The notes beneath the pieces are model-generated. The model had not been told where the DNA came from. It did not search any database and worked only from the letters and a program-made list of their open reading frames with translations. From the NCBI GenBank assembly GCA_947259645.1, contig CAMYND010000012.1, positions 20,793 through 84,792 on the forward strand: 64,000 nt of DNA, given 5' to 3'. Shown here piece by piece: positions 1-64,000 of this stretch. Position 1 is the first letter of the stretch, and the number at the start of each line of letters is the position of its first letter. Source of the stretch: Thermodesulfovibrionia bacterium (GTDB lineage: Bacteria; Nitrospirota; Thermodesulfovibrionia; UBA6902). The position numbers and the translations under genes were made by a program.

Positions 1-405
1 AAGTACGATCTGGGTAATGATATGCTTAAATTTGTTCGAAGCAACTCCGGATTTTGATTCCTCTTCCTCTTTCAGTTCAACGGTATGATGAATCTCGGTA
101 ACGGCTTTCCACAAAAGGAACAGCCCTCCTGCCAGAAGAATCAAATCCCTGACTGAAAAGTTGAGAATTACAGGTTCTGTCAGGCTGGCGAGGGTAATGA
201 TCACAAATAACATTGCTATCCGCGCCAGCATCGCAATGCTTAATCCTATGATTCTCGCTCTGTTTCTCTGCGATTCTTCAAGACGCTCTACAAAGATTGC
301 AATGACCAGAACATTGTCTACCCCCAATACCAGTTCAAGTCCTATAAGCAGTGAAAGTAGTGCAATTGAATCAACGATGGCAACCTCCTTTAGGCTGAGC
401 CCTTA
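1..405 (-). CDS. TerC-family integral membrane protein, N-terminal part (C-terminus runs off the window start); start codon not resolved
   Basis: Minus-strand translation gives ...[61 protein letters not shown]..., matching the TerC/YegH signature (LxLGxDNxxxIA ... RxRxxGL). An AAGGAGG RBS lies near 384-390 but no canonical start codon is in frame, so the start coordinate is approximate. Confidence 0.5.
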
Positions 406-408
406 CAA

Positions 409-1029
409 TTATGATGCATCTGAAGATATTTTTTTATTATATGCCTCAATCAGTACAGATGACCCGGCACCGCAGCTGATAATCGACCTCATTGCGCTCT
501 CAATCGGAACGTCGACCGGGTGGACATATTCAGCCTTTAAATGATAAATATTGCCTGATGTGGGGTTGGGGCCTGTAGGAACAAAGACCGAAAACGTGCT
601 GTCTGAATGTGAGTCTGTAATAAAGGCGGTCATCAGGGTCTCGGTACCGAAGAGCTGGACAAGGGCAACAGAGGAAAAGGGTGATTTTCTTTTCCCGATG
701 AACTGCATCACTGTTTCCTTTATCATTCTGTAGCCCGGCGCAATTTTCAGAATATAGGTTTCCAGATTATCATGAATAAATCTGCCTATTTTCGTTTTTA
801 CCGCGAGGCCGACGACAAAGCAGACCGTAAGTATGATTGCCAGAACGAACAGGTCGGCCAGCACCTCTCGCAACTGGGACTTTGCCATGACCAGGGTGGA
901 CAATGGCTGGATAATATCAGTTACAATGCCAAATATCCATTTAAAAATGAAAATAAGTATTGCGGAAGGAAGGATAACGGCCACCCCTCCGAGAAGAGAT
1001 GTCTTAATCAATGACTTTAATTTTATCAT
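409..1029 (-). CDS. DUF502 family membrane protein
   Basis: 206 aa. N-terminus MIKLKSLIKTSLLGGVAVILPSAILIFIFKWIFGIVTDIIQPL is typical of DUF502 proteins (two N-terminal TM helices, conserved LP motif). Confidence 0.5.
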   Translation of the reverse strand: MIKLKSLIKTSLLGGVAVILPSAILIFIFKWIFGIVTDIIQPLSTLVMAKSQLREVLADLFVLAIILTVCFVVGLAVKTKIGRFIHDNLETYILKIAPGYRMIKETVMQFIGKRKSPFSSVALVQLFGTETLMTAFITDSHSDSTFSVFVPTGPNPTSGNIYHLKAEYVHPVDVPIESAMRSIISCGAGSSVLIEAYNKKISSDAS

Positions 1030-1130
1030 GGTCGCCCTCTCATTTAGTGTCTGTCAAAGTTCAGGATGTTTCAATTTAAACACCCTTAACAGTTGACAGC
1101 TCAACATTATGTATATACTAATATACCTTT

Positions 1131-4100
1131 TCATTTCAACCGGAGAAGGTCTTTGAAAAATGGACGGATCTTCTCAACCAGCTCATATTCAGCGGGCACA
1201 ACAAGGAGTGTAAGGATCGTAGCGCTCGATAGTCCGGTACAAAAGGCCGTTGCCATTGGAGACCATGAGATTGATTTGCTGGGAATTCCAATAGCCATTG
1301 GAAGCAGGCCGAGGATTGTTGTAACCGTTGTTATGAGGACAGGCCTCATCCTGTGACTGCATGCCTCTATCACTGCTGCACGCATCTCTTTGCCCTCTCT
1401 TCGCCTGACATTTATGAAATCGATCAGTATCAGTGAATCATTGACCGCAACGCCTGCAAGACCGACTACAGCAAGAAAACTTCCGACTGTGAAGGGTGAT
1501 CTGCTGATCAACATGCCGAAAGAGACGCCGATAATGGCAAAGGCAACGGCAGAAATGATGATTATCGGCTGGAAGTAATCCTTGAACTGGGAGGCTAGTA
1601 TTACATAGATGCAAAGTATCGCGATAAAGAAGGCAAAGGTAAGGGACATGTATGACCTGGATGTGGATTCATATTCACCGCCAAAACTGATAGTTACTCC
1701 CGGATGCCTGTAAGCGATAGTTCGAAAAAAATCTTTGACACGCATCTGAACCCGCCCCGGGGAAAGTTTTGATCCGGACGTAATATCAGCGGTAATTGTT
1801 ATTGTCGGCTGTCCATTATATCTGGATTTCATATCAGGCTCATAACTGTAGCGCATGTCTGTGATATCCCTGAGATAAACAGGGGAGGAGCTGTGCTCAA
1901 TGACAGGTACATCCAGTATATCTGAAGGGTCTGAAATGCCGGATTTCCTGAAATTCCCAACATCGTCCTTTCTTGCCAGCCGCACAAGAAGATCTATCTC
2001 TTCGTCAGAAGACCGATAACCTCCAGCATAGCGGCCATTTAACGTGCCTGCCACTATCGTTGTTATGTCTCGCGGAGAGAGATTGTACTCATAGGCTGCC
2101 TCCTGCTTCGGGGCATACTTTACAACTTTCTGTGGAGATGCCCTGTTATCAGTTAAATCCTCGAGCGGTTGAAACTCTTTGTCTTTTCGAAGGAACTGCA
2201 TTATGTCGTCTGCCGCACCTGAAGCCTCATTTACTGTGTTCCCAAGGACCCGTATATTGACAGCCTTTCCAACCGGGGGGCCGGTATTTTCAGGGAAAAT
2301 ACGGATAAAGGGCCTCTGGGAGGGGTCCGGGTAGTTTTCGTCTAAATACTCATGCAGATTCCCCCGTACGAATTCCAGGTGTTTCATAAGATCGTTATCA
2401 GGGTTTTCCGGGAAGTCCTTGTTCTTTTCATCAGGCAGTGTGACTACTATCTGACCATAGTGATGGCCCCTGTGAAGACTGTAATCCTCATCCTCATATC
2501 TTCCTGATGTTCCTGCAACAGCACTGGCCTGATGGGGCCCCTGCGAATAGATAAATCTGGACATGTCCCGGATTGTCTCATTCGTCTTTTCAATCGAAGT
2601 TCCCCGGGGCATGGTTATCGGGATGTGATACCTGAAAAAGCTTGACGGAAAAAACTCTACCTTAATGAGAGGGACGATGCCGGTGATTGAGAGTACCAGG
2701 ATCGCGACCGCAATTAAAAAAACTATGAAGAGTATGAAAAGGGTCTTAACCTTGTGGGCAAGGAGAGTATTCAGTAACGCGTTGTATTTCTTCCATATAA
2801 AGGCGAAGACACCTGAGGTGAGATGACTGGCTCTCTTTTTTACGTTTATACCAGAAAGGCCGCCTTTTTGAGGTCCCCAGTCATGGAGGTGTACCGGCAG
2901 GATAAAAAGCGCTTCCAGTAGTGATGCTGCAAGGGCAAAAGATACCGCTTTTGGAATAACTGAGAAGAATTCACCGGTGCTTCCTGTCATGATCAGCATC
3001 GGAACAAAAGCCACGACTGTGGTAAGTGCTGAACTGAAAACCGGGAGCATTACCTCTGAAACACCATCTACAATAGCATCAACAGAGGCTTTGCCGGCCT
3101 GGAAATGGCGATAGACATTTTCCAGAATAATGACAGCATCGTCAACAATTATTCCAGAGACGAGAACAAAGGAAAATATGCTGATCGTGTTTATCGAGAC
3201 CTCGGTAAAATGCATCATTATCGCTACGCACAGAAAAGCAAAAGGCAGCCCAATGGCGGTCAGCATGGCATTTCTGAATCCAAGGGTTCCCCAGAGAACA
3301 GCAACGACAAAAACAATACCAAGAAGCATATTTCCGGTGAGCGTTTTCAGTGAATCATGTATTTCAAGCGTTGAATCCCACGTAAATTGAATGGAGATGC
3401 CGTCCGCCCTGTGCAGGGATTCAAACTGGCCGGAAAGTTCTTTTACCTTTTCAGCGATTGTTACTGAGTTGCCGTTGTCTTCTTTTTTCACAAGGAGACT
3501 GATGGCGTTTTTCCCGTTGACGGAATAAAGGATATCAGGATCCCTGTGGCTGACTTTGGCAGTTGTGACTATGTCCCGAACCCTGATAAAATTACCGTCT
3601 CCGTCACGACGGACAATAATATTCAGCACTTCTTCCTGGGAAGACAGGGTTGTCCCGGCTTCAAGCATGTAAGCTGTCTTTCCCTGTCGAAATCGGCCAG
3701 CCGGTATTTTTGTGTTTGCTGATATTATGGACCTGGCAACACTGTCAAAGGTCACTCCGTATTTTCTGAGTGAATCCGGATCAAGTGAGACATGAAATTC
3801 TCGCTTATACTCCCCTGAGAGGCCCACTTCCCTGACGTCGCTTATATTTAAGATATCTGCCTTTAACTCATCGGCAAGAAGTTTCAGGCTCCTGTTGGGG
3901 ACATCACCCACAAGGTCTACTGTTATCACGGGCATCCAGACCTGCGTGTCGATATAGAAAAAATTAGGATCATCAACATCTGCGGGCAGTTCATCCTTGG
4001 TGTTGAGCACCCTGAACCGGAGCTCATCATATAATGACTCATAGTCGGAATCGTCGATGAATTTTACATCAATAACCGAAGAATTGCGTAAAGACTTGGA

Positions 4101-4346
4101 AGCTATATATTCAATGTTTTCAAGCCCGTCCAGCGCGTCTTCAATTTTGGTCGTGACGAGCTTTTCAACATCTTCTGCAGATGCCCCGTAATAAACCGTA
4201 CTGATTATGACCCGGCCCATATCAACGGACGGCATATTTTCTACGGGAGTTGTGAAGAGGCTGTAGACACCGCCAACAATAAGAAGGACGAAAATTACAT
4301 TAAAAAAAACTATCTGTCTAAGCGAAAACCTGACGACTGATTTCAT
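1131..4346 (-). CDS. Efflux RND transporter permease subunit (AcrB/HAE family)
   Basis: 1071 aa, 12-TM architecture with two large periplasmic loops. N-terminus MKSVVRFSLRQIVFFNVIFVLLIVGGVYSLFTTPVENMPSVD and length are typical of AcrB-like proteins. Confidence 0.9.
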   Translation of the reverse strand: MKSVVRFSLRQIVFFNVIFVLLIVGGVYSLFTTPVENMPSVDMGRVIISTVYYGASAEDVEKLVTTKIEDALDGLENIEYIASKSLRNSSVIDVKFIDDSDYESLYDELRFRVLNTKDELPADVDDPNFFYIDTQVWMPVITVDLVGDVPNRSLKLLADELKADILNISDVREVGLSGEYKREFHVSLDPDSLRKYGVTFDSVARSIISANTKIPAGRFRQGKTAYMLEAGTTLSSQEEVLNIIVRRDGDGNFIRVRDIVTTAKVSHRDPDILYSVNGKNAISLLVKKEDNGNSVTIAEKVKELSGQFESLHRADGISIQFTWDSTLEIHDSLKTLTGNMLLGIVFVVAVLWGTLGFRNAMLTAIGLPFAFLCVAIMMHFTEVSINTISIFSFVLVSGIIVDDAVIILENVYRHFQAGKASVDAIVDGVSEVMLPVFSSALTTVVAFVPMLIMTGSTGEFFSVIPKAVSFALAASLLEALFILPVHLHDWGPQKGGLSGINVKKRASHLTSGVFAFIWKKYNALLNTLLAHKVKTLFILFIVFLIAVAILVLSITGIVPLIKVEFFPSSFFRYHIPITMPRGTSIEKTNETIRDMSRFIYSQGPHQASAVAGTSGRYEDEDYSLHRGHHYGQIVVTLPDEKNKDFPENPDNDLMKHLEFVRGNLHEYLDENYPDPSQRPFIRIFPENTGPPVGKAVNIRVLGNTVNEASGAADDIMQFLRKDKEFQPLEDLTDNRASPQKVVKYAPKQEAAYEYNLSPRDITTIVAGTLNGRYAGGYRSSDEEIDLLVRLARKDDVGNFRKSGISDPSDILDVPVIEHSSSPVYLRDITDMRYSYEPDMKSRYNGQPTITITADITSGSKLSPGRVQMRVKDFFRTIAYRHPGVTISFGGEYESTSRSYMSLTFAFFIAILCIYVILASQFKDYFQPIIIISAVAFAIIGVSFGMLISRSPFTVGSFLAVVGLAGVAVNDSLILIDFINVRRREGKEMRAAVIEACSHRMRPVLITTVTTILGLLPMAIGIPSKSISWSPMATAFCTGLSSATILTLLVVPAEYELVEKIRPFFKDLLRLK

Positions 4347-4385
4347 TCATCTCCCTTTCAGAGAAGTTCCCGCGCTGCAAGAAAA

Positions 4386-5414
4386 TCAAAAATTATTTCC
4401 CTGCGGAAGAAGTTCTGTGCCGGGCTTGAGCCGGTCATCTTCTCCTGCAATGAGGTGATCTCCCTCATCTCCCAGAACAAGCAAATTAACGACCTCTTCA
4501 GTCTGCCGAATAATGACGGCAGGATTTTCATAACGCAGTGACACCGCTTTTTTCGGCACATAAATGCCGGCGGAACTGACGTTCAGGGGAAGCAAAAACT
4601 TCAGGCCGCCTCTATTCTCATCAGGATATTCTGTTATAAGGATTTCAATTGTGATTTTTCGGGTGAGTTCATCAAATTGAGGGTTGACCCAGTTGAGAGA
4701 AGCCCTGACCTGAATGCCCTGGAGAGTAGCATGAAAGGGGCTCGGCAGCGCGGAAATTGTGGACAGCTCCTCATGAGAAACAGATAACGGTACGACCAGT
4801 TTTCTGTAGTCAGAAACCTCTGCCAATGGTGTTCCGGGCTGAACCACTTCGCCTTCTTCAATGTCCCGCTTTGTAACAATCCATCCCCGGGGCGCAGATA
4901 TTTTATGACGCCTTCTGCGCTCTCTCAGATCATCCAGGGTCGTGCTTAACAGGGCTTGTTCACTCAGTGCCGATTGAAGCTCAAGATCTGCCTGGTCAAA
5001 GCGCTGCCTGGCTCTGTCCAGATCAGCTTCTGTGGCAAGCTTGTCCTCAAAAAGAGTAGAGATTCTTTTATGCTCTTTTTCAAGATATGATGCCTGAGAC
5101 CGGGCTTTTTTGATCGCAATCTCGTTTTTTTTAATAGACCTGGAAGTGCGTTCTAATTCGTAGTCAATAAAAGCGGTGTCTATCTCTATAAATGGTTTGG
5201 TACCAATGGTCTGACCAATATCATAATGGACGCTCATTACTTTTCCGGCAACCTCCGATGATACTCTTTGCGAATTGATATGACGGGTATAGCCGGTCAG
5301 TACTATTTCCTTGCGGGCTTCTGTAACAATCAGTTTATCTTCACCGTAGACTGACGTGAAAATCAACAGGAGGGAGATGGGGATAAGAGAAATGTAGTGC
5401 CTTAATACGTTCAT
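4386..5414 (-). CDS. Efflux RND transporter periplasmic adaptor subunit (HlyD/MFP family)
   Basis: 342 aa with an N-terminal signal/anchor, a coiled-coil hairpin region (ELERTSRSIKKNEIAIKKARSQASYLEKEHKR...) and beta-barrel domains. Sits 39 nt upstream of the RND permease, in operon order. Confidence 0.85.
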   Translation of the reverse strand: MNVLRHYISLIPISLLLIFTSVYGEDKLIVTEARKEIVLTGYTRHINSQRVSSEVAGKVMSVHYDIGQTIGTKPFIEIDTAFIDYELERTSRSIKKNEIAIKKARSQASYLEKEHKRISTLFEDKLATEADLDRARQRFDQADLELQSALSEQALLSTTLDDLRERRRRHKISAPRGWIVTKRDIEEGEVVQPGTPLAEVSDYRKLVVPLSVSHEELSTISALPSPFHATLQGIQVRASLNWVNPQFDELTRKITIEILITEYPDENRGGLKFLLPLNVSSAGIYVPKKAVSLRYENPAVIIRQTEEVVNLLVLGDEGDHLIAGEDDRLKPGTELLPQGNNF

Positions 5415-5777
5415 TTGAGCGGCTGCAAAGAGGTTAAGATAAATTGTTAAATTGTCACTTGTTGAAAATGCGCTTGCAGCTGGTTCCTGTTGTCCCTGAA
5501 TTAATCATAACATTACCCTAATTACAGTAAAAAAAACAACGGGTTCAGACATGAAAGCGGGGATCTGTCGATTGACCTGAAAAACTGTGATATACTTTCA
5601 TTAAGATATGTAAGAATGTTAATCGGAATATTTGATATTCAGGCAATATGACTTTCTACGAATCTCTATCGGAAGATTCTTCTGCAGAAACAATCAGCAG
5701 TATCACTACAATATCAAGGTCAATGTTAACGTCATTGAAGAGCTGCGTTTCTTGTCTGCCAAATAAAAGGAGGGAAG

Positions 5778-6284
5778 ATGAAAATAAGAAAACCTCAGAT
5801 GAGTAATACGAGAAAAAGCATGGATTCAACAGCTGATCCCTACCTGACAGCTGAAAAAATAAACGGTGACGCAGTTTGTAAAAAATGCCAGGCTGTTTAT
5901 CATAATAAAAGATGGTCAGCTGATCAGGATTTATATAAAAATATAAAGGAGCAGAAAAATATACATCTGGTTCTTTGTTCTGCATGCAGGAAAGTAAAAG
6001 ACAATTTCCCGGGAGGAATATTAAAAATTAAAGGCGATTTCTACTCTGAGCATGAGGAAGATATTATGAACCTTATCAGGAATGAAGAAAAGCGGGCACA
6101 GGGTTTTAACCCCCTTGAGAGGATAATGGAGATAAGCACTACCCCGGCCGGGGTGGAAATCACCACAACAAATGAAAAACTCACGCAGAAAATAGGAAAG
6201 AGTATACAGAGAGCCTACCAGGGAAGGCTTCAATATAAATGGTCTGATGGCACCAAATTGTTACGGGCAGAGTGGCAGAGATAA
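5778..6284 (+). CDS. Hypothetical zinc-ribbon protein (CxxC...CxxC)
   Basis: 168 aa with CKKCQAVYHNKRW ... LCSACRK, i.e. two CxxC pairs forming a treble-clef-like metal site. No confident family assignment. Confidence 0.4.
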   Translation: MKIRKPQMSNTRKSMDSTADPYLTAEKINGDAVCKKCQAVYHNKRWSADQDLYKNIKEQKNIHLVLCSACRKVKDNFPGGILKIKGDFYSEHEEDIMNLIRNEEKRAQGFNPLERIMEISTTPAGVEITTTNEKLTQKIGKSIQRAYQGRLQYKWSDGTKLLRAEWQR

Positions 6285-6359
6285 ACAGTTTGGGTAAAAG
6301 AAAAAATCGAAATAATGGTATGGATAGTATGAGTTTCATACAGAATCAGCAATAACCTG

Positions 6360-7313
6360 ATGAGGGCTCTTGTATTCAATGAAAAACTTGAGTTCAGGAC
6401 GGATCACCCTGTGCCTGATATTGCTGAACATGATGCACTGGTTAAAGTGACTTATGCCGGGATATGCAATACTGATCTTGAAATTACAAAGGGTTATATG
6501 AATTTTCAGGGTATTCCCGGGCATGAGTTTGTTGGCGTTGTCGAGAAATCGGGTAAGAAAGAAATTGAAGGGAAACGGGTTGCCGGCGAGATCAATGTTG
6601 CCTGCGGTACCTGTGATTTCTGCAAAAGAAATTTGCAGAGACATTGCCGCAACCGCTCTGTACTGGGAATTTTGGGGAAAAATGGTGTCTTTGCTGATTA
6701 TACAACCCTGCCCATATCAAACCTTCATCTGCTGCCCGATTCTATCTCAGACCAGGAAGCGGTGTTTATTGAACCGCTGGCTGCTGCATATGAAATACTG
6801 GAGCAGATCAATATCGTACCGGACCATAAAGTGTGTGTTCTGGGAGACGGGAAACTCGGTCTTCTCATTGCCCAGGTAATCTCTTTAACGGATTGCAATC
6901 TGATTGCCGTTGGAAACCACAGCGAAAAACTATCGATCCTTGACGAGATAGGGATCAAAACTCGACTGGCTTCTTCTTTCAATGATGAGGGCTTTGACAT
7001 TGTTATCGATTGTACCGGATCCACAACAGGGCTTAAAACCGCCTTACGCATTGTCAGACCCAGAGGTGTTGTTGTTCTCAAAACAACAGTCGCACGAAAG
7101 AATATTGTTGACCTGACATCAATTGTAGTGAATGAGATTACACTGATAGGCTCCCGATGCGGTCCCTTTCTCCCTGCAATAAAGGCTATAGAATCACGGA
7201 ACATTGATCTCTATCCCCTGATCAGCAGGGAATTCAGCATTGAAGAAGGGGTACAGGCTTTTCAGTATGCGGCCCGGAAAGATGTCATGAAAGTGATGTT
7301 CAGGATGTCATAG
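6360..7313 (+). CDS. Zinc-dependent alcohol dehydrogenase family protein (MDR superfamily, Tdh/sorbitol-DH-like)
   Basis: 317 aa with GICNTDLEITKGYMNFQGIPGHEFVGVV (catalytic Zn ligands Cys/His), structural Zn cysteines CGTCDFCKRNLQRHC and a Rossmann motif VLGDGKLGLL. Confidence 0.8.
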   Translation: MRALVFNEKLEFRTDHPVPDIAEHDALVKVTYAGICNTDLEITKGYMNFQGIPGHEFVGVVEKSGKKEIEGKRVAGEINVACGTCDFCKRNLQRHCRNRSVLGILGKNGVFADYTTLPISNLHLLPDSISDQEAVFIEPLAAAYEILEQINIVPDHKVCVLGDGKLGLLIAQVISLTDCNLIAVGNHSEKLSILDEIGIKTRLASSFNDEGFDIVIDCTGSTTGLKTALRIVRPRGVVVLKTTVARKNIVDLTSIVVNEITLIGSRCGPFLPAIKAIESRNIDLYPLISREFSIEEGVQAFQYAARKDVMKVMFRMS

Positions 7314-7317
7314 GGCC

Positions 7318-8328
7318 CTATTTCCAGACACCTTCAATTGCTCCCTTGCAGCTTGGGCAGGCATTGTTTGTAATGGTGTTCTGCAGCACCTTGAAGCCAT
7401 ATCGTTCAACTGCGAGAGTATTACATGAAGGACAATAGGTGTTTTCTGATCCTCTGCCGGGCAGATTGCCTTCATAAATGTATTTCAGGCCCTTCTTTTT
7501 CCCGATATCACCTGCATGCCTGATGCTTTCAATTGTTGTTGGCGGCTTGTCTTTGAGCAGATATGTCGGGTAAAAACGGCTTACATGCCAGGGAATTGCG
7601 GTGTCAACAGAGCTGATAAAATTCACTATCTCGTCCAGGTCTTTATCTGAGTCATTATGGTCAGGAATGATGAGCGTCGTGACTTCAACCCAGACCCCCA
7701 GCTCTTTCATCAATTTAATTGTGTTCTGAACAGGTCTGAGACGTGCACCGCAAATGTTTTTGTAAAACATGTCGCTTCCCTTCAAGTCAATATTATTGGC
7801 GTCAAGGTAAGGGGCAATAATTCTGGCAGCTTCAGCGCTGGTATACCCGTTGCTGACAAAGATATTTTTTATCCCATTTTCATGGGCCAGTTTTGCACAG
7901 TCGAACGCAAATTCGAAAAAAATCGTCGGTTCTGTATAGGTGTAGGATATGCTTTTACAGTTATTCTCCAGGGCCGCCTCGACCACCTCTTCGGGCGTGG
8001 TCGCGCTGCCGGGGATCGAGAACGCGCCTTTTTCCGGGAATTGTGATATTTCATAATTCTGACAATGCTGGCATTTGAAATTACAGCCAGCAGTGGCAAT
8101 GGACAGGGATGAGGATTCGGGGAGGAAGTGGAAGAGTGGTTTCTTTTCAATGGGGTCAATGTTGAGAGATATCAGTTTTCCGTATACCAGGCTGTACAAG
8201 GTACCATCCCTGTTTTCACGAACTGCACATATTCCGCGGTCTCTGTTATGAATGAGGCAGTTATGAGCACACAAATGGCATCGTACATCAGTACCCTCCA
8301 GTTTTTCATAGATCATTGCTTCTTTCAT
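7318..8328 (-). CDS. AmmeMemoRadiSam-system radical SAM enzyme (PflA-like activase family)
   Basis: 336 aa. N-terminal Cys cluster (RCHLCAHNCLI...GICAVREN), a radical SAM CxxxCxxC-type motif (GCNFKCQHCQN) and a C-terminal CPSC...CPSC zinc ribbon, matching the AMMECR1/MEMO1-associated radical SAM family. Confidence 0.7.
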   Translation of the reverse strand: MKEAMIYEKLEGTDVRCHLCAHNCLIHNRDRGICAVRENRDGTLYSLVYGKLISLNIDPIEKKPLFHFLPESSSLSIATAGCNFKCQHCQNYEISQFPEKGAFSIPGSATTPEEVVEAALENNCKSISYTYTEPTIFFEFAFDCAKLAHENGIKNIFVSNGYTSAEAARIIAPYLDANNIDLKGSDMFYKNICGARLRPVQNTIKLMKELGVWVEVTTLIIPDHNDSDKDLDEIVNFISSVDTAIPWHVSRFYPTYLLKDKPPTTIESIRHAGDIGKKKGLKYIYEGNLPGRGSENTYCPSCNTLAVERYGFKVLQNTITNNACPSCKGAIEGVWK

Positions 8329-8436
8329 AATTCAATTATATCAGGATGAACAATAATGTAAATAAACTTCGCTCCGCTGTGATATTATCTCAGATATAAA
8401 GAGAGCCTATGGGAATGAGTAGCTGTTATTTTGTAA

Positions 8437-8464
8437 TTGACAAACTTCCTCACTCTGGTAGAAT
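8437..8464 (+). promoter_or_regulatory. Putative sigma70 promoter (TTGACA-N16-TAGAAT) in the divergent region upstream of the rubrerythrin-like gene pair
   Basis: ttgacaaacttcctcactctggtagaat at 8437-8464; consensus -35, near-consensus -10, about 175 nt upstream of the 8640 start. Confidence 0.3.
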
Positions 8465-8639
8465 TCTTAGAAGAGATCATTATGATTTATATCATAGATG
8501 ATATGTGTAACTCATTGTAATATTAGAATGTAAAGAGTTTTTTGAATATAGGTTTTGGTAGAAAGATACATAAGGATTTCAGATCTGATATTTTTTCCTG
8601 TTCCTGATATGATCAGGAGTTGAAAAGGAGATTAAATGT

Positions 8640-9140
8640 ATGATTACCGGAAATGAAGATATGCGCGGGGCTTTGATTGAAGCTTTTCTGATGGAAAAGG
8701 GCACGAAGATATTTTATGCTGAGGCAGCTGAAAAGGCTGTGAAGCCCGAGATCAAGAAGACATTTGAAAAGCTGGCAAAGTGGGAAGAAAAGCATATGGA
8801 TTTTATTCGTTATCTCTATCAGTCCATGGAGGGTGGATTAGAGTTTAAGAGCTTTGATGACTTTGCAACAAAAGCAGCTTCTCCGGAAACAGAAGCGGGA
8901 ATCCCTATTGAAGAGCTGAACGCAAAGCTTGAAAAATATCTCTACACAGATGAAAAAGGGGCACTGAACCTGGCGTTGAAAATCGAAGGGAAGGCATATA
9001 ACCATTACCGCAACCTTGCCGAGAAAGCAGCTGACTCCGGCGCCCAGGTCATTTTTAAGGAGATGGTTGAGCAGGAAACCATGCATATTCAGGAGTTACA
9101 GAAGTTGAAGGCAGAACATTTTGACGCCAACGAACATTAA
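8640..9140 (+). CDS. Rubrerythrin-family ferritin-like diiron protein (no rubredoxin domain)
   Basis: 166 aa. ExxH-type diiron motifs (EKGTKIFYAEAAE ... EEKHMDFI; EGKAYNHYRNLAE ... QETMHIQEL) are typical of the four-helix-bundle rubrerythrin/ferritin-like fold. RBS aaaaggag. Confidence 0.7.
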   Translation: MITGNEDMRGALIEAFLMEKGTKIFYAEAAEKAVKPEIKKTFEKLAKWEEKHMDFIRYLYQSMEGGLEFKSFDDFATKAASPETEAGIPIEELNAKLEKYLYTDEKGALNLALKIEGKAYNHYRNLAEKAADSGAQVIFKEMVEQETMHIQELQKLKAEHFDANEH

Positions 9141-9159
9141 AAAACGGAGGTAAGATTTT

Positions 9160-9645
9160 ATGAACGCAATGGAAGTCGCAAAGAAAATGGAAACAGATGC
9201 AATACGTTTTTACGCGGAGGCTGCTGAGAAAACGCAGCATCCTGCAGGGAAAAAGATGTTTCAGACGATCGTAAAAGATGAAAAGAGACATTTGGAACTT
9301 GTCACGAATATGCTCAAAGGAATGGATGTGCATGTCGGGGATGTCCATCCCATCAAGAATGTGCAGACAGTCTTTGAAGAAATGAAAGATGAAATGATGG
9401 AGAGGGTAAAGGCCACATCTGATGATCTTGAAGCCTTTAAAATCGGAATGGAGATGGAGAAGGAAGGGTTGGAATTTTATAAAAAGCTCCTTTCAGAAGC
9501 AAAAACTGAAAAAGAGAAAGAAATCTATACAAAACTGATGCATGAAGAAGAAGAGCATTACAAGATATTTGCCAATTCATATGAGTTTCTTAACGATACA
9601 GGAAACTGGTACATGTGGGATGAACACACCATTGTTGAGGGATGA
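9160..9645 (+). CDS. Rubrerythrin-family ferritin-like diiron protein (tandem paralog)
   Basis: 161 aa. ETDAIRFYAEAAE ... DEKRHLEL and EKEGLEFYKKL ... EEEHYKIF diiron motifs. RBS ggaggt. Confidence 0.7.
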   Translation: MNAMEVAKKMETDAIRFYAEAAEKTQHPAGKKMFQTIVKDEKRHLELVTNMLKGMDVHVGDVHPIKNVQTVFEEMKDEMMERVKATSDDLEAFKIGMEMEKEGLEFYKKLLSEAKTEKEKEIYTKLMHEEEEHYKIFANSYEFLNDTGNWYMWDEHTIVEG

Positions 9646-9719
9646 TGCCCTGCATCAGCAGGCATTTCTGTAATCAGTTTCTCTTCGATGATTTGTATCT
9701 AAGTAATGGAGGATAGATC

Positions 9720-9968
9720 ATGGCATATTCCAATGTCGCTTTAAAAGATAAAATAATGGAGATGTATCCGGAAATAAGCCAACATGCCATATCTGTGGGT
9801 CTGAACTACAGCGATGACAAAGACGCCTATGTCGTGAAATTCAGGAAGAACCATCATGAACTGGAAACGTTTATCGACAAGAAAGATGCCGATGAATGTC
9901 TGAATGGAGTGAAGTGTATACATCTTGGGGTGAAAATCGGGGAATTTGTCAAAAACTTTGAGTCTTAG
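9720..9968 (+). CDS. Small hypothetical protein (82 aa) preceding the DsrC-like gene
   Basis: Good RBS (ggagg) and compact spacing within the operon. No family recognised. Confidence 0.35.
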   Translation: MAYSNVALKDKIMEMYPEISQHAISVGLNYSDDKDAYVVKFRKNHHELETFIDKKDADECLNGVKCIHLGVKIGEFVKNFES

Positions 9969-9979
9969 GGGGGTGCCGA

Positions 9980-10309
9980 ATGGGGATTATAGAATATGGA
10001 GACGTAAAAATTGAACTTGACGATGAAGGATATCTGAAGAATTTTGATGACTGGAACGAAAAAATGGCCTGCGGTCTTGCGGAACATGCTGGTGTTGATG
10101 AGCTGTCCAAGGAGAGAATGGAAGTGATAAAGTTCATGAGGGACTACTACAGGCAGTATAGTGCTTTCCCGATTCTAAACTCAGTCTGTCGGAATATTCA
10201 TCAGCCGAAAGATTGTGTCAATGAAGATTTTGTTGACCCGGTGGTTGCCTGGAAAATTGCGGGACTGCCAAAACCCTCAGAGGAAGTCATATCATATCTA
10301 AAGCGATGA
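9980..10309 (+). CDS. TusE/DsrC/DsvC-family protein lacking the conserved C-terminal cysteines
   Basis: 109 aa. DDEGYLKNFDDWNE... (compare TusE DTEGYLKESSQWSE), HW-like EVIKFMRDYY, and KIAGLPKP near the C-terminus (compare TusE KIAGLPKPVKCI, DsrC PKPTGCV), but the tail is PKPSEEVISYLKR with no Cys. Confidence 0.75.
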   Translation: MGIIEYGDVKIELDDEGYLKNFDDWNEKMACGLAEHAGVDELSKERMEVIKFMRDYYRQYSAFPILNSVCRNIHQPKDCVNEDFVDPVVAWKIAGLPKPSEEVISYLKR

Positions 10310-10319
10310 GAGGTGAATA

Positions 10320-10619
10320 TTGAAAAACATGTTACGGTATCCCATATATTTGACACTATTATTGTGCATGATCGCTCTACTGATCATTCCCTTTGACGGA
10401 ATGGCGGAGGGGCCGGATGAAGACAGGAGCAGTGAGAATGCTCTTTTTCAGCAGAAGTGCAGTTTATGCCACAGTATTGAGCGGCCCACATCAAAAAGAA
10501 AATCAGAAAATGGCTGGAGAGAAACGGTCATGAGAATGAAGAACGTCAATGGATGTCCACTATCTGAGGAGGAGGCAGAGCGCATTATAAGATACCTCAG
10601 TGATACACGTGGTAAATAG
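10320..10619 (+). CDS. Small secreted monoheme c-type cytochrome
   Basis: Single CxxCH heme-binding motif (QQKCSLCHS). N-terminal signal peptide YPIYLTLLLCMIALLIIPFDGMA. A distal Met ligand is plausible (VMRMKNV). TTG at 10320 or ATG at 10329 could be the start. Confidence 0.65.
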   Translation: MKNMLRYPIYLTLLLCMIALLIIPFDGMAEGPDEDRSSENALFQQKCSLCHSIERPTSKRKSENGWRETVMRMKNVNGCPLSEEEAERIIRYLSDTRGK

Positions 10620-10680
10620 AATCATCAGGAAATGACAGCTGGTCTTTCAATAAAGCTAAACAGGCAATAAGGAGTGAGCA

Positions 10681-11157
10681 ATGAAGAAAACAGCCAAACA
10701 ACCAGGGGCTGGAGCAAAAGAAAGAAAATTTATCCCGAAGGTTTCTTCAAAAAATGTACAGGCTAAACAGGACACCCGGATAACTAAGAGTAAGAATGTA
10801 TCTCAAGGGACAGATGATAAAATCTCTCCTTCAGGACAAAACAGGGCTGTTGCAGACGGACTTAAAAAACAGTACTTGAAATCAATGAAGTGCAGGGTGA
10901 CGTTTAAGCTTCCGAAAGAAGCAGCGCCTGGCGCGGACAGGGTCACGCTTGTTGGTGATTTCAATAACTGGAACCTTACGGAAGCAGAAATGAAAAAACT
11001 GAAAAGCGGAGATTTCAAACTGACCCTTGCTCTCCCCTGTGACAGAGAGTATCGATTCAAATACCTTATAGATTCGACAAAGTGGGAAAATGACTGGTGC
11101 GCCGATAAATACATTCCCAGTCCCTTTGGTGGAGAGGATTCTGTTGTTGTAGTTTGA
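10681..11157 (+). CDS. Protein with a lysine-rich disordered N-terminus and a CBM48/AMPK-beta-like (E-set) domain
   Basis: 158 aa. C-terminal domain VTLVGDFNNWNLTEAEMKKLKSGDFKLTLALPCDREYRFKYLIDSTKWENDW carries the GDFNNW ... YxFKYxVDGxW signature of isoamylase-N/AMPK1_CBM domains. Paralog at 19770. Confidence 0.55.
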   Translation: MKKTAKQPGAGAKERKFIPKVSSKNVQAKQDTRITKSKNVSQGTDDKISPSGQNRAVADGLKKQYLKSMKCRVTFKLPKEAAPGADRVTLVGDFNNWNLTEAEMKKLKSGDFKLTLALPCDREYRFKYLIDSTKWENDWCADKYIPSPFGGEDSVVVV

Positions 11158-11273
11158 ATAAAAGCAGGCTAATTATCTTTTGCTGAATTTGATAAAAACG
11201 TAATTCACCATGATGAGAACAGCGGACAGGATAGTGGACAGAGTTGCAATCAGGAGAGCGCGTTAAAGAAAAG

Positions 11274-13253
11274 ATGAACAGACTTGCCAACGAAAAGTCA
11301 GCCTACCTTCAACATTCATCGAAACAAAAAATTGACTGGTATCCCTGGTCGGAAGAGGCCTTTGAACGCTCCAGGAATGAGGACAAACCCCTGTTTTTGA
11401 GCTCGGGTGCGGTCTGGTGCCACTGGTGTCATGTTATGGCAAAGGAGTGCTTCTTCGATGACGAGATAGCACGGCTGTTAAATGAGAACTTCATAAGCAT
11501 TAAACTTGACAGGGATGAACGACCGTCCATAGACCGGAGATATCAGATGGCAGTTTCAGCCATGGGGTCCGGTGGAGGATGGCCCTTATCTGTTTTTTTA
11601 ACCTCTGACAAGAAACCATTTTACGGAGGCACCTACTTTCCCCCTGAGGACAAAATGGGACGGCCCGGGCTCAAGAAGGTCTTAAGGGCTGTCAACGACC
11701 TTTACCGGAACAAGAGAGAGGAAGTAGCTGAGTATTCTGATAAAGTGATCACCACCATAAAAGTTCAGGCTGAAGGTCATGGAGATATTGAAGAGAAACA
11801 GCTCGATTCAGCTGTAACAACAATGTTATCAGAATATGATTCAGAGAACGGAGGTTTTGGAACTGCCCCCAAATTTCCGATGCCAGGTGCCCTGGAGTTC
11901 TTGTTAAACAGGTATTCTCTTACACAGGACAGTTCCATCGGTCATTGTGTAGAAAAAACACTGAAGGCGATGGCAGCCGGCGGTATGTATGACCACGTCG
12001 GAGGAGGTTTTCACCGGTACTCAACTGACGAGTCCTGGATTATTCCACATTTTGAAAAAATGGCAGAGGACAATGCCTGGCTTTTGCGTAATTACCTCAA
12101 TGCTTCATTAATATTCAATGACAGACAGTTTAAGGATACTGCCCTGGGAATTCTCAGTTTTACCATCAATGTACTGTCTGACCCTGAAGGGGGATTTTAC
12201 ATGAGTCAGGATGCTGATGTAACGCCTGACGATGAAGGAGGATATTTCACATGGACAGACCAGGATTTTAAACGAGTACTGAATGAAGAGGAATATGCTG
12301 TCCTGTCTCAACATCTTCTCAGTGACAACGGTTGCATGCATCATGACAAAAGCAAGAAAGTCCTGTTTATTGTGAAAAACAGGCCCCAGCTATCAGAAAT
12401 CACCGGAAGCAGTGAGGATGACCTGTCGAAGATAATTGAATCGGGAAGAGCGAAACTGCTCATGGAGCGCAACAAAAGGGAAACACCCTATATAGACAAG
12501 ACGTTATATACATCAATTAACGGCATGTACATTTCAGCCTTTTTTCTCGCTTACCGGTATCTTGACGATCCCGGGTTGAGAGATTTTGCGGTAAAAAGCC
12601 TGGATAAGATAATGAAGTTAAACTATATTAATAAGGAACTTTATCATACAGAGAATGTTAAGGCCTTGCTGGATGATTATGTTTACCTGGCAGATGCCCT
12701 TGTGTCGGCATATGAGGCAACAGGTTCGGATTCTTATGTTGCTCAGGCTGAGGAGCTTATACAGCTGTGCATGAACAGATTCCTGGACAAAGATAACGGG
12801 GGTTTTTATGACAGCGATGATCATATGCTCGGTGTGAAAATAAAAGGGATACAGGATATCCCCCATCCGTCATCCAATGCACTTGTTGTAATGCTGCTGC
12901 TCAGGTTGCACAGCATAACAGGAAACAGTATCTATCATGACCATGCAAAAAAAACACTGCAGGCCTTTTCATTGATTGCAGAGGACCTGGGTATTCACGC
13001 GGGATACTATTACAGTGCCCTTGATGCATACAGCAATACAATAAAGCTTGAAGTCTGCGCGTCTCCGGACAGTGATTTGACGAGTACTGCAAGGTCTGCA
13101 TTTGCGCCATATCTGAATATTCGCTATGGGGAAGACAATGGCTACGTTACTGCCTGTTATAAAGAAACGTGCGGAGCTCCATTTCACGATGGAAAAAGCC
13201 TGGGACAGTACCTGAGGAGCGGAAAATACCTTGATTCACCAGTCAAGCATTAA
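11274..13253 (+). CDS. Thioredoxin-domain protein YyaL/DUF255 (SPATA20-like: thioredoxin fold plus six-hairpin glycosidase-like domain)
   Basis: MNRLANEKSAYLQHSSKQKIDWYPWSEEAFERSRNEDKPLFLSSGAVWCHWCHVMAKECF is the hallmark N-terminus of DUF255, including the CxxC motif. Start moved to the Met of MNRLA (ORF-track start 11244). Confidence 0.85.
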   Translation: MNRLANEKSAYLQHSSKQKIDWYPWSEEAFERSRNEDKPLFLSSGAVWCHWCHVMAKECFFDDEIARLLNENFISIKLDRDERPSIDRRYQMAVSAMGSGGGWPLSVFLTSDKKPFYGGTYFPPEDKMGRPGLKKVLRAVNDLYRNKREEVAEYSDKVITTIKVQAEGHGDIEEKQLDSAVTTMLSEYDSENGGFGTAPKFPMPGALEFLLNRYSLTQDSSIGHCVEKTLKAMAAGGMYDHVGGGFHRYSTDESWIIPHFEKMAEDNAWLLRNYLNASLIFNDRQFKDTALGILSFTINVLSDPEGGFYMSQDADVTPDDEGGYFTWTDQDFKRVLNEEEYAVLSQHLLSDNGCMHHDKSKKVLFIVKNRPQLSEITGSSEDDLSKIIESGRAKLLMERNKRETPYIDKTLYTSINGMYISAFFLAYRYLDDPGLRDFAVKSLDKIMKLNYINKELYHTENVKALLDDYVYLADALVSAYEATGSDSYVAQAEELIQLCMNRFLDKDNGGFYDSDDHMLGVKIKGIQDIPHPSSNALVVMLLLRLHSITGNSIYHDHAKKTLQAFSLIAEDLGIHAGYYYSALDAYSNTIKLEVCASPDSDLTSTARSAFAPYLNIRYGEDNGYVTACYKETCGAPFHDGKSLGQYLRSGKYLDSPVKH

Positions 13254-13277
13254 CACCAATTTGATACAGGAGGAGTA

Positions 13278-13742
13278 ATGAGCAACTATTCTATTCGTGA
13301 AATCATAGAGCAGGCGATTCAGACAGAGAAGATGGGCTACACGTTTTATACGTCAATGGCTGATAGATTCAAGGATAATATTAAGGTCAAAGAGTTATTT
13401 GATCTGCTTGCCGGTGAGGAACTGAAGCATGAAAAAACCTTTACTGAACTTGAAGGCAGACTTGCTGATGAGCAGCTTGAAAACTGGGACGAAGCTTCTC
13501 AGTATATGAAAGCGATTGTCGAGTCCGAGTTTTTTCTCGGAAGCAAAAAAACCTTGCCTGCAACGGCAGATTTTAAAGATGCCCGTGAGGTAGTTCAGTA
13601 TGCGATGAGCTTTGAAAAAGATACGTTGTTATACTTTCAGGGCTTGAAGGAATCAGTAAAGGACAGTGACTTTATCAAAGAAATTATCAATGAAGAGAAG
13701 AGTCACATCTTAAAGCTCCATGAATTAAAGAACAGCCTTTGA
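13278..13742 (+). CDS. Rubrerythrin-family ferritin-like protein (third copy)
   Basis: 154 aa with EKMGYTFYTSMAD ... EELKHEKTF and EKDTLLYFQGL ... EEKSHILKL ExxH motifs. RBS aggagg. Confidence 0.65.
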   Translation: MSNYSIREIIEQAIQTEKMGYTFYTSMADRFKDNIKVKELFDLLAGEELKHEKTFTELEGRLADEQLENWDEASQYMKAIVESEFFLGSKKTLPATADFKDAREVVQYAMSFEKDTLLYFQGLKESVKDSDFIKEIINEEKSHILKLHELKNSL

Positions 13743-13790
13743 GATGATTTTGACTTCTTGATGTACCTCGTGCGGGAAGGACTTAATTAT

Positions 13791-15524
13791 ATGGACTATA
13801 CGATCAAAGTCGGCGGTGAAGCAGGGCAGGGTATTCAGACTATTGGCGGGACGCTCGCGAGACTCTTCGCGCGGGCCGGTTATCATGTATTTACGCATCA
13901 GGACTATGAGTCACGTGTAAGAGGGGGGCACAATTTTTATCAGGTCAGGTTTTCTGATAAACCTGTTATTGCCTCACGGATCAAAATCGATATTCTGGTT
14001 GCTTTGGACAGGGAAAGCATTGACCGCTATGAAGGTGACCTTTCTGATGAGGGACGCATAGTATATGACTCATCTTCTTTGAAGCAGAAATTCGACAAAC
14101 CTGCCTTTCTGGACATACCGTTCAGCACACTGGCGGTTGAGCAGGGCGGCAGCAAAATTATGTCTAATATTGTCGCGGTAGGGGCTGTCCTCGGTATGCT
14201 CGGGATGGACCTTGATCTGTTGAACAGTATTATTCAGGATGCCTTTAAAAAGAAAAAGGATGATATTGTCACGGGAAATATTAAAGCCGCGAAGGCCGGG
14301 CATGATTATGCTGAAACTGCCTGTGAATCCTGTTCTTATTCTGTGTCCGGCCACAGGGGCAATGATCAGCCAAAAATGCTGATCGCGGGAAATGAGGCTA
14401 TAGGGTTTGGGGCGGTAGCTTCTGGGCTGAAATTTTATTCTGCCTATCCGATGACACCATCTACCGGAATCATGAACTATATCGCAGGCAAGGAAGAAGA
14501 ATTTGGGATCATTGTTGAGCAGGCCGAGGATGAGATCGCTGCTGTAAATATGGCCCTGGGCGCCTCTTTTGCCGGGGTGAGGGCGATGACCGGTACGTCA
14601 GGCGGTGGATTTGCGCTCATGACTGAAGGCTTGTCTCTGGCTGGTATAACAGAGACCCCCGTTGTTATTGCCCTTGCTCAAAGGCCCGGGCCGGCAACGG
14701 GACTGCCTACCCGGACAGAACAGGGGGACCTTCAGTTTGCACTTCATGCCGGACATGGTGAATTTCCCCGCGTTATATTTGCTCCGGGAACACCGGAAGA
14801 GGCCTTTTATCTGACCAACAAGGCCTTTGAACTAACGGAGAAATATCAGGTTCCGGTCATTATCATGACAGACCAGTATCTGGCAGATTCCCAATGGACC
14901 TATGATAAATTTGATTTAACCAAAGTAGCGTACACTGATTACCGTCTTAGTGGTGAGAAACTCAGGAACATGACTGAATATAAACGATATGCCTATACGG
15001 AAACAGGCATTACCCCTCTGGCAATTCCCGGAGAATCTGAGCACCTGGTAGTCGCTGACAGTGATGAACACGATGAGGAAGGACATATCATAGAGGATGG
15101 AGAAACCAGGGTATCCATGATGAAGAAAAGATTATTTAATAAGTTACCCCATATCAGGCGGGAGATAGCCCCTCCGCTTTACTATGGCAGTGAAGACGCA
15201 GATATTGTTTTAACAGGCTGGGGATCGACCTATGGCGTACTAAAAGAGACCGTTGATCTTCTCTCAGGGAGCCAGAGTATCGCCATGCTTCATTTCAGTG
15301 AACTATACCCCATGCCCCTGACTGATAAGATGGACTATGTAAGCATTTTGAAGAAAGCCGGACGTACGGTTTGTATAGAAAATAACGCTACCGGACAGTT
15401 TGCCAGACTTCTTCGCGCAGAGACCGGCGTTGAGTTTAGCTCAGGAATAAATAAATATGACGGCAGACCCTTTACCGTAGATGAACTGACAGGAGAATTG
15501 AATGCCCTCTTTACAGGACTATAA
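13791..15524 (+). CDS. korA: 2-oxoacid:ferredoxin oxidoreductase alpha subunit (fused gamma-alpha, KorA/OFOR two-subunit type)
   Basis: N-terminal gamma-like domain (MDYTIKVGGEAGQGIQTIGGTLARLFARAGYHVF) followed by the alpha domain (IAGNEAIGFGAVASGLKFYSAYPMTPSTGIM...). Start chosen at the Met of MDYTIKVGG after RBS gggaagga (ORF-track start 13758). Confidence 0.85.
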   Translation: MDYTIKVGGEAGQGIQTIGGTLARLFARAGYHVFTHQDYESRVRGGHNFYQVRFSDKPVIASRIKIDILVALDRESIDRYEGDLSDEGRIVYDSSSLKQKFDKPAFLDIPFSTLAVEQGGSKIMSNIVAVGAVLGMLGMDLDLLNSIIQDAFKKKKDDIVTGNIKAAKAGHDYAETACESCSYSVSGHRGNDQPKMLIAGNEAIGFGAVASGLKFYSAYPMTPSTGIMNYIAGKEEEFGIIVEQAEDEIAAVNMALGASFAGVRAMTGTSGGGFALMTEGLSLAGITETPVVIALAQRPGPATGLPTRTEQGDLQFALHAGHGEFPRVIFAPGTPEEAFYLTNKAFELTEKYQVPVIIMTDQYLADSQWTYDKFDLTKVAYTDYRLSGEKLRNMTEYKRYAYTETGITPLAIPGESEHLVVADSDEHDEEGHIIEDGETRVSMMKKRLFNKLPHIRREIAPPLYYGSEDADIVLTGWGSTYGVLKETVDLLSGSQSIAMLHFSELYPMPLTDKMDYVSILKKAGRTVCIENNATGQFARLLRAETGVEFSSGINKYDGRPFTVDELTGELNALFTGL

Positions 15525-16353
15525 AGGACAGGATCCGGCGTGGTGCCCGGGATGCGGTAATTTTGGAATACTGAATACATTCAGGGATGCAATGGTTGAA
15601 CTGGATATGAATCCCCATCAGTTTACGGTTGTCTCCGGTATTGGACAGGCTGCCAAATTTCCCCATTATATAAAATGCAACACCTTCAATGGCCTTCACG
15701 GGAGGGCACTTCCGGTAGCCACCGGTATTCGACTGGCAAACCATGAACAACCGGTCATGGTATTCACCGGTGATGGAGACTGTTACGGTGAGGGAGGTAA
15801 TCATTTCATCCACACCATGAGAAGGAACATTAATGTGAAGCTTTTTGTCCATGATAATCAGATCTACGGCCTAACAAAGGGCCAGGCATCACCAACCAGC
15901 ATGGAAGGCATGAAAACCAAAAACCAGCCCTTTGGTGTTTTCTCGGAGCAGATGAGTCCGATGGCTCTTGCAGTGGCAATGGACTGCAGTTTTGTCGCAC
16001 GGACATTCGCTGCTGACAGTGAGCATCTCAAGGCAATGATCAAGGCTGCTCTCAACCATAATGGTTTTACCCTGGTAGACATATTGCAACCCTGTGTCAC
16101 CTTTAATAAAATAAACACATTTCAATGGTACAAAGAGAGAGTTTATCATATCGAACCTGACTATGATCCTGAAAACAGGGTTCAGGCTTTTCAACGGGCA
16201 CTGGAGTGGGGTGACCGGATACCGCTCGGAATCCTCTACAAAAACAACCGGCCAGCACTTGAGGATAGAATACCGATAATATCAAATAAGAGTCTGTTAA
16301 AACAGCAGCTTAACCCCTTGAAGCTCGAAGAAACTTTAAGGGAATTTTACTAA
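15502..16353 (+). CDS. korB: 2-oxoacid:ferredoxin oxidoreductase beta subunit (TPP-binding)
   Basis: 283 aa. WCPGCGNFGIL N-terminus plus the GDGD TPP-binding motif (VFTGDGDCYGEGGNHFIH). Overlaps korA by 23 nt (translational coupling). Confidence 0.85.
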   Translation: MPSLQDYKGQDPAWCPGCGNFGILNTFRDAMVELDMNPHQFTVVSGIGQAAKFPHYIKCNTFNGLHGRALPVATGIRLANHEQPVMVFTGDGDCYGEGGNHFIHTMRRNINVKLFVHDNQIYGLTKGQASPTSMEGMKTKNQPFGVFSEQMSPMALAVAMDCSFVARTFAADSEHLKAMIKAALNHNGFTLVDILQPCVTFNKINTFQWYKERVYHIEPDYDPENRVQAFQRALEWGDRIPLGILYKNNRPALEDRIPIISNKSLLKQQLNPLKLEETLREFY

Positions 16354-16374
16354 TCCCCAAAAGGAGGTAGTTAA

Positions 16375-16704
16375 ATGGCAACAAAAAAGAAGGCAGCTGG
16401 AAAGAAGAAAACAGTCGCCAAGAAGAAAACAGCCGCGAAAAGGAAAACAGCTGCGAAGAGGAAAACAGCACCAAAAAAGAAGGCCTATGTCTGTTCTACC
16501 TGCGGAGCAGGCACATCATCAAAGGGGCATCTCTGCACACCGGTAGTTGCTGACGAGGCATATTCCTGTGATTACTGCGGGAAGGTGGTTGGAGATCCCA
16601 GACATGTATGCAAGCCAAAGGCCGCAAAGATCTCTTATGTCTGCGGCGGATGCGGAAGAACAGCAGCAAAGTCAACAGAAGTATGTATGCCTAAAAAGAT
16701 ATAA
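16375..16704 (+). CDS. Small protein with a histone-H1-like lysine/alanine-rich N-terminal tail and three tandem Y-x-C-x2-C-G-x7-8-C-x-P cysteine repeats
   Basis: 109 aa: MATKKKAAGKKKTVAKKKTAAKRKTAAKRKTAPKKK + YVCSTCGAGTSSKGHLCTP / YSCDYCGKVVGDPRHVCKP / YVCGGCGRTAAKSTEVCMP. Strong RBS aaaaggaggt. Confidence 0.5.
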   Translation: MATKKKAAGKKKTVAKKKTAAKRKTAAKRKTAPKKKAYVCSTCGAGTSSKGHLCTPVVADEAYSCDYCGKVVGDPRHVCKPKAAKISYVCGGCGRTAAKSTEVCMPKKI

Positions 16705-16733
16705 GGGACTGTAAGCTTCTCTGCACTGCCGCT

Positions 16734-16774
16734 TGACCTCTTTTCAGGAAAAGCGGCAGTGCATATACCTCCGC
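16734..16774. terminator. Perfect 13-bp inverted repeat hairpin downstream of the Cys-repeat gene (possible terminator; no U-tract)
   Basis: tgcactgccgctt-(15 nt loop)-aagcggcagtgca. Confidence 0.25.
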
Positions 16775-16946
16775 GATATCACTGTCGTATCCGGGTACAC
16801 GGGATATTCAGGTATGTTCAACGCAACCATTAATTGATGCTACTCAATCTGTTCCTGATCCTGGTGGGTATAATTATTTGCCCGGCATGATAAATTAAGA
16901 TATACTAGGGCATAAAATTAGACTTGAAAAGGAATGAGTCAGTAGA

Positions 16947-17135
16947 ATGAATGAAATCATTAACAGTATTACGAATTACGCCCAGTCAAATACTGGAGCT
17001 GCTGTGGCAGCTGGATTTCTTATGCTTGTTCTTCTGATCCGGCGAACCAAACTGTTTTTTATTCTGCTTGCCATAGCGATTGCCGGGGTAGGGATAATGA
17101 AAATCTTTGATAAAATTTCTGCTACGGGGTTATGA
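16947..17135 (+). CDS. Small hypothetical membrane protein (62 aa, two predicted TM helices)
   Basis: MNEIINSITNYAQSNTGAAVAAGFLMLVLLIRRTKLFFILLAIAIAGVGIMKIF... is hydrophobic. An RBS-like aaaaggaatgag lies upstream. Confidence 0.3.
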   Translation: MNEIINSITNYAQSNTGAAVAAGFLMLVLLIRRTKLFFILLAIAIAGVGIMKIFDKISATGL

Positions 17136-17181
17136 AGCAATATATGATATTCACATTAATGTGCGCTGACAGGAGCGAAGG

Positions 17182-18057
17182 ATGATACAAAAGATAACCG
17201 ATATATTTGAGAAAAAAAAGAGAACCTTTTCATTTGAGTTTTTTCCGCCCAAGACCCGGAAGGGAATAGAGAACCTGTACAGGACAGCTGAAGAACTGAA
17301 CAAGCTGGGACCGGATTTTGTGTCAGTAACCTACGGAGCAGGTGGATCATCACGGGGAACGACCATGGAAATCTGTGTTGAGCTGCAAAAGCGATTTGAT
17401 ATTTCTGTTATACATCATCTCACCTGTGTGGGACACAGCCAGGATGATCTGAAAGGCATTCTCGACACGCTGAAAACCAATGAAATAAAAAATGTCCTGG
17501 CATTAAGAGGTGACCCGCCAAAAGGAGTTGAAGACTGGCAGCCGTCGCCTGATGGTTTTGAATACTGCTATCAGTTAAATGATCTCATACTCAGCAGGTA
17601 TGAAGACTTTTTCAGTATCGGTGTTGCCGGTTTTCCTGAAGGGCATATAAACTGCCCGGATAAAGATACAGACACAAAGTATCTGAAAATAAAGATGGAC
17701 CATGGCGGTGAATTTATTGTTACGCAGCTTTTCTTTGATAATACTATTTACTCGGAATACCTTGACAGGCTGAGCAGGGCAGGGGTAACAGCCCGTGTTC
17801 TGCCGGGGATCCTCCCGATCACAAGCTACGACGGTCTGATTAAATTCTGCAATATGTGCGGTGCAACGGTTCCGGATGAAGTACATAAGATATTTAAGCC
17901 CCTGAGCGGTGATGATGAGGCAACATACAAGGCAGGTGTTGACTTTGCTGTAAGGCAGTGTAAGGACCTTCTTGAGCGGGGTGCTCCGGGCATACATTTC
18001 TTTTCGCTGAACAAGGTAGAACCAGCAACAGAAATATGGAACAAACTGGGGCTTTAG
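17182..18057 (+). CDS. metF: Methylenetetrahydrofolate reductase
   Basis: 291 aa. SFEFFPPKT ... VSVTYGAGGSSRGTT ... HLTCVG motifs are characteristic of MetF. Confidence 0.9.
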   Translation: MIQKITDIFEKKKRTFSFEFFPPKTRKGIENLYRTAEELNKLGPDFVSVTYGAGGSSRGTTMEICVELQKRFDISVIHHLTCVGHSQDDLKGILDTLKTNEIKNVLALRGDPPKGVEDWQPSPDGFEYCYQLNDLILSRYEDFFSIGVAGFPEGHINCPDKDTDTKYLKIKMDHGGEFIVTQLFFDNTIYSEYLDRLSRAGVTARVLPGILPITSYDGLIKFCNMCGATVPDEVHKIFKPLSGDDEATYKAGVDFAVRQCKDLLERGAPGIHFFSLNKVEPATEIWNKLGL

Positions 18058-18334
18058 GCAAAGGGTCTGCGGGATTGGCCCTGTCCTGTTATCAATGTTT
18101 TGCAATGACCTCTTCAAGGCTCATGAAACATATCTATTCTTCATCACTAAAAGGTGACCTTGTCAACTGTGTTCAATCATCTGTGTTCAATTATCTGAAA
18201 TGAGCATAATTTTATCAAAATAGGGATAATCCCTTGCCTCATCTGATCAAAAGGGATAAAATAACGTCTGGTAAAAATGAACCCTGCTCTTCATGACCTG
18301 TTCTCATGTCATGATTCACGACGACGTATAATTA

Positions 18335-19579
18335 TTGCAAACAACCGCACGAATAATGAATAAAAGGATACGGTTAAGAAAACTGCTGCAGCTGAAGGCA
18401 GGCCTGATCATTTGTGTCATTGCGGTCACGCTTTATCTCTTTAATGGATGCAGCCTGCTGTTGAGGCCGCCCGCTGTCCCGAACTTAAAAAAGTTATCAC
18501 CCCGTGAGGTGTCTGCCAATAACTGGGCAGATGACCTTGCATATTCCGGATTGAGATCAGCTGCCGAACAATCTATCCGATACTACAGGAGACTCCCTGA
18601 AACACACCGCTTCGAATATGGTGAACTTTTCTATAGTCCATCCGAGATGATGTCGTCACTCAACCTTTTTCTCGATATCATTAATAATTATGACGGTACT
18701 GATAGAGAAAGACAGATCCAGGACAAGTTCATCTTCTTTGAAAGCAGGAATTCCCAGGGCACAGCTTTTTTTACCGGTTACTATGAGCCTGTTCTTCATG
18801 GGAGTCTCACCCCTACCGATGAATATCCAGAGCCGCTGTTACGTACGCCTCTGGATTTGATCAACGTTGATCTTGGGGAGTTTTCTGAGAAATGGAAAAA
18901 TGAATTTATTGTTGGTCGTGTAATCGGCAATAAGCTTGTCCCCTATGACTCAAGGGATGAGATCGTGTATCAGAAGTCCCTCAACCAGCTGGCTCAGCCT
19001 ATTGCATTTGTAAATGAAATAGAACTGTTCTTTCTCCAGATACAGGGGTCCGGAGTCGTTAAACTTGATAACGGGACAGTGATACGCGTGAATTATGCAC
19101 AGAAGAACGGTCATCCCTACAGGGCGATCGGACGCATATTAACGGACAGGATACCTCCTGAAGAAATGTCATTACAGTCTATCAAGGCTTACCTGAACAG
19201 TAATCCTGAGGAGGTAAGAGAAATTCTTAACTATAACCAGAGTTATGTTTTCTTTCGAACAGTCGAAGAAGGTCCCCTCGGCGACATAGAAGTGCCCCTT
19301 ACCCCAGGACGCTCCATCGCCATGGACAAGAGGGCGGTTCCCAGAGGGGGGCTGGCATACATTAAAACAGAACTTCCTGTGATAGAAAATGATCTGATAA
19401 CAGGCTGGAGACCCTCTCAAAGGTTTGTGCTTGTACAGGATACAGGAGGAGCAATCCGCGATCATGGAAGAGTAGACATCTTTATGGGGAACGGGGAACC
19501 TGCTGCTCTATCTGCAGGTCACCTGAAAAACAGAGGCCAGGCTTTTCTGCTTGTAGCCCGCAAAAAATACCTGCAATAG
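18335..19579 (+). CDS. mltA: Murein transglycosylase A-like lytic transglycosylase (MltA family, 3D domain)
   Basis: 414 aa with a lipoprotein-type N-terminus (LFNGC), the MltA-domain motif FFTGYYEPVLHGS and a C-terminal 3D domain (VLVQDTGGAIRDHGRVDIFMGNG). Confidence 0.75.
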   Translation: MQTTARIMNKRIRLRKLLQLKAGLIICVIAVTLYLFNGCSLLLRPPAVPNLKKLSPREVSANNWADDLAYSGLRSAAEQSIRYYRRLPETHRFEYGELFYSPSEMMSSLNLFLDIINNYDGTDRERQIQDKFIFFESRNSQGTAFFTGYYEPVLHGSLTPTDEYPEPLLRTPLDLINVDLGEFSEKWKNEFIVGRVIGNKLVPYDSRDEIVYQKSLNQLAQPIAFVNEIELFFLQIQGSGVVKLDNGTVIRVNYAQKNGHPYRAIGRILTDRIPPEEMSLQSIKAYLNSNPEEVREILNYNQSYVFFRTVEEGPLGDIEVPLTPGRSIAMDKRAVPRGGLAYIKTELPVIENDLITGWRPSQRFVLVQDTGGAIRDHGRVDIFMGNGEPAALSAGHLKNRGQAFLLVARKKYLQ

Positions 19580-19769
19580 CTTACCCGTTGTCCTGCCACT
19601 GCCGGGACAGATAGTTTCATCGTGACATTTCTTATCACATTTAATCATGTAACGCACCTGTTTATCGTGGAAATGAATTTCGTATTAAGGTGATTTATAG
19701 AACAATTAATGCTTTTTAGTAGACAAGGGTCCTCTTTGGTGATAAATAAAATAGGCATGGAGGTGATTA

Positions 19770-20177
19770 ATGGATTCTAGAAAGCATGGTACGAAAAGAG
19801 GTAAAGACAAAACCTCTACGACAAACAGGCAAACGAAAAAGAGACCTGCAAAAGCCAAAGTAAGCAACTCAGGATGTATCGAAAAGCACTACTCTAAATC
19901 CAAATCCCTATGTAAAGTCACGTTCAGGCTTCCGAAGGAAGCTGTACAGGGAGCCCGGAATGTAACAATTGTGGGAGATTTTAATAACTGGAATGTTACA
20001 CAGACGCCAATGAAACAGATGAGCAATGGTGATTACACCCTTACCCTGGAGCTGCCCTGCAACAGGGAGTTTAACTTCAGGTACCTCGTAGATGCTGAAA
20101 AATGGGAAAAGGACTGGTTTGCTGACAGGTACATACCAGATGACAGCAGTGACGATAACTCTCTAATCTCGACATAA
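19770..20177 (+). CDS. Paralog of 10681: basic N-terminal tail plus CBM48/AMPK-beta-like domain
   Basis: 135 aa. VTIVGDFNNWNVTQTPMKQMSNGDYTLTLELPCNREFNFRYLVDAEKWEKDW is about 55% identical by eye to the 10681 protein over the domain. RBS ggaggtg. Confidence 0.55.
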   Translation: MDSRKHGTKRGKDKTSTTNRQTKKRPAKAKVSNSGCIEKHYSKSKSLCKVTFRLPKEAVQGARNVTIVGDFNNWNVTQTPMKQMSNGDYTLTLELPCNREFNFRYLVDAEKWEKDWFADRYIPDDSSDDNSLIST

Positions 20178-20456
20178 ACTATTCATGTATACCACGGGCT
20201 GTCAGAGAACAATGAGTATCTTCCTGACCTCTCCGGTAAGAGATCAGTTATCAGCCCCAAAAGTGCCCTGGTTCCTGCATGTCGAAATTATTTACATATT
20301 GTAAATATGTATAACACCCCAGAGAAAGCCGCTAAGATTAAATAAAATAAAATAATAATAAAATCCTTATGTTACACAATCTAAAAATCTGGCATATATG
20401 TTGCAATATCTGTATTGTCCACACAAATCATTCAAACAGAAGAGGAACATATACTG

Positions 20457-21110
20457 ATGAAAGCAGCATGCATCTTCCTGGCAGGCTTATTTCTTCTTGC
20501 AGGATGTGCCGCATCTCCTGACAGGCAGAGATTGGCAGAACTGGTTGACACAGGCACGATGAATTTTGAGAAAGGTCTGTATGATCGTGCCATGCAGAAT
20601 TATGATGAGGCGCTTCAGATTGATCCAGATCAGGCGCAGGCATACAATGATAAGGGGAATATCTATTTCCTCAAGGGTGAATATAACCGTGCCATAGAGG
20701 CATACCAGAAGGCCATAGATATTGATCCCGGTTATGCAAAAGCCTATAACAATCTCGGTTATTCATATTTTGAAAAGGAGAATTTTGACATCGCTATAAA
20801 GGAGTTTACCCATGCCATAGACAAGAATCCCGCCTACGCCAAGGCTTTTAACAATCGTGGGCTCGTCTATTTTGCAAAAGGTGAATATGATCGCGCTGTC
20901 CATGACTATAACAGGGCGATAGCTTTGGACCCCAGCCTTGCCAAGCCCTATGACAACAGGGGAGCCGTTTATATGATGACCGGTCAGCCTGAAAAGGCAT
21001 GCCCTGACTTTATCCGCGCCTGCGAACTGGGAGATTGTTCAAGCATTGAATGGCTTCAGGACAGCGGGCACTGCAATTATGAGTTCCTGGCCATGAACAG
21101 GCACAACTAA
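20457..21110 (+). CDS. Tetratricopeptide-repeat lipoprotein
   Basis: Lipobox LAGLFLLAGC followed by at least five TPR units (AYNDKGNIYFLKGEYNRAIEAYQKAIDIDP, AYNNLGYSYFEKENFDIAIKEF, AFNNRGLVYFAKGEYDRAVHDYNRAIALDP...). Start set at MKAACIF after RBS agagga (ORF-track start 20415). Confidence 0.7.
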   Translation: MKAACIFLAGLFLLAGCAASPDRQRLAELVDTGTMNFEKGLYDRAMQNYDEALQIDPDQAQAYNDKGNIYFLKGEYNRAIEAYQKAIDIDPGYAKAYNNLGYSYFEKENFDIAIKEFTHAIDKNPAYAKAFNNRGLVYFAKGEYDRAVHDYNRAIALDPSLAKPYDNRGAVYMMTGQPEKACPDFIRACELGDCSSIEWLQDSGHCNYEFLAMNRHN

Positions 21111-21263
21111 CAGCCTGCAAAAGAGCCTGTCAGACCTTTCTGCCTCATAAAATAGTTTGAAGCTACCTCAGCACCTTTTTTATTACCCCTTTTTGTTAAG
21201 TTTTCACCTTTTTATTCCGATAGTAAAAATCAGGCATTTGTTGAACTGTTCTTCTAAGATCAG

Positions 21264-23210
21264 TTGTTGCTGCGCAAGGGGAAGCTTTTGAGAAACATAT
21301 CGGATTATTTAGGAAATTACAATTACGAGAAAACTGACACAGGTCATCATCTTCATAAAAGCACAGCAAATAAAAAAGTAAAATCATCCCCTGCCAAACT
21401 TCAGCGCCTCTTCGCGACCCTGACACTGATTATCGTAGCTCAGGCTGTTGCCGCGTCAGTTATAATAGTGCTCAACATTGATACAATATCGCAGGTGCTC
21501 ATGGTGTACTCAGCTCTGTTGACGCTGAGCCTGGTGCCGGGTCTCTATATTCTTTTCTTCAGAGAGAGTACAAAAGGCGCTCATAATTTTAAAAAGGCCG
21601 AGACTCTTAATGATTCTCAAAATCACGGGGCCGGATCCAGTAAAAAGACTCATATCAGCGCAACCCGGAATGAGACTCTGGGCAGCAGTAATAAACAGTT
21701 CAAGAGTGCTGATGCATTTATGTCGGACTCCTTAATGGAATGGGAGTACATCTTTGATGCCATGCCGGAAGCGATTACTGTGCATGACAGAGATTACAAT
21801 ATTATCAAGGCAAACAGCACAGCAAAAAAAATATTAAAATTGCCTTCATTAAACGGGGACCCGGTCAAGTGTTATAAGTACTATCATGGGGGAGGCAATC
21901 CCCACAAGGCCTGTCCCTCCTGTAAGTGTATTGAGATTCGGGAACTGGTCAGCTTTGAGGTTTTTGAACCTCACTTTAACCGTTATATTGAGATATCGAC
22001 TGTGCCCCGGTATGACAGGGCCGGCAGGTTCACCGGAATACTCCATGTAACAAAAGATATTTCTCATCGGAAGGACGCGGAGGTGCTGATCCAGCAGCAG
22101 ATCAAGCGGCTTGCTATCTCCAATTTTATTGACAGAGCGATAGCCGCCAATCTTAACCTGAACTCAATTCTACATATATTGACTGACCTGATAATGCGCC
22201 ACCTCGAAATTGATGCTGCTGATGTGCTCCTGCTGAACAAGGAGACAAAAATGCTGAGACACACGGCCGGTAAAGGGTTTCGTGCAAAAGGACTGATCCA
22301 TACAGAACTGAGACTCAGGGATAGCCTTGCAGGTCTGGCAGCGATCGAACGACGGACTGTGACTGTTCCTGATCTCTTGAAAAAAGGAGCTGATTTTGAA
22401 AGTTTCAGGGATTCTTCATTAGATAAATTCGTATCATACGTCGCTGTTCCCCTTATTGCGAAAGATGAAGTGCAGGGAGTCCTGGAGCTCTTTCACAGAT
22501 CTACACTGGACCCTGAATCAGAGTGGATAGAATTTCTGGAAAATATTGCCAGCCAGGCCGCAATCGCGATAGATAATGCTGCAATGGTGAACAACCTCGA
22601 GCGATCAAAGAATGAGCTGGTTAATGCCTATGATAGTACAATAGTCGGGTGGTCCCATGCACTGGACATGAGGGATAAGGAAACAGAAGGCCATTCCAGA
22701 CGAGTGGCAGAGATGACCGTTCGCATAGCAAAAGAGATCGGGATTCAAGATAAGGATCTCATTCATATCAGGAGGGGGGCCTTTTTGCATGATATCGGAA
22801 AAATGGCGATCCCGGACAGTATTCTTCTAAAGCCGGCCCGCCTTACACCTGAGGAACGGAAAGTTATGGAACATCATACGGTTTACGCGATGAATATGAT
22901 TAAAGATATCGAGTATCTCCACCCCTCTTTGGATATCCCCCTTAACCACCATGAAAAGTGGAATGGAGAAGGCTATCCAAGACAGCTCAAAGAGACTGAA
23001 ATACCTGTGGCAGCAAGAATATTTGCAATCGTTGATGTATGGGATGCCCTCTCATCAGACCGTCCTTACAGGGCAGCATGGTCCCGTGAGAAGGTCCTCA
23101 ACTATATTCGGGATGAAGCAGGAAAACACTTTGATCCGAGGATGGTTGATGTTTTCATGAAAGTTCTTAACAGCGACTATATTGATGAAGCGGAAAAGAA
23201 GACTGGCTAA
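21264..23210 (+). CDS. HD-GYP domain c-di-GMP phosphodiesterase with N-terminal TM segments, a PAS-like Cys-rich sensor and a GAF domain
   Basis: C-terminal HD-GYP signature: HSRRVAEM...FLHDIGKMAIPDSILLKPARLTPEE...HHEKWNGEGYP. Upstream GAF-like region. CYKYYHGGGNPHKACPSCKC Cys cluster in the sensor. Start uncertain. Confidence 0.8.
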   Translation: MLLRKGKLLRNISDYLGNYNYEKTDTGHHLHKSTANKKVKSSPAKLQRLFATLTLIIVAQAVAASVIIVLNIDTISQVLMVYSALLTLSLVPGLYILFFRESTKGAHNFKKAETLNDSQNHGAGSSKKTHISATRNETLGSSNKQFKSADAFMSDSLMEWEYIFDAMPEAITVHDRDYNIIKANSTAKKILKLPSLNGDPVKCYKYYHGGGNPHKACPSCKCIEIRELVSFEVFEPHFNRYIEISTVPRYDRAGRFTGILHVTKDISHRKDAEVLIQQQIKRLAISNFIDRAIAANLNLNSILHILTDLIMRHLEIDAADVLLLNKETKMLRHTAGKGFRAKGLIHTELRLRDSLAGLAAIERRTVTVPDLLKKGADFESFRDSSLDKFVSYVAVPLIAKDEVQGVLELFHRSTLDPESEWIEFLENIASQAAIAIDNAAMVNNLERSKNELVNAYDSTIVGWSHALDMRDKETEGHSRRVAEMTVRIAKEIGIQDKDLIHIRRGAFLHDIGKMAIPDSILLKPARLTPEERKVMEHHTVYAMNMIKDIEYLHPSLDIPLNHHEKWNGEGYPRQLKETEIPVAARIFAIVDVWDALSSDRPYRAAWSREKVLNYIRDEAGKHFDPRMVDVFMKVLNSDYIDEAEKKTG

Positions 23211-23247
23211 CTAGTCAGGAGCAGCACATTCCCGGGTCCCCGGGGGT

Positions 23248-23892
23248 TTATGCCGCCAGTTTACGCAGGGCTTCAGATGCAAGTTCCCCGACCGTCATTT
23301 TGTTTAGGGTGCTGTTGCTGTAGAAGTCAAGTTCAGCACTGTCACTCATCAGGGTTTTCAATTTTATTTCTGCCCCCAGAGCTCCCAGTTCGCCAAGAGC
23401 ATAGGCTGCGTTCCCCCGAACATTCATGTCTTCAGAGTTCAGGGAGGAAACCAGAATCGGAATGGCATATCCTGCTGTTTCCTCATTTATCCTGCCGATT
23501 CTTCCCGTGGCCCAGAACGTTCCGGCGGTCAGCATCTTTTCCTCGTGGAATGAAACAATGATGGGCGCTATGTCAGCACAAAGGTGCGGATTATTTTTTA
23601 CAATTTCACCAAGCATCTCCGGAGCGCTCCAGCCAATCCCGCCGGACTCATCCCGAAGCATCCACAACAGGCGCCCGACAATGTTTCTCACTGTATCCGG
23701 ATCTGACTGCGCTATGTCCTTAGATAATACTCCTACAGCTTCAATGGCCCGCCACGCACGCTCTTTCTTTTTGTCGTAGGAGAGGGTAACAAGTATGTTT
23801 ACTATCTTGTGACTGGTGGCAGGAAGGCTGTGCAGCTGATCAAAGGCCCGCGTTTCAAGCAGGTGAATTATCTGTTTTTTTAAAGGCAGCAC
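23248..23892 (-). CDS. Hypothetical protein with HEAT/PBS-lyase-like helical repeats
   Basis: 214 aa. Repeated helix pairs with NVRGNAAYALGELG-type motifs. Family not confidently recognised. Confidence 0.35.
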   Translation of the reverse strand: MLPLKKQIIHLLETRAFDQLHSLPATSHKIVNILVTLSYDKKKERAWRAIEAVGVLSKDIAQSDPDTVRNIVGRLLWMLRDESGGIGWSAPEMLGEIVKNNPHLCADIAPIIVSFHEEKMLTAGTFWATGRIGRINEETAGYAIPILVSSLNSEDMNVRGNAAYALGELGALGAEIKLKTLMSDSAELDFYSNSTLNKMTVGELASEALRKLAA

Positions 23893-23907
23893 GATAAGAA
23901 AGACCTT

Positions 23908-24114
23908 TCACTCGAAAATCAACTTAATCTCAGGCATCCTCTCACTGAAGGCAACACCAACGCAGTCGGTATCGCAGTCAGCGCAGGCGCCCACACAGCT
24001 GATGATTACGGTATTGCCCCTGATTTCAACGAGCTCCACAGAACTGTTATGGGCTTCCAGAAGCCAGTTTAAATTTTGGATAACTTCATTAACTCTTTTT
24101 TGAATATCGTTCAT
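23908..24114 (-). CDS. NifU-like (Nfu C-terminal) domain protein
   Basis: 68 aa. ...VELVEIRGNTVIISCVGACADCDTDCVG... matches the Nfu/NifU C-terminal GAC-x2-C scaffold motif. Confidence 0.5.
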   Translation of the reverse strand: MNDIQKRVNEVIQNLNWLLEAHNSSVELVEIRGNTVIISCVGACADCDTDCVGVAFSERMPEIKLIFE

Positions 24115-24274
24115 AAAAGCGCTTGATAACAGATTCGGTGACGGCTGTTACGTCGGGTCTTCCTCTCAAATTATAGCTTTCGAACATGGCAATGTTCAAT
24201 ATGAGGATATACTGAAAAATGATTTATCCTGTGTAATGAGTTTGCCGGTCAAAATATTATGTAATCGAGATTTA

Positions 24275-25492
24275 TCAGCTGAACTTCCCGTGGTACTCTT
24301 TTACTTTTCTGGCAAAATCCTTCGCAAACTCATAACACTCTGATTCATCCTCCATGGATGGTCTTGACAGCACCTGCATCCCGGGCTCAACAACTTCAAG
24401 TTTCATTCTCTTGAACTCTTCGTAGGCTTCCTTTACTGCTCCGCCGCCCCATCCATAACTGCCAAATGCTCCGGTTATCCTGTTCTTTGGCCGAAGACCT
24501 CTGAGGTGAGTAAGAAATTCCGCAATTGATGGAAAAAGGATATTGTTCAGCGTGGGGCTGCCAATGAGACAACCTCGGGCCTTCCAGAACTCTTTTATCG
24601 CCTCGCTCATTGGAGAAGCCCTCAACTTAATGACTTTGCAATCAACACCTTCATCTTTTATCCCCTGCATAATCGGGATGGTCATTCTCTCCGTGCTGTG
24701 CCACATTGTGTCGTAAATAACAGCAATACTCAGGTTTGCCTTCCCATTAGCAAGATCGAGATACCTCTGTAAAATACCACCCGGATCTTTCCTCCAGATA
24801 ATACCGTGATCAGGGGCTATCATGTCTATTTCAAGACCGAGTTTCTGAACTTCAGCTATTTTCACCTTGATAAGCTGACCAAAGGGCATCAGAATGTTCG
24901 CGTAATAATCTACAACAGCGTCATCAAGCTCAGACCGTGAAGCACATTCTATAAATTCATCATCAAATCTGGACGCTGTAGCCAGGTGCTGTCCAAAGGC
25001 GTCCTGGGAAATAAGAAGTTTTGCTTCCTTAACATAAGTCATCATTGAGTCAGGCCAGTGGAGCATGGGTGTTTCAAGAAAGGTCAGCGTATATTTTCCG
25101 GTACTGATCGCGTCTCCTGTCTTAACAGTTTTAATATTCCATTTGGAGATATCAAACTGCTTCTCCAGGCCCTTTCGGCCTTTTTCTGTTATATAAATCG
25201 TTGCCTCAGGCGCAAGCTCCAATATTTTGTCAATGCTGCTTGCGTGGTCAGGTTCGATATGGTTGATGACCAGATTAGTGATTTTGGCCGGATCAGTAAT
25301 AGTGCGGATATTTTTTATGGTATGCCGTGAAAAGTCTGACTTTACCGTGTCTACAAGAGTGATCTGTTCATCCATGATCAGGAAGTTGTTGTAGGTTGTT
25401 CCGCTTGGTGTTACATACCCGTGAAAGTCACGTATTGCCCAGTCAATAGCACCTACCCAGTAAATATCAGGTTTAATCTCATATGATGTCAC
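24275..25492 (-). CDS. fprA: FprA-family A-type flavodiiron protein (rubredoxin:O2/NO oxidoreductase)
   Basis: Metallo-beta-lactamase-like diiron motif HIEPDHASS plus a C-terminal flavodoxin domain. Start re-assigned to GTG at 25492 (MTSYEIKPDIYWVGAIDW, the typical FprA N-terminus) after RBS ggaggt. ORF track extends to 25561. Confidence 0.85.
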   Translation of the reverse strand: MTSYEIKPDIYWVGAIDWAIRDFHGYVTPSGTTYNNFLIMDEQITLVDTVKSDFSRHTIKNIRTITDPAKITNLVINHIEPDHASSIDKILELAPEATIYITEKGRKGLEKQFDISKWNIKTVKTGDAISTGKYTLTFLETPMLHWPDSMMTYVKEAKLLISQDAFGQHLATASRFDDEFIECASRSELDDAVVDYYANILMPFGQLIKVKIAEVQKLGLEIDMIAPDHGIIWRKDPGGILQRYLDLANGKANLSIAVIYDTMWHSTERMTIPIMQGIKDEGVDCKVIKLRASPMSEAIKEFWKARGCLIGSPTLNNILFPSIAEFLTHLRGLRPKNRITGAFGSYGWGGGAVKEAYEEFKRMKLEVVEPGMQVLSRPSMEDESECYEFAKDFARKVKEYHGKFS

Positions 25493-25668
25493 AGTTACCT
25501 CCAGGTCAATAACTAAATTAATATTTGAACGTATAGTAAACCGCTGCAGAATAAAACTCAATTCAGATTCTGCACAATGTCAACTATATTATTAATGAGT
25601 ATAGCGAATCAATGATAAATATCATAGCAGACGTTGTGGTTCTCCTGCCACAATTAAAAGTATTACCA

Positions 25669-25953
25669 ATGGCAAAGGCACGGGTGCATCTAATAATTCA
25701 TGGATATGTACAAGGAGTGTTTTATCGCGCGAGCACCTGTGAGACAGCTCGAAGGCTCGGATTGAAGGGTTGGGTGAAAAACCTTCCTGACGGAAATGTT
25801 GAAGCCCTGTTTGAAGGGGACACGGTCAAACTCAATGAGATGATCCAGTGGTGCCGCAGCGGCCCGGCAGGTGCCCATGTCACTGACGTGGCTGAGAAGT
25901 GGCAGGACTTTAAGGGAGAATTCACTGAGTTTTCCATTGCTCACACCTTCTAG
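25669..25953 (+). CDS. acyP: Acylphosphatase
   Basis: VHLIIHGYVQGVFYRASTCETARRLGLKGWVKNLPDGNVEALFEG carries the VxGxVQGVxFR and GWVxNxxDGxVE signatures. Start at MAKARVH (ORF-track start 25612). Confidence 0.75.
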   Translation: MAKARVHLIIHGYVQGVFYRASTCETARRLGLKGWVKNLPDGNVEALFEGDTVKLNEMIQWCRSGPAGAHVTDVAEKWQDFKGEFTEFSIAHTF

Positions 25954-26089
25954 ATTACCTTAGCTTTAGATCGTTATCCCTTTAATAAATAACTAAATAA
26001 AAACCTAAATCAGTTCTTGTCGTTTGATTTATTACGAATACCCATGACTTTTTATTGACAAGAGCCAGTGTGCAAATAGATAATATCTG

Positions 26090-27049
26090 ATGCTCGAAAC
26101 CGGATATTCATTGCACACCATTGACAGTATTCCAGATAAGAAGACCGCCCTGATCCTTTCTCAAGTAACGGGGGCCCAAATTTACGAATTATTTGCATCT
26201 GCCAACAGGGTACGGGACAAAAAAAGGGGCAACAGGGTCGATTTGTGCTCCATTATAAATGCAAAATCTGGTGCCTGCCCTGAGGACTGTTCTTTTTGCG
26301 CCCAGTCCGCGCATAACAAGTCAAAAGTGAATGTATACCCGCTCCTTAAGCGAGAGGAAATAATTAAGGCCGCACGATCTGCGAAAGAACATGGAGTAAA
26401 GCGGTTTTGTATTGTGACCAGCGGCAAGAAACCATCGAAGAAGGAGTTGAAGGAAATATCCAGATTTATTTCTGAAATCAGAGACCTGGGTCTTCTGCCC
26501 TGTGCCACGCTCGGTATGCTGGAAAAAGATGAGTTGATGCAGCTCAAAGATGCGGGCCTGAACCGGTATCATCACAATCTCGAAACATCGGAGACATTTT
26601 TCAGTGAAATATGCAGCTCTCATACCTACAAAGATAAAATAAGAACCATAGAAGGGGCCATTTCTTTGGGATTTTCTCTATGCAGCGGCGGAATTTTTGG
26701 ACTTGGTGAATCCTGGGAAGACCGGATTGATCTGGCCTTTGCCTTAAAAGATCTTGGTGTTGACTCAATACCAATTAATTTTTACACACCATATACTGCA
26801 TCAACCGAGAGCAGAGAGTATGCCTTGGGGCCGATGGAGGCGTTAACCATAATAGCCCTGTTCAGGCTGGTGCTTCCTGAGTGTCAAGTGAGAGTCTGCG
26901 GTGGCCGTCCCCAGACACTGCGCGACTTCGGTTCCCAGATATTTCTGGCCGGCGCGGATGCTCTCCTGATCGGAAACTATCTTACGACGTCCGGGCGAAA
27001 CCCGGCTGATGACCTCCAGATGATCCAAGACGCGGGGCTGGAAATATAA
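26090..27049 (+). CDS. bioB: Biotin synthase (radical SAM)
   Basis: CPEDCSFCAQS radical SAM motif. 319 aa, typical BioB length and layout. Confidence 0.9.
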   Translation: MLETGYSLHTIDSIPDKKTALILSQVTGAQIYELFASANRVRDKKRGNRVDLCSIINAKSGACPEDCSFCAQSAHNKSKVNVYPLLKREEIIKAARSAKEHGVKRFCIVTSGKKPSKKELKEISRFISEIRDLGLLPCATLGMLEKDELMQLKDAGLNRYHHNLETSETFFSEICSSHTYKDKIRTIEGAISLGFSLCSGGIFGLGESWEDRIDLAFALKDLGVDSIPINFYTPYTASTESREYALGPMEALTIIALFRLVLPECQVRVCGGRPQTLRDFGSQIFLAGADALLIGNYLTTSGRNPADDLQMIQDAGLEI

Positions 27050-27849
27050 TGTCACGGCGTTCATATTACAGTATCAGGATGAGATCTGGCAGGTCTCATT
27101 CACACGTTTCCGGGGCTGAAGGTATCTATGGCAAAGATGAGCTCAGCAACGTTGTAAAAGAATTTACGCAGCGGGCACTGACACACGATAAGGGCAGGGC
27201 TGATGAAATTCGTCTAACCGTTGAGGAACTAAAAGAGACCCCAAAGCGGATCTCTTCTTTACCGGTAGCAACCATTAATACCAGAAATGCAGAGGCAGCC
27301 ATGAAGGCCTCCCTTAAAATCCTTACTTCTGTTGGTATAACAGAACGTGCTGTGGAAGAAGCGTACAGGGCTATCAGTGCCGGGATAACAATGAGGGGCG
27401 CGATGTTAATGGACATCGAGGGCGTCAGGCTTGAACCAGATCTCCTGAGAGGCGTCAGGGTAACCCGGATGGGCATTACAAAGGCAGCATCCACGGACCT
27501 TGCCAGAAAACTGGGCAGACATGGGCTTAATAATAGCACAGTAAAGGAAGCTCTGATTCTTGCCAGCAAGGTCCACCGGTACCGCATGGTTCTTGGTGAG
27601 CTGTGCATCTCTGATGACCCATATTATACGACCGGTTATATTGCAACGCGTGCGCATGGATATGTCCGTCTTCCCCGCATTAAAAAAAGGGGGGTCCCCT
27701 TTGGCGGAAGGGCTTTTTTCATAACCGGGGGAGAGGTAAAAGACCTGATAAAGTACCTCCAGCAGACGCCTGTTTTGATCAATGAAATAAAGCCGTGTAC
27801 GGGCGCTGTTAAGTTAAAGGAAATGCTCCAGAGAAAATCCCGCAAATGA
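27049..27849 (+). CDS. bioW: 6-carboxyhexanoate-CoA ligase (pimeloyl-CoA synthetase)
   Basis: YSIRMRSGRSHSHVSGAEGI resembles the BioW N-terminus (YSVRMRAS...HISGGERL). Start overlaps the bioB stop (ATAATG). Confidence 0.75.
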   Translation: MSRRSYYSIRMRSGRSHSHVSGAEGIYGKDELSNVVKEFTQRALTHDKGRADEIRLTVEELKETPKRISSLPVATINTRNAEAAMKASLKILTSVGITERAVEEAYRAISAGITMRGAMLMDIEGVRLEPDLLRGVRVTRMGITKAASTDLARKLGRHGLNNSTVKEALILASKVHRYRMVLGELCISDDPYYTTGYIATRAHGYVRLPRIKKRGVPFGGRAFFITGGEVKDLIKYLQQTPVLINEIKPCTGAVKLKEMLQRKSRK

Positions 27850-27919
27850 TCCTGATAATGGCACGGAACTCACGCCCTGTCTTTACTGAACGGTTTTCAG
27901 CATAATCTATACCCCATTC

Positions 27920-28447
27920 ATGGTAAAATTAAAAACCATGACACCCCTGGGTCACGCTTCAGTATCTTTTATATCAGGCAAGCTCGTTCGCTCTTTGTCC
28001 GTTCCTGCGGTAATTCTCGGTGGTGTTTTACCTGATATTGATTTTATTTTTATTTTCTTTAACTGGTTTAATCAGGTTCACCGGGTTATTACACATAATG
28101 TACTATTCCTTTTGTTCGCTTCGCCGGTCTCTTATATAATAGTTTCAAAGGGAAGAAAAGGGCCTGTAAGCCTAAGCATTTTTACCGGTGGTATGCTGCA
28201 CCTTTTGATTGACGCATGTATGGACAATAATCCCACAAACGGAATCGGCCTGACATTGATGTGGCCTTTTTCAGATACCTACTTTTCTCCCTTTAACTTA
28301 TTGACTCCATCAGCGAACAGTCAGGGATGGCAGAGACCTCTCCTCATGCTGAAAAGTATTCTTCCCAATATGCTTTTTGAAGTCCCTTTTTATTTTATTT
28401 CATTGTTTCTCATTATGCGTGAAAGAAGATCCCGTACCTTTGCATGA
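27920..28447 (+). CDS. Membrane-bound metal-dependent hydrolase (DUF457/YdjM-like)
   Basis: 175 aa with HxxxH-type motifs (GHASVSF..., ITHNVLF, LHLLIDACMD) in a polytopic hydrophobic protein. Confidence 0.55.
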   Translation: MVKLKTMTPLGHASVSFISGKLVRSLSVPAVILGGVLPDIDFIFIFFNWFNQVHRVITHNVLFLLFASPVSYIIVSKGRKGPVSLSIFTGGMLHLLIDACMDNNPTNGIGLTLMWPFSDTYFSPFNLLTPSANSQGWQRPLLMLKSILPNMLFEVPFYFISLFLIMRERRSRTFA

Positions 28448-28623
28448 TATTCATATTAGTCAAAAAAATTATAATATGTTGTAATTAAAGGAAATTAAGA
28501 TCTATTAGGATTGCAAATTAACCAATAACCATTACTGATTTTACAATCAGTAAATATCTAGGCTAATATAGTTGTTCCTCTGTAACTCTAAATAGAATCA
28601 ATATAAATAACATTTCAGTTTCA

Positions 28624-31518
28624 ATGAAAGGAACCTTTGCAATGGCAGCCATAAACAGAACAAAAGACGGGCATCTGCTTGGCCCGGATGAAGAAATTAA
28701 GTATACCACCTGCTACATGTGCGCATGCAGATGCGGTATTAAAGTTACCCTGAAGAACGGTAAAGTTCGCTATATTCAGGGTACTCCTGATCATCCTACA
28801 AACAAGGGAGTTATCTGCGCGAAGGGCTCGTCCGGCGTTATGAAACAGTTCAGCCCGGGACGCATAACAAAACCCCTATTACGGAGGGAAAACGCTGAAC
28901 GCGGTGAAGCTGACTTCGAGGAAATATCCTGGGACGAGGCCATGAACATCATGGTCGAACGCCTGAAAAAAATACGGGGCACTGATCCGAAAAAACTTGC
29001 ATTTTTCACCGGTCGTGACCAGATGCAGGCGCTCACTTCATACTGGGCGAAACAGTTCGGAACACCGAACTTTGCGGCCCATGGCGGATTCTGCTCAGTA
29101 AACATGGCAACAAGCATGATCTATTCGTTCGGAGGTACCTGCTGGGAATTTGGCGGAACTGATTTTGAGAGAAATAAATATATGATGCTCTTTGGTGTTG
29201 CCGAAGACCATGACTCAAATCCCCTCAAGCTCGGGATCTCAAAGCTCCGCGAGCGTGGCGGGAAACTGGTCGTGATAAACCCTGTGCGTTCAGGCTATGG
29301 CGCTGTCGCTGACGAATGGCTGCCGATCAGGCCGGGAACTGACGGGGCCTTTATACTCGCCATGATTCAGGTACTTCTGAAAAACGGCCTCTATGACAGG
29401 GAATTCCTGATTACTCACACAAACGCTCATCACCTGATCCAGACTGATGAGGGAGATGAGAATGAGGGGATGTTTCACCTCATTCCCGAATGGGAGATGG
29501 AGGAAACACAGCAGACGGTCTGGGACAACAAGACAAAATCGATTAAGGAAGCACACACCAAGGGTACAGACCCCGCTCTCGTCGGAGAGTTTATGGGCCC
29601 CGAGGGAAAGACATTAAAGACGGGGATGCAGCTTCTTATTGAACGGGTCATGAATGATTACACGCCTGAAAAAGCAGCTACCATATGCGGCATCCCTGCT
29701 GAGACAATTGAGAGGATTGCTCTGGAGATCGGCATTACAGCGAGGGATGAAACCATCTCGTTGCCCATTCCCTGGACTGATGTGTGGGGTAATGAGCACA
29801 AGACAACAACGGGCAATCCTGTTTCAGTCCATGCAATGCGCGGCATTGCCGCGCACTCAAACGGATTTCAGACCGGAAGGGCTCTCTCTCTCTTCATGAT
29901 GCTTTTAGGAATCATTGACAGGCCCGGCGGTTTCAGGTTTAAGCCTCCCTATCCCAAGCCGATACCACCCTGTCCGAAACCGATCAATCACGCAAGCAAA
30001 ATAAAACCTGACACACCGCTGCCTGCGCCCGAACTGGGATTTCCTTCAATGCCTGAACATCTCATGGTAGATGATAATGGAAAGCCTCTCCGAATTGACA
30101 AGGCATTCAGCTGGGAATTTCCGTTCACAGCTCACGGAATGATGCATAACGTCATTACGAATGCCTACAAGGGAGACCCTTACCATATTGATACCCTCAT
30201 CATTTTTATGGCCAACATGAGCTGGAATTCTACGATGAACACCAGCGGGGTCATTGAAATGCTGAAGGCACGGGACGAGCAGGGCAAGCACAAAATCCCT
30301 TTTCTTATTGTCAGTGACGCTTTCTTCAGTGAACAGGTTGCTTATGCCGACCTTGTTCTGCCGGATACGACATACCTAGAACGACATGACGTCATCTCAC
30401 TTCTGGACAGACCTATCTGTGAGTACGACAAGGTCGCTGACGCGATACGGCATCCGATTCTGGAGCCGAAGGGCGAATGCAGACCGTTTCAGCAGACATT
30501 GATTGACCTGGCAAACAGGCTCGGGCTTCAGGGGTTTACAAATGAAGCCGGCGATCCCCTGTATGAGACATATGAGGAGTTTGTAACCAACTGGCAGCCG
30601 AGCCCTGAAGCTGGCGTTGGTTTTCTCGCGGGATGGAGAGGAAAGGACGGAACAAGTCACCTTGTAGGTGAGCCCAACAGCAATCAGTGGGAATCCTACA
30701 AAAGAAATAAAAGCTTTTTTGAGATAGAGCTCGAAGACACCATCAAGTACAACCGCAACATTAATCAGGGTTACCTCAACTGGGCAATGGGACATAAATT
30801 TAAACGGGACAATGAACCGATCATCATGCACTTTTATTCTGAGCCTCTCCAGCGGTTTCGCCTTGCGGCAAAGGGTTTAAGGAAAGGGCGTAAGCCTGCC
30901 ACAGCATCACAGCGGGAGAGGATAATCAGGTATTTTGATCCCCTGCCGTTCTGGTACGAGCCCATTGAACACCAGAAGGTGAGTTCTGAGAAATATCCAT
31001 TCCATGCCATAACCCAGCGGCCAATGCCGATGTATCATTCCTGGGATAGTCAGAATGCGTGGCTCAGGCAGATCCTGGGTCAGAACTTCTTATATATAAA
31101 TCCTGTTGCGGCCGAGAAGATGAACATCAAGGATCTTGACTGGGTATGGGTTGAATCTCCTATCAGCAAAATCAGGGTTCAGGTAAAACTTTCCAATGCT
31201 GTTGAGGTCAACACTGTCTGGACATGGAACGGCATGGGCAAAATACCGGGTGCGTGGAACCTCGATGAAAACGTAGATGAAGCGAAAAAGGGTTTTCTCC
31301 TGAACCACCTGATCAGTGAAGAGATTGACCATGATGAAGGCCTCAGGATATCAAACAGTGATCCGATCAGTGGTCAGGCTGCATGGTTTGATTTGAGGGT
31401 CCGCATTTCAAAATCAAAAGAAAGCGGGCACTGGCCTGAATTCAAGGCGATTAAGCCCCTGGCTCACATGGACAAGCGACCGGATATATTGAGGTATGAA
31501 TTTATCAGGGATAAGTAA
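28624..31518 (+). CDS. Molybdopterin-dependent oxidoreductase catalytic subunit (DMSO reductase family; Psr/Phs/Ttr-like), no twin-arginine signal
   Basis: 964 aa. N-terminal 4Fe-4S MopB motif CYMCACRCGIKV...C(AKG). Stop codons lie in all upstream frames and no RR motif is present. Confidence 0.85.
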   Translation: MKGTFAMAAINRTKDGHLLGPDEEIKYTTCYMCACRCGIKVTLKNGKVRYIQGTPDHPTNKGVICAKGSSGVMKQFSPGRITKPLLRRENAERGEADFEEISWDEAMNIMVERLKKIRGTDPKKLAFFTGRDQMQALTSYWAKQFGTPNFAAHGGFCSVNMATSMIYSFGGTCWEFGGTDFERNKYMMLFGVAEDHDSNPLKLGISKLRERGGKLVVINPVRSGYGAVADEWLPIRPGTDGAFILAMIQVLLKNGLYDREFLITHTNAHHLIQTDEGDENEGMFHLIPEWEMEETQQTVWDNKTKSIKEAHTKGTDPALVGEFMGPEGKTLKTGMQLLIERVMNDYTPEKAATICGIPAETIERIALEIGITARDETISLPIPWTDVWGNEHKTTTGNPVSVHAMRGIAAHSNGFQTGRALSLFMMLLGIIDRPGGFRFKPPYPKPIPPCPKPINHASKIKPDTPLPAPELGFPSMPEHLMVDDNGKPLRIDKAFSWEFPFTAHGMMHNVITNAYKGDPYHIDTLIIFMANMSWNSTMNTSGVIEMLKARDEQGKHKIPFLIVSDAFFSEQVAYADLVLPDTTYLERHDVISLLDRPICEYDKVADAIRHPILEPKGECRPFQQTLIDLANRLGLQGFTNEAGDPLYETYEEFVTNWQPSPEAGVGFLAGWRGKDGTSHLVGEPNSNQWESYKRNKSFFEIELEDTIKYNRNINQGYLNWAMGHKFKRDNEPIIMHFYSEPLQRFRLAAKGLRKGRKPATASQRERIIRYFDPLPFWYEPIEHQKVSSEKYPFHAITQRPMPMYHSWDSQNAWLRQILGQNFLYINPVAAEKMNIKDLDWVWVESPISKIRVQVKLSNAVEVNTVWTWNGMGKIPGAWNLDENVDEAKKGFLLNHLISEEIDHDEGLRISNSDPISGQAAWFDLRVRISKSKESGHWPEFKAIKPLAHMDKRPDILRYEFIRDK

Positions 31519-31559
31519 AAGGTAATAAAAAATACTGTATTTAATGTGGAGGAATATAG

Positions 31560-32291
31560 ATGAATAAGCGAATGGCTCTGGTAATAGACCTGAATAAGTG
31601 CGTTGGCTGCCACGCCTGCGCAACGAATTGCAAGGCCTGGAATACAGGAGGAGATTACGGACCGTTGACAGACGTTGAACCATACGGAAAGAACCCTGAC
31701 GGTGTCTGGTTTAACCGCGTGCAGACCTATGAGGTTGGAAAGTACCCCAATACAGAAATCCTTTATCTGCCAAAATCCTGCATGCACTGCAAGGACGCGC
31801 CGTGTGTCAAGGTATGCCCTACGTCGGCAACATACAAGAGGGAATCGGATGGAATCGTACTGGTCAATTATGAAGAGTGTATCGGATGCAAGTACTGTTC
31901 CTGGGCCTGTCCCTATGGTTGCCGTGAATTTGATGATTATGACGGTGTTATGAAAAAGTGCACGCTCTGCGTTGACCGGATTTACAATGAAAACCTTCCG
32001 GAAGAAGAAAGACAGCCGGCATGTGTGCTTGCATGCCCTACACGGGCGCGGACCTTTGGCAATATCAATGACCCGGAAAGTGAAGCCGCCGTGAAGATCA
32101 AAGAAAGAAACGGGTATAAACTTATGCCTGAAGTAAGCACAAGTCCATCAAACCATTATCTTCCGAAGCAGAAGGTCAAGATACAGATTGATGAGGATGA
32201 AATACTGACCAGAAAGCATGTGATCGTCGAGACTGAAAAGAAAGTCTCCTCATACGCTGAAGTAACATCAGATGATATTGCTGTACCATAA
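31560..32291 (+). CDS. 4Fe-4S ferredoxin-type electron-transfer subunit (DmsB/PsrB/TtrB family)
   Basis: 243 aa. Four Cys clusters (CVGCHACATNC, CMHCKDAPCVKVCP, CIGCKYCSWACP, CTLCVDR...). ALVIDLNKCVGC N-terminus. Confidence 0.85.
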   Translation: MNKRMALVIDLNKCVGCHACATNCKAWNTGGDYGPLTDVEPYGKNPDGVWFNRVQTYEVGKYPNTEILYLPKSCMHCKDAPCVKVCPTSATYKRESDGIVLVNYEECIGCKYCSWACPYGCREFDDYDGVMKKCTLCVDRIYNENLPEEERQPACVLACPTRARTFGNINDPESEAAVKIKERNGYKLMPEVSTSPSNHYLPKQKVKIQIDEDEILTRKHVIVETEKKVSSYAEVTSDDIAVP

Positions 32292-32388
32292 AAAATAATG
32301 CAACGGCATATTTCATATGCCCGCGCACACGATAACTGTACGATTAGCGTTTAATAAATGAAAAAAATATAATCAGGAGGAACGAACT

Positions 32389-33408
32389 ATGCATCCGGAA
32401 ATATCTCTCGTATTATTGACAGTTCTGGCAGGGGCAGGCCAGGGGATATTCATTTTACTTGTGGCTCTGAATTCATTGTTTTATGGCACGGGGGCTGTAC
32501 CCTCAGAATATATTGTGGCAGCAGGCGCCATTTCTCTTCTGTTTCAGGTAGGTGGTATCATAACAAGCACAGCCCACCTCGGTAATCCCCACAGAGGCTG
32601 GCGGGCCATGTTAATGATAAAGAACTCCTGGTTGTCACGGGAGGTGGTTACGCTTTCATTGTCCGTTGGGATCACTGCTCTCTATCTTCTTTTATACTAT
32701 TCAGGGGCAACCGGTACTGTTCTTTTTGTGACAGGTATGGTCGGCATTGCGGCCAATCTCGGTTTTTATCTTTCCTGTTCAATGGTATACGCCTCGGTGA
32801 CGTTTATAAGGGAATGGTCAAATGCATTTACGCCATTAAACTTTACCCTCTTTGGTATAACCTCAGGTTTTGGAGTAAACCTGGCAATTGCGCACTATAC
32901 TCACGTCAACACTGACATCTTATTCGGAATAAATTCACTGACTCTTGCTCTTGCCCTGGTCGCGTTGATAATGAAACTATTGTCATACAGGTTTAACGCA
33001 ACGGCCTATGTTTCGGTAAATGTAAAAAACGCCATAGGTGTCAATGATCCAAACATTAAGTTAATGGATATGGGGGCTTCCTACGATCATTACAACACAA
33101 AAGAGTACTTTTATGAGAACGCTGAAAAGATCACCAGAAAGACGATGTTTCTTGTTCTGACGGTTGCCTTTCTTGTTCCTATTATCCTCTGGACCGTGGC
33201 CGCACTTAAGAGAGAAATGGCCTATATTCCTGAGTTGACCGTTATTGCGGCAATTGCCATGATAGCGGGACTTATAATTGAACGCCGCTTTTTCTTCATT
33301 CAGGGCAACAATGTTCAAAACCTTTATTACGCCAACTTCAGGAGCACTGGTGTGAGAAACCCTCTTGAGAGCAGAGCGCGTAAAGGTACTCCCGTCCCCA
33401 TGAACTGA
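32389..33408 (+). CDS. Membrane anchor subunit (DmsC-like, about 8 TM) of the molybdoenzyme
   Basis: 339 aa, highly hydrophobic with about 8 predicted TM helices, immediately downstream of the catalytic and FeS subunits. Confidence 0.6.
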   Translation: MHPEISLVLLTVLAGAGQGIFILLVALNSLFYGTGAVPSEYIVAAGAISLLFQVGGIITSTAHLGNPHRGWRAMLMIKNSWLSREVVTLSLSVGITALYLLLYYSGATGTVLFVTGMVGIAANLGFYLSCSMVYASVTFIREWSNAFTPLNFTLFGITSGFGVNLAIAHYTHVNTDILFGINSLTLALALVALIMKLLSYRFNATAYVSVNVKNAIGVNDPNIKLMDMGASYDHYNTKEYFYENAEKITRKTMFLVLTVAFLVPIILWTVAALKREMAYIPELTVIAAIAMIAGLIIERRFFFIQGNNVQNLYYANFRSTGVRNPLESRARKGTPVPMN

Positions 33409-33438
33409 TAGAAATTCGAATAAGGGAAAGAAGCGGAT

Positions 33439-34572
33439 TTAACAGTCAACTATTTTGAGGCTGTTTTTCAGTGACGATGATATATCCCCTGTGTTGTTTG
33501 CCGTTGCAATAAATATGACGTTTGAGAGGTCATAGGGCAGCTCGATAAAATTGTCTACAAAATGACGGTTTTTATCGGAGTTAAAAACATCACGCATGAG
33601 TGTTCCGAAACTCCCGTCAACTTTATCAAGATCATTAATCATGATAACAGGGTTGGAAGTGCCGGATTGACATATGTTTTCGATGATGCGCCCCGGGAAC
33701 TGCCCTCCAGACAATCTGTTCTCACCCGTAATGTCTGTTTCTTTTTTGATATCATTAAAAGATATTTCTCTGAATTCCCTGCCCAGAGCAGTTGAAAGGG
33801 CTTTTCCGATCATTGCTTTTTTTTCAGATGATGACCCGCTCAGGCAAAGAATAGTGCGTCCTGCTGAACCTGATCGTTTACTGTCCAGTGCCTCAGAAAC
33901 GATTGCTCTTAATTCATTAATCTGAAGGGGCTTGACAAGATAATGGAAGGCGCCTTTTCGCATCGCTTCAACAGCTGTTTCTGTAGTAGCATAGCCGGTT
34001 ATTACTATTACGTCTGTCTCGGGGTACATTTTTTTTGTTTTCTCCAGAACATAGATGCCGTCAATATTTGCCATCCTTAAGTCAGTCAGAACAATATCAA
34101 ACCGGGAACTCTCCAGTTCAACTATCGCATCTTCACCGCTCGGGCTGGTCACTACTTCATACCCTTCTTTCCTTAACAGGCGAGCGATATTTTTCAGGGC
34201 AACTTCTTCATCGTCGACAACAAGGATTCTTGGACAGGGGGTTATTTTAGGGCTCTGGAGGGACAGATGTTTAACAATAGCAGTTCTCGCATCAGGGGCG
34301 ATATCAGGGAGATCATTCAGGCTGTTCTCTATTTTTGTCATATCCGAGAAATCCCCTGTTGTCCGGCTCCAGGGAAGTTTTATGAGGTAATCAATATAGC
34401 TGGCGGTTTTCCGATATTCAGGCGATTCCGAAGAAGACTGTGATAAAAAATCCAGTGCTTTTAGGGCCATCTGAAGAGCAGGAGGCGGAAGTTTAGCCGA
34501 TGTAACAGCATCATGCAGGCGATCATAGGGTGGAATCTGGTGACTGTTCTCTCTGTCGTTGATTTCAGTCAA
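33439..34572 (-). CDS. Response regulator with a receiver domain inserted into a degenerate, protease-less Lon AAA+ module
   Basis: Lon-like segment 1: YIDYLIKLPWSRTTGD...VKHLSLQS (Lon: YLDWLxxLPW...RILEYLAVQ). REC domain: RILVVDDEEVALKNIARLLRKEGYEVV...DIVLTDLRMANIDG...LVKP. Lon-like segment 2: GRTILCLSGSSSEKKAMIGKALSTALGREFREISF...SGGQFPGRIIENICQSGTSNPVIMINDLDKV...NFIELPYDLSNVIFIATAN (Lon: [34 protein letters not shown]...PGRIIQ...NPVFLLDEIDKM...HYLEVPFDLSKVMFIATAN). Walker A and B are degenerate. The protein ends before any protease domain. Confidence 0.7.
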   Translation of the reverse strand: MTEINDRENSHQIPPYDRLHDAVTSAKLPPPALQMALKALDFLSQSSSESPEYRKTASYIDYLIKLPWSRTTGDFSDMTKIENSLNDLPDIAPDARTAIVKHLSLQSPKITPCPRILVVDDEEVALKNIARLLRKEGYEVVTSPSGEDAIVELESSRFDIVLTDLRMANIDGIYVLEKTKKMYPETDVIVITGYATTETAVEAMRKGAFHYLVKPLQINELRAIVSEALDSKRSGSAGRTILCLSGSSSEKKAMIGKALSTALGREFREISFNDIKKETDITGENRLSGGQFPGRIIENICQSGTSNPVIMINDLDKVDGSFGTLMRDVFNSDKNRHFVDNFIELPYDLSNVIFIATANNTGDISSSLKNSLKIVDC

Positions 34573-34771
34573 TGTTAACTCCGGTACTGTTGGATAGAAT
34601 AAACATGGGCCGTACTATTTCATAGCCTTGACCTGATGGTCTATATTCAGTATATCAGGATGGAGAGGACAAGTAAATTTAGAGAATTCATTATTATAAA
34701 AATTTATATGCTAATCAATATCTTCCTAATGGCAAGGTTTTTAGGGTACTCTTTAACCATACTTTCCTGTT

Positions 34772-36523
34772 ATGCAACTCAAAATCTGGCATAAGATGAT
34801 CATAGGGATCACCATTCCTTCCCTAATTGCTGTACTTGGGGGAATCCTGACCTATGGCTACATTAATGATATCAAGCACAGGCAGGAATATGTTCAAGTC
34901 GCAGATGACCTCAAGGAAAATGTTTTTGAGGTCAGACGGAATGAAAGAAATTTCCTCACATTTAAAAACAGTGATTATCACAAAAGAGTTCATAGATCAA
35001 TTGAGGAGCTCAGACAGGCGATAAACAGTATTTCTCCCCATACGTCTGAAGAGATCGGCGAGGGAGGTTTTACACTCCTGAATGATTCAATAGATGAATA
35101 TGCAAAACTCCTTGACGCCCTGGTTGTGAGTTATACAAAGGAGCAGGACGTGATCAGAAAAGTGAAGTCCGAGGGAGAAAAGCTTGAATCCATTGTGTCG
35201 AAGAAAAGAGGTGCAAAGGAGTTTACTCCGAGTTTTATCCTGAAGTTGCGGCTCCTTGAAAAGAATTATATGTTCTACCGTGACAGGAAATCATATAACG
35301 ATCTTGGCAACGGGTTATCTCAGATTAAGAACCTGACACCATTCTGCTTTGAATGCGATCCCTATGTGAATTCCATACAAGATCTCTTTGCAGTGTATGA
35401 GGTAAGCGACGACATTCTCGGCAATTTGCAGAACACGGGAAATGAACTGGAGGAAGTGTCCGGCAGGATCGCATTCAGGGAACGGCAAAAAATAGGTTCC
35501 TTTATTAATCGTTCACAAAGTCTGCTTCTGGCAGCCCTTGCTCTTCTGTTTGTGCTGGGACCGTTATTTGTGTATAAAACATCAGCTTTTGTTGTAGCGC
35601 CGATAAAGAGGCTCTCGGAAATAACCAGGAAAATAGCAGGGGGTGAGATATCATTAAGAGCTCCATTGAAAGAGCATGATGAAACCTACTCACTTTCCGC
35701 ATCCTTTAACACCATGCTTGACCATCTGCAGAGTACACAGCAGAACCTGAAAGAGAGTCTTGAGCTTCTCAACGAAAAACAGGCTCAGCTGGTAGAGTCG
35801 GAAAAACGCGCATCCCTTGGCCTGCTTGTTGCGGGTGTTGCCCATGAACTGAATAATCCACTGAATAATATTTCCCTTGCCGCAGAGGCCATGAAGGAAG
35901 AGATTCATGAGTCAACAGAAGAAGAAATGAGCGGATACATTTACGACATCCTGATGCAAAGCAAACGGGCCCATAACATTGTGGAAAGCCTCCTCGACTT
36001 TGCCAGGGCCAGGAAATCAACTGTCATGGAAAAGCAGGATATCATCAAGATAGTAAATGATTCACTGTACCTTGTATCAAACCAGCTAAGAATCAATAAT
36101 ATAAAGCTGGTCAAGGATCTACCTGAAAAACCCTTCTTTGTGAAGGGCAACCAGAGCAAGCTGGAACAGGTTCTCATCAGTATGTTTATCAACGCCATCC
36201 ATGCGATGAAAGATACAGGAACGCTGGGTATCAAGGTACAGCCTGATACTGATAACAGGCATGTGCTCATAGAAATAAGCGATACAGGCTACGGTATTGC
36301 TGAAAAAGATATGAAGAACATATTTGAACCCTTCTATACAACAAAACCGCCGGGTGAAGGCACCGGACTCGGGCTGTCTGTAAGCAATGCCCTTGTTATG
36401 GAGCATAAGGGGGAAATCGATATTGAAAGCAAACCAGGGGAGTGGACAAAATTCAGGATAAGACTTCCGCAGTATGAAGAGTCAGGAGATTTTGTTGCTG
36501 ATCAGGGTTCATTGCATGTCTGA
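34772..36523 (+). CDS. Sensor histidine kinase (periplasmic sensor, HAMP, HisKA, HATPase_c)
   Basis: 583 aa. Two TM segments flanking a sensor region of about 230 aa, HAMP, H-box SLGLLVAGVAHELNNPLNNI, and N/G boxes (NAIHAM..., GTGLGLSVS). Divergent from the Lon-REC regulator. Confidence 0.8.
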   Translation: MQLKIWHKMIIGITIPSLIAVLGGILTYGYINDIKHRQEYVQVADDLKENVFEVRRNERNFLTFKNSDYHKRVHRSIEELRQAINSISPHTSEEIGEGGFTLLNDSIDEYAKLLDALVVSYTKEQDVIRKVKSEGEKLESIVSKKRGAKEFTPSFILKLRLLEKNYMFYRDRKSYNDLGNGLSQIKNLTPFCFECDPYVNSIQDLFAVYEVSDDILGNLQNTGNELEEVSGRIAFRERQKIGSFINRSQSLLLAALALLFVLGPLFVYKTSAFVVAPIKRLSEITRKIAGGEISLRAPLKEHDETYSLSASFNTMLDHLQSTQQNLKESLELLNEKQAQLVESEKRASLGLLVAGVAHELNNPLNNISLAAEAMKEEIHESTEEEMSGYIYDILMQSKRAHNIVESLLDFARARKSTVMEKQDIIKIVNDSLYLVSNQLRINNIKLVKDLPEKPFFVKGNQSKLEQVLISMFINAIHAMKDTGTLGIKVQPDTDNRHVLIEISDTGYGIAEKDMKNIFEPFYTTKPPGEGTGLGLSVSNALVMEHKGEIDIESKPGEWTKFRIRLPQYEESGDFVADQGSLHV

Positions 36524-36603
36524 TCACCTGGAGGTAATGGTCGTTGATTTTGTCAGGCCCCTGGGTGCCTGGCCTTTTTAACGTAATTAACTGATATAAC
36601 TAC

Positions 36604-36641
36604 AAAAAAACCCTCTGACAGACAGGGGGTTTATTTTATTG
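36604..36641. terminator. Bidirectional rho-independent terminator (A-tract / GC stem / T-tract)
   Basis: aaaaaaaccctctgacagacagggggtttattttatt: a 7-bp stem (with one G-U pair) flanked by an A-run and a T-run. Confidence 0.4.
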
Positions 36642-36760
36642 TATTGCATTTAAACCGGAATGGAGGAGGCCTGGCAGATAAGCCCAGGGTCTGCCCCTGT
36701 ACGTTGCCTTGACAAAGATATCAATTTTCTTTAACATTTTCAATGTCATATATGATATTC

Positions 36761-36835
36761 AGGCGCGTAGCTCAGGGGGAGAGCGCTTCCCTGACACGGA
36801 AGAGGTCGGCGGTTCAATACCGCCCGCGCCTACCA
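36761..36835 (+). tRNA. tRNA-Val (anticodon GAC), CCA encoded
   Basis: Cloverleaf folded by hand: acceptor AGGCGCG/CGCGCCT, D-arm GCTC...GAGC, anticodon stem CTTCC/GGAAG with loop CTGACAC (GAC), T-arm GGCGG-TTCAATA-CCGCC, discriminator A, CCA. Confidence 0.9.
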
Positions 36836-36930
36836 TAAGAAGCTATCAGCATAACATTGTCAGCTGACAGCAAAAAAAGAGCTGATCGCTGACGGCTGAA
36901 AGCTGACAGCTATAAAAAGTGAGGTAGAAA

Positions 36931-38673
36931 ATTTTAGAAGCATCTCAAAAAGAAAAAGAGTATCTCGAAGTATATCGGCACAGCACCTCCCACATAATGG
37001 CTCACGCGATAAAAGAGCTCTTTCCTGACACCAGGTTTGCCATTGGGCCAGCCATTGATGAAGGGTTCTATTATGATGTAGATTGTGACCATAGCATTAC
37101 CCAGGAAGATCTTCCGAAAATCGAAAAGAAGATGAAGGAGATTATCAAGGCCAGGAGCCCCTTTCAGCGCAAAGAGCTTTCTAAAGAAGAGGCGATCAGC
37201 CTTTTTAAAGGCATGGGAGAGACCTATAAAGTCGAGCTCATTGAGGAGATAGATGAAGAGAAGGTAACGGTCTATGAAGAAGGAGGGTTTGTTGATCTCT
37301 GCCGGGGACCTCACCTTGAAACTACCGGCAAGGTAAAGGCCTTCAAGCTGCTGTCTGTCGCGGGAGCATATTGGAGAGGGGATGAAAAGAACAAAATGCT
37401 CCAGCGCATTTATGGTGTTTCCTTTCCTGAAAAAGAGGCGCTGAAAAAGCACCTTGCCTTTCTTGAAGAAGTCAAAAAGCGTGATCACCGCCGCCTTGGC
37501 AAGGAACTGGACCTCTTCAGTATGAACGATGATATCGGTTCGGGCCTGGTTTTGTGGCATCCCCGCGGAGCTGCAATCAGAAGGGCTATAGAGAATTTCT
37601 GGCTTGACGAGCATCAAAAGGCCGGGTATGAGATATTATACACGCCCCATATTGCAAAGCTGGACCTCTGGAAGAAGACAGGCCACCTCGATTTTTACCG
37701 GGAAAATATGTATGCATCCATGGAAATTGAGGGACTTGAGTATGAGATAAAACCGATGAATTGCCCGTTTCATGTAAATATATTCAAGAGTAATCTGAGA
37801 AGCTACAGAGATCTGCCCATTCGCTATGCCGAGCTTGGAACAGTGTATCGCTATGAGCGGTCAGGTGTATTGCACGGGCTTCTCAGGGTCCGGGGTTTTA
37901 CACAGGATGATGCACACATTTTCTGCAGAGAGAGCCAGATAGAGGATGAAGTCATGAAGGTGCTGGATTTTACACTTTTTATTCTAAAGACTTTTGGGTT
38001 CTCAGACTATATTGTTTATCTTTCAACTCGGCCGGACAAGTATGTCGGAACAGAAGAGGGCTGGGAAAAAGCGACTGACGCGCTGGAAAAAGCGCTTATT
38101 CATAAACAACTTACGTATGAAATTGATCCGGGCGAAGGTGTTTTTTATGGTCCCAAGATCGATATTAAAGTGCGTGATTCCCTTGGTCGGCAGTGGCAGT
38201 GCAGTACCATACAGGTTGATTTTAATATACCTGAAAGGCTTGACATCAGCTATAGAGACGCCGACAGCAAAGACCAGAGGCCGATTATGATTCATCGCGC
38301 GCTTATGGGCTCCCTAGAGAGGTTTTTCGGCATCCTGATAGAACACTATGCCGGGGCCTTTCCCTTATGGCTTGCGCCGGTGCAAGTTTCTTTGCTCAGC
38401 ATAGCTGACCGGCATATTGACTATTGCAAGGAGATCGTGAGTTCTTTGATGAATCAGGGTATACGGGCTAACCTCGATTCAGATAATGAAAAAATAGGTT
38501 ATAAAATCAGAAAAGCCACTATGTTAAAAACACCCTATATGTGTATAATAGGTGACAAAGAAACAGAAAATAAAACAATAAATATCAGAAAAAGAGACGG
38601 TGAAAATACAGGGGAGATGAGCGTCGAGAATTTGATAGCATTTCTCAAGGATGAAATTTTAACCAGGAGGTAG
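36931..38673 (+). CDS. thrS: Threonine-tRNA ligase lacking the N-terminal TGS domain; start codon uncertain (ATT 36931 or ATG 36997)
   Basis: Catalytic-core class II motifs and a C-terminal anticodon-binding domain. The conserved editing-domain motif RHSTSHIMAHAIKELFP (E. coli RHSCAHLLGHAIKQLWP, residues about 72-88) lies partly upstream of the first ATG. The in-frame ORF opens at 36928 right after a TAG. Confidence 0.8.
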   Translation: MLEASQKEKEYLEVYRHSTSHIMAHAIKELFPDTRFAIGPAIDEGFYYDVDCDHSITQEDLPKIEKKMKEIIKARSPFQRKELSKEEAISLFKGMGETYKVELIEEIDEEKVTVYEEGGFVDLCRGPHLETTGKVKAFKLLSVAGAYWRGDEKNKMLQRIYGVSFPEKEALKKHLAFLEEVKKRDHRRLGKELDLFSMNDDIGSGLVLWHPRGAAIRRAIENFWLDEHQKAGYEILYTPHIAKLDLWKKTGHLDFYRENMYASMEIEGLEYEIKPMNCPFHVNIFKSNLRSYRDLPIRYAELGTVYRYERSGVLHGLLRVRGFTQDDAHIFCRESQIEDEVMKVLDFTLFILKTFGFSDYIVYLSTRPDKYVGTEEGWEKATDALEKALIHKQLTYEIDPGEGVFYGPKIDIKVRDSLGRQWQCSTIQVDFNIPERLDISYRDADSKDQRPIMIHRALMGSLERFFGILIEHYAGAFPLWLAPVQVSLLSIADRHIDYCKEIVSSLMNQGIRANLDSDNEKIGYKIRKATMLKTPYMCIIGDKETENKTINIRKRDGENTGEMSVENLIAFLKDEILTRR

Positions 38674-38675
38674 AG

Positions 38676-39173
38676 ATAAGCAAACAGTTAAGAATAAATC
38701 GATGGATCAGAGCCAAGGAGGTTCGCGTTATTGCTGACGATGGAGAGCAGCTGGGAGTCATGAATATACATGTCGCGAGAAAGACCGCTGTTGACAGAGA
38801 TCTTGATCTTGTTGAGGTGGCACCTGAAGCAAAACCTCCTGTATGCAAAATAATGGACTATGGCAAATATCGTTATCAACAGGCCAAAAAGCATACGACA
38901 AAGCAACGAAATCTCACATTGAAGGAAATTAAAGTCAGACCGCAGACAGATGAGCATGACCTTAATTTTAAGATGAAAAACGCCAAAAAATTTCTGGACC
39001 ACGGTCACAAGGTTAAAGTGACAGTTTTTTTTAGGGGTAGAGAGATAGTACATAAATTTAACGGACAAAAAATCCTGGACACCATAACAGCAGAACTGGC
39101 TGAGGCCTCAAATGTTGAAACAAGGCCGAAGATGGAAGGAAACAGGATGATAATGATACTTTCACCAAAATAA
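38676..39173 (+). CDS. infC: Translation initiation factor IF-3, probable non-canonical AUA start
   Basis: The frame continues upstream of the first ATG with conserved IF3 N-terminal sequence (ISKQLRINRWIRAKEVRVIADDGEQLGVM..., compare IF3 INEEIRAREVRLID.DGEQLGV). AGGAGG RBS 5 nt upstream of ATA 38676. E. coli infC uses AUU for autoregulation. Confidence 0.75.
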   Translation: MSKQLRINRWIRAKEVRVIADDGEQLGVMNIHVARKTAVDRDLDLVEVAPEAKPPVCKIMDYGKYRYQQAKKHTTKQRNLTLKEIKVRPQTDEHDLNFKMKNAKKFLDHGHKVKVTVFFRGREIVHKFNGQKILDTITAELAEASNVETRPKMEGNRMIMILSPK

Positions 39174-39208
39174 AATGATGAGATAACAATCAGGAGGTTA
39201 CCACTCAA

Positions 39209-39403
39209 ATGCCGAAAATAAAAACACACCGAGGCGCGGCAAAGAGGTTTAAGAAAACCGCGACAGGAAAGTACAAGAGATACAAGGCGTACATGAGTCA
39301 TATGATGAACCACAAATCCTCAAAGAGGACAAAACTGCTGAGAAAGGCAGGTCTCGTACACAAAACAAATATTGACGCCGTAAGAAAGATGCTGCCTAAT
39401 TAA
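39209..39403 (+). CDS. rpmI: 50S ribosomal protein L35
   Basis: [24 protein letters not shown]... is the canonical L35 sequence, 64 aa. Confidence 0.9.
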
Positions 39404-39582
39404 TTGCTGATAACAATCAAATACTGATGTCAGCGCTGCAGTATGCTTCTCAATTGAACTATTCAAAAATAATAATAAATACTGTATAATGAGCACTACT
39501 CTTTTTGCTGACCGGATTTCAGAGAGGGCGTTCTTTAAAGAGAATGATTCAAGGGTAAGTGATTTCAGGAGGATGAAACAGA

Positions 39583-39942
39583 ATGCCAAGAGCACGAGGT
39601 GGTTTTAAAACCAGAAGAAGAAGAAAAAAAGTTCTCAAGATGGCACGCGGCTTTTACAGTGCCAGAGGTCGTCTTTATAAAGTAGCAGCCGAGGCAGTTG
39701 ATAAGGCGTTGCTCCATTCTTACCGGGACAGGCGGAATAAAAAGCGTGAGTTCAGGTCCCTCTGGATAATCAGGATCAATGCTGCGGTAAGGGCGCTGGG
39801 TATGACATACAGTCAGTTTATGAATAAACTGAAGGTCATGAACATTCAGCTGAACAGAAAAGCCCTGGCTGACCTTGCGTATAGTGATCCCAAGGCCTTT
39901 GCCAACCTTTTAGAAACGGTAAAAAAAGGGAATGCTGGATGA
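39583..39942 (+). CDS. rplT: 50S ribosomal protein L20
   Basis: [39 protein letters not shown]... is canonical L20, 119 aa. Confidence 0.9.
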
Positions 39943-40948
39943 TATTCAGTCCTTAAGGGATTCTGCCAGGGAAGACATAGAGAGCGCTTCAGGACTGAAA
40001 GACATTCATGATCTCAGGGTTAAGTATCTCGGAAAGAAAGGGATTCTCACCAGCTATTTAAAATCCCTGGGCTCTATCGCAAAAGAAGAACGGCGCGAAT
40101 ACGGACAGACGCTCAATGAAACGAAAGGCCTTATAGAGTCACTCCTTAATGGCAGAGAAGAAGATCTCAAGTCATCAGAATTAGAAAAAAATCTCGCATC
40201 AGAGAGCATTGATGTAACAATCACCGGCCGTAAAATCCCTTTCGGACACCTCCATCCTGTGACTCAGGTTCTTGATGAAATAATAAGTATCTTCATTTCT
40301 CTGGGTTTTACGGTCGAAGACGGTCCTGAGATAGAGCATGATTTTTACAACTTTGAGGCATTGAACTTTCCAAAGGACCATCCTGCCAGAGACATGCAGG
40401 ACACCTTTTTTATAAATGATGATGTTGTGCTGAGGACGCACACCTCTTCTGTTCAGGTCCGGGTCATGGAGAACAACAGTCCGCCCCTTCGGGTAATTGT
40501 TCCCGGCAAAGTCTACCGCTGCGACTCTGATGTCAGTCACATTCCGATGTTTCATCAACTGGAAGGTTTTTTGATTGATAAAAATATTCGTATGAGCGAC
40601 CTGAAGGGCACGCTCGAACTCTTTATTCACCGAGTATTCGGGCCTGAGACATCAATCAGGTTGAGGCCAAGCTTTTTCCCTTTTACAGAGCCGAGCGCTG
40701 AAATTGATATTTCCTGTGTCATCTGCAACGGCTCAGGCTGCAATGTGTGCAGCAGCACAGGGTGGATCGAGATTCTTGGTGCAGGCATGATTAATCCTCA
40801 TGTTTATGAAAACGCGGGATATGAGCCTGACATGTATACAGGCTTTGCCTTTGGCCTTGGAATAGAGCGCGTTGCAATGTTGAAATACGGAATTAATGAT
40901 ATCAGGCTATTCCCGGAAAACGATAAAAGGTTTCTTGATCAATTTTAA
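39932..40948 (+). CDS. pheS: Phenylalanine-tRNA ligase alpha subunit
   Basis: 338 aa. Class II motifs ([12 protein letters not shown]..., [29 protein letters not shown]). Confidence 0.9.
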
Positions 40949-40958
40949 TATAGCAGTC

Positions 40959-41037
40959 AGCTTTCAGCGGTCAGCACTCAGCTTAGAATAAAGCCTGAGT
41001 ATCAGTAGCTGAAGCCTGAACGCTGAAAGCTGTCCAC
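40959..41037. repeat. Long imperfect stem-loop in the pheS-pheT spacer built from GCTGAAAGCTG(AC) repeat units (12-bp perfect inverted repeat cagctttcagcg / cgctgaaagctg)
   Basis: The same GCTGAAAGCTGAC unit occurs in the tRNA-Val/thrS spacer at 36888-36912 (cgctgacggctgaaagctgacagc). Confidence 0.3.
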
Positions 41038-41047
41038 TAATAAAACT

Positions 41048-43102
41048 ATGAAAGCTTCGTACAACTGGTTAAAGGATTTTGTAGATTTTCAATTGTCTTC
41101 GCAAGACCTTGCCCATACTCTGACTATGGCGGGTTTTGAGGTCGAGGCGATCGAACCTGTTGAAGATGACACTGTCTTCGATATCGGAATAACGCCGAAC
41201 AGACCTGACTGTCTCAGCATGCGGGGGATTGCACGGGAAATCTCTACAATTCTTGAGATACCTTTTAAAACCATTCCCTCCCAAGAGATTGAGGAAGAAG
41301 GGCAGGGGCCCCCTGTTGAAATACTGAATAAGGACCTTTGTCCACGGTACTCCTCACGGGTTATTACAGGAATAAAACCAGGGGCATCTCCTGAATGGCT
41401 GTCGAAACGACTCGAGTCCTGTGGTATACGGTCAATGTCCAATATCGTTGATGTAACGAACTATGTAATGCTGGAGATGGGACAGCCAATGCATGCCTTT
41501 GATCTTGACAAGATTGATCAGGGGAAGATCATCGTAAAAGAGGCAGGGAGCACCATAACATTTGTTACTCTTGATAATGAAGAGAGAAAAATTTCAAAGG
41601 ATATGCTCCTGATATGGGATGGGAAGAAGCCTGTCGCAATTGCCGGTGTTATGGGTGGACTGAACTCTGAAGTACATGAAGGAACAACGAATATACTCCT
41701 TGAAAGCGCTTACTTTAACCCCTCTTCAGTACGAAAGACATCAAGAGCTCTTAATATTTCGACTGAAGCATCATACCGGTTTGAACGGGGAGTGGACAGG
41801 GAAGCCGCGGATGAGGCGATGAACAGGGCGGCACAGATGATTCTTGATCTGGCAGGAGGAAGAGCAACCGCAATGACAGATGCTTATCCGGAGCCCCACA
41901 AACCACGATCAATCCAGGTTTCAGTCAATTCTATAAGCTCACTTATCGGCATAGATCTTGATGAAGACACTGTGGGAAAAACCTTGAATAGTCTGGGATG
42001 CGGCACAGTCAATACTGATGGTGTTCTTACTGTTGTCCCGCCAAGCTACCGTGAAGACCTGATAATGTCTGTTGATATTGCGGAAGAAATAGCCCGGCTC
42101 TATGGATATGATAAAATCCCTTCAACATTCCCTGTAATGCAGATGAGCGCGGCTCCAGAGAACAAAAAGCAGAAGGTAATAAGCCGGCTCAAGGAGTCTC
42201 TTGTACATTCCGGGTTTTCTGAAGCAATAAACTATAGTTTTATGAACACTGATGCATTGGACAATTTAAATATAGGCGCAGGAGACAGAAGGAGGGACGT
42301 TGTACATGTCAAGAACCCCCTGAGAATAGAAGACGCAGCGATGAGGACAACACTGGTGCCAGCGTTGCTTAATAATATTCAAACAAATCACCGCCGCGGC
42401 GAGAAAGCGATCCGTCTATTCGAGATATCCAAAGTGTTTTTACCGTCAAAAGAGAAACTTCCTGAGGAAATACTACAGTTAGGAGCTGTATTGAGCAAGG
42501 AGCAGACAGCACGTTTCTGGGCTGAGCAGCATGAAGGGTTTTACGATCTCAAAGGAGCATTTGAAAATGTCCTTTCCGGATTAAAAATCAAGAATATTTC
42601 TTTTTCACACAGTGGGAAAGATACTGAACCCTATCTTCATCCCGGTAAGTCATGCGCTATATATATAAACGGAAATAAATCAGGAAGCCTGGGATCATTG
42701 CATCCCGCTGTTGCCGAAGCCTTTGATATCCGGGGCGACATTTCTCTCGGTACAATTGATAACATTCGCGAAATCATCGAATCCAGTGCTGAAAAAGAAT
42801 ATTTTAACCCACTGCCGAAATATCCCTGCTCAGAGAGAGATATGGCAATAGTTGTGGATGACACTATTACGGTGGCTTCTGTTGAAGATGAGATTTTCAA
42901 CACTGAGACAACACTGATAGAATCAGTAAATTTGTTTGACATTTACAAAGGTAAACCGATTCCTCAGGGTAAAAAGAGCCTTGCCTATTCCATTCGATAC
43001 AGGTCTTCAGAGCGAACCCTGAAAGATGGAGAAGTTGATGAGTTGCATGCGCATGTTCTTGGCCGCCTTCAGAAAAGCCTCAATGCCGAGTTGCGGAGCT
43101 GA
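41048..43102 (+). CDS. pheT: Phenylalanine-tRNA ligase beta subunit
   Basis: 684 aa. N-terminus MKASYNWLKDFVDF...LTMAGFEVE (compare E. coli MKFSELWLREWVNP...ITMAGLEVD), B3/4 and B5 regions, C-terminal FDIYKGKPIPQGKKSLAYSIRY ferredoxin-fold anticodon-binding domain. Confidence 0.9.
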   Translation: MKASYNWLKDFVDFQLSSQDLAHTLTMAGFEVEAIEPVEDDTVFDIGITPNRPDCLSMRGIAREISTILEIPFKTIPSQEIEEEGQGPPVEILNKDLCPRYSSRVITGIKPGASPEWLSKRLESCGIRSMSNIVDVTNYVMLEMGQPMHAFDLDKIDQGKIIVKEAGSTITFVTLDNEERKISKDMLLIWDGKKPVAIAGVMGGLNSEVHEGTTNILLESAYFNPSSVRKTSRALNISTEASYRFERGVDREAADEAMNRAAQMILDLAGGRATAMTDAYPEPHKPRSIQVSVNSISSLIGIDLDEDTVGKTLNSLGCGTVNTDGVLTVVPPSYREDLIMSVDIAEEIARLYGYDKIPSTFPVMQMSAAPENKKQKVISRLKESLVHSGFSEAINYSFMNTDALDNLNIGAGDRRRDVVHVKNPLRIEDAAMRTTLVPALLNNIQTNHRRGEKAIRLFEISKVFLPSKEKLPEEILQLGAVLSKEQTARFWAEQHEGFYDLKGAFENVLSGLKIKNISFSHSGKDTEPYLHPGKSCAIYINGNKSGSLGSLHPAVAEAFDIRGDISLGTIDNIREIIESSAEKEYFNPLPKYPCSERDMAIVVDDTITVASVEDEIFNTETTLIESVNLFDIYKGKPIPQGKKSLAYSIRYRSSERTLKDGEVDELHAHVLGRLQKSLNAELRS

Positions 43103-43409
43103 GCTACCAGCCGGAGAACGCAGTTCAATCTTATTGATAAAACCATTGTCTAAAGATATTCAGTATGTTGACGATAATATATATATGGTCAACATGGAAT
43201 ATAAAATTATTATTCTTGAAAAGCTCGGCAATGGCTCACTCTACACTCACACATTTCCCCTTGAGCCTGATGCCCTGGAAGAAGGCTTAAAATTCAGAGC
43301 ACTTCATTTCCACTCGGACTGTGTTTTTGTCCTTGAGTACTGCACAAACTAATCGTCATTCACCTTAATCAGACTTGTCTAATAAGAGAGAGATCATGTA
43401 TCTTTTTCT

Positions 43410-44636
43410 ATGGACATCAAGAGTGTAATTCTTTCGGACCCGATAAATAATTGGTTTTTCTCTCGATACCGGGACAGGGTCTATCTTGTAGGAGGTTATC
43501 TCCGGGACCTTCTGAGAAGCCGAATTTCTAAGGATAGAGATTTTGTATTCAAGGGTGATGTAGAAAGGCTTTCCCTCGAGGTTTCTGTTAAATTTGGAGG
43601 AACCCTTGTTGTTCTGAAGAAAAAAAAGGTCTGTCGCATTGTTTTCCCTGATAAAAGCGTCATAGATATCTCACTCCTTGAGACATCCATTGAAGAGGAC
43701 CTCCAGGCAAGAGATTACACAATTAACTCTCTGGCGTGGTCCCCGGAAAAAGGTCTTTTGGATCTCTATGGCGGAATAGCCGACCTCGGGAACAGAAAGA
43801 TCCGCGTAATAAGCAGACAGAATATAGCTGATGATCCGCTCAGGATTCTCCGGGCGTACAGATTTGCAGCCACCTTGCATTTCACTATTGATCGAGATAC
43901 ACGATCCTGCCTGAAGCATTACGCGTCAGATATTAAGGGGGTTTCATCAGAGAGGGTCACGTATGAGATAATTCTCTTGCTAAATAGCTATTTAACGCAT
44001 AAATACATGATGTTAGCTTTTAATGATAATGTATTACATGAACTATTCGATATATCAAATCGTAGTTTATTAATAAATCTTAAACTATTAAAAAAGTTCG
44101 ATATTTTCTGGAACCGCATTCATTTGCTGAGGGATAAAAGAAGGTTGAACAGTAACGTATCAGATATTTTGAATAAGGATGTGGGTCAGGAGTTAAAATC
44201 AGTCGGTCTTGTCAGGTTTGCCATTCTTTTCCTTGGAGCTGAACATGCAGCAGGCATGAAGAGGTTTCGGCTCAGCAATAGGGTGCAGAATGCGGTACAT
44301 CGAATGTCTGTAGCATATTCACTCGCTTCAGGCCGAATCACGAGGAATCGGTTATATGAGATACTAAGGACAGCAAAGGGTTGTGAATATGAAGCCGCAC
44401 TGTTGATATCGGTAATAAAAGAAAAGGCTGTTGATAAATACCTGTTGCGTACATCTGAATATCTGAAGATCTCAGAGAAATCAATTTTAAGCGGGCACGA
44501 GATCAAAGGAATGTTAAAAAGCGTTTCAGGACAGCAAATAGGGGATATTCAGGAAGAATTGAGGAGACGGCAATTTGCAGGGACGATAAAAGGAAAGACT
44601 GAGGCAAAGGAATTCATAAGAGCTAATTTAACATAA
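43410..44636 (+). CDS. cca: CCA tRNA nucleotidyltransferase / poly(A) polymerase family protein
   Basis: Pol-beta-like head domain: YLVGGYLRDLLRSRISKDRDFVF...(GGxVRD...DxD), then RILRAYRFAATL body-domain motif. 408 aa. Confidence 0.8.
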   Translation: MDIKSVILSDPINNWFFSRYRDRVYLVGGYLRDLLRSRISKDRDFVFKGDVERLSLEVSVKFGGTLVVLKKKKVCRIVFPDKSVIDISLLETSIEEDLQARDYTINSLAWSPEKGLLDLYGGIADLGNRKIRVISRQNIADDPLRILRAYRFAATLHFTIDRDTRSCLKHYASDIKGVSSERVTYEIILLLNSYLTHKYMMLAFNDNVLHELFDISNRSLLINLKLLKKFDIFWNRIHLLRDKRRLNSNVSDILNKDVGQELKSVGLVRFAILFLGAEHAAGMKRFRLSNRVQNAVHRMSVAYSLASGRITRNRLYEILRTAKGCEYEAALLISVIKEKAVDKYLLRTSEYLKISEKSILSGHEIKGMLKSVSGQQIGDIQEELRRRQFAGTIKGKTEAKEFIRANLT

Positions 44637-44805
44637 TATATCTTATCGGACACTGGGGCTGTCAAAGTTTTGTTTAAAAGATGTTGAAACTCTCCTCCTC
44701 CTCTCCAGTAAGGCGCACCTGATATAACTATTCCATGGATTGCACAATTATTAGGCAGATAAAATACACTTAAAAATCAATGGCTTGATTAATTAATCAT
44801 ATAAA

Positions 44806-46086
44806 TCAAAGGGGTTCAGCAACCAGGCCTTTATCTGTCAAAGAGATGACCCTTACTGGTATGCACTGGCCCGGCTCAAGGCTCTCGGAATTAACTAATA
44901 TTTTCAAGTAGTTATCAGATAATGCATTATAGTACCGCGACTTAGAAGACTTACCCTCAATGATAACATTAAGTATAGTCTTAATATATCTTGTATTATA
45001 TTCATATTTAAGCTTTCTACTTAAATTGAGCAGCTTCTTCACCCTGATCTTCTTTGTAGCTTTGCTCACATGCTCATTCAGGCCGGTGGCCCTGGTGTTT
45101 GGTCGTGCTGAATAGGGAAAGGCGTGGAGGTAGCTCAGGGGTAAACTTTTAATAAATCTGACGGTACTGTCAAAGTCATTATCAGTTTCTCCGGGAAATC
45201 CAACAATGATGTCAGTACCGAGTGAGATCTCTGGATAATCTGTTACTATGCTGTGAATAACCTGTTTGTAATATTCAGAGGAATAGCCCCTGTTCATTTT
45301 CTTTAGTATGTTATCGCATCCACTCTGGAGGGGAATATGGAGATGGCGGCACACCCTGCCCTTTTTCATGTACTCAAGGAACTCTGGTTTGAATTCTCGC
45401 GGCTCTATTGAGCTCAGCCGAATACGTACATCAGTACATGAATCAATAATCGACTTCACTATTTCCAGCAGAGAGCTTTCAGGCTTCAGGTCAGTGCCAT
45501 AGGCGCCGATATGGATACCGGTCAATACTATTTCTTTATACCCGCTCGAGACCAGGTTGTTCACAGAACGCAGAACACTCGCGGTGTCCAGGCTCCGGCT
45601 TTTCCCCCGGGCCATGGGTACTGTGCAGTATGAGCAGGAAAAATTGCACCCATCCTGAATCTTTAAAAAGGCACGAGACCTGCTGGATGCATAGGGCTTA
45701 TACGAGAGCGGATCTGATGGCTCATGAACCTCAATGGAGGATGCCCTTTCTTGAGTTGATATGTTTTGCACATGGGAAAGTATTGTATGTTTGCCGGAAT
45801 TTCCTATAATTGAGTTAAGCCCTTCTATTTTCCGCAGGTCTTCCGACCGAAGCTGCGCGTAGCAGCCCGTTGCCACCACTTTAGCCCCGGACCGTATTGC
45901 TTTTCTTATGAGTTGTCGTGACTGATAGTCACTTTTAGCGGTTACTGTGCAGGTGTTGACTATGCAGATGTCAGGATTATCATCGTGCCTGACTATTTCA
46001 TAATCATTATCTCTCAAGATGCCTTCCATGGAAGAACTCTCTGACTGATTCACTTTACAGCCCAAGGTCTGAATCGCTATTTTCAT
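44806..46086 (-). CDS. mtaB: tRNA methylthiotransferase, MtaB-like (radical SAM MTTase with TRAM domain)
   Basis: MKIAIQTLGCKVNQSESSSMEGIL is an MTTase N-domain with its Cys triad. Radical SAM motif CNFSCSYC. C-terminal TRAM. Start set to the Met of MKIAIQTLGC (ORF-track start 46149), leaving a 10-nt gap to miaB. Confidence 0.75.
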   Translation of the reverse strand: MKIAIQTLGCKVNQSESSSMEGILRDNDYEIVRHDDNPDICIVNTCTVTAKSDYQSRQLIRKAIRSGAKVVATGCYAQLRSEDLRKIEGLNSIIGNSGKHTILSHVQNISTQERASSIEVHEPSDPLSYKPYASSRSRAFLKIQDGCNFSCSYCTVPMARGKSRSLDTASVLRSVNNLVSSGYKEIVLTGIHIGAYGTDLKPESSLLEIVKSIIDSCTDVRIRLSSIEPREFKPEFLEYMKKGRVCRHLHIPLQSGCDNILKKMNRGYSSEYYKQVIHSIVTDYPEISLGTDIIVGFPGETDNDFDSTVRFIKSLPLSYLHAFPYSARPNTRATGLNEHVSKATKKIRVKKLLNLSRKLKYEYNTRYIKTILNVIIEGKSSKSRYYNALSDNYLKILVNSESLEPGQCIPVRVISLTDKGLVAEPL

Positions 46087-46096
46087 CTGACTGAAT

Positions 46097-47401
46097 TCAA
46101 ATCCTCTCTCCCAGCAGTGAATGCATTTTTGCCTCTGTAATCTGAACACTCACAATCTTTCCGATATCTGCGTTCTGCCCAGTGAAGTTGACTATCTTGT
46201 TCGTTTCCGTGCGTCCTGTGAGTCGTTCAGGGTCAGATGCACTAACACCCTCAACAAGAATCTCAAACTCCCTGCCTATAAGAGCCCTGTTTTTCTTTAG
46301 TGTGATGGAATCCTGAAGCTGTATAATTTGAGACAGCCTCTCTGACTTATCCGCTTCATCAACGTGGTCAGGCAATGTGAGGGCTTTCGTGTCAGGCCTT
46401 CTGGAGTATTTAAAGGCATAGATACCATCATATTCGAGTTCTGTAAGGGCATGCACCGTCCGCTCATAATCCTCATCTGATTCACCAGGGAATCCTACAA
46501 TAATATCGCTAGTTACTGATATATTATTAATGTAACTTCTTATGATTTGTATTTTTTCTCTATATTCACAATACGAATAACCCCGGTTCATTAACCGGAG
46601 AATTCTGTCTGATCCTGACTGAATGGGCAGGTGTAAATGGTTGCAGACCTTTGGCAGGTCGACCATGGCCTGAATCAGCTTTTCAGAAAAATCTCTTGGA
46701 TGGGATGTAACGAACCGTATCCGTTGCATTCCGTCAATCTCATGAATTCTTTTCAATAGATCGGGGAAGTCTTTTTCACCCGGCAGTCCTTTACCGAAGG
46801 AATTAACATTTTGTCCCAGCAGCGTGACCTCTTTAAACCCCTGGTCCGCAAGAACCTGTATTTCAGCATATATATCCTCAACAGGCCTGCTGCGTTCCCT
46901 CCCTCTCGTGTAGGGGACAACACAGTAGGCACAGAAATTATCACAGCCGTACATAATAGAAACCCAGGCCTTCACCTGCCCTTCCCTCTTGAACGGTAAT
47001 TCTGTCCTGTGGTAATCAGGGTTCTCAAGGAGGGCGCTTTTTGAGGAGTTGCCATTCTTCACCCAGTTCTGGAAATTATTGATATTATCAGGTCCGAATA
47101 AGAAGTCTACATAGGGGAACCTCTTTAAAAGCTTCTCACCCCTTTGCTGGGCAATGCATCCCGCGACCGCGATTTTCAGCCCGGGGTTCTGTTTTTTGAA
47201 TTTTTTTAATCGACCGAGCTCGCTTGTAAATTTCTGTTCAGCCTTCTCGCGTATGCTGCAGGTATTTAAAACAACGATATCAGCATCTCCAGCACCTTTA
47301 ACATCTTCATATCCCGATTCCGAGAAAATACCGGCAATCTTCTCAGAGTCATGGACATTCATCTGGCATCCAAAAGTGTGAATATGGTATTTTTTACTCA
47401 T
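46097..47401 (-). CDS. miaB: tRNA-2-methylthio-N6-dimethylallyladenosine synthase
   Basis: MSKKYHIHTFGCQMNVHDSEKIAGIF, radical SAM CDNFCAYCVVP, C-terminal TRAM; 434 aa. Confidence 0.85.
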   Translation of the reverse strand: MSKKYHIHTFGCQMNVHDSEKIAGIFSESGYEDVKGAGDADIVVLNTCSIREKAEQKFTSELGRLKKFKKQNPGLKIAVAGCIAQQRGEKLLKRFPYVDFLFGPDNINNFQNWVKNGNSSKSALLENPDYHRTELPFKREGQVKAWVSIMYGCDNFCAYCVVPYTRGRERSRPVEDIYAEIQVLADQGFKEVTLLGQNVNSFGKGLPGEKDFPDLLKRIHEIDGMQRIRFVTSHPRDFSEKLIQAMVDLPKVCNHLHLPIQSGSDRILRLMNRGYSYCEYREKIQIIRSYINNISVTSDIIVGFPGESDEDYERTVHALTELEYDGIYAFKYSRRPDTKALTLPDHVDEADKSERLSQIIQLQDSITLKKNRALIGREFEILVEGVSASDPERLTGRTETNKIVNFTGQNADIGKIVSVQITEAKMHSLLGERI

Positions 47402-47634
47402 AAAACAATATCTTATGCGTCATGTGTTTTTAATTAAATTAAAATGTTATTAATCTATCGCGATACATATTTTACACTATTTGCAATGTGATTATAAAAA
47501 TGACGATATCATCTGTAAATTAATTTATAAACTTGGAAGGTCTTTACATGCTTTGATTTTGATATCTTCAGTCCAAAAAACTATTCGATTACTCACAACA
47601 TTTAATTCTCAATAATCTGTGATGAATTGCATAA

Positions 47635-47826
47635 AAAAGAAGCGGTGAAATTCTTTGTGGTGCACATCTCGCCGAACGGCTTTCAAATAAAGAGATCGGC
47701 GAGCAACTCTTCATTGCAACGCCGACTGTCAAGCGTCACACGCAAACCATCTATGAGAAGCTCAACGTGAAGGGACGCCGTGATGCCGTTACGAAGGCCA
47801 TCGGGCTGGGCCTGATCTCTGACTAG
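47635..47826 (+). pseudogene. Remnant of a LuxR/GerE-family regulator (C-terminal HTH only, no start codon)
   Basis: The frame opens just after a TAA and encodes ...ERLSNKEIGEQLFIATPTVKRHTQTIYEKLNVKGRRDAVTKAIGLGLISD*, the LuxR-type HTH signature. Local GC is visibly higher than the flanks. Confidence 0.6.
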
Positions 47827-48102
47827 GCCAACTGCAAGTTCCAGGAGTTGCAAGTTAGTGACTGACTCATCAGCAAAAGTAGGAAGCACCCAGGATCAGC
47901 GTGTCCGAATCGACACCCGCGTCTGAACGATTGTGGCTTCCGATGTAAGCGAACTTCAGACCGAACCGGCCGTCAGTGAATAGCCCAGGCCAATGCCAAG
48001 GGGACATTCAGGAACTGCATGATCTTACCGAGTTCTTCAAGAAAGTTAAAGATACGGTATGCACGATTGTGATTACGTCGGAAGGATTATCTCAGAAATT
48101 GC

Positions 48103-48465
48103 CTATACCGGGAGTTCTCTGATTCGGAATCTATCATCCTCTATCATTACGATTGCTCCCTTAAGAAGCACTTCTTCAACCTGAGGAAGAATACTGTCAA
48201 GTAGAGGATTAATTCTTTCATGACTTTCATCGGATAAACGGAAAACGATCGCTGATGGTGATGATTTCTGTGATTTTGCAATTATTGCCGGAAAATCAAG
48301 ATCCATAGTGAGAATAATTCTTTGTTCATCAATTGCAATATCAACTATCTCACTATCTTTTGCTTTCGGTATCCCTTTTTCACTTATGCGATAAATATCA
48401 TGACCGGAAGAACGAAGATGATTTACGGTTTTGGGAGAGATAGGCATATCTGCCAGGAACTTCAT
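48103..48465 (-). CDS. DUF5615-family PIN-like protein (putative toxin of a DUF433/DUF5615 pair)
   Basis: 120 aa. MKFLADMPISPKTVNHLRSSGHDIYRISE... resembles Mut7-C/DUF5615 PIN-like proteins. 4-nt overlap with the upstream DUF433 gene. Confidence 0.65.
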   Translation of the reverse strand: MKFLADMPISPKTVNHLRSSGHDIYRISEKGIPKAKDSEIVDIAIDEQRIILTMDLDFPAIIAKSQKSSPSAIVFRLSDESHERINPLLDSILPQVEEVLLKGAIVMIEDDRFRIRELPV

Positions 48466-48701
48466 TTATGGATTTCCGATATGGCTACGTTCTTGTCGCT
48501 TGCCAGCCATGCAGCATACTCAATGCACTGTTTTATATCTTCTTCCTCAATTTCAGGGTAATCATCAATTATTTCTGGATGAGACTTGCCAGCAGCAAGA
48601 AGCTTAAGAACGAGAGTTACAGGTATTCTCATTCCCCTTATGCAGGGCTGACCTTGAAATACTTCAGGGTCAATAGTAATCCGGTCCATTGTCTTAAACA
48701 T
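48462..48701 (-). CDS. DUF433 domain protein (putative antitoxin partner)
   Basis: 79 aa. RITIDPEVFQGQPCIRGMRIPVTLVLKLLAAGKSHPEIIDDYPEIEEEDIKQCIEYAAW matches the DUF433 consensus (DP.V.GGKP.IRGTRI.V..IL..LAAG.S.EEIL.DYP.L..EDI.A.L.YA). Confidence 0.7.
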   Translation of the reverse strand: MFKTMDRITIDPEVFQGQPCIRGMRIPVTLVLKLLAAGKSHPEIIDDYPEIEEEDIKQCIEYAAWLASDKNVAISEIHK

Positions 48702-49456
48702 TTCTCTACCTCCCTGTCTGATATTTTACCACAACTCAACGAGGAATCCATGTCATCCTTGAACAGGAGTTTCCCCAAATTTAAGCCCTGTCATGATTTT
48801 GAATATCCTAGCATATAACCATGATATTATCACCCTTTGGAAAAGGTCGATCCGAATGCATGGTTTCGGAATGTGGAAATTATTGCAGCCCAAAAAATCG
48901 GTCGGGAGACGGTGCACTATGTGATCAGTGTTTATAAATACTACACTGCCTATAAATTGCTTCTGGACAAAGGCCGACTGCAGAAAGAAGCCGGGAAAAG
49001 TCACTGACAAAAAAGAAATAAGTGACATGCAATCTGAACTGATTCTCTTCTCAAAATGGCACATATATAATTGTTTAAAAAACACAAAAATAAATTATTT
49101 GCAATAATATATATGTCAATTTGTTGAAATACTGCAAGCATTTGATATACTTGAGATTAAACTTATCTTTGAGTAATTTACGAAAAGTGGATTTGGAAAC
49201 AAAATTTATGATGACGGATTAGCGAAAAACTTCCAATTATGCTTTAACCCCAGACATTTAAACGCTTTAAAAGCCCCAAAATCATAGTGAGGTACTTACA
49301 CTTTCGGTTAGCCCATGGTCTTTATATAGTATTTTTTATTCATAAATCAATAACTTATGCCTCATCTGTATTCATTGCAGAATTATAATTGTGAATTGTA
49401 TTTTACAATATTTCATTGGAGGAATAGTTGTGATATTGCATTCGAACTGGCAGTAC

Positions 49457-49732
49457 TCAGGCAATCTTTATTTTGAGCTGCTTCCCCAAAGCTGATGCAA
49501 CACGCTCAAGTGTTGATAGCTTGATATCTTCAGCATGATTTTCTATCCTGGAAATAGCAGTCTTCTTCGTCTTCAGCCTGCGAGCCAGTTCCTCCTGAGT
49601 AAGCCCGGCAGATTCACGAGCCTGCTTAAGCATAACACCGATCTTGAACTGTTCAAATCCTTCGTCATAGTCTTTAGCGAACTTGCGGTCTCTCTTCTTT
49701 CTCGTAGCAATATACTTTTTTAAATCGCTCAT
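49457..49732 (-). CDS. HigA-like XRE-family HTH antitoxin
   Basis: 91 aa. [31 protein letters not shown] is a Cro/C1-type HTH. The start ATG overlaps the stop of the upstream toxin remnant (ATGA). Confidence 0.7.
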
Positions 49733-49880
49733 TTTGTTTTCCTCCTTTTCAGGAAATCCTTTTTATAAGCTTCTGCTTTCTCGATCTCTCTCTTCGGGGT
49801 TTTCTGTGTCTTTTTAACTAACCCGTGAGTCAGGACAACTAACAGGTTTTCCTATAAATAAACAGAAGACTCTATAGGCA
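49729..49880 (-). pseudogene. Degraded Gp49/HigB-like (RelE-superfamily) toxin gene: short N-terminal stub, in-frame TAG, and a C-terminal 40-codon fragment
   Basis: C-terminal fragment ...[34 protein letters not shown] matches the Gp49/HigB C-terminus (LLHGFxKKTQKTPxxEIExAxxR). Upstream MAQMPIESSVYL is followed by TAG. There is no intact ORF of about 100 aa. Confidence 0.4.
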
Positions 49881-50123
49881 TTTGAGCCATGCTGAAAGGT
49901 TTAAAAAACAAAGGTCCTGCCCATAGAGCTATGTTAACTTGTATGTTAACATTTGTCGAGGCGGGATAAGCTGACTAAACCTGCATGTAGTTGTTACCGA
50001 TACTGTGAAATTAATAAATTGATGCGTTTTCAAAATCTAAATCAGGCTGGGATTGGTGGATTTAAGATTTATAATGTATACAGAAAGTCGTATTTGAGGA
50101 AATGTAACACAGGAGTATCCATA

Positions 50124-53100
50124 TCAATACTGGCCAACCCCATTAATGAACCAGCCGTGACTCCGGTAGTCAAGGTCTGTGAGGTCATCGTCAAAATCAG
50201 TAAAATTGTATCCAAGGCCAAGCTTAAAATATTTATTCATGCGCCGGTAGATGCCGATAATGAGGCCATGGCGCTGGTCATCTGCTTCCTGTACTCGCAG
50301 CCACTGATATTTCAGCAGTCCGTCCCACTTTTCGTGGAGATAGTAACGACCGATAATTGCAGCATAATCAACTTGTGTATCATACCAGTCCCCGTCACCT
50401 CGCTCTTCCCTGATCTGTCCCAGTTTATATGCGTATTTGGCCCCCACCTCAATGCTGTGTCCCAAATCATAAATTCCTTCCAAAGAGAAGACATGTGACT
50501 GTTCATCCAGATTATCTCCATCATCCTGCCCGGGCCCCCCAAGGTCATAGAGATAGGTATACTTGCCCAACATATTCAACCGGTCGTCTGAAACCGGGCG
50601 GTAGGCAAAACCTAAATCAGCTTCAATAAATTGCGCGTCACCATCAGGATCGATCCTGTCATCAGTATTGGAGATATTCAGTTTTCCCAACAGCGTTAAC
50701 CAGTCATATGCCTGATAGTTAATAGAGTTTGTTGTTAGCCACTGTTGTATCTCTTCCTGCCCGCTATCGTGGCGATACTCAAGTTTAGTTCCCGAACGTG
50801 TTTTATCATCTTTATAATTAAGTGAGACCGTTCCGACATTCCGCTCAGTGTCACCCGTTGACCCCTCTGTATCGCTTGACTGGAAGGAAATACCAAGGGT
50901 TGTCCATTTTGAAAGAGCATAGTCAAGCCCATATACCTGAGCAATGCCTGCCTGTACATCACCATGGTTGTACTGATGTTCCGTATACACATTGAGCTGG
51001 TTGCTTATTGCACTGCGCTGCCCGATAGTAAAAATACCGCGGCTGCCGTCAGTGCGGTCCTTTGAAAGGGTATACGTCCCGTAGATGGTTCTCGTGTCAC
51101 TTTGAGCATAGTCTGCACCGAGATTCACAGAACTTCCCCGGTCACCCGCACTGACTTCAGCACTGACAAATAATTTACGTATGATTTTTGCTCTTATACC
51201 AAGAGTCGCCATTTTATTGTTTTTATAGTATTCGTTTTTATCGAGCATTAATTGACCTGCGCCATATACATTGATATGAGGGGTTATATCATAGGCGAGA
51301 CGCAGGGCACCGAGAGTTCCTTGTACTTTATTCTCATCTGCCGGCTCCTCTGTAGTATGTCGCACTTCACTGCTCACCGTCCACTTATCGCCGACTCTGT
51401 AGTCTGCCTGCAGGCTTAAGGCCTTTTCTCTTTTCACTGTAGCCTGACTCAGCACGGTCCCTCGAAGAGACAGGGATAGCTCATCTGTTATGTTACCGTG
51501 GCCCTCTACACCGTATTCAACAGTCTTGTACCGATCGCTGAGGCGAGAGATTGAAAAACCGTCATCCCGTTCTTTCCACCATGCTGCTACAGCACCATCG
51601 TATTTGTTATCTGACATCTCAAGGAGATTCATACGTGCCTCGAGACTGACCGCATGACCGCTGATATCATTTGATGAAGTTATTGGATTCTTATCTGTAA
51701 AGCCCAGTCCACCATCACTTGAGGTGAAGGCATAATTACTTTGGCGGGCATCACTGGCAGCGAATTCTCCTTTTAAATACGTACCTCTTCCTGCCTTGAC
51801 GGTTACGTCAAATCCTTTGAGTTCATAGTCGGTGTTATCTCTGTTCTCATGAACATACGTTCCGCCAATGGCAATATGGTCACTAATCCAGCCTTTACCG
51901 CGCGCACCATATGTAGCCTTGTCAGCATCAAACCCACTGGGCACATACTCATAGTCAACCATTAAAAAGACATCATTTCCGTCCAGCGGCTTATCTTTGA
52001 TAATAGATGGACCGCTTTGATTCGCAATCTGGGTGAGAGGGCGTGAAAGTATAATCCGCCCCTGGATCTCATCAATCTCATAATCACGACCGCGCACAAG
52101 AGGAATATTCTCAACAACACGCTCAGTGTCACGCCCGCGTATTTCTACCCATATTTTTTCAGATCCCTGAACAAGATCAGTATTTTTCAAATAATAAAGG
52201 CTTCCGCCCGTTGCTTTGAGTTCATTATGGGCAAATGCGGTCTGAGCCTCTGACGCAAAGGCTGCCAATTCAGTACCGGTCAAACTGGTATTATAATTCC
52301 CCCACAGGACCTGGGACTTGTCCCAATCAACGCGCACATAAAACTTACCCTGGCTGTCGGTATCCTGAATAGTTGTTGAATCATCGCCATATACAGGATA
52401 AAAACGGTCAGGATCGAGTCGTCTGAAAACAGCGCGAGGATCTTTTTTATGGAGGTTACTGAATATATTATTGAGTTCATCTTCCTGCGTATCCATCTGG
52501 GCAGTAACCAGGTACTTCCCTTTGATTTTCCCCTTGAGGTAAAATGCCAGGCGCCCGTCTACAAAGACTTCTTCATCGAAGTGGTCATCAACAGACACTG
52601 GTTCAACGCTGCCGGATATGTTGTTTTCACCAACCGTTAAATCCGCTATGCCGACCATGAAGAAATAGTTTTCTGTCACATCAAGAGAAAGCTCCCTTTT
52701 CCATATCGCACCCCTTCTGTCAATAATATCTACTCTGAACGTATGCTGACCGGAAGCGAGAAGATGCTCAACAGCAAAGCTGCCATCGCTGTCGAGAGGG
52801 ACAGATTCATCATTTACCTTTAATGTGTACCCCTCCGGGATATCTGACCCATGGATCCTCACCCGGCTCCCGGCAATCGGTATCGTCTGCCGTGCCAAAT
52901 GGGACTCACCGTAGATTTCAGCGCCTTTGAACGTACCTTCGCCGGACTGTTCTTTCGTAGTGATTGAGGTGTCATCATATTCATTTACAAGATAAAGCCT
53001 TCGTGGTTTTGTTTGATCCAGATGGCCCTCACTATCATAAACTCTCAGTACATAGAGGAGTTCTTTTCCGGCACTCAGTCTGATATCTGAATCAGTTTCT

Positions 53101-56100
53101 CCTGACCATTGTACCGTGTCAGCCAGGCTGATCTTATTGCCCTTAATGACTTTAAGTGGCTTTACAAAATCAGTATCAGTTGCATGGGTAATTATTAATT
53201 CCCAATGATCAATAAAAGACCGGTAGTTTGAATATATACTAAAATCGACCGGTTTAATGAGACTTCCATCTCTTGTCATCACATTTGTTGTAGCTGTTAT
53301 ATCGAGACGCGGATCAACAATGGCAGGGTCCTGGGTTGCCCATATAACGCCGCCATCAGGAAGCCTCAGCCTGCTTCTGAGTTCCATGGAAGCCGGTTGA
53401 TTCTCCACCACCTTGCGCTTTTCTGCAGGGACTTTTTCTTCAATTACCTTCACAATAATTTCATCGTACCAGATCTCAACCTCAACCCGGCGATTCTGTG
53501 CCCTACCTTCAGGTGTGTCATTGTCAGCTATTGGTTCGTTGGGCCCTTTTCCCTCATAAGTCATGAACTCACCCGGAAGCTGGATTGCCTCCCGCAGGAC
53601 CTCTCCTGCCATTTCCGCTCGAGCTCGAGACAGACCATAATTGTTTTTATAGAGCTTCCTTGTGCGAGGTTTGACTACAGGTTTATTATCAGTGTGGCCA
53701 ATTATGTGCAGTCGGAGGTTTTTCTTGCCAGAAAGACCGTCTATTACCGTAATTAATGACTTTTTATCCGTCTCGCTGATGCGTGAATTGCCCGATTGAA
53801 AACGCAGAGGTTCTATAATATATTTCAGTTTTACTGTCTTTGTTTCGATAATTTTTCTTTGTTTTATCGTAAAGTTGCCGGAACTGTCAGAACCTGTAGC
53901 ATTCTTGTCCCGGTCAACTATTTCCATTGTGTATCCATTACTTCCGGAACAGACTGCGGTTTGACATTCTCTGCTTTTTTCAGGAAATTCATCTGCGTGT
54001 GCGGTGCCTATAAAAATATCACCGAGCATCCCGAATATGTCACCTATCATCGGCAGCACTGATCCTGATTCTCCGGAATCCTTAATCTTATCAGGTGATT
54101 CAGTTTTTGATGATGAGTCGATCAAAATGATTTTCAGATTTTTCATGATCTCTTCACCGAGGAGTTCTGTGAGAGCTTTTCGCAGACTATCTGCACGTCG
54201 AAGAGAAAGATCTTCCCGGGGATTCTCCAGAGCAACTCTTATTGTTCCATGGCGGTAAACTCTTATGGCACTTGCAATCTTCTCAATATTTGGTCGATAT
54301 TCCGAGCGGATACTGGATTGGCCGGCTTCGAAAAAGAGTTCACCCAGGTTTACCTTGACTTCTTTTTCAGGCAATGCCTGTGCTGGCAATTTTATGCCAA
54401 AGTTAATCTTACTCATTATCCCCTGGGTTATGCGCAGCACCCGCGGGTTTTCAGTAGTAAAGAGCGCACCCTGCGGCAATGTTGCGGAATCAACCTTGAT
54501 TATGAAATTGCGGCCGCGCTCGAATCGTCCGCCATCTACATCTGCTATGTGGTAGCGGCCATAAGAATCTGTTTCAATAAGAAGCCCGGAAGGAGTTGCC
54601 AGCCTGACTCCGGGAATTCCCTGTTCATGAATACCATGGTTTGTGATGGTAATCACTAACTCGTGATGGGTAGCACTCGGTGGTGTTGATGTACCGATAG
54701 GCTTACCTTCAACATTAATGGTTCTTTTCACCACAATATTCTGTCCTGTTAATCCACGGGCTTTATCTCCTCTATGTTCAGCCCTGATATTTCCTTCTTC
54801 GTCAATAATAAGCCGTGTGCCCTCTTTTGTTGTGATGATTATGTCAGAGAGGACAGCTGTATTTACCGTCGTTCGAATAATAACCTGATGATTATCAGGC
54901 AGATCAGACTCACTGCTCCGTCCAGGCAAACTGCCAACTGATATTCCTACCTCCGGGGATATATAATTTTCCTCTGCTTTCCGTGCTCCGTCACCAAAAT
55001 CAATAGTCGTATTGCTTATGTCAATCAGATCAGTCTTTATGTAAATGTCCAGAGCATCAGCAGAATCCTGCCACCCGTCTTCATCGCGGTCATTGAAGAC
55101 CTTACCAATAATTGTTGTTTTCTCAAATATCGGATCAGCAATAACCACAACGCTTTCAATGGCAGTATTCCCTATAATATTGTTATTAAAATATGGTGTT
55201 GCCCGGTTGATATATTCACCCTGAGTAATACCTGAACCGGCCCGGAGCAGATACCTGAATTGCACTTTTTCATTTCCGGCAAGGTCTATAGGCTCAAAAA
55301 TCAAGGGCCTGTAACCAGTGACGCTGATAGATGATTTGATGTCATCAGAGGTATTTATCAGTCCATCGGCTCCTGCACGCACCAACCTGGCTGAGGTATC
55401 CACATATTTAAAACCGGCTGGAATTAAGTCATGGAGAGTTATGTTGTTTATCAACATTGATTGTGTGTTTTCAGCGGTGACAGTATAGCTCACCATGTCA
55501 CCTATAGTAACTTCCTTTTTTGATGCCTTCTTTGTGAGCAGTATTGATCCGGATGACGGCGGATCAAGAGGGATGTCGTTGCCGATAAGGTCACCGCTCC
55601 CAACAATAAACCTGAATGCGAGGTAATACACGCCGGTATTAATTCCATCCGGATTATTCACTGCTGGTCCTGGTAATGGATCAGGAGCTGCCGATGGAGG
55701 GATAAGAGTTGATCTGAAGCTATAACTTGCATTCGGGGGTGTTACCTCGATAACATAGCTGGCAATGCCTGCAAGTGCCCACGCGTATGCTCCATCTGCA
55801 GCAGTTACCTGAGTAAAGGCCACAAAATCTCCCGCATCAATTACTCCATTGGTATTGTTGTCCTGGTAGATATTAACAACAGCATTTTCAATCGGATCCC
55901 CTGTTACCGCGTCGTAGACAATACCAGCAGGATCAATATATGGAAAATTAGCGATTACAGTACCGCCGGGAACCACATTAACCTGCCGTTGAGAACCTCT
56001 GAATGTACTGTTTGGCTGATCCACAACAACCATCACCGGACTTTCCATGACATTTGCAAAGGTATAGAACCCGTTAGCATCCGTAGTGGTTGTCTGTAAT

Positions 56101-59100
56101 ATAATGTCATCAGAAGTTCCACTCATCCCGTCAGGTCCAGGTGCAAGCAATTGAACCGGGATACCTATGAATTCTTCGCCGCCGGTTATAGAATTGTCAT
56201 AATTCAGATCATGAAAAACATTGCCCTCGACAATACCGCCATTGTCATCGTTTACAACAGTGGCTGTTGCCTGGTTGTCAGAGAGAGTGACGCCTCCTGT
56301 TTCATTACTGAGGTTAATGGTAAATATTTCGTTTGATTCCGAAGTTGTATCACCCGTTACATTTACCGTAATGTCCTTGCTGGTATCACCGGGCAGGAAG
56401 GAGAGCGTCGTTGTTGCAACCGCAGTATAATCACTATCTGCGACAGTGGCTGTTCCATCAGCTGTAGCATAATCAACGGTGATGGTACTGTCGCTGGGAT
56501 TGCTTAAGCTGACGGTGAATGTATAGGTTGTTATACCGGAATTGCCTTCTGCCTGTGATACATCGTTGATGCTGATGCTGGTGCTGTCATCATTATTAAT
56601 AGTTCCCTGTCCCTGATTGTCTACTATTGATATATCAGTTCCGGTTTCGTTGGAGAGATCGAGAGTAAAGGTCTCATTTGACTCTACCGTTGTGTCACCG
56701 GTCACAGTCACTGTTACGCTCTTGCTGGTCTCACCCGGGAGGAATGTGAGTGTCGTAGCGGAAATAGCTGTATAATCAGAGTCAGCAGCGGTCGCAGTCC
56801 CGTCATTTGTTGCATAATCAACGGTAACAGTGCCGGCACTGGGATTGGACAGGCTTACCGCATAGGTAAATGAAGTTGTCCCGGAATTACCCTCGGCGAT
56901 GGCAATGTCATTAATACTGATAGTCGCGCTGTCATCATTGTTCAGTGTTCCCACTCCCTGACTATCAGCGATTGTTGCTCCAGTCCCGCTTGTCAGGTCA
57001 ACGGTAAAGGTTTCATCTGTTTCTACAGTAGTATCACCGTTTGTGCTAACAGTGATATTCTTGCTGATCTCACCGGGGAGAAACGTGAGCGTGGTAGTCG
57101 AGATAGCTGAATAATCAGTGTCAGCTACGGTGGCAGTCCCGTCGTTTGTTGCATAATCAACGGTAACAGTGCTGGCACTGGGATTTGAAAGGGTTACATT
57201 AAAGGTAAATATTGTTGTGCCGGAATCACCTTCGGTGATGGCGGCATCATTAATTGAAATAGTGGTACCATCGTCATTGTTAATGGTTCCCTGCCCCTGA
57301 TTGTCCGCTATTGAGACATCAGATCCGGTTTCATTGAAGAGATCAACCGTAAAGGTCTCATTTGACTCTACGGTTGTATCACCGGTCACATTCACTGTAA
57401 CGTTCTTGCTGGTCTCATTGGGGAGAAAGGTGAGCGTGGTAGTCGAGATAGCTGAATAATCGGTATCAGCTACGGTGGCAGTCCCGTCGTTTGTTGCATA
57501 ATCAACGGTAACAGTGCCGTCACTGGGATTTGAAAGGGTTACATCAAAGGTAAATGAAGTTGTAGCGGCATTACCCTCGGCAGTGGCAATATCATTAATG
57601 CTTATAGCCGTACTGTCATCGTTGTTGAGTGTTCCCACACCCTGGCTGTCTGCTATAAATGCTCCAGAAGGGCTGGTCAGATCAACCGTAAAGGTCTCAT
57701 TTGACTCTACGGTTGTATCACCGGTCACATTCACTGTAACGTTTTTGCTGGTCTCACCGGGGAGAAAGGTGAGCGTGGTAGTAGAGATAGCTGAATAATC
57801 ACTGTCAGCTTCAGTGGCAGTCCCATCGTTTGTTGCATAATCAACAGTAACAGTGCCGGCACTGGAGTTGGAAAGGGTCAGGTCAAAGGTAAATGATGTT
57901 GTGCCTGAATTGCCCTCGGCTATAGCTACGTCATTGATTGAGATCGTTGGCAGTACCGTCAATGTGACCGGGCCGAATGCTGAGCCTGTCAGCCCCACAG
58001 GACCTGAAGCAGATGGTGCGCTCGTGGTGTTATTGTTTGTGCTGGTGGCACTGACACTTTGCGTGATCGTACAGGTGCCGCCGGGCACAATGGTGCCGCT
58101 ATTGAAACCTACAGTCGTGTCGCCATTGACTCCTCCGGTGAGGGTTGCGCTGCCAGCTCCGCTGCAGACCACACTGCCCGCGGCATTGTTAACCAGCGTG
58201 CCCGTATATATGTCGTTGATGCTGACACCGGTCAGATTGCCGGGATTGCCAGCCGGGTTGCTCACTGTGATTACCATGCTGGATGTGCCGCCTGCGGAGA
58301 TTGATGTCGGGGTGAAACTCTTCGTAACTATCGGTTTGGCATAGACATTTATCGTATCTGATGCTGGTCCGGCATTGTTGCCGGATGATGTCTGCAAGGC
58401 GCCGGCTGGAATCGTATTTGTAGCAGTACCCTCGGTGCTGCTCGTAACATTAACAACAACAGTACATCCGCCTGACGATATGGATGTGCCGCTGGCAATC
58501 GTGAAATTCGTTGCAGATGCCAAAGCACTGACTCCGGCACAGCTACCTGTATTTCCCGCTGTATTAATGGTCATACCGGTCGGGAAGGTGTCGGTAAAGA
58601 TGCTCGTGAGCGTGATTGCCCCTACATTCGAGTTACCAATGGTAACGGTAAGGTCAGTATTATCACCGCTGGCAAGATCGCTTGCAGCAAATGACTTTGT
58701 TATGGTCGGAACAACAGTATCATTATCCGTAATAGTCCCGGTGCCGGTATCAGAGTCACCAACAGCGGTATTGGAAGCGGTCAGATTGACCGTATAGGTC
58801 TCACTTGCTGCTTCCAAAAGTGCACCTCCGGTTGCCGTAACATCAGCAAACCCAACCGTGACGGTAAAGGCGCCTGCTGCCACTTCATTATCCAGCGTAA
58901 CGGTATAGAGCATTCCGGTGCCCTCAGTTTCGGTTACATTATCCACCGTAACAGATGCGCTGTCATTGTCCGTAATAGTCCCGGTGCCGGTATCAGAGTC
59001 ACCAACCGCGGTATTGGAAGCGGTCAGATTGACCGTATAGGTTTCACTTGCTGCTTCCAAAAGCGCATCATCCAGGGTTGGCACGGTAAACTGCTGTGTC

Positions 59101-59174
59101 TCCCCTGCGGTACCGGCAAAGTTCAAGACAACAGCGTCATTGCCATAGTCTTCAGGACTGGCTGAGGGTAACAA
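50124..59174 (-). CDS. Giant cell-surface protein: Calx-beta tandem repeats, SdrD-B/Cna-B-like and DUF11 domains, internal OmpA-like peptidoglycan-binding domain, and a long C-terminal region (possible outer-membrane beta-barrel). Probably continuous with 59152..60513.
   Basis: 3016-aa ORF. At least 8 Calx-beta-like units (DYATNDGTAT...SKNVTVNVTGDTTVESNETFTVDL...NNDD). DANGFYTF (SdrD-B/CarboxypepD_reg-like). DUF11-like GSILLTKKASKKEVTIGDMVSYTVTAEN. OmpA-C-like RLHIIGHTDNKP...YGLSRARAEMAGEVL...GRAQNRRVEVEIW. A C-terminal region of about 1100 aa rich in alternating aromatic/Gly-Asp-Tyr beta-strand-like patterns, ending ...FINGVGQY. Confidence 0.8.
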   Translation of the reverse strand: MLPSASPEDYGNDAVVLNFAGTAGETQQFTVPTLDDALLEAASETYTVNLTASNTAVGDSDTGTGTITDNDSASVTVDNVTETEGTGMLYTVTLDNEVAAGAFTVTVGFADVTATGGALLEAASETYTVNLTASNTAVGDSDTGTGTITDNDTVVPTITKSFAASDLASGDNTDLTVTIGNSNVGAITLTSIFTDTFPTGMTINTAGNTGSCAGVSALASATNFTIASGTSISSGGCTVVVNVTSSTEGTATNTIPAGALQTSSGNNAGPASDTINVYAKPIVTKSFTPTSISAGGTSSMVITVSNPAGNPGNLTGVSINDIYTGTLVNNAAGSVVCSGAGSATLTGGVNGDTTVGFNSGTIVPGGTCTITQSVSATSTNNNTTSAPSASGPVGLTGSAFGPVTLTVLPTISINDVAIAEGNSGTTSFTFDLTLSNSSAGTVTVDYATNDGTATEADSDYSAISTTTLTFLPGETSKNVTVNVTGDTTVESNETFTVDLTSPSGAFIADSQGVGTLNNDDSTAISINDIATAEGNAATTSFTFDVTLSNPSDGTVTVDYATNDGTATVADTDYSAISTTTLTFLPNETSKNVTVNVTGDTTVESNETFTVDLFNETGSDVSIADNQGQGTINNDDGTTISINDAAITEGDSGTTIFTFNVTLSNPSASTVTVDYATNDGTATVADTDYSAISTTTLTFLPGEISKNITVSTNGDTTVETDETFTVDLTSGTGATIADSQGVGTLNNDDSATISINDIAIAEGNSGTTSFTYAVSLSNPSAGTVTVDYATNDGTATAADSDYTAISATTLTFLPGETSKSVTVTVTGDTTVESNETFTLDLSNETGTDISIVDNQGQGTINNDDSTSISINDVSQAEGNSGITTYTFTVSLSNPSDSTITVDYATADGTATVADSDYTAVATTTLSFLPGDTSKDITVNVTGDTTSESNEIFTINLSNETGGVTLSDNQATATVVNDDNGGIVEGNVFHDLNYDNSITGGEEFIGIPVQLLAPGPDGMSGTSDDIILQTTTTDANGFYTFANVMESPVMVVVDQPNSTFRGSQRQVNVVPGGTVIANFPYIDPAGIVYDAVTGDPIENAVVNIYQDNNTNGVIDAGDFVAFTQVTAADGAYAWALAGIASYVIEVTPPNASYSFRSTLIPPSAAPDPLPGPAVNNPDGINTGVYYLAFRFIVGSGDLIGNDIPLDPPSSGSILLTKKASKKEVTIGDMVSYTVTAENTQSMLINNITLHDLIPAGFKYVDTSARLVRAGADGLINTSDDIKSSISVTGYRPLIFEPIDLAGNEKVQFRYLLRAGSGITQGEYINRATPYFNNNIIGNTAIESVVVIADPIFEKTTIIGKVFNDRDEDGWQDSADALDIYIKTDLIDISNTTIDFGDGARKAEENYISPEVGISVGSLPGRSSESDLPDNHQVIIRTTVNTAVLSDIIITTKEGTRLIIDEEGNIRAEHRGDKARGLTGQNIVVKRTINVEGKPIGTSTPPSATHHELVITITNHGIHEQGIPGVRLATPSGLLIETDSYGRYHIADVDGGRFERGRNFIIKVDSATLPQGALFTTENPRVLRITQGIMSKINFGIKLPAQALPEKEVKVNLGELFFEAGQSSIRSEYRPNIEKIASAIRVYRHGTIRVALENPREDLSLRRADSLRKALTELLGEEIMKNLKIILIDSSSKTESPDKIKDSGESGSVLPMIGDIFGMLGDIFIGTAHADEFPEKSRECQTAVCSGSNGYTMEIVDRDKNATGSDSSGNFTIKQRKIIETKTVKLKYIIEPLRFQSGNSRISETDKKSLITVIDGLSGKKNLRLHIIGHTDNKPVVKPRTRKLYKNNYGLSRARAEMAGEVLREAIQLPGEFMTYEGKGPNEPIADNDTPEGRAQNRRVEVEIWYDEIIVKVIEEKVPAEKRKVVENQPASMELRSRLRLPDGGVIWATQDPAIVDPRLDITATTNVMTRDGSLIKPVDFSIYSNYRSFIDHWELIITHATDTDFVKPLKVIKGNKISLADTVQWSGETDSDIRLSAGKELLYVLRVYDSEGHLDQTKPRRLYLVNEYDDTSITTKEQSGEGTFKGAEIYGESHLARQTIPIAGSRVRIHGSDIPEGYTLKVNDESVPLDSDGSFAVEHLLASGQHTFRVDIIDRRGAIWKRELSLDVTENYFFMVGIADLTVGENNISGSVEPVSVDDHFDEEVFVDGRLAFYLKGKIKGKYLVTAQMDTQEDELNNIFSNLHKKDPRAVFRRLDPDRFYPVYGDDSTTIQDTDSQGKFYVRVDWDKSQVLWGNYNTSLTGTELAAFASEAQTAFAHNELKATGGSLYYLKNTDLVQGSEKIWVEIRGRDTERVVENIPLVRGRDYEIDEIQGRIILSRPLTQIANQSGPSIIKDKPLDGNDVFLMVDYEYVPSGFDADKATYGARGKGWISDHIAIGGTYVHENRDNTDYELKGFDVTVKAGRGTYLKGEFAASDARQSNYAFTSSDGGLGFTDKNPITSSNDISGHAVSLEARMNLLEMSDNKYDGAVAAWWKERDDGFSISRLSDRYKTVEYGVEGHGNITDELSLSLRGTVLSQATVKREKALSLQADYRVGDKWTVSSEVRHTTEEPADENKVQGTLGALRLAYDITPHINVYGAGQLMLDKNEYYKNNKMATLGIRAKIIRKLFVSAEVSAGDRGSSVNLGADYAQSDTRTIYGTYTLSKDRTDGSRGIFTIGQRSAISNQLNVYTEHQYNHGDVQAGIAQVYGLDYALSKWTTLGISFQSSDTEGSTGDTERNVGTVSLNYKDDKTRSGTKLEYRHDSGQEEIQQWLTTNSINYQAYDWLTLLGKLNISNTDDRIDPDGDAQFIEADLGFAYRPVSDDRLNMLGKYTYLYDLGGPGQDDGDNLDEQSHVFSLEGIYDLGHSIEVGAKYAYKLGQIREERGDGDWYDTQVDYAAIIGRYYLHEKWDGLLKYQWLRVQEADDQRHGLIIGIYRRMNKYFKLGLGYNFTDFDDDLTDLDYRSHGWFINGVGQY
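56300..57900. repeat. Near-identical tandem DNA repeats (period about 342-345 nt, at least 4 copies) encoding the Calx-beta units inside the giant gene
   Basis: The same 60-nt strings (e.g. ggcagtcccgtcgtttgttgcataatcaacggtaacagtgc...) recur at about 56790, 57130, 57480 and 57815. A further about 85-nt exact duplicate lies at 58735-58820 / 58975-59060. Confidence 0.6.
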
Positions 59175-60513
59175 TTACCGTTTCAGTTCCCTCAAATAGA
59201 GCATCATCCAACACCGGTACATCGATGGTAGCACTCAGGGTATTGGCAGGAATGGTCACTGTGCCGGAGAGCGTTGTATAGTCATTACCTGCTCCAGGAG
59301 TGGCTGTACCAGAGATTCCGTAGCTGACCACTGTTGCAGTTGGGCTCGTCTTGGAAAGAGAAACTGTAAATTGACCATCAGTAGAGGGCTCAGCACCATG
59401 AGTAGTGGCAGCAACACTGACAGTTGCGGTTTCATCATCGCTGATCGTATAGGTATTGGTGCTTTGGGCAACAGAATTGTTGTTGGAATCCCCAATGCTG
59501 AACCCACTGCTCGGGTTGGCTAATGTAAACTCAATAGTTTCATTAAGTTCCAATAGGGCATCATCATCGATGCTGAGATTAATCGGGATGGCGTCTGCTG
59601 ATGTCCCGTTGTATGTACCTGCCGGAACAGTGACACTTACTGTATGAGTATAATCAGTACCACTGCCGGTAGCATTGCCGCCCGTAACGGTAACGTCAAT
59701 GGTTTGACTGGTTGATAGAGTCCCATATACGATTAGTTCGGGTATATCACCACCACTCGCCTCTGCATCGCCATTCGTGGCCGCTGCAAACTCCACCGAT
59801 ACATTTGGGGTATAGCTGAAATCATGTAAATTTATCCATTGAAGGCCGATAGTTGCGTTGGGTGCATCATTTCGGTACAAAATGGTAACCAGGGTTATAT
59901 TTGACTGATTGAATGTAAAAATAGCGTTCCCGTTAGCGGACGTAGATGCTGAAGTATTCGTTCCTCTTATTGTGTTTAAGCCGACCTGGGTATTCGCACT
60001 TGCTGTGGTGATGGAGGATGGATTAATAGTACTTCCGTTAAATGCGGTAACAGTAAGTTGATCTATATATTGAGAACCATCGCTGTCCACATCAAAAAAT
60101 GTAAAGGTGATGCCGGAAGATCCTACGGGATAGTCTGAAAAATCCAACGTAATCGTATATTCAGGATCTGAAGCGTCAGGATAAGTCGATCTCAGAAAGA
60201 GGCCGTTTTCTGCAGGCATAAGTCCGCCAGTATTTGTCTGATTAATACTGGGACTGTCATCTGTTGCGCCGCCATTACCAAGCCATGCTGTGTTTCCGGT
60301 CCAGGTGACTACAACGTTCCGTGGGCCGCCGGTAGCTGTGCCATCTACTGAAAAGGTTTCGCTCAGATTGCTCCTTCCAGCGGGGACCCATGTTTCTACA
60401 TCCCAGTCAAGAAGGGCTGCTTCAGCATTAACTGACAGGAATATAACGACAATTAAATAACTGAAAAATGAACGTGATAAGACAAATTTTCGAAATCTAA
60501 TGGACATATTCAA
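59152..60513 (-). CDS. Signal-peptide-bearing N-terminal portion (453 aa) of the giant surface protein; ends in the middle of a Calx-beta unit, +1 frame relative to the 50124..59174 ORF
   Basis: Sec signal peptide MNMSIRFRKFVLSRSFFSYLIVVIFLSVNAEA. Calx-beta-like units (TIDVPVLDDALFEGTETVIVTLSQS*). The downstream ORF begins ...SPEDYGNDAVVLNFAGTAGETQQFTVPTLDDALLE in the adjacent frame with a 23-nt overlap. Confidence 0.7.
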   Translation of the reverse strand: MNMSIRFRKFVLSRSFFSYLIVVIFLSVNAEAALLDWDVETWVPAGRSNLSETFSVDGTATGGPRNVVVTWTGNTAWLGNGGATDDSPSINQTNTGGLMPAENGLFLRSTYPDASDPEYTITLDFSDYPVGSSGITFTFFDVDSDGSQYIDQLTVTAFNGSTINPSSITTASANTQVGLNTIRGTNTSASTSANGNAIFTFNQSNITLVTILYRNDAPNATIGLQWINLHDFSYTPNVSVEFAAATNGDAEASGGDIPELIVYGTLSTSQTIDVTVTGGNATGSGTDYTHTVSVTVPAGTYNGTSADAIPINLSIDDDALLELNETIEFTLANPSSGFSIGDSNNNSVAQSTNTYTISDDETATVSVAATTHGAEPSTDGQFTVSLSKTSPTATVVSYGISGTATPGAGNDYTTLSGTVTIPANTLSATIDVPVLDDALFEGTETVIVTLSQS

Positions 60514-60761
60514 ATCTTCAATTAGCCATTTCAGGAAATTGATAGTGTCAATCTTATTGATTCATATAACGTTAATACGCTTTAAGAACTTATTTATCAC
60601 ACCATAATCTCAGAGAACTATTGCGTGATCTATGACCCCGTTTCAGTACTTCTTTCTCATCGGATATTATGCGAGAAACTTGAATAACATTAATAACTAA
60701 GGGATTATGAGTGTCACCCGGAAAAGGTTACTGATTCGCGCAGCAGTTGTTCCCATAAAAT

Positions 60762-60790
60762 TTGACAATGTGTCATCTGGCGACTATAAT
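60762..60790 (+). promoter_or_regulatory. Consensus sigma70 promoter (TTGACA-N17-TATAAT) with an overlapping inverted repeat (CATCTG...CAGATG), upstream of the Xre-RES toxin-antitoxin operon
   Basis: tttgacaatgtgtcatctggcgactataat. TGTCAT direct repeats and the CATCTG/CAGATG inverted repeat bracket the -10 box, a likely antitoxin operator. Confidence 0.5.
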
Positions 60791-60820
60791 ATGAGACAGA
60801 TGTCATGGAGGTGATGCATA

Positions 60821-61321
60821 ATGACAACCGTAATCTCAGTGTTGGGCGGGGAAAAGGAACTTGGGCAGAAGGTTGCCCGGCGCATTGATTTCGATGCCCT
60901 TATCAAAAAAGGGATTCCCTGGGGGGTGGTGTCCTATATCAAGAAGGCCTTTAATCTCCCCGATGAAGTGATTGCCAATATTCTCGGCGTCAGTCCTCGT
61001 ACTATTGCCCGGAGACGAAAAACAGTAAGCGTTTCCGTAAAACCGGCAGGAGCTGCTGCAGGAAAGCAGCGCAGGAAAAAGGCTTCTCTGCATGGATCAG
61101 AAAGACTTTCCCCTGTTGAAAGTGACAGGATCTACCGGTTTGCAAGGATAATTGCTCTTGCCGGGGATGTTTTTGAGGACAGGGATGAGGCGCTTGAGTG
61201 GCTTAAAAGTTCACAATACGGTCTCGGGGGCCGCATTCCCTTTGATATGCTTCAGACTGATGCCGGGGCGCGGGAAGTTGAGGAGCTGCTGGTCCGTATT
61301 GACTATGGTATTGTTTCTTGA
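60821..61321 (+). CDS. Xre-family (DUF2384, MbcA/ParS-like) antitoxin of a RES-Xre toxin-antitoxin pair, with an unusual basic internal insert
   Basis: N-terminal HTH-like VVSYIKKAFNLPDEVIANILGVSPRTIARR. C-terminal DUF2384-like ...RFARIIALAGDVFEDRDEALEWLKSSQYGLGGRIPFDMLQTDAGAREVEELLVRIDYG. Insert RRKTVSVSVKPAGAAAGKQRRKKASLHGSERLSP. ATGA overlap with the RES gene. Confidence 0.7.
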   Translation: MTTVISVLGGEKELGQKVARRIDFDALIKKGIPWGVVSYIKKAFNLPDEVIANILGVSPRTIARRRKTVSVSVKPAGAAAGKQRRKKASLHGSERLSPVESDRIYRFARIIALAGDVFEDRDEALEWLKSSQYGLGGRIPFDMLQTDAGAREVEELLVRIDYGIVS

Positions 61322-61788
61322 AACGAGCATGGCGGCTCATTCGGAAAAAGCGAATATCAGATGCCTTTACCGGTGAAGGTGCCCGCCTTGGCGGAGGCCG
61401 CTGGAACCATGTGGGGATACCTGTTGTCTATGTCAGTGAAACCCTTTCATTAGCTGCCCTGGAGCTTTTTGTGCATTTTACAAGAAGAGATATACAGCTC
61501 AGCAAATCTCTTGTAGCGATCCCTGTAGATATCCCCCCTTCCCTTAAAACAATAGAAATATCAATAAAAACATTAGATTCAGGCTGGCGCGCGTCGCCTC
61601 CGCCAAACTCTACCAAAGATCTCGGCACAGGGTGGGTGCAGAAGAACTCCTCCGGCATATTGCGTGTACCTTCAGCCGTAATTCCTGAAGAACATAACCT
61701 TGTATTAAATCCTCTTCACGCAGATTTTAAAAAGCTAAAAATCGGCAAAGCACGTCCTTTTGCTCTTGATGAACGCATATGGAAATAG
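61318..61788 (+). CDS. RES-domain toxin (MbcT/ParT-like NAD+-targeting family)
   Basis: 156 aa. GEGARLGGGRWNHVGIPVVYVSETLSLAALELFVH gives the R...E...S signature of RES domains. Confidence 0.8.
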   Translation: MKRAWRLIRKKRISDAFTGEGARLGGGRWNHVGIPVVYVSETLSLAALELFVHFTRRDIQLSKSLVAIPVDIPPSLKTIEISIKTLDSGWRASPPPNSTKDLGTGWVQKNSSGILRVPSAVIPEEHNLVLNPLHADFKKLKIGKARPFALDERIWK

Positions 61789-62293
61789 AAGTGAGTCCCA
61801 ATCGGTGAAGCAGAGGAGCACCTGAGTTGAAGTATACCGTTAATAAGGTAATTGCAGGGTTACGGAGGGAATCCAAGGGTTCGTTTATAAGCTCTTCCCG
61901 CTATGAAGAGCGCCATTATCCATGCAGTGATAAATAATGCACGGTTAATGCTGCTACTTGACTCTCTTGATACAGTCTGACATCACCAAACGCTGGAGCA
62001 TCTCTTTCTGTTTCTTGTGCCGTCTTTCTGTAAGGTAAATAGTGAGCCGTTGACAGAAATTTTTAAACTCAGTAAACATTGTATCAGAATCTACCTCCTG
62101 ATATATCTATCGGATATTATCCGCAAACCTTTAAATTACACTGTGATCTGAATCCCATAGCGTTATGTCTCAGGCCCTGATACTGTATCAATCATCCTAA
62201 ATGATTTATAATTGTCCTACACCGGACAGGGATATATTGTATGTTGAATGAACAAGAGCTCTATTCTATGAATGATAAGGTGCGGGGTTTCAA

Positions 62294-62980
62294 ATGTCTT
62301 CATATATTCTGAAACTAGAAAATGTTTCGTTTGCCTACAAGGCGGAAAACCCGGTATTTACGAATATAAATGCCGAAATATCAGAGAACGAGCTGATTGT
62401 CATTCAAGGGGAGTCCGGCCTTGGGAAAAGCACGTTTCTGAAGCTTTTTAACCGCTTCTGTGAACTCGATGAGGGCCGAATATTACTCAATGACCGTGAA
62501 TTAAAAGAGTATCAGATAGATAGACTTCGCGGTCAAATAATTTATCTCCCCCAGCTGCCCTTTATGATAGATGGGACAATAGAAGAAAACCTCTCATTTG
62601 CGTTTGATTTTCAGGCACATAAAGAGAAGACGTACAACAGCCCGAAAGCCGAAGAGTGGATGTCTTACTTTCAACTGAACACAAAACTGAATGAGAACGC
62701 TCTCAAGCTCTCAACAGGGCAAAAACAGAGAATTGCCCTCATCAGGGCCCTGCTCCTGGAACCGGGTGTTCTTCTTCTTGATGAACCCTGCTCATCTCTT
62801 GACAGGAAAAACAGGGAACTTATTGAAAAGAAAATTGAGTCTCTTACCTCTGAGTCAAAAGTCACCGTACTTATGGCCACTCACAGTGAAGTGACCTTCG
62901 GCCATTCAAACTACAGAAAATTTACGATAAAAGGGAAAAAACTTCAGGGAGAAGAACCACAAGAGGCTGGTATGGCATGA
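62294..62980 (+). CDS. fetA: ABC transporter ATP-binding protein, FetA/YbbL-like (iron export)
   Basis: Walker A GESGLGKST, signature LSTGQKQRIAL, Walker B LLLDEPCSSLD; 228 aa. Paired with a UPF0014/FetB-type permease. Confidence 0.75.
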   Translation: MSSYILKLENVSFAYKAENPVFTNINAEISENELIVIQGESGLGKSTFLKLFNRFCELDEGRILLNDRELKEYQIDRLRGQIIYLPQLPFMIDGTIEENLSFAFDFQAHKEKTYNSPKAEEWMSYFQLNTKLNENALKLSTGQKQRIALIRALLLEPGVLLLDEPCSSLDRKNRELIEKKIESLTSESKVTVLMATHSEVTFGHSNYRKFTIKGKKLQGEEPQEAGMA

Positions 62981-63756
62981 GCGAACAGATAATAAATATA
63001 ACCTGGTTTAATGTAGTACTAACATCACTACTTGTATTGGGTGCCGGAATTTGTTCCGTATATTTAAAGCTACACCTTGAAAAAGAGCTTGTTGTAGGGA
63101 CAATCAGAACATTCATTCAGCTCTTTTTGCTGGGTTATGTTTTGAACATCATTTTTTCTCTCAACAACCCCCTTGTTATTCTCCTGATGTTTTCATTCAT
63201 GATACTATTCGCAGCGCGCATAATTACCGGACGGGTGAAAGAGAGGCGTATCCCCTATTTCCTGCCTGTGCTGGGGTCCATGTTTTTGAGCTATATGATC
63301 ATTAATTTTTTTGTCATGTCTGTAATCGTTCAGGTCAAGCCATGGTACAAACCGATATATTTTATCCCGATCGGAGGAATGATTATAGGAAATTCAATGA
63401 ATGCGCTGTCAATTTCCATGAACAGCTGGTTTGAGGGGCTGAAAAAGGAACGTGACCGCGTAGAACTGTACCTCTCCCTTGGCGCTAATCCTGTTGAAAG
63501 CTCAAGATCCAATTTTACAGATGCTGTGAAGTCTGGCATGATACCTTCGATTAACGCCCTTATGTCTGTTGGTATTGTTTCAATTCCGGGGATGATGACA
63601 GGCCAGATTCTGGCGGGCGTTGACCCTTTAATCGCGATTAAGTATCAGATTGTAATTATGCTGCTTCTTGTGGGCTCAACAGCTATCTCGACGGTTTTTG
63701 CCCTGCATATCGTGAGAAAAATGTCTTTTACGCCAAATGAACAGTTAAACCTGTGA
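62977..63756 (+). CDS. fetB: ABC transporter permease FetB/YbbM (UPF0014) family
   Basis: 259 aa polytopic membrane protein. 4-nt overlap with fetA. Length and hydropathy match FetB. Confidence 0.7.
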   Translation: MSEQIINITWFNVVLTSLLVLGAGICSVYLKLHLEKELVVGTIRTFIQLFLLGYVLNIIFSLNNPLVILLMFSFMILFAARIITGRVKERRIPYFLPVLGSMFLSYMIINFFVMSVIVQVKPWYKPIYFIPIGGMIIGNSMNALSISMNSWFEGLKKERDRVELYLSLGANPVESSRSNFTDAVKSGMIPSINALMSVGIVSIPGMMTGQILAGVDPLIAIKYQIVIMLLLVGSTAISTVFALHIVRKMSFTPNEQLNL

Positions 63757-64000
63757 CGGTCTTATTCGGAATCAGACAGTGGCTGCGCGATATTTGATCT
63801 GATCAGGAGAGGGTATCATCGAAAAATGTTGTGGAATGATGATCGATGGGGGATATACCAATATTCAGCGAGAGTTTGCTATTTTTTCCGTTTTCTCCAT
63901 TGTACGTATCAATGCTGGAATGAAGTCGCTCTAGACAAACTGTTATATTTGTCTCTTTATCAGGTGAAACTGCAGGACAGACAGCAAATGACTGTTCACC

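What the first reader, a model, noticed from the sequence alone, without database searches (positions are those of the whole stretch)
8640..16704. Unusual redox cluster: three short rubrerythrin-like proteins, a Cys-less DsrC/TusE homolog, a small monoheme cytochrome c, a DUF255 thioredoxin, KorAB and lysine-rich-tailed small proteins
The genes run on one strand with short spacers and look operon-like. There are two tandem ferritin-like diiron proteins (8640, 9160) and a third at 13278. The 82-aa unknown protein and the DsrC/TusE-family protein (9980) follow the tandem pair. The DsrC-like protein retains the family core (DDEGYLKNFDDW..., KIAGLPKP) but ends ...PKPSEEVISYLKR, so it has neither of the two C-terminal cysteines needed for sulfur relay or trisulfide chemistry. 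Such Cys-less DsrC paralogs are thought to be regulatory. It is followed by a secreted CxxCH cytochrome, a CBM48-domain protein, YyaL/DUF255, KorA/KorB (two-subunit 2-oxoacid:ferredoxin oxidoreductase) and a Lys-rich Cys-repeat protein. The combination suggests an oxidative-stress or redox-sensing module wired to ferredoxin-level metabolism, but no characterised system matches this gene order.
Basis: partly seen in the sequence, partly recalled or inferred. Interest (0 to 1): 0.55.

Follow-up and report, generated by a model that had tools for sequence, protein, structure and literature searches.

The report
Oxygen-defence operon with new DsrC-like pair
This is an eleven-gene oxygen-stress defence operon of an anaerobic Nitrospirota bacterium, ordinary in kind but carrying an uncharacterised, conserved pair of small cysteine proteins: an 82-residue protein and a DsrC look-alike that lacks the sulfur-carrying cysteines.

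Summary
The DsrC-like protein truly lacks both C-terminal cysteines. This is a family trait, not a sequencing error: 119 of 120 relatives lack them, all have Trp at the CysB position, and all have an internal CX8C pair.

The gene order recurs in Thermodesulfovibrionia (Nitrospirota) genomes at only 45-83% protein identity. The slot holding the cytochrome c is variable.

New findings:
1. The 82-aa protein belongs to an unannotated family with two conserved cysteines (CX5C). It sits next to erythrin-type diiron proteins, SOD, the DsrC-like gene, DUF255, nitroreductase or KorAB in most species.
2. A natural fusion of the 82-aa protein and the DsrC-like protein, found in two independent assemblies, lies in an operon SOD-fusion-KorA-KorB. 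This argues that the two proteins work together.
3. A 16-bp palindrome, TATGATTTATATCATA, lies just after the -10 of the operon promoter. It recurs in the window only upstream of a flavodiiron gene. In relatives it lies upstream of SOD, desulfoferrodoxin, nitroreductase and cbb3-oxidase-related genes.

The biochemical role of the pair is inferred, not shown.

The parts
8437..8464 (+). Sigma-70-like promoter (TTGACA, 16 nt spacer, TG-extended TAGAAT).
   Evidence: 11 of 12 matches, the best + strand site in 5500-19000. Sequence read. This is a consensus match only; the transcription start was not mapped.
8481..8496 (.). 16-bp palindromic operator TATGATTTATATCATA, centred about 17 nt downstream of the predicted start.
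   Evidence: the core ATGAT-N4-ATCAT occurs twice in 64 kb against 0.22 expected; the same motif, with conserved flanks and centre (consensus TATGATWTAWATCATA), lies upstream of Rbr-like, SOD, 82-aa, nitroreductase and other redox genes in relatives.
8640..9140 (+). Erythrin-type diiron protein 1 (166 aa).
   Evidence: PF02915 2e-13; all six diiron ligands kept and no rubredoxin domain.
9160..9645 (+). Erythrin-type diiron protein 2 (161 aa).
   Evidence: nearest solved relatives are 2fzf and MJ0754.
9720..9968 (+). 82-aa protein 's82', an uncharacterised family with invariant C60 and C66 (CX5C). Proposed partner of the DsrC-like protein.
   Evidence: no Pfam, NCBIfam or PDB sequence match; 226 homologues; the source names that exist are all Nitrospirota/Thermodesulfovibrionia; 285 representatives at 50% identity; the two cysteines are conserved in 91-92% of representatives. 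AF2 pLDDT 76, alpha-alpha-beta3-alpha-alpha, no significant fold match; natural fusion with a DsrC-like domain.
9980..10309 (+). DsrC-fold protein (109 aa) without CysA or CysB, with invariant internal C70 and C79 (CX8C) and near-invariant C31.
   Evidence: AF2 pLDDT 89, TM 0.73-0.75 to solved DsrC structures such as 2v4j_C and 1sau.
10320..10619 (+). Small exported or membrane-anchored monohaem cytochrome c (CSLCH). Occupies the variable slot and is not conserved.
   Evidence: present only in the window, L049 and L052. The slot holds a rhodanese in L013, DJ-1 in L015 and nothing in L001.
10681..11157 (+). CBM48-domain protein with a Lys-rich N-terminus. Conserved partner gene just upstream of DUF255.
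   Evidence: 65-74% identity in L013, L049, L001, L078 and L015, always directly before DUF255.
11244..13253 (+). DUF255/YyaL-type thioredoxin-fold protein (CHWC motif) with a six-hairpin C-terminal domain.
   Evidence: PF03190 1e-66; 7tkv 2e-83. CHWC read from the translation.
13278..13742 (+). Erythrin-type diiron protein 3 (154 aa). Forms a conserved trio with KorA and KorB.
   Evidence: (TM1526/1vjx 4e-13). Rbr3 lies next to KorAB in 8 loci.
13758..15524 (+). KorA, the alpha/gamma-fused subunit of a two-subunit 2-oxoacid:ferredoxin oxidoreductase.
   Evidence: TIGR03710 702 bits; 6n2n 8e-87 and 5b46 2e-86.
15502..16353 (+). KorB, the TPP-binding beta subunit. Overlaps korA by 23 nt.
16375..16704 (+). 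Lys/Ala-rich tail followed by three repeats of C-x2-C-G-x7-H/E-x-C-x-P. A rare protein and a candidate metal or electron-carrier module.
   Evidence: only 7 homologues. In P0242, P0243 and P0244 the Lys-rich tail is replaced by a 2x[4Fe-4S] ferredoxin domain; present after korB in L013 (83% identity).
16722..16763 (+). Stem-loop (18-nt arms, 89% complementary) 18 nt after the last stop codon. Probable 3' end of the transcript.
   Evidence: It has no T-run, so it is not a textbook intrinsic terminator.
25611..25626 (.). Second copy of the operator (AATGATAAATATCATA), in the divergent gap between a flavodiiron gene and an acylphosphatase gene.
24275..25561 (-). Flavodiiron protein (O2/NO reductase). 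Putative member of the same regulon.
   Evidence: ODP plus Flavodoxin_1 domains; matches PRK11921 at 393 bits, below the 635-bit equivalog cut-off.

Best explanation
The region 8437-16763 is one operon. It is the oxygen/ROS-defence island of an anaerobic Thermodesulfovibrionia (Nitrospirota) bacterium.

Regulation (inferred): the operon is transcribed from a sigma-70-like promoter. A still unidentified regulator binds the palindrome TATGATTTATATCATA immediately downstream of the -10, which is a repressor-type position. The core TGAT-N4-ATCA resembles CRP/FNR-family boxes. The same box marks a flavodiiron gene 17 kb away. In relatives it marks SOD, desulfoferrodoxin, nitroreductase and cbb3-oxidase-related genes, so the operon belongs to an O2-responsive regulon.

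Enzyme logic (inferred from the families):
- Three erythrin-type diiron proteins reduce peroxide or O2, or hold iron.
- The CHWC thioredoxin-fold DUF255 protein, with its CBM48 partner, repairs or reduces thiols.
- A two-subunit OFOR, the type found in oxygen-exposed organisms, keeps 2-oxoacid oxidation running and supplies low-potential electrons. The Cys-repeat protein may be their carrier.

The new element is the pair of the 82-aa CX5C protein and the DsrC-fold protein. I propose that they form a complex. I propose that this complex uses the internal CX8C of the DsrC-like protein and the CX5C of the 82-aa protein, four invariant cysteines in all, as a dithiol or metal/Fe-S redox site. It would not use the missing C-terminal arm cysteines, and it would act in the oxygen response next to OFOR and SOD rather than in sulfur relay.

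Shown: gene content, conservation, the fusion, the motif and its genomic contexts. Inferred: co-transcription, repression, every enzymatic role, and the chemistry of the pair.
For: - Genes and domains.
- The Cys-less tail is a family trait, with invariant C70 and C79.
- DsrC fold.
- Synteny Rbr1-Rbr2-s82-DsrC-like-[variable slot]-CBM48-DUF255-Rbr3-KorA-KorB at 45-83% identity.
- Of 69 species-representative loci usable for counting, 42 have at least one of Rbr-like, SOD, AhpC, DJ-1, DUF255, DsrC-like, KorAB or rhodanese within 5 kb of the 82-aa gene, and 14 have a DsrC-like gene directly adjacent.
- Further neighbours are nitroreductase (16 loci) and AhpF-like (6 loci).
- Natural fusion P0255, identical in two independent assemblies, in the operon SOD-fusion-KorA-KorB with stop/start overlap.
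- Operator: 2 sites in the window against 0.22 expected; 16 exact-core sites in 1.29 Mb, with flanks and centre conserved beyond the searched pattern. At least 13 lie upstream of redox or oxygen genes, including flavodiiron, desulfoferrodoxin, SOD and CcoG-like genes. Weaker matches lie next to cbb3 FixO-like genes..
- Tight spacing, a single strong promoter and a 3' hairpin.
Against: - There are no expression data, so co-transcription and oxygen induction are inferred.
- A weak terminator-like hairpin lies between Rbr2 and the 82-aa gene at 9649-9662.
- The regulator is unidentified. No CRP/FNR or Fur-family gene was found beside any site or among the window ORFs scanned.
- The 82-aa gene lacks an adjacent DsrC-like gene in about 80% of species, so the pairing is facultative or acts in trans.
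- More distant Cys-less DsrC-like genes (L007-L011) sit in unrelated contexts.
- The fusion-bearing loci L093 and L094 lack the operator.
- No structure of the complex could be computed, so convergence of the four cysteines is untested.
- C31 is lost in the fusion protein.
Confidence: 0.7

Rival explanations
1. The Cys-less DsrC-like protein, alone or with the 82-aa protein, is itself the transcription factor. It would bind the palindrome and autoregulate the operon, with its internal cysteines serving as the redox sensor.
For: - The DsrC fold contains a helix-turn-helix-like motif. After the DsrC family, the next (non-significant) fold matches are winged-helix or HTH repressors such as LexA and ArsR.
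- From my own knowledge, not checked here: Allochromatium DsrC was reported to bind dsr promoter DNA (Grimm et al. 2010), and Cys-less family members have been suggested to be regulatory.
- No other regulator gene was found next to the operator sites.
- The operator precedes operons that contain the gene (window, L013, L083).
Against: - Operator sites also occur in loci with no DsrC-like gene within 10 kb (L015, L020, L024, L035, L071).
- The HTH fold matches have E of 0.9 or more.
- A 16-bp palindrome with a TGAT-N4-ATCA core fits dimeric CRP/FNR-type regulators better.
- Fusion to the 82-aa protein and tight coupling to korAB look more like an enzyme accessory than a repressor.
Confidence: 0.12
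2. The core is a sulfur-trafficking or Fe-S repair module rather than an oxygen-defence module. The DsrC-like protein would carry persulfide on its internal cysteines, working with rhodanese and the DUF255 thioredoxin to rebuild damaged clusters (for example in OFOR) or to handle reactive sulfur species.
For: - A rhodanese gene follows the DsrC-like gene in L013. Rhodanese, a YgaP-like membrane protein and DJ-1 follow it in L004, L073 and L084.
- Rhodanese lies within 5 kb in 6 of 69 loci.
- The protein belongs to the TusE/DsrC sulfur-relay family.
- A sulfur-transport gene lies near one operator site.
Against: - The residues that carry sulfur in every characterised family member are absent.
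- Rhodanese is absent from the window and from most loci.
- The most frequent neighbours are ROS enzymes.
- This reading overlaps with oxygen defence rather than excluding it.
Confidence: 0.12
3. The cluster is a chance juxtaposition of independently transcribed housekeeping genes, with no functional unit.
For: - The composition is modular and varies between genomes.
- Promoter-like matches are no more frequent than in shuffled sequence.
- Two spacers of 74-86 nt could hold internal promoters.
Against: - The same order of nine to ten genes is kept at 45-83% protein identity in at least four other species.
- There is a gene fusion, and korA and korB overlap.
- The operator is shared across genomes.
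Confidence: 0.04

Closest known systems
PerR-type oxidative-stress regulons of strict anaerobes: Desulfovibrio vulgaris rbr/rdl/ahpC and Clostridium acetobutylicum reverse rubrerythrin/flavodiiron/desulfoferrodoxin (recalled from my own knowledge, not checked in the library).
   Same: An anaerobe clusters and co-regulates diiron peroxidase-type proteins, SOD or SOR, flavodiiron proteins and thiol peroxidases behind a palindromic operator at the promoter.
   Different: - The operator (TATGATWTAWATCATA) is not the Fur/PerR 7-1-7 box, and no Fur-family gene is adjacent.
- The diiron proteins lack rubredoxin domains.
- The operon also carries a two-subunit OFOR, DUF255 with CBM48, and the 82-aa/DsrC-like pair, none of which is part of the described regulons.
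DsrC/TusE/RspA family (PF04358, TIGR03342).
   Same: Sequence and predicted fold match, including the conserved AGLPKP motif.
   Different: - There is no penultimate CysA and no CysB; Trp is invariant at the CysB position.
- The flexible C-terminal arm is replaced by a short predicted helix.
- There is a subfamily-specific invariant CX8C where the aligned canonical DsrC structures have Ser at the first position and Glu or Gln at the second.
- The genomic partners are oxygen-defence genes, not DsrAB or TusBCD.
Rubrerythrin and erythrin-type ferritin-like diiron proteins (nearest solved: TM1526/1vjx, 2fzf, MJ0754).
   Same: A four-helix-bundle diiron site with E, ExxH, E, ExxH.
   Different: There is no rubredoxin domain, so an external electron donor is needed. 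Three paralogues diverged to 24-26% identity sit in one operon.
Two-subunit 2-oxoacid:ferredoxin oxidoreductases (Magnetococcus OGOR 6n2n; Sulfolobus OFOR 5b46).
   Same: The domain architecture and strong similarity.
   Different: The substrate is unknown. Here the genes are embedded in a stress operon and repeatedly preceded by an erythrin, the 82-aa gene or the fusion.
FNR/CRP-family operator (TTGAT-N4-ATCAA).
   Same: The palindrome has the same TGAT-N4-ATCA core and spacing, and it occurs upstream of cbb3-oxidase-related genes (ccoG-like and FixO-like) as FNR/FixK boxes do.
   Different: The outer bases differ (A/T swapped). The position just downstream of the -10 suggests repression. No CRP/FNR gene was identified.

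Membership tests
DsrC sensu stricto (substrate of DsrAB and DsrMK) | Penultimate C-terminal cysteine (CysA) on a flexible arm. | tested here: not met
   The protein ends ...PKPSEEVISYLKR. No tail Cys in 119 of 120 relatives.
DsrC sensu stricto (substrate of DsrAB and DsrMK) | Second cysteine (CysB) about 10 residues upstream. | tested here: not met
   Trp in 120 of 120 at that column. Alignment to 2v4j_C and 1yx3.
DsrC sensu stricto (substrate of DsrAB and DsrMK) | Genomic or functional link to dsrAB. | tested here: inconclusive
   None of the window ORFs scanned against Pfam or NCBIfam was a dsrAB or dsrMK gene, but several large ORFs were not scanned and the rest of the genome was not available.
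TusE (tRNA 2-thiouridine sulfur relay) | Conserved C-terminal cysteine that accepts persulfide from TusBCD. | tested here: not met
   Absent. NF008562 TusE equivalog score is 50.7 against a cut-off of 191.
DsrC/TusE/DsvC superfamily (PF04358/TIGR03342) | Sequence profile above the curated cut-off, and the DsrC fold. | tested here: met
   PF04358 70.9 bits (cut-off 24.9) and TIGR03342 66.4 bits (cut-off 53.5). TM 0.73-0.75 to solved DsrCs.
Rubrerythrin | Diiron four-helix bundle with E, ExxH, E, ExxH. | tested here: met
   All six ligands are invariant among the three paralogues. PF02915 is above cut-off.
Rubrerythrin | Rubredoxin-like Fe(Cys)4 domain. | tested here: not met
   The proteins are 154-166 aa and contain no Cys-x2-Cys pairs. 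The RuberyRbr equivalog scores 16.6 against a cut-off of 200.
Two-subunit 2-oxoacid:ferredoxin oxidoreductase (KorAB type) | Alpha subunit with POR (gamma) plus POR_N domains; beta subunit with TPP_enzyme_C plus PFO_beta_C domains; no delta ferredoxin subunit. | tested here: met
   No Fer4 subunit gene is present in the operon.
Two-subunit 2-oxoacid:ferredoxin oxidoreductase (KorAB type) | Substrate specificity (2-oxoglutarate versus pyruvate or broad) and oxygen tolerance. | not testable with these tools
   All equivalog models score below their cut-offs.
DUF255/YyaL thioredoxin-domain proteins | PF03190 domain with a CxxC motif, plus a six-hairpin C-terminal domain. | tested here: met
   PF03190 224 bits. 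CHWC read from the translation. 7tkv 2e-83 over residues 2-565.
Monohaem c-type cytochrome | A CxxCH haem-attachment motif and export. | tested here: met
   CSLCH and the Dehyd-heme_bind and SorB-like domains. Export is judged only from the hydrophobic N-terminus; no signal-peptide predictor was run.
CRP/FNR-regulated promoter | A TTGAT-N4-ATCAA-type box plus a cognate CRP/FNR regulator. | tested here: inconclusive
   The core TGAT-N4-ATCA is present and conserved. The outer bases differ and no regulator gene was found.

The most novel reading that the evidence does not exclude
The 82-aa CX5C protein and the Cys-less DsrC paralogue form a previously undescribed heterodimeric redox module. Their four invariant cysteines would build a shared metal/Fe-S or dithiol site. 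The module would work with the two-subunit OFOR during oxygen exposure, as electron adaptor, protector or sensor. This would mean the DsrC fold was repurposed from sulfur relay to oxygen defence.

One observation fits a site completed in trans: distant relatives of the 82-aa protein carry four cysteines of their own (C9 and C22 co-occur with C60 and C66), whereas the DsrC-associated type has only two.
Probability: 0.3. Interest if true: 0.65.

Novelty: new variant of a known kind. Interest (0 to 1): 0.5.

Why it matters
Thermodesulfovibrionia are widespread anaerobes of groundwater, sediments and hot springs that face intermittent oxygen. How they survive it is known only by analogy with Desulfovibrio and clostridia.

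This analysis contributes the following:
- It defines a conserved defence operon.
- It provides a candidate regulon motif that can be scanned in any genome of the class.
- It gives a first functional context for two 'hypothetical' families: the 82-aa CX5C protein and the Cys-less, CX8C-bearing DsrC subfamily. A natural gene fusion provides a concrete, testable interaction hypothesis for these two.

It also warns annotators. These genes are routinely labelled 'TusE/DsrC sulfur relay protein' or 'tRNA 2-thiouridine synthesizing protein E', and they should not be counted as markers of sulfur metabolism.

Tried and rejected
- Exact look-up of the window's DsrC-like protein found no contig. An identical cluster representative exists on a 114,640-bp NCBI contig, but no accession or name is attached, so the source organism is known only by its relatives.
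- The 82-aa protein has no PDB sequence match and no significant Foldseek match. Its fold stays unassigned.
- More distant Cys-less DsrC-like proteins (P0104, P0114, P0090) sit in unrelated neighbourhoods. The small ORFs near them are not homologues of the 82-aa protein.
- I looked for a regulator gene beside operator sites and in the window. I found only an ECF sigma factor in L071 and no CRP/FNR, Fur or Rrf2 gene.
- A second palindrome at 8513-8530 (CATTGTAATATTAGAATG) is shared only with L013, so it was not pursued.
- Two four-cysteine relatives of the 82-aa protein lie in unrelated contexts without a DsrC-like gene. Two loci are too few to test the idea that the site is completed in trans.
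- The fusion loci L093 and L094 have no copy of the operator.
- Literature searches for Cys-less DsrC, RspA and Thermodesulfovibrio oxidative stress found no description of this module.

Full report
**Observation**

- Three proteins hit PF02915 Rubrerythrin (8640-9140, 9160-9645, 13278-13742).
- An 82-aa protein (9720-9968) has no family match.
- A PF04358/TIGR03342 DsrC-family protein lies at 9980-10309.
- A small cytochrome c with CSLCH lies at 10320-10619.
- A CBM48 protein lies at 10681-11157.
- A DUF255 thioredoxin-fold protein with CHWC lies at 11244-13253.
- KorA and KorB lie at 13758-16353.
- A protein with a Lys-rich tail and three Cys repeats lies at 16375-16704.

The three diiron proteins are only 24-26% identical to one another. 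They keep all six iron ligands and have no rubredoxin domain, so 'erythrin-type' is the accurate label. Their nearest solved relatives are TM1526, 2fzf and MJ0754.

Spacers are 10-86 nt, and korA overlaps korB. The best promoter-like site of the region (TTGACA, 16 nt, TG-extended TAGAAT; 8437-8464) precedes the first gene. A stem-loop with 18-nt arms follows the last gene (16722-16763).

**The DsrC-like protein**

The absence of both C-terminal cysteines is not an error. In 120 cluster representatives of its closest relatives the CysB column is Trp in 120 of 120. No tail cysteine occurs except in one aberrant sequence. An internal pair, C70 and C79 (CX8C), is invariant, and C31 is present in 113 of 120. 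The canonical DsrC structures shown aligned have Ser at the first of these positions and Glu or Gln at the second.

The AlphaFold model (pLDDT 89) has the DsrC fold, with TM 0.73-0.75 to 2v4j_C, 1sau and others. Its C-terminus is a short helix instead of the flexible arm.

The protein is therefore a member of the DsrC/TusE superfamily but fails the defining tests for DsrC proper and for TusE. The few relatives that carry source names come from Nitrospirae/Thermodesulfovibrionia metagenome-assembled genomes; one more distant relative (P0104) is labelled Pseudomonadota.

**The 82-aa protein**

It has no Pfam, NCBIfam or PDB sequence match. Its model (pLDDT 76, alpha-alpha-beta3-alpha-alpha) has no significant fold match.

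It has 226 close homologues; those that carry a source name are all from Nitrospirota. It is found in 225 species-representative genome loci. A profile search finds 285 representatives at 50% identity. Two cysteines (C60, C66; CX5C) are invariant in the close family and kept in 91-92% of full-length representatives.

A divergent subgroup (21 of 85) has two further cysteines, at positions 9 and 22, that co-occur.

**Neighbourhood conservation**

The order Rbr1-Rbr2-s82-DsrC-like-[variable slot]-CBM48-DUF255-Rbr3-KorA-KorB is kept in L013 and L049. In L013 the Cys-repeat protein follows korB as it does in the window. L078, L015 and L001 keep the order in large part. Protein identities are only 45-83%.

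The variable slot holds the cytochrome c in the window and L049, a rhodanese in L013, DJ-1 in L015 and nothing in L001. The cytochrome is therefore accessory.

Of the 80 fetched species-representative loci, 69 have the 82-aa gene at least 1 kb from a contig end. Among these:
- 42 have at least one of Rbr-like, SOD, AhpC, DJ-1, DUF255, DsrC-like, KorAB or rhodanese within 5 kb.
- 14 have a Cys-less DsrC-like gene directly adjacent.
- 19 have one within 5 kb.

Clustering of all neighbours added nitroreductase (16 loci), AhpF-like (6 loci) and PAS kinases. A more distant genome has AhpC-SOD-DsrC-like-s82-YgaP-like-DJ-1-rhodanese-DUF255. Rbr3 travels with KorAB in eight loci.

**A natural fusion**

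The profile search recovered P0255 (207 aa). Residues 1-83 are the 82-aa protein. A short Glu/Lys-rich linker follows. Residues 100-193 are a DsrC-like domain that keeps the CX8C and lacks tail cysteines.

The identical protein is encoded on six contigs, including two independent assemblies (JGI 3300010288 and ENA ERZ27245459). There the operon reads SOD-fusion-KorA-KorB, with the fusion's stop overlapping the korA start.

This Rosetta-stone fusion is the strongest evidence that the two small proteins act together. It also shows that the link to the two-subunit OFOR and to superoxide defence is not peculiar to the window.

**A shared operator**

Immediately downstream of the -10 lies the palindrome TATGATTTATATCATA (8481-8496). 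The core ATGAT-N4-ATCAT occurs only twice in the 64-kb window, against 0.22 expected. The second copy (25612-25625) lies in the divergent gap upstream of a flavodiiron protein gene (24275-25561, minus strand).

In 1.29 Mb of window plus related loci there are 16 exact-core sites. My own estimate from base composition is about 2.4 expected by chance. The flanks and the centre are conserved beyond the searched pattern, giving the consensus TATGATWTAWATCATA.

At least 13 of the 16 lie upstream of the following genes:
- Rbr-like genes (L013, L020);
- SOD (L071, L083);
- the 82-aa gene standing alone (L024, L035);
- a nitroreductase heading an Rbr-s82 operon (L028);
- a recurrent unknown 145-aa gene, divergent from a flavodoxin-like reductase (L015);
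- YtxH or thioredoxin-like genes (L014, L017).

Divergent partners at these sites include desulfoferrodoxin (L020) and CcoG-like proteins (L024, L035). Weaker matches lie next to cbb3 FixO-like genes (L044).

The TGAT-N4-ATCA core and the association with cbb3-oxidase genes recall CRP/FNR-family boxes. The position after the -10 suggests repression. No regulator gene was found nearby, so the regulator is unknown.

**Interpretation**

The simplest reading is a single oxygen/ROS-defence operon that belongs to an O2-responsive regulon. The enzymatic roles below rest on established knowledge of the families, not on tests here:
- The erythrins act as peroxide or oxygen reductases or as iron buffers that need an external electron donor.
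- DUF255 with CBM48 acts as a thiol oxidoreductase.
- The two-subunit OFOR is nearest to Magnetococcus OGOR (6n2n) and Sulfolobus OFOR (5b46). I take it to be an oxygen-tolerant isoenzyme that maintains 2-oxoacid oxidation and provides low-potential electrons.
- The Cys-repeat protein after korB has only seven homologues. In three of them a 2x[4Fe-4S] ferredoxin domain replaces the Lys-rich tail. This hints at a metal-binding or electron-transfer role.

For the 82-aa/DsrC-like pair I commit to a complex that uses its four invariant cysteines as a dithiol or metal/Fe-S site and acts alongside OFOR and SOD. I rate this specific mechanism at about 0.3. The general claim of a conserved, co-regulated oxygen-defence operon with a genuine Cys-less DsrC paralogue and a partner protein I rate at about 0.7.

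**Rivals**

1. The DsrC-like protein is itself the regulator. The HTH-like fold and the lack of another candidate favour this. Against it, operator sites occur in loci without the gene, and the fold matches to HTH proteins are not significant.
2. The core is a sulfur-trafficking or Fe-S repair module. Rhodanese neighbours in some loci favour this. Against it, the sulfur-carrying residues are absent and ROS enzymes are the dominant neighbours.
3. The cluster is a chance juxtaposition. Synteny at low identity, the fusion and the shared operator contradict this.

**Novelty**

Oxidative-stress operons with diiron proteins behind a palindromic operator are a known kind in anaerobes. The new points are:
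- the specific operator;
- the inclusion of KorAB and of DUF255 with CBM48;
- the functional context and fusion evidence for two unannotated or mis-annotated small-protein families.

I found no description of this module in the literature searched.

Noticed in passing
window 24275-25626: A flavodiiron protein gene on the minus strand has the second and only other copy of the ATGAT-N4-ATCAT box in its upstream gap. That gap is shared with a divergent acylphosphatase gene (25612-25953).
   Followed up: partly
window 16375-16704; P0242-P0244: The Lys-rich Cys-repeat protein has three repeats of C-x2-C-G-x7-H/E-x-C-x-P and only seven homologues in 5.8 billion proteins. In three of them (one, P0243, is labelled Omnitrophica) the Lys-rich tail is replaced by a 2x[4Fe-4S] ferredoxin domain. 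This is a rare metal-binding domain of unknown role.
   Followed up: partly
P0248-P0397; loci L095-L098: The 82-aa family splits into a two-cysteine type (the window's type) and a four-cysteine type in which C9 and C22 co-occur. Other fusions join the domain to DUF308 or transmembrane segments (P0264, P0262), to a cytidylate-kinase-like domain (P0301) and to DUF2934 (P0257).
   Followed up: partly
L004 8136-8573, L015 5499-5930; L001 7458-7871, L017 9569-9973: Two further unannotated proteins, of about 145 aa and about 135 aa with no Pfam match, recur in the oxygen-defence islands of relatives (about 10 and 6 loci). They are sometimes directly behind the operator. Neither is present in the window.
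   Followed up: no
window 7318-8328 (-) and 5778-6284 (+): An AmmeMemoRadiSam-system radical SAM enzyme (TIGR04337, 323 bits) is transcribed divergently from the operon, with its own promoter-like site at 8362-8335. Nearby is a BCAM0308-family protein with an NMD3-like domain. A radical SAM homologue also lies near the cluster in L001 and L034.
   Followed up: no
window 8513-8530: A second palindrome, CATTGTAATATTAGAATG, lies in the 5' leader and is shared with L013 (TTGTAATATTA) but not with other relatives. The leader from the predicted start to the ATG is about 170 nt long. No Rfam family matches it at gathering threshold.
   Followed up: partly
window 19770-20177: A second small CBM48/AMPK-beta-like protein (135 aa) lies 3 kb downstream of the operon. 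It is a paralogue of the one upstream of DUF255.
   Followed up: no
window 28624-33408: Genes for a molybdopterin oxidoreductase, a four-cluster ferredoxin subunit and a DmsC-like membrane anchor. This looks like a Psr/Phs/Ttr-type respiratory reductase.
   Followed up: no
window 50124-59174 (-): A single 3016-aa ORF, not examined.
   Followed up: no
window 60821-61788: An Xre-like antitoxin with a RES-domain toxin gene pair. A DUF5615/PIN-like gene lies at 48103-48465.
   Followed up: no
one search hit table: JGI annotates many members of this Cys-less subfamily as 'tRNA 2-thiouridine synthesizing protein E'. This is probably a mis-annotation, because the catalytic cysteine is absent.
   Followed up: yes

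Follow-up and report, generated by a model that had tools for sequence, protein, structure and literature searches.

Two-component systems usually control transcription, and proteolysis, where it is regulated, usually needs an adaptor that is a separate protein, for example RssB or CpdR. In the NtrC1/DctD/AtoC family, phosphorylation of the receiver controls the assembly of an AAA+ ring, and LAP1 and LULL1 have a nucleotide-free AAA-like fold, which co-assembles with the active AAA+ paralog Torsin and activates it by donating an Arg finger. RssB, which consists of a receiver and an inactive PP2C domain, is a ClpXP adaptor for RpoS and controls proteolysis post-translationally (PMC6546054, PMC3877760). 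LonC, a Lon-like protease with a degenerate ATPase, keeps the protease domain and the hexameric chamber (PMC3391209).

The regulator encoded in the 64-kb window (the whole stretch of DNA that was analysed), which comes from an uncultivated Nitrospirota bacterium, can be compared with each of these systems. Like LonA (B. subtilis, PDB identifier 3m6a; Meiothermus taiwanensis fragment, PDB identifier 4ypn), it has a three-helix bundle with the LPW motif and an AAA+ alpha/beta subdomain, which are similar in sequence as well as fold. Unlike LonA, it has no N-terminal substrate-binding domain, lid or S16 protease domain, it has lost Walker A and B, the pore-loop Tyr and the Arg finger, and a receiver is inserted between its bundle and ATPase. 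It has the same insertion site, ancestry and kinase association as the full-length members of a clade that we name REC-Lon (for example, the Thermodesulfovibrionales protein P0036, labelled 'endopeptidase La', and L003-L075), but not their GPPGTGKT and GHRRTY motifs, Walker B DE, Arg finger, lid and protease. The resemblance to RssB, also a response regulator with a dead enzyme as its output fold, is one of logic only, as the output fold here is Lon AAA rather than PP2C and RssB is not derived from the protease that it serves; no PP2C domain is found in the regulator and the RssB_Pseudo model matches its receiver only. The receiver is 45-59% identical to those of sigma54 activators (NtrC1/DctD/AtoC), whereas the AAA region is Lon-type and not Sigma54_activat (PF00158), with neither a GAFTGA loop nor an HTH. 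Models of these enhancer-binding proteins (EBPs) cover the receiver but reach only ~40-60 residues into the AAA fold, and the Foldseek TM of the regulator model to NtrC1/NtrC4 is only 0.31. By analogy with the NtrC family, the long REC-Lon proteins probably work by receiver-controlled assembly of the AAA+ ring. LonC likewise belongs to the Lon lineage and has lost ATPase function, but it has no receiver and keeps the protease, which the window protein has lost.

A receiver domain inserted into a Lon remnant

The features of the locus are listed in Table 1. The regulator, which we label 'short REC-pseudoLon' of subgroup A, starts with a TTG codon preceded by GGAG 6 nt to its 5' side, and a protein identical to it is already on record (P0001). 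Pfam searches match Response_reg (PF00072) at residues 116-225 (3e-28) and AAA (PF00004) at residues 243-369 (2e-6). Among NCBIfam models, the Lon equivalog TIGR00763 matches best (3.7e-37), with a score of 128 bits where the cut-off is 608; it aligns in two stretches, one of which pairs residues 232-375 with Lon positions 346-493. Similarly, phmmer against the PDB could identify B. subtilis Lon (PDB identifier 3m6a, 3.9e-30) in two pieces, with residues 19-106 and 233-376 of the regulator matching residues 13-100 and 102-249 of the chain, respectively. As these pieces are adjacent in B. subtilis Lon and 126 residues apart in the regulator, the receiver is a clean insertion. The AF2 model (pLDDT 84) has as its top Foldseek match the structure 4ypn (E 1.9e-17, TM 0.86 on target), a 'LonA fragment containing the 3-helix bundle and the AAA-alpha/beta domain'. 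Thus, profiles, the PDB matches and the predicted structure bear out the proposal, made from the DNA alone, that the sequences flanking the receiver resemble Lon specifically. Their derivation from a generic or sigma54 AAA protein was rejected, since Lon models and structures match clearly better.

Table 1. Features of the regulator-kinase locus and its neighbourhood (window coordinates)
Feature	Position	Strand	Description or basis
Regulator gene	33439..34572	(-)	377 aa + stop; three-helix bundle, receiver, dead Lon AAA alpha/beta
LonA-type helical segment, residues 16-106	34255..34527	(-)	Three-helix bundle, YIDYLxxLPW motif; phmmer, AF2 helices, Foldseek 4ypn
NtrC-type receiver, residues 115-233	33874..34230	(-)	Profile and phmmer matches, alignment
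Lon AAA+ alpha/beta (large) subdomain, catalytically dead, residues 239-377	33442..33858	(-)	phmmer, Foldseek, motif alignment
Divergent intergenic region, regulator/kinase	34573..34771	.	199 nt; holds GGAG before TTG
Cognate sensor histidine kinase	34772..36523	(+)	583 aa; HAMP, HisKA, HATPase_c by profile
Convergent neighbour operon	28624..33408	(+)	PhsA/Psr-like molybdopterin oxidoreductase (964 aa), NrfC/DsrO-like 4Fe-4S subunit, DmsC-type membrane anchor

The protein begins ~15 residues before the three-helix bundle, the N-terminal LAN/PUA-like substrate-binding domain (PF02190) has no Pfam match in it at E<=1, and its bundle is missing the HYGL motif of active Lons. The receiver retains D120, D121, T192 and K214 as well as the phospho-acceptor D164 (codon 34081-34083), all of which are invariant in 24/24 aligned sequences, in agreement with the conserved phospho-acceptor Asp and Lys noted originally. 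Pfam detected neither a DNA-binding domain nor any other output domain in the regulator.

The AAA+ module has lost most of its catalytic residues. The P-loop GPPGTGKT is replaced by GSSSEKKA (G246-A253; 33814-33837) with loss of the second and third Gly and of the Mg-binding Thr, the Walker B DE by N313-D314 and the pore-loop Tyr by S288, and the position of the Arg finger is occupied by S371; the sensor-1 Asn is kept (N359). The degeneracy of the P-loop and Walker B had been anticipated, as had the absence of lid and protease: neither the lid (PF22667) nor the S16 protease with its Ser-Lys dyad (PF05362) has a Pfam match in the regulator or any remnant in the window. The original prediction that the protein stops right after sensor-1 needs correction, since it ends one strand later, at the Arg-finger position; this is where the lid starts in full-length relatives, so that the part of the claim that placed the end before the lid stands. 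Only 30 nt separate the end of the regulator from the convergent neighbour. We also considered a split gene, in which the lid and protease would be encoded nearby, but nothing matching them is present in the window or at the other short-form loci.

The paired kinase and the genomic context

The divergently encoded kinase has a transmembrane segment at residues 7-30, an extracytoplasmic sensor of ~215 aa and a second transmembrane segment at residues 247-277, followed by HAMP, HisKA and HATPase_c domains; its best match is AtoS/ZraS. The sensor carries a CxxC motif (C192-x-x-C195), which is invariant among orthologs. In each of the 12 other short-form loci, an ortholog of this kinase is encoded divergently upstream of the regulator, with 55-76% identity that starts at residue 1, so that the pairing with a HAMP kinase predicted for this locus, across its short spacer, also holds elsewhere. 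One locus (L088) had seemed to be an exception; there, the ORF called on the same strand is spurious, and the N-terminus of the kinase is encoded on the opposite strand. The window protein and its kinase form a dedicated two-component system. The output of the regulator is a non-catalytic remnant of Lon protease, and the protein probably governs proteolysis rather than transcription. In several short-form loci, an extra stand-alone receiver adjoins the same type of kinase.

The convergent oxidoreductase operon is syntenic in 4/4 subgroup-A loci and the loci of subgroups B and C have other neighbours. A role in anti-phage defence was also considered and rejected, as the PADLOC defence models (BrxL and others) gave nothing relevant, with only weak matches overlapping the receiver (E ~1e-6) for the regulator and none for the kinase.

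Short forms constitute a conserved family

At least 19 short forms, from different samples, were identified, and the 17 that were aligned end in a common alignment column (17/17); length and end point are kept over at least 19 lineages with identity down to 36%. The pore-loop Tyr and the Walker B DE are absent in 19/19 short forms, the Arg finger in 18/19 and the lid, which harbors sensor-2, in all. Three members of subgroup B have an intact P-loop (GPAGSGKT) and most others are as degenerate as the window protein. In three independent pairs, the omega (dN/dS) of the dead AAA module is 0.31, 0.19 and 0.22, and that of the three-helix bundle reaches 0.5-0.8 in two pairs. Judged from these sequence comparisons, the short-form fold is under purifying selection despite the lost ATPase residues.

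The modules evolve at unequal rates. Receivers are more similar among short forms (63% identity) than among long forms (57%), while the distance to canonical Lon is 1.30 for the short forms versus 0.59 for the long forms. For example, the regulators of the window and of locus L084 are 45% identical, whereas the neighbouring oxidoreductases are 88% identical. The fast evolution of the Lon-derived modules could mean that old Lon interfaces were remodelled for a new partner.

Origin of the short forms within the REC-Lon clade

REC-Lon is a clade of LonA-derived proteins in Nitrospirota and Desulfobacterota, with taxonomy read from ThrS. Its members are without the N-terminal substrate-binding domain and have an NtrC-type receiver in the short linker between bundle and ATPase. 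Full-length members are ~640-700 aa long, keep GPPGTGKT, GHRRTY, the Walker B DE, Arg finger, lid and protease domain, and are carried by at least about 40 species of these two phyla, usually beside a histidine kinase. A scan of species-representative genomes gave long forms only, among the matches listed. With canonical Lon as outgroup, the short forms are monophyletic and nested inside REC-Lon in 100% of 500 NJ bootstraps, and the split between canonical Lon and the REC-Lon clade likewise has 100% bootstrap support; long-branch attraction could have inflated the support for grouping the short forms, which evolve fast. An apparent break in this monophyly came from L080; this sequence is a piece, 193 aa long, of a frameshifted canonical Lon, does not overlap the columns used and was left out of the final tree. 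The short-form offshoot lost the lid and protease at one common breakpoint and subsequently the ATPase, pore-loop and Arg-finger residues.

Co-occurrence of short and long forms was checkable in two genomes and is present in both: the two are 9 kb apart on contig L001, and MAG PIVU01 has both a short (L086) and a long form (L067). Neither a long REC-Lon nor LonA was found in the 64-kb window. There is no curated Pfam or NCBIfam family for the receiver-in-Lon architecture, and no paper describing it was found in the literature searched, which included few subscription journals, so that a description elsewhere is possible. Within this scope, the expectation that the architecture is undescribed holds; the REC-Lon clade is apparently unstudied, with its long forms known as database entries only.

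Possible functions of the dead Lon module

The suggestion that the protein is an adaptor, decoy or modulator of Lon can be inferred with some support. The most likely function, which we put forward tentatively and at a little under an even chance, is that the protein serves a Lon-type hexamer as a non-catalytic partner or as a terminator subunit, switched by phosphorylation. The membrane kinase would respond to a signal from outside the cytoplasm (perhaps redox state or a metal, detected by its invariant CxxC motif) and phosphorylate D164 of the regulator, which would alter the dimerisation or docking of the receiver. The retained Lon surfaces, viz., the three-helix bundle and the large AAA subdomain, may then bind a full-length Lon-type partner. 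The likeliest candidate is the paralogous REC-Lon, with LonA as the alternative; REC-Lon rather than housekeeping Lon is the most obvious partner because the window protein is itself a truncated, fast-evolving REC-Lon paralog. As the short form is without a lid for recruiting the next protomer, an Arg finger for firing the ATP of its neighbour and a pore loop, such a subunit would cap or poison the ring or change its entry portal, and proteolysis would come under a second signal with no transcription step. Since the Arg finger is missing, capping or inhibition is more likely than an activation of the kind exerted by LAP1/LULL1. In a more specific version, which is possible though rather unlikely as stated, the short form is a phospho-switched 'terminator' protomer that enters the hexamer formed by its full-length REC-Lon paralog or caps it, such that two separate histidine kinases would act directly on a single AAA+ protease, the first by way of the receiver that the protease itself contains and the second by way of the dead subunit.

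An unlikely alternative to a Lon-partner function is that the dead Lon module has been neofunctionalised as an interaction domain for a target unrelated to Lon hexamers, for example as an RssB-like substrate adaptor to a protease or as a protein that regulates either the adjacent molybdopterin oxidoreductase or respiration. The rapid divergence of the Lon-derived parts next to a conserved receiver and kinase fits this, as does the strict synteny with the PhsA/Psr-like operon in 4/4 subgroup-A loci, and RssB offers a precedent with its receiver and dead PP2C as ClpXP adaptor (PMC6546054, PMC3877760). However, the operon is convergent and not co-transcribed, its synteny is limited to the close relatives of subgroup A (oxidoreductase 88% identical) with different neighbours in B and C, and no substrate-binding feature is identifiable in the regulator. 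It is quite improbable that the protein is a phosphate sink, whose receiver competes for phosphoryl groups or heterodimerises and whose Lon parts are structural ballast. The receiver is the most conserved module, and the stand-alone receivers beside the same kinase type in several loci suggest branched phosphotransfer, but the dead AAA module's omega, which is 0.19-0.31 in three lineages, and the fixed length and end point in at least 19 lineages down to 36% identity speak against ballast, and a 377-aa sink would be redundant where a stand-alone receiver is already present in the same locus.

A residual nucleotide switch, in which the AAA fold binds ATP/ADP and signals without hydrolysis, would suit the three subgroup-B members with GPAGSGKT; it is very improbable given that GSSSEKKA of the window protein is typical of most short forms in its degeneracy and that the pocket-closing lid (sensor-2) is missing from all of them. 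Finally, loss of the catalytic motifs and a length below that of the long relatives could point to a decaying pseudogene, a frameshifted Lon or an assembly artefact. This is effectively refuted by an intact ORF with a ribosome-binding site, by the agreement in length and end point among at least 19 independent sequences, which come from different samples, by omega values well below 1, and by the lack of space downstream and of any lid or protease remnant; in particular, the conserved end point together with the low dN/dS shows that the gene is not a pseudogene.

Returning to the favoured Lon-partner function, the window protein would be a natural pseudo-enzyme with its own kinase, which may tune or terminate Lon assembly. 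If this is true, it would add a new output class to the catalogue of response regulators, a tractable natural case of AAA+ regulation by a truncated paralog and a design principle for phospho-switchable proteolysis, and the terminator version, if correct, would link two-component signalling to proteolysis by a route with two inputs and no transcription step. In the long forms, the receiver is built into the Lon protease itself, so that direct gating of an AAA+ protease by a kinase would be possible. The family also contains a stepwise series of domain loss, from full-length proteins through proteins with a dead Walker B and pore loop and protease-less proteins to lid-less dead ones, which is useful for the study of pseudo-enzyme origin.

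Domain architecture and structure of the regulator

The 377-aa regulator matches the Pfam Response_reg model at residues 116-225 (3e-28) and the generic AAA model at residues 243-369 (2e-6). Its top NCBIfam match is the Lon equivalog TIGR00763 (3.7e-37), which aligns in two stretches and outranks every response-regulator model; the score of 128 bits, against a model cut-off of 608, is expected of a Lon fragment. Lon proteases also rank first in a PDB sequence search, where B. subtilis LonA (PDB identifier 3m6a) is matched in two pieces (3.9e-30), with regulator residues 19-106 corresponding to chain residues 13-100 and residues 233-376 to chain residues 102-249. Since these pieces are contiguous in Lon and lie 126 residues apart in the regulator, the receiver is best described as a clean insertion, which the alignment places in the short linker joining the 3-helix bundle to the first ATPase strand.

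An AlphaFold2 model of the regulator, computed from a family alignment (mean pLDDT 84.3), is poorly defined only in the linkers 108-111 and 233-238 and in the first 11 residues. Its best PDB match in Foldseek (PDB identifier 4ypn, E 1.9e-17, TM 0.86 normalised to the target) was deposited as a LonA fragment with the 3-helix bundle and AAA-alpha/beta domain, and corresponds to the regulator minus its receiver. NtrC-type receiver-AAA structures fit the model far more poorly (Foldseek, TM 0.31). The Lon similarity that the original prediction had proposed on both flanks of the receiver is thereby upheld, as Lon models and structures score better than the generic or sigma54-type AAA families considered as the other possible source of these segments. 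The finding is real and that structural reading is right; the function is inferred. The receiver was also rightly described as retaining its phospho-acceptor Asp and its Lys (D164 and K214), and D120, D121 and T192 are kept as well.

Catalytic loss and the C-terminal end

An alignment of the regulator with full-length relatives and B. subtilis Lon shows that the Walker A motif GPPGTGKT is replaced by GSSSEKKA, the Walker B Asp-Glu by N313-D314, the pore loop 1 Tyr by S288 and the Arg finger by S371, in agreement with the degenerate P-loop and Walker B first noticed. The HYGL motif of the 3-helix bundle is lost, and the sensor-1 Asn (N359) is retained. The chain ends at the point where the lid ('SGYTE...') starts in long relatives, and the convergent next gene ends 30 nt from the regulator gene. 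No lid or protease sequence could be found anywhere in the 64-kb window using tblastn with a full-length relative as query, and the surroundings of the recovered short forms (the lid-less, protease-less type to which the regulator belongs) likewise contain no gene for a lid or protease. The proposed absence of lid and protease is thus borne out, though the end, first placed right after sensor-1, lies one strand further on. The regulator fails four of the five defining Lon protease features tested. Besides the receiver it consists only of the Lon bundle and large AAA subdomain, which cannot hydrolyse ATP, translocate substrate or cut peptide bonds, and by no functional criterion does it qualify as a Lon protease. 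Sequence and genomic context both mark it as a genuine response regulator, and it is not a sigma54 activator.

Short and long forms of the REC-Lon family

Relatives were sought in 5.8 billion proteins. The short relatives (352-382 aa, 36-52% identical) share the architecture of the regulator, and the long relatives (about 625-655 aa) additionally have the Lon lid (PF22667) and Lon protease domain (PF05362). The complete plan of these long REC-Lon proteins (about 640-700 aa) comprises the 3-helix bundle, an NtrC-type receiver, an intact Lon AAA+ module, the lid and an S16 protease; the LonA N-terminal (LAN) domain is in none of them according to precomputed Pfam lists. Some carry automated names such as 'endopeptidase La', 'S16 family serine protease' or 'ATP-dependent Lon protease'. 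A profile search run exhaustively on 1.84 billion cluster representatives gave full-length matches in no more than a few 50%-identity clusters and revealed two further, more divergent short forms (P0128 and P0130). Scanning one genome per species, the long form was found in at least about 40 species (ORF calls of 666-800 aa), in Nitrospirota/Thermodesulfovibrionales and several Desulfobacterota orders, the latter represented by Desulfomonilales, Syntrophobacteraceae, Desulfococcaceae, Desulfobulbales and Desulfovibrionaceae.

When 17 short and 7 long forms are aligned, every short form ends at a common column. The pore-loop Tyr and the Walker B Asp-Glu are kept in none of 19 short forms, the Arg finger in one and a canonical P-loop in three, all from subgroup B (one of three short-form subclades, A to C); every long form has all four motifs. 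One record (P0127, 471 aa, incomplete because its contig ends there) has a lid, intact P-loop and Arg finger and has lost Walker B (DK) and the pore-loop Tyr, which suggests that ATPase inactivation can precede truncation. Two metagenomic ENA records (P0010 and P0012, 568-570 aa) are REC-Lon proteins whose ATPase and lid are intact but whose protease domain gives way, after about 40 residues, to a short tail that is conserved and unrelated to it (...TEVTFAEAGEFDTAR...); they would be a form of the family that lacks the protease and is possibly still an active unfoldase.

Kinase pairing and genomic context

The predicted divergent pairing with a HAMP histidine kinase is confirmed by Pfam (HAMP, HisKA and HATPase_c), and the architecture does recur beside kinases in other genomes: an ortholog of the window kinase lies immediately upstream and divergent at all 12 other short-form loci recovered (L001, L002, L081-L090). 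These orthologs are 55-76% identical counted from residue 1, so that the match covers the sensor; the L083 contig holds only the first 11 kinase residues. A same-strand pipeline ORF at L088, an apparent exception to the pairing, was spurious. Transmembrane segments at about 7-30 and 247-277 enclose a sensor of about 215 residues, and this extracytoplasmic region (about residues 32-240) has weak CHASE3/4HB_MCP similarity. Its CxxC pair (C192/C195) is invariant in 6/6 orthologs and paralogs compared, and redox or metal sensing is a possible role. The kinase catalytic core is closest to AtoS/ZraS and the receiver to those of sigma54 activators; therefore, the signalling parts are of NtrC-system ancestry. 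The regulator is a response regulator whose receiver is intact and whose dedicated kinase is conserved along with it.

Many short-form loci also have a stand-alone receiver (119-132 aa) that shares a transcription unit with the same type of kinase, a second paralogous kinase, or both, which suggests branched phosphotransfer there; the window has no such extra receiver. Long forms are likewise linked to two-component genes. In Nitrospirota the kinase is directly adjacent, and in Desulfobacterota the long form is convergent with an operon that encodes a histidine kinase and a roughly 455-aa NtrC-type regulator, where one kinase may feed both transcription factor and protease.

The order kinase, short form, convergent DmsC-type anchor, 4Fe-4S subunit and PhsA/Psr-like molybdopterin oxidoreductase is common to 4/4 subgroup A loci, a synteny that is no proof of a functional link because the hosts are close relatives and the operons convergent. 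Both cases that could be checked show a short form co-occurring with a full-length REC-Lon: on contig L001 the two genes are separated by 9 kb and each has a paralogous kinase next to it, and the MAG PIVU01 ('Nitrospirae bacterium Glo_13') has the short form on PIVU01000216 (L086) and a 672-aa long form on PIVU01000030 (L067). Inverted duplicate TauE/Usp sets, TauE being of the sulfite-exporter family, are situated between the two REC-Lon genes of L001.

Coordinates of features in the window and at related loci
Feature	Location	Strand	Description
Regulator gene	window 33439-34572	-	377 aa; TTG start, GGAG 6 nt before
Kinase gene	window 34772-36523	+	583 aa; 199 nt between kinase and regulator genes
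Oxidoreductase operon	window 28624-33408	+	converges on regulator; 964-aa PhsA/Psr-like catalytic subunit, NrfC/DsrO-like FeS subunit, DmsC-type anchor
tRNA gene	window 36761-36832	+	between kinase gene and thrS; sole Rfam match in window
3016-aa ORF	window 50124-59174	-	five Calx-beta repeats, DUF7933, DUF11, internal OmpA domain
453-aa Calx-beta protein	window 59152-60513	-	follows 3016-aa ORF
TauE/Usp sets	L001 11668-14036 and 16340-18585		flank both kinase/receiver modules
Extra receiver or kinase	L001 14083-16178; L085 779-1177; L086 140-508; L089 9738-10916
Long REC-Lon	L003-L075, e.g. L003 9944-11986, L067 9331-11349		records P0021, P0022, P0029, P0030, P0033, P0036, P0038
Convergent kinase/NtrC operon	L012, L019, L025, L033, L038		about 50-700 nt downstream of long REC-Lon
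Canonical lon	L080 996-3412		at least three overlapping ORFs

Evolution and selection

A neighbour-joining tree was computed from 229 columns of the Lon-derived parts with 500 bootstraps, using canonical Lons as outgroup (three segments from PDB matches and the LonA genes of loci L073 and L076). The split of canonical Lon from all REC-Lon and a single short-form clade, nested among Nitrospirota long forms, each have 100% support, and subgroups A (including the window protein), B and C have 99%, 100% and 91%. The short forms are about twice as distant from canonical Lon as the long forms (Kimura distances of 1.30 and 0.59, respectively), so their monophyly could be inflated by long-branch attraction; the shared breakpoint argues independently for one truncation event. 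The regulator descends from Lon proteases that bear a receiver, and these persist in related genomes and in at least two of the same genomes. The canonical lon at L080 is either a frameshifted gene or affected by assembly errors.

The syntenic locus L084 shares 88% identity with the window in the catalytic and FeS subunits of the oxidoreductase, 63% in the kinase, 62% in the membrane anchor and only 45% in the regulator, which by this comparison is fast-evolving. Nei-Gojobori dN/dS was estimated per domain for three unsaturated pairs, one each from subgroups C, B and A, giving 0.31, 0.19 and 0.22 for the dead AAA module, 0.22, 0.11 and 0.15 for the receiver, and 0.51, 0.83 and 0.17 for the 3-helix bundle. 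The low values of the AAA module indicate that the dead ATPase fold is held by purifying selection; the bundle is under weaker constraint in two lineages (the C and B pairs).

Possible function

Within AAA+ rings of the HCLR clade, each protomer's large subdomain packs on the neighbouring protomer's lid and provides the Arg finger. The Lon surfaces of the short form may have been retained because they still contact a Lon-type partner. Having a large subdomain and no lid, Arg finger or pore loop, the short form could dock onto a full-length protomer and would then neither propagate the ring nor fire the neighbour's ATP, with ring capping or poisoning, or an altered entry portal, as the predicted result; receiver phosphorylation, via dimerisation or release, would make the effect conditional. 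We tentatively favour such a phosphorylation-conditional, non-catalytic partner that caps, poisons or modifies the portal of a Lon-type ring, although we would put its chances at somewhat under even. The closest mechanistic analogy is an AAA+ enzyme regulated by a nucleotide-free paralog. By a further analogy, the built-in receiver of the long forms is hypothesized to control the assembly of the ring, or access to its portal, in the manner of NtrC1.

A less likely reading that still deserves weight is that the module has been remodelled into an interaction domain for a target other than Lon, on the pattern of RssB or tied to the neighbouring reductase. The closest functional analogy to the regulator is RssB, where proteolysis is governed by a receiver joined to an inactive enzyme fold (PMC6546054, PMC3877760). 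A receiver-only or phosphate-sink role is improbable, as the Lon-derived parts are also under selection, and a residual nucleotide switch more improbable still. That the gene is a pseudogene or an artefact is hardly credible given the purifying selection on the dead ATPase fold (dN/dS 0.19-0.31).

The receiver-Lon architecture is in no Pfam or NCBIfam model, so that the alternative of an already annotated family finds no support there, and PADLOC defence models gave nothing relevant. No description of a receiver-Lon fusion or truncated derivative was found in full-text literature, mostly from outside subscription journals, or in a survey of serine-protease architectures; an earlier mention elsewhere is possible. 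REC-Lon proteins are already in public databases under automated names only, and we found no study of the long forms. The family adds a new type of response-regulator output and a new way of arranging Lon regulation, together with a conserved pseudo-enzyme derivative, and its breadth raises rather than lowers the interest of the finding.

Elsewhere in the window, ThrS is 83-84% identical to several MAG proteins and places the organism among uncultivated Nitrospirota, and the 3016-aa and 453-aa proteins together resemble a large protein of the cell surface or of adhesin-like type.

What the first reader, a model, noticed from the sequence alone, without database searches (positions are those of the whole stretch)
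50124..60513. Giant secreted surface protein (about 3470 aa if the two frames are joined) with an internal OmpA-like domain and a +1 frame break inside a Calx-beta unit
ORF 59152..60513 (signal peptide plus Calx-beta units) stops in the middle of a Calx-beta repeat (…TETVIVTLSQS*). The 3016-aa ORF begins in the adjacent frame, 23 nt earlier, with the start of the next Calx-beta unit (…SPEDYGNDAVVLNFAGTAGETQQFTVPTLDDALLE…). So this is either one gene carrying a frameshift (sequencing error, true pseudogenisation, or a slippage-prone phase-variable site) or a split gene. The combined protein has an unusual layout: N-terminal Calx-beta array, then SdrD-B-like and DUF11 domains, then a bona fide OmpA-C-like peptidoglycan-binding domain in the middle, then about 1100 aa of beta-rich C-terminal sequence that may be an outer-membrane barrel. 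An OmpA-like domain placed between a large passenger and a C-terminal barrel is atypical for known autotransporter or adhesin topologies.
Basis: seen in the sequence. Interest (0 to 1): 0.65.

Follow-up and report, generated by a model that had tools for sequence, protein, structure and literature searches.

The report
Giant surface protein fused to barrel
This is one very large cell-surface repeat protein fused to its own large outer-membrane barrel and carrying cell-wall-binding domains in the middle; it belongs to a widespread but undescribed two-gene/fused system, and the frame break near its start is a local lesion in a repeat array, not a regulated switch.

Summary
The two ORFs, the +1 offset and the domain order are real. 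ORF A (59152-60513, minus strand) has a signal peptide, a head domain and Calx-beta units. ORF B (50124-59174) has Calx-beta, DUF7933, SdrD_B, DUF11, a bona fide OmpA-like domain, then 1112 aa that AlphaFold2 models as beta-sandwiches plus about 34 long strands read as a large barrel.

The break is not a simple slip. The junction is out of register between Calx units, about 75 residues are missing, and the next unit has an internal deletion beside a 105-nt, 96%-identical repeat. There is no slippery or simple-repeat site. Misassembly and recent deletion cannot be told apart from the sequence.

The main result concerns the C-terminal module. It is a strongly conserved family (978 clusters at E<=1e-30) with no Pfam, NCBIfam or PDB match.
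- In 47 of 49 loci where it stands alone (about 1200 aa), a giant repeat-protein gene lies immediately upstream.
- In 38 of 46 of those, the giant protein ends in an OmpA-like domain.
- About half of the family is fused, as here.

I infer an autotransporter-like (fused) or two-partner-like (split) display system, with the chain pinned to peptidoglycan. That mechanism is untested.

The parts
60418..60513 (-). Start of ORF A (TTG 60511-60513, or ATG 60505-60507) and Sec-type signal peptide, ORF A residues 1-32, predicted cleavage after NAEA
   Evidence: Translation: basic n-region, hydrophobic core, AxA-like c-region. It is the most hydrophobic 19-aa window of ORF A. No signal-peptide predictor was available.
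59806..60417 (-). N-terminal head domain (ORF A residues 33-236), fold and ligand unknown
   Evidence: No Pfam hit. It is 41% identical to the N-terminus of another DUF7933/DUF11 giant protein in L006 5944-6525.
59155..59805 (-). Calx-beta unit 1 (complete) and unit 2 (cut after ...ETVIVTLSQS, last ~25 residues missing)
   Evidence: Pfam Calx-beta at ORF A residues 362-452, profile positions 5-96 of 119. Unit alignment.
59152..59174 (-). Frame-break junction: the 23-nt overlap of ORF A (stop TGA 59152-59154) with ORF B (+1 frame)
   Evidence: The join is out of register between Calx units. No homopolymer, simple repeat or slippery motif is present in ...ACCCTCAGCCAGTCCTGAAGACTAT...
58713..59159 (-). 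Damaged Calx region: a half unit (ORF B 6-71, middle plus C-terminal part only), then a unit lacking its middle 37 aa (ORF B 72-154). Includes the 105-nt direct repeat 58963-59067 / 58720-58824 (96% identical)
   Evidence: Joining the N-half of the second unit to the half unit reconstitutes a complete Calx-beta unit.
57975..58709 (-). Two DUF7933 domains (ORF B ~156-400)
   Evidence: Pfam PF25564, 83.3 bits, 2 stretches.
56241..57947 (-). Array of five 113-115-aa Calx-beta units (339-nt tandem repeat 56584-57920)
   Evidence: Pfam Calx-beta, 5 stretches. TRF period 339, 3.9 copies. Repeat family D1. Alignment.
55185..56237 (-). SdrD_B-like / CarboxypepD_reg-like domains (ORF B ~980-1200) and a DUF11 domain (1211-1330)
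   Evidence: with scores above the Pfam cut-offs.
54375..55112 (-). Conserved beta-rich module before the OmpA-like domains (ORF B ~1355-1600; ...IPGVRLAT..ETD.YGRYH..TENPRVLRIT..INFGIKLP). Candidate stalk or plug that contacts the barrel
   Evidence: Conserved in fused relatives and in the tails of split-system giant proteins. AF2 model pLDDT 70-92, all-beta. The role is inferred.
54117..54353 (-). OmpA-like domain 1, degenerate (ORF B ~1608-1686). Corresponds to the C-terminal OmpA-like domain of the giant protein in split systems
   Evidence: Pfam OmpA 19.5 bits, E 0.0013, below the cut-off. Alpha/beta fold in the AF2 model. 38 of 46 split-system giants match OmpA at this position.
53949..54065 (-). 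Fusion joint: signal-peptide-like stretch SVLPMIGDIFGMLGDIFIGTAHA|DE followed by CQTAVC (ORF B 1704-1742), inside an ~80-aa segment modelled as disordered
   Evidence: Most hydrophobic 19-aa window of ORF B. Conserved in L001, L002 and L003. In split systems the same position holds the barrel protein's real signal peptide and Cys pair. pLDDT ~30.
53466..53807 (-). OmpA-like domain 2, bona fide peptidoglycan-binding type (ORF B 1790-1903; GHTD...LSRARA...NRRVEVEI)
   Evidence: Pfam PF00691 57.5 bits. AF2 pLDDT 80-92. Foldseek top hits are 3td3 (A. baumannii OmpA-like, TM 0.81, rmsd 2.9 A), OprF, TagL and MotB.
52623..53375 (-). Beta-sandwich domains at the start of the conserved C-terminal module (module residues 30-280)
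   Evidence: AF2 model, pLDDT 77-91. Conserved in alignment A1.
52233..52622 (-). Most conserved stretch of the family (module residues 281-410; GRLAFYLKGKIKGKYLVTAQMDT...LDPDRFYPVYGDDST...WGNYNT). AF2 gives it low confidence
   Evidence: Dense invariant columns in A1. pLDDT 30-48. Function unknown.
50127..51974 (-). Large outer-membrane beta-barrel: about 34 strands of 7-16 residues (module residues ~497-1112), ending ...GWFINGVGQY
   Evidence: DSSP of the AF2 model. Foldseek probability 1.0 to LptD, TonB-dependent transporters, MtrB and Deinococcus SlpA, and 0.91-0.99 to the T9SS translocon entries 8gl6_A/6h3j_A. PF13505 OMP_b-brl is recorded on many homologues. The C-terminal aromatic residue is conserved.
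50124..50126 (-). Stop codon of ORF B

Best explanation
Shown: ORF A and ORF B are the two pieces of one gene of about 3460 codons. It encodes a giant repeat protein: signal peptide, head domain, then Calx-beta, DUF7933, SdrD_B and DUF11 modules. This protein is fused to its own large outer-membrane beta-barrel. The gene is the fused form of a widespread, uncharacterised two-gene system. In the split form, gene 1 encodes a giant repeat protein with its own signal peptide and a C-terminal OmpA-like domain. Gene 2 abuts or overlaps gene 1 by 4 nt and encodes a protein of about 1200 aa with its own signal peptide, a Cys pair, a remnant or complete OmpA-like domain, beta-sandwich domains and a barrel of about 34 strands. 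In the window the two genes are joined. This leaves two OmpA-like domains (the first degenerate) and a fossil signal peptide at the joint.

Inferred mechanism:
1. Sec exports the precursor.
2. The C-terminal ~615 residues are inserted by BAM as a very wide barrel.
3. The OmpA-like domain(s) stay in the periplasm and bind peptidoglycan.
4. The N-terminal repeat region reaches the cell surface through the barrel lumen. The conserved beta-rich module before the OmpA-like domains sits in or at the barrel.
5. The chain is thereby held on both sides of the outer membrane. Topologically this is autotransporter-like when fused and two-partner-like when split. Function: adhesion or a surface matrix.

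The frame break at 59152-59174 is a local lesion of the Calx-beta array. It is an out-of-register junction with about 75 residues missing, and there is a second, in-frame loss 240 nt downstream. It is either a misassembly of the repeat array or a recent deletion/rearrangement. As written, ORF B has no signal peptide, so the gene would be non-functional.

The confidence of 0.6 is a blend: about 0.85 for the shown part (one gene, fused member of this family, barrel, OmpA-like domains) and about 0.5 for the inferred threading mechanism.
For: One gene.
- ORF A carries the signal peptide and a head domain that is also found at the N-terminus of another DUF7933/DUF11 giant protein.
- ORF B starts mid-domain and has no signal peptide.

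Family.
- 2656 homologues of the last 1112 aa at E<=0.001 (only the 8000 best word-sharing candidates were scored), most covering 97-100% of the query.
- 978, 2337 and 3316 cluster representatives (50% identity) at E<=1e-30, 1e-10 and 1e-3. The module is C-terminal in nearly all of the 150 listed.
- 589 or more loci among species-representative genomes of several phyla.

Two-gene form.
- 47 of 49 stand-alone barrel genes have a giant ORF directly upstream on the same strand, and 23 of these overlap by 4 nt.
- RefSeq annotation of S. meliloti plasmid NZ_CP021807.1 shows a 3362-aa 'DUF11 domain-containing protein' overlapping a 1261-aa 'hypothetical protein'.
- The giant proteins have N-terminal signal peptides and OmpA-like C-termini. 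38 of 46 match Pfam OmpA in their last 200 aa.
- The barrel proteins have their own signal peptides.

Fused form.
- Intact single ORFs of 2215-4069 aa exist, for example L035 in a complete chromosome with Calx-beta x10, DUF11, SdrD_B, OmpA x2 and the module.
- 81 of the 150 best representatives are 1500 aa or longer, up to 7402 aa.

Barrel and OmpA.
- AF2 and Foldseek results for the barrel.
- OmpA: Pfam 57.5 bits and TM 0.81 to 3td3.

No other conserved neighbour gene was found downstream of the barrel gene.

The lesion is local. Seven other large genes in the window match their NCBIfam profiles over their length.
Against: - No experiment or structure supports threading through the barrel.
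- I could not inspect model coordinates, so barrel closure, strand number and lumen size rest on the DSSP string and on Foldseek matches with low TM scores (0.15-0.31).
- The most conserved part of the module is modelled with low confidence.
- How a 2000-7000-aa passenger would cross without an energy source is unknown.
- The first OmpA-like domain in the window is degenerate (19.5 bits).
- The cause of the frame break cannot be decided. The window's own proteins are absent from the protein collection, and no close relative of ORF A was found in the metagenome collection.
- The literature search covered only open-access text, so a prior description elsewhere cannot be excluded.
Confidence: 0.6

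Rival explanations
1. The frame break is an assembly or consensus artefact. The true genome carries an intact gene with complete Calx-beta units, and the assembler took a wrong path through near-identical repeats.
For: - The junction and the neighbouring odd unit lie in a repeat array with a 105-nt, 96% repeat.
- The pieces present can be re-ordered into one perfect unit.
- More than 9 kb of ORF B and 1.36 kb of ORF A carry no other stop.
- Other large genes in the window look intact.
- The contigs of the two nearest relatives both start inside the Calx-beta array further downstream in the gene.
- One relative carries 10-nt and 11-nt tandem duplications that shift its frame.
Against: - The two abnormal junctions (TLSQS|PEDY and ATGG|ALLEAAS) are out of register. 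They share no long identical sequence that a k-mer assembler would confuse.
- Collapse of a repeat normally gives in-register joins.
- No reads are available.
Confidence: 0.45
2. The break is real. A recent deletion or rearrangement in the Calx array has inactivated the gene in this strain or in the dominant population variant. ORF A would give a short secreted fragment, and ORF B would not be exported.
For: - The joins are out of register with little or no homology, which is typical of illegitimate deletion.
- There are two separate lesions within 450 nt.
- Large repeat adhesin genes are often found disrupted. For example, the giant ORF upstream of the barrel gene in the Leucothrix arctica isolate lies in two frames.
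- The locus lies between toxin-antitoxin genes and a low-GC stretch, suggesting a variable region.
Against: - The remaining 9 kb ORF is free of stops and conserved (71% identical to L001 over residues 1275-3016). Any inactivation must therefore be very recent.
- There is no independent sequence of the same lineage.
Confidence: 0.42
3. The break is a programmed +1 ribosomal frameshift or a phase-variable slippage site that regulates expression.
For: - The shift is +1 and occurs at a stop codon (TCC TGA A), superficially like prfB.
Against: - There is no slippery P-site codon (UCC to CCU re-pairs poorly).
- There is no upstream Shine-Dalgarno-like element.
- There is no homopolymer or short tandem repeat.
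- The protein domains are discontinuous across the join, with about 75 residues missing.
- Intact fused homologues need no shift.
Confidence: 0.03
4. The C-terminal module is not a translocon for the repeat region. It is a porin-like or tethering barrel that links the outer membrane to peptidoglycan (SlpA/OmpM-like). The giant repeat protein is either periplasmic or exported by another pathway and only docks on the barrel.
For: - The longest near-full-length structural alignment is to the Deinococcus SlpA outer membrane-cell wall connector (TM 0.27-0.31 over ~1100 columns).
- Both partners carry peptidoglycan-binding domains.
- No evidence bears on the translocation step itself.
Against: - The barrel gene is almost always tightly coupled to a giant gene (47 of 49, often with a 4-nt overlap), and the two have fused repeatedly into one polypeptide.
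- No secretion-system gene is conserved downstream.
- Calx-beta, Big_9, cadherin-like, CshA and DUF11 arrays are typical of extracellular proteins (established knowledge).
- An array of 2000-7000 aa is too long for the periplasm.
Confidence: 0.2

Closest known systems
Classical autotransporters (type Va secretion)
   Same: One polypeptide with an N-terminal Sec signal, a large N-terminal passenger and a C-terminal outer-membrane barrel. The chain must pass the membrane once, so that the barrel starts from the periplasmic side. This topology allows a periplasmic domain to sit between passenger and barrel.
   Different: - No PF03797 autotransporter beta-domain hit.
- About 34 strands instead of 12.
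- Roughly 500 aa of extra conserved domains precede the barrel.
- One or two OmpA-like peptidoglycan-binding domains lie between passenger and barrel.
- A split two-gene form is at least as common as the fused form.
Two-partner secretion (type Vb, TpsA/TpsB)
   Same: The split form is a two-gene operon: a giant secreted repeat protein plus a dedicated outer-membrane barrel protein, each with its own signal peptide. No other component is conserved downstream.
   Different: - The barrel is not Omp85-like: no POTRA or ShlB hit, and about 34 rather than 16 strands.
- The cargo has no N-terminal TPS domain.
- The cargo ends in an OmpA-like domain, which implies retention rather than release.
Inverse autotransporters (type Ve, intimin/invasin)
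   Same: A periplasmic peptidoglycan-binding domain lies next to the barrel, and a passenger made of Ig-like repeats is displayed on the surface.
   Different: - The order is reversed. Intimin has LysM, then barrel, then a C-terminal passenger. Here the passenger is N-terminal.
- The peptidoglycan-binding domain is OmpA-like, not LysM.
- No intimin-barrel (IAT_beta) hit.
- The barrel is about three times larger.
Deinococcus SlpA / OmpM-type connectors between outer membrane and cell wall
   Same: A very large barrel (30 strands in SlpA) is combined with a peptidoglycan-binding periplasmic domain in one chain. This is the longest near-full-length structural alignment found (8agd_A, 8ae1_A).
   Different: - SLH domain and coiled coil instead of OmpA-like domains.
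- No giant repeat passenger.
- TM only 0.27-0.31, and no sequence similarity.
Protein-in-barrel complexes (LptD/LptE, MtrB/MtrA) and T1SS adhesins retained in their outer-membrane channel (LapA, MpIBP)
   Same: These are precedents for a wide barrel that holds part of another protein in its lumen, and for a giant adhesin held at the surface by a periplasmic stopper domain. LptD and MtrB are among the Foldseek hits.
   Different: - No homology was shown.
- LapA-type adhesins use a T1SS, C-terminal RTX repeats and an N-terminal stopper. Here there are no RTX repeats and no T1SS-type genes among the flanking genes examined, and the stopper would be C-terminal.

Membership tests
OmpA_C-like peptidoglycan-binding domain (PF00691) | Profile match above the curated threshold | tested here: met
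   57.5 bits against a cut-off of 27.2, ORF B 1791-1895, profile positions 1-98 of 98.
OmpA_C-like peptidoglycan-binding domain (PF00691) | Beta/alpha/beta fold of solved OmpA-like domains | tested here: met
   AF2 pLDDT 80-92. Foldseek hit to 3td3 with TM 0.81, rmsd 2.9 A and 32% identity. Also hits OprF, TagL, MotB and YfiB.
OmpA_C-like peptidoglycan-binding domain (PF00691) | Actual binding of peptidoglycan (DAP-contacting Asp and Arg) | not testable with these tools
   The motifs GHTD, LSRARA and NRRVEVEI are present in the sequence. Binding itself needs a pull-down assay.
Classical autotransporter (type Va) | C-terminal 12-strand autotransporter beta-domain (PF03797) | tested here: not met
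   No such Pfam hit at E<=0.01. The AF2 model has about 34 strands.
Classical autotransporter (type Va) | Signal peptide, N-terminal passenger and C-terminal barrel in one chain | tested here: met
   if ORF A and ORF B are joined.
Two-partner secretion (type Vb) | Omp85-type TpsB with POTRA domains, and TpsA with an N-terminal TPS domain | tested here: not met
   No POTRA, ShlB or TPS hits in the window protein or in the split-system proteins scanned.
Inverse autotransporter (type Ve) | N-terminal barrel (IAT_beta) followed by a C-terminal passenger, with a LysM domain | tested here: not met
   The domain order is the reverse, and there are no IAT_beta or LysM hits.
T1SS RTX adhesin (LapA/SiiE/MpIBP type) | C-terminal RTX repeats and secretion signal, with adjacent ABC/MFP/OMF genes | tested here: not met
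   No HemolysinCabind hit. The C-terminus is a barrel. The flanking ORFs that were scanned (60821-61788) are a RES/Xre toxin-antitoxin pair, and 48103-48465 has no hit. By eye, the translations of ORFs 62294-63756 are a 228-aa ABC ATPase and a 259-aa permease, too small for a T1SS.
Uncharacterised 'giant OmpA-tailed repeat protein + ~1200-aa barrel protein' system (defined here) | Full-length homology to the ~1100-aa C-terminal module, placed at the C-terminus | tested here: met
   Among the 120 listed homologues most cover 97-100% of the query; 42-74% identity. Many invariant columns. 978 representatives at E<=1e-30.
Uncharacterised 'giant OmpA-tailed repeat protein + ~1200-aa barrel protein' system (defined here) | Repeat-rich cargo with a signal peptide, a DUF11/SdrD_B region and an OmpA-like domain just before the barrel protein part | tested here: met
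   The OmpA-like domain at the cargo tail is degenerate in the window (19.5 bits) but present in 38 of 46 split systems and in fused relatives (2 OmpA stretches in L002, L035 and L073).
Programmed +1 frameshift (prfB-like) or phase-variable simple-repeat site | Slippery codon with an upstream SD-like stimulator, or a homopolymer/short tandem repeat at the shift site; continuous protein across the shift | tested here: not met
   Junction sequence. Domain discontinuity.

The most novel reading that the evidence does not exclude
The ~1100-aa C-terminal module and its giant OmpA-tailed partner form a previously undescribed outer-membrane display system for giant adhesins. In this reading, a barrel of about 34 strands, unrelated in sequence to any type V barrel, serves as both conduit and socket. 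The adhesin is threaded through it and locked to peptidoglycan by an OmpA-like stopper. The system exists in interchangeable split (two-partner-like) and fused (autotransporter-like) forms across Pseudomonadota, Desulfobacterota, Nitrospirota, Myxococcota and Campylobacterota.
Probability: 0.35. Interest if true: 0.85.

Novelty: new variant of a known kind. Interest (0 to 1): 0.62.

Why it matters
Giant adhesins of Gram-negative bacteria are currently explained by type I or type V secretion. This locus fits neither.

The family it belongs to has about a thousand diverged clusters. It includes members in Stenotrophomonas maltophilia, Sinorhizobium meliloti, Vibrio campbellii, Ralstonia and many marine and sediment lineages. 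It has no Pfam or NCBIfam model and no solved structure, and its annotation is inconsistent: hypothetical protein, TonB-dependent receptor or OmpA family protein.

If the barrel really carries and anchors the giant protein, this would be a further route of surface display. It would also be one of the largest single-chain barrels known, and a new way of coupling the outer membrane, the cell wall and the cell surface. It is testable in culturable hosts.

The frame break itself matters only for annotation. The two ORFs should be treated as one (possibly disrupted) gene, not as two genes.

Tried and rejected
- Programmed frameshift or phase variation: rejected from the junction sequence and the domain discontinuity.
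- General poor base quality: rejected. Seven other large genes match their NCBIfam profiles over their length, and coding density is normal at 89%.
- ThrRS and IF3 first looked N-terminally short. ThrRS matches its profile fully, and IF3 continues upstream in the same frame, probably from a non-ATG start.
- External check of the junction: failed.
  - The window's own proteins are not in the protein collection (no self-hit).
  - No close relative of ORF A was found in metagenome contigs (best 35% identity).
  - The contigs of the nearest relatives start inside the Calx array, downstream of the junction.
- Sequence search of PDB with the module and with its profile: nothing.
- Promoter and terminator scans were uninformative.
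- Accessory genes conserved downstream of the barrel gene: none. The one cluster shared by 6 loci is the start of another DUF7933/DUF11 giant gene.
- Internal translation start at ATG 54050 for a separate barrel protein: the ribosome-binding-site context is weak. Kept only as a note.
- Seven literature searches found no description of the family.
- The profile search of representatives failed because the profile exceeded 1200 positions. It was rerun with the single sequence.

Full report
**1. Observation**

The minus strand carries ORF A (59152..60513, 453 aa) and ORF B (50124..59174, 3016 aa). They overlap by 23 nt, and ORF B is in the +1 frame.

ORF A starts with a Sec-type signal peptide, MNMSIRFRKFVLSRSFFSYLIVVIFLSVNAEA|A. 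A 200-aa head domain with no Pfam match follows, then one complete and one truncated Calx-beta unit.

Pfam on ORF B gives:
- Calx-beta, 243 bits;
- two DUF7933 domains;
- DUF11;
- OmpA at residues 1791-1895 (57.5 bits, cut-off 27.2).

SdrD_B and CarboxypepD_reg pass their cut-offs when residues 960-1210 are scanned alone. The last 1112 aa match nothing in Pfam, NCBIfam or, by sequence, PDB.

**2. The frame break**

I aligned all Calx-like units.
- ORF A's second unit stops after ...DDALFEGTETVIVTLSQS, about 25 residues short of a full unit.
- ORF B begins at (S)PEDYGNDAVVLNFAGTAGE..., which is the middle of a unit. The N-terminal half (about 50 residues) is absent.
- The following unit (ORF B 72-154) has its N-half joined directly to its C-terminal part and lacks the middle 37 residues.
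- The C-terminal parts of these two units are a 105-nt direct repeat, 96% identical (58963-59067 and 58720-58824).
- Joining the N-half of the second unit to the half unit gives a perfect Calx-beta unit.

The region therefore carries two out-of-register joins, not a one-base slip. The junction sequence ACCCTCAGCCAGTCCTGAAGAC has no homopolymer, short tandem repeat, slippery codon or SD-like element. Other large genes in the window match their family profiles over their length, and coding density is normal. The defect is therefore local to the repeat array.

I could not decide between misassembly and a real recent deletion.
- The source is not in the protein collection.
- No near relative of ORF A exists in the metagenome collection.
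- The contigs of the two closest relatives (L001, L002; Desulfobulbaceae-type MAGs, 72-74% identical) begin inside the Calx array, downstream of the junction.
- L001 also has frame shifts of its own, caused by 10-nt and 11-nt tandem duplications.
- ORF B stays open for 9 kb, so the lesion is either recent or artificial.

**3. The C-terminal 1112 aa**

A word-indexed search found 2656 homologues. Most are stand-alone proteins of about 1200 aa from Gammaproteobacteria. Some are 1500-1900-aa proteins that also carry OmpA, DUF11 and SdrD_B.

An exhaustive phmmer search of 1.84 billion cluster representatives gave 978 hits at E<=1e-30 and 2337 at E<=1e-10. The module is at the C-terminus in nearly all of the 150 best. 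81 of those are 1500 aa or longer, up to 7402 aa.

The family is strongly conserved: mean column identity is 56% over 48 sequences, with about 170 invariant columns.

AlphaFold2 (pLDDT 71) models three regions:
- residues 30-280 as beta-sandwich domains;
- residues 281-410 with low confidence, although this is the most conserved stretch;
- residues ~497-1112 as about 34 consecutive long antiparallel strands.

Foldseek against PDB returns only large outer-membrane barrels. These are LptD, TonB-dependent transporters, MtrB, the FimD usher, Deinococcus SlpA (aligned over ~1100 columns, TM 0.27-0.31) and the T9SS translocon entries (8gl6_A, 6h3j_A). All are at about 9% identity and low TM. The chain ends ...GWFINGVGQY, with a conserved terminal aromatic residue. 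I read this as a very large BAM-type barrel. I could not inspect coordinates, so closure and the exact strand number are not verified.

**4. Comparative context**

A scan of one genome per species found at least 589 loci. They come from Stenotrophomonas, Lysobacter, Pseudoxanthomonas, Luteimonas, Kangiella, Granulosicoccaceae, Leucothrix, Cocleimonas, Campylobacterales, Nitrospirae, Myxococcales and Desulfobulbaceae. Plasmid and chromid records add Sinorhizobium, Phyllobacterium, Sulfitobacter, Ralstonia, Eleftheria and Vibrio campbellii. Their annotations are inconsistent: hypothetical protein, TonB-dependent receptor or OmpA family protein.

Of 78 loci analysed, 49 have a stand-alone barrel gene.
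- In 47 of these, the gene immediately upstream on the same strand is a giant ORF, either 960-3240 aa or running to the contig edge.
- In 23, its stop overlaps the barrel ORF's first start codon by 4 nt.
- RefSeq annotation of S. meliloti plasmid NZ_CP021807.1 shows the same pair: a 3362-aa 'DUF11 domain-containing protein' and a 1261-aa 'hypothetical protein'.

The giant proteins have variable repeats (Big_9, cadherin-like, DUF7927, DUF7507, CshA, Calx-beta). They share a constant tail of DUF11, SdrD_B, a beta-rich module and an OmpA-like domain at the extreme C-terminus. 38 of 46 match Pfam OmpA in the last 200 aa. They have N-terminal signal peptides, and the barrel proteins have their own signal peptide followed by a Cys pair. 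No other gene is conserved downstream of the barrel gene.

The other 29 loci are fused. Eight of them are complete single ORFs of 2215-4069 aa. One example is L035 from a closed chromosome, with ten Calx-beta units, DUF11, SdrD_B, two OmpA domains and the module.

**5. The fusion joint in the window**

ORF B 1608-1686 corresponds to the cargo's C-terminal OmpA-like domain. It is degenerate (19.5 bits) but is modelled as alpha/beta.

An ~80-aa segment modelled as disordered follows. It contains SVLPMIGDIFGMLGDIFIGTAHA|DE...CQTAVC. This is the most hydrophobic stretch of ORF B. It is conserved in L001-L003 and is positionally equivalent to the barrel protein's signal peptide and Cys pair in split systems.

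Next comes the bona fide OmpA-like domain (pLDDT 80-92; TM 0.81 to 3td3), and then the module.

**6. Mechanism (inferred)**

The facts that bear on mechanism are:
- tight and repeated coupling or fusion of a giant extracellular-type repeat protein with a dedicated very large barrel;
- signal peptides on both partners;
- peptidoglycan-binding domains at the cargo's C-terminus and the barrel protein's N-terminus;
- no other conserved component downstream.

From these I infer that the barrel is the conduit and socket for the giant protein. The repeats are outside. The conserved beta-rich module before the OmpA-like domain sits at or in the lumen. The OmpA-like domains are periplasmic stoppers bound to peptidoglycan. 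Topologically this matches type Va when fused and type Vb when split. The defining features of types Va, Vb and Ve and of T1SS adhesins were tested and are not met (see the membership table).

The main alternative is that the barrel is only a tether or porin, with the cargo docking on it. I give that 0.2.

**7. Verdict**

The frameshift is ordinary: a lesion or an artefact in a repeat array. The architecture is a real, recurrent and apparently undescribed system, and that is the reason for the interest score. I found no paper describing it in the searchable library. That library is incomplete.

Noticed in passing
window 53949-54065 (ORF B residues 1704-1742); L001, L002, L003 equivalents: Fused family members keep a signal-peptide-like hydrophobic stretch with an AxA motif and a CxxxxC pair between the two OmpA-like domains. 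It could be a fossil of the barrel gene's signal peptide, an internal signal-peptidase site that re-splits the fused precursor, or the leader of an internally initiated barrel protein (ATG at 54050, weak RBS).
   Followed up: partly
window 52233-52622 (module residues 281-410): The most conserved stretch of the whole family (GRLAFYLKGKIKGKYLVTAQMDT...LDPDRFYPVYGDDST...WGNYNT) is the part AlphaFold2 models worst (pLDDT 30-48). It may be a segment that folds only with the partner.
   Followed up: no
L001 625-650 and 1425-1445 (GCA_947259735.1, contig CAMYNN010000032.1): The closest homologue is broken into three frames by a 10-nt tandem duplication (acccgatgga x2) and an 11-nt one (tacttctgata x2). 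These look like assembly or polishing artefacts rather than biology.
   Followed up: partly
L012 2-5661 (Leucothrix arctica IMCC9719, NZ_QGKL01000044.1): In this isolate genome the giant gene upstream of the barrel gene lies in two overlapping frames (2..2863 and 2776..5661). This is another interrupted giant gene of the same system.
   Followed up: no
L006 5869-8481: Directly after the barrel gene, a second giant gene begins (DUF7933 x4, DUF11). Its N-terminal domain is 41% identical to the head domain of ORF A. In six loci the ORF following the barrel gene is a homologue of this second giant gene.
   Followed up: partly
window 60821-61788 (+): A RES/Xre (ParT/ParS-type) toxin-antitoxin pair is transcribed divergently, immediately upstream of the giant gene. 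A consensus sigma-70-like promoter (TTGACA-17-TATAAT) lies at 60762-60790.
   Followed up: partly
window 48500-50000: There is a low-GC stretch (0.36, against about 0.44-0.47 in the giant gene) with only small ORFs, just downstream of the giant gene. A 120-aa ORF at 48103-48465 has no NCBIfam hit. This may be a variable or mobile flank.
   Followed up: no
window 36761-36835 and 36997-43102: tRNA-Val(GAC) is followed by the thrS-infC-rpmI-rplT-pheS-pheT cluster. PheT (684 aa) matches only positions 158-798 of the bacterial profile in its best stretch, so its N-terminal domain may be reduced.
   Followed up: no
window 13758-15524 and 28624-31518: A 2-oxoacid:acceptor oxidoreductase alpha subunit and a PhsA/QrcB-like molybdopterin oxidoreductase are present. 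Together with the nearest relatives being Desulfobulbaceae MAGs, this points to an anaerobic sulfur-cycling Desulfobacterota host.
   Followed up: no
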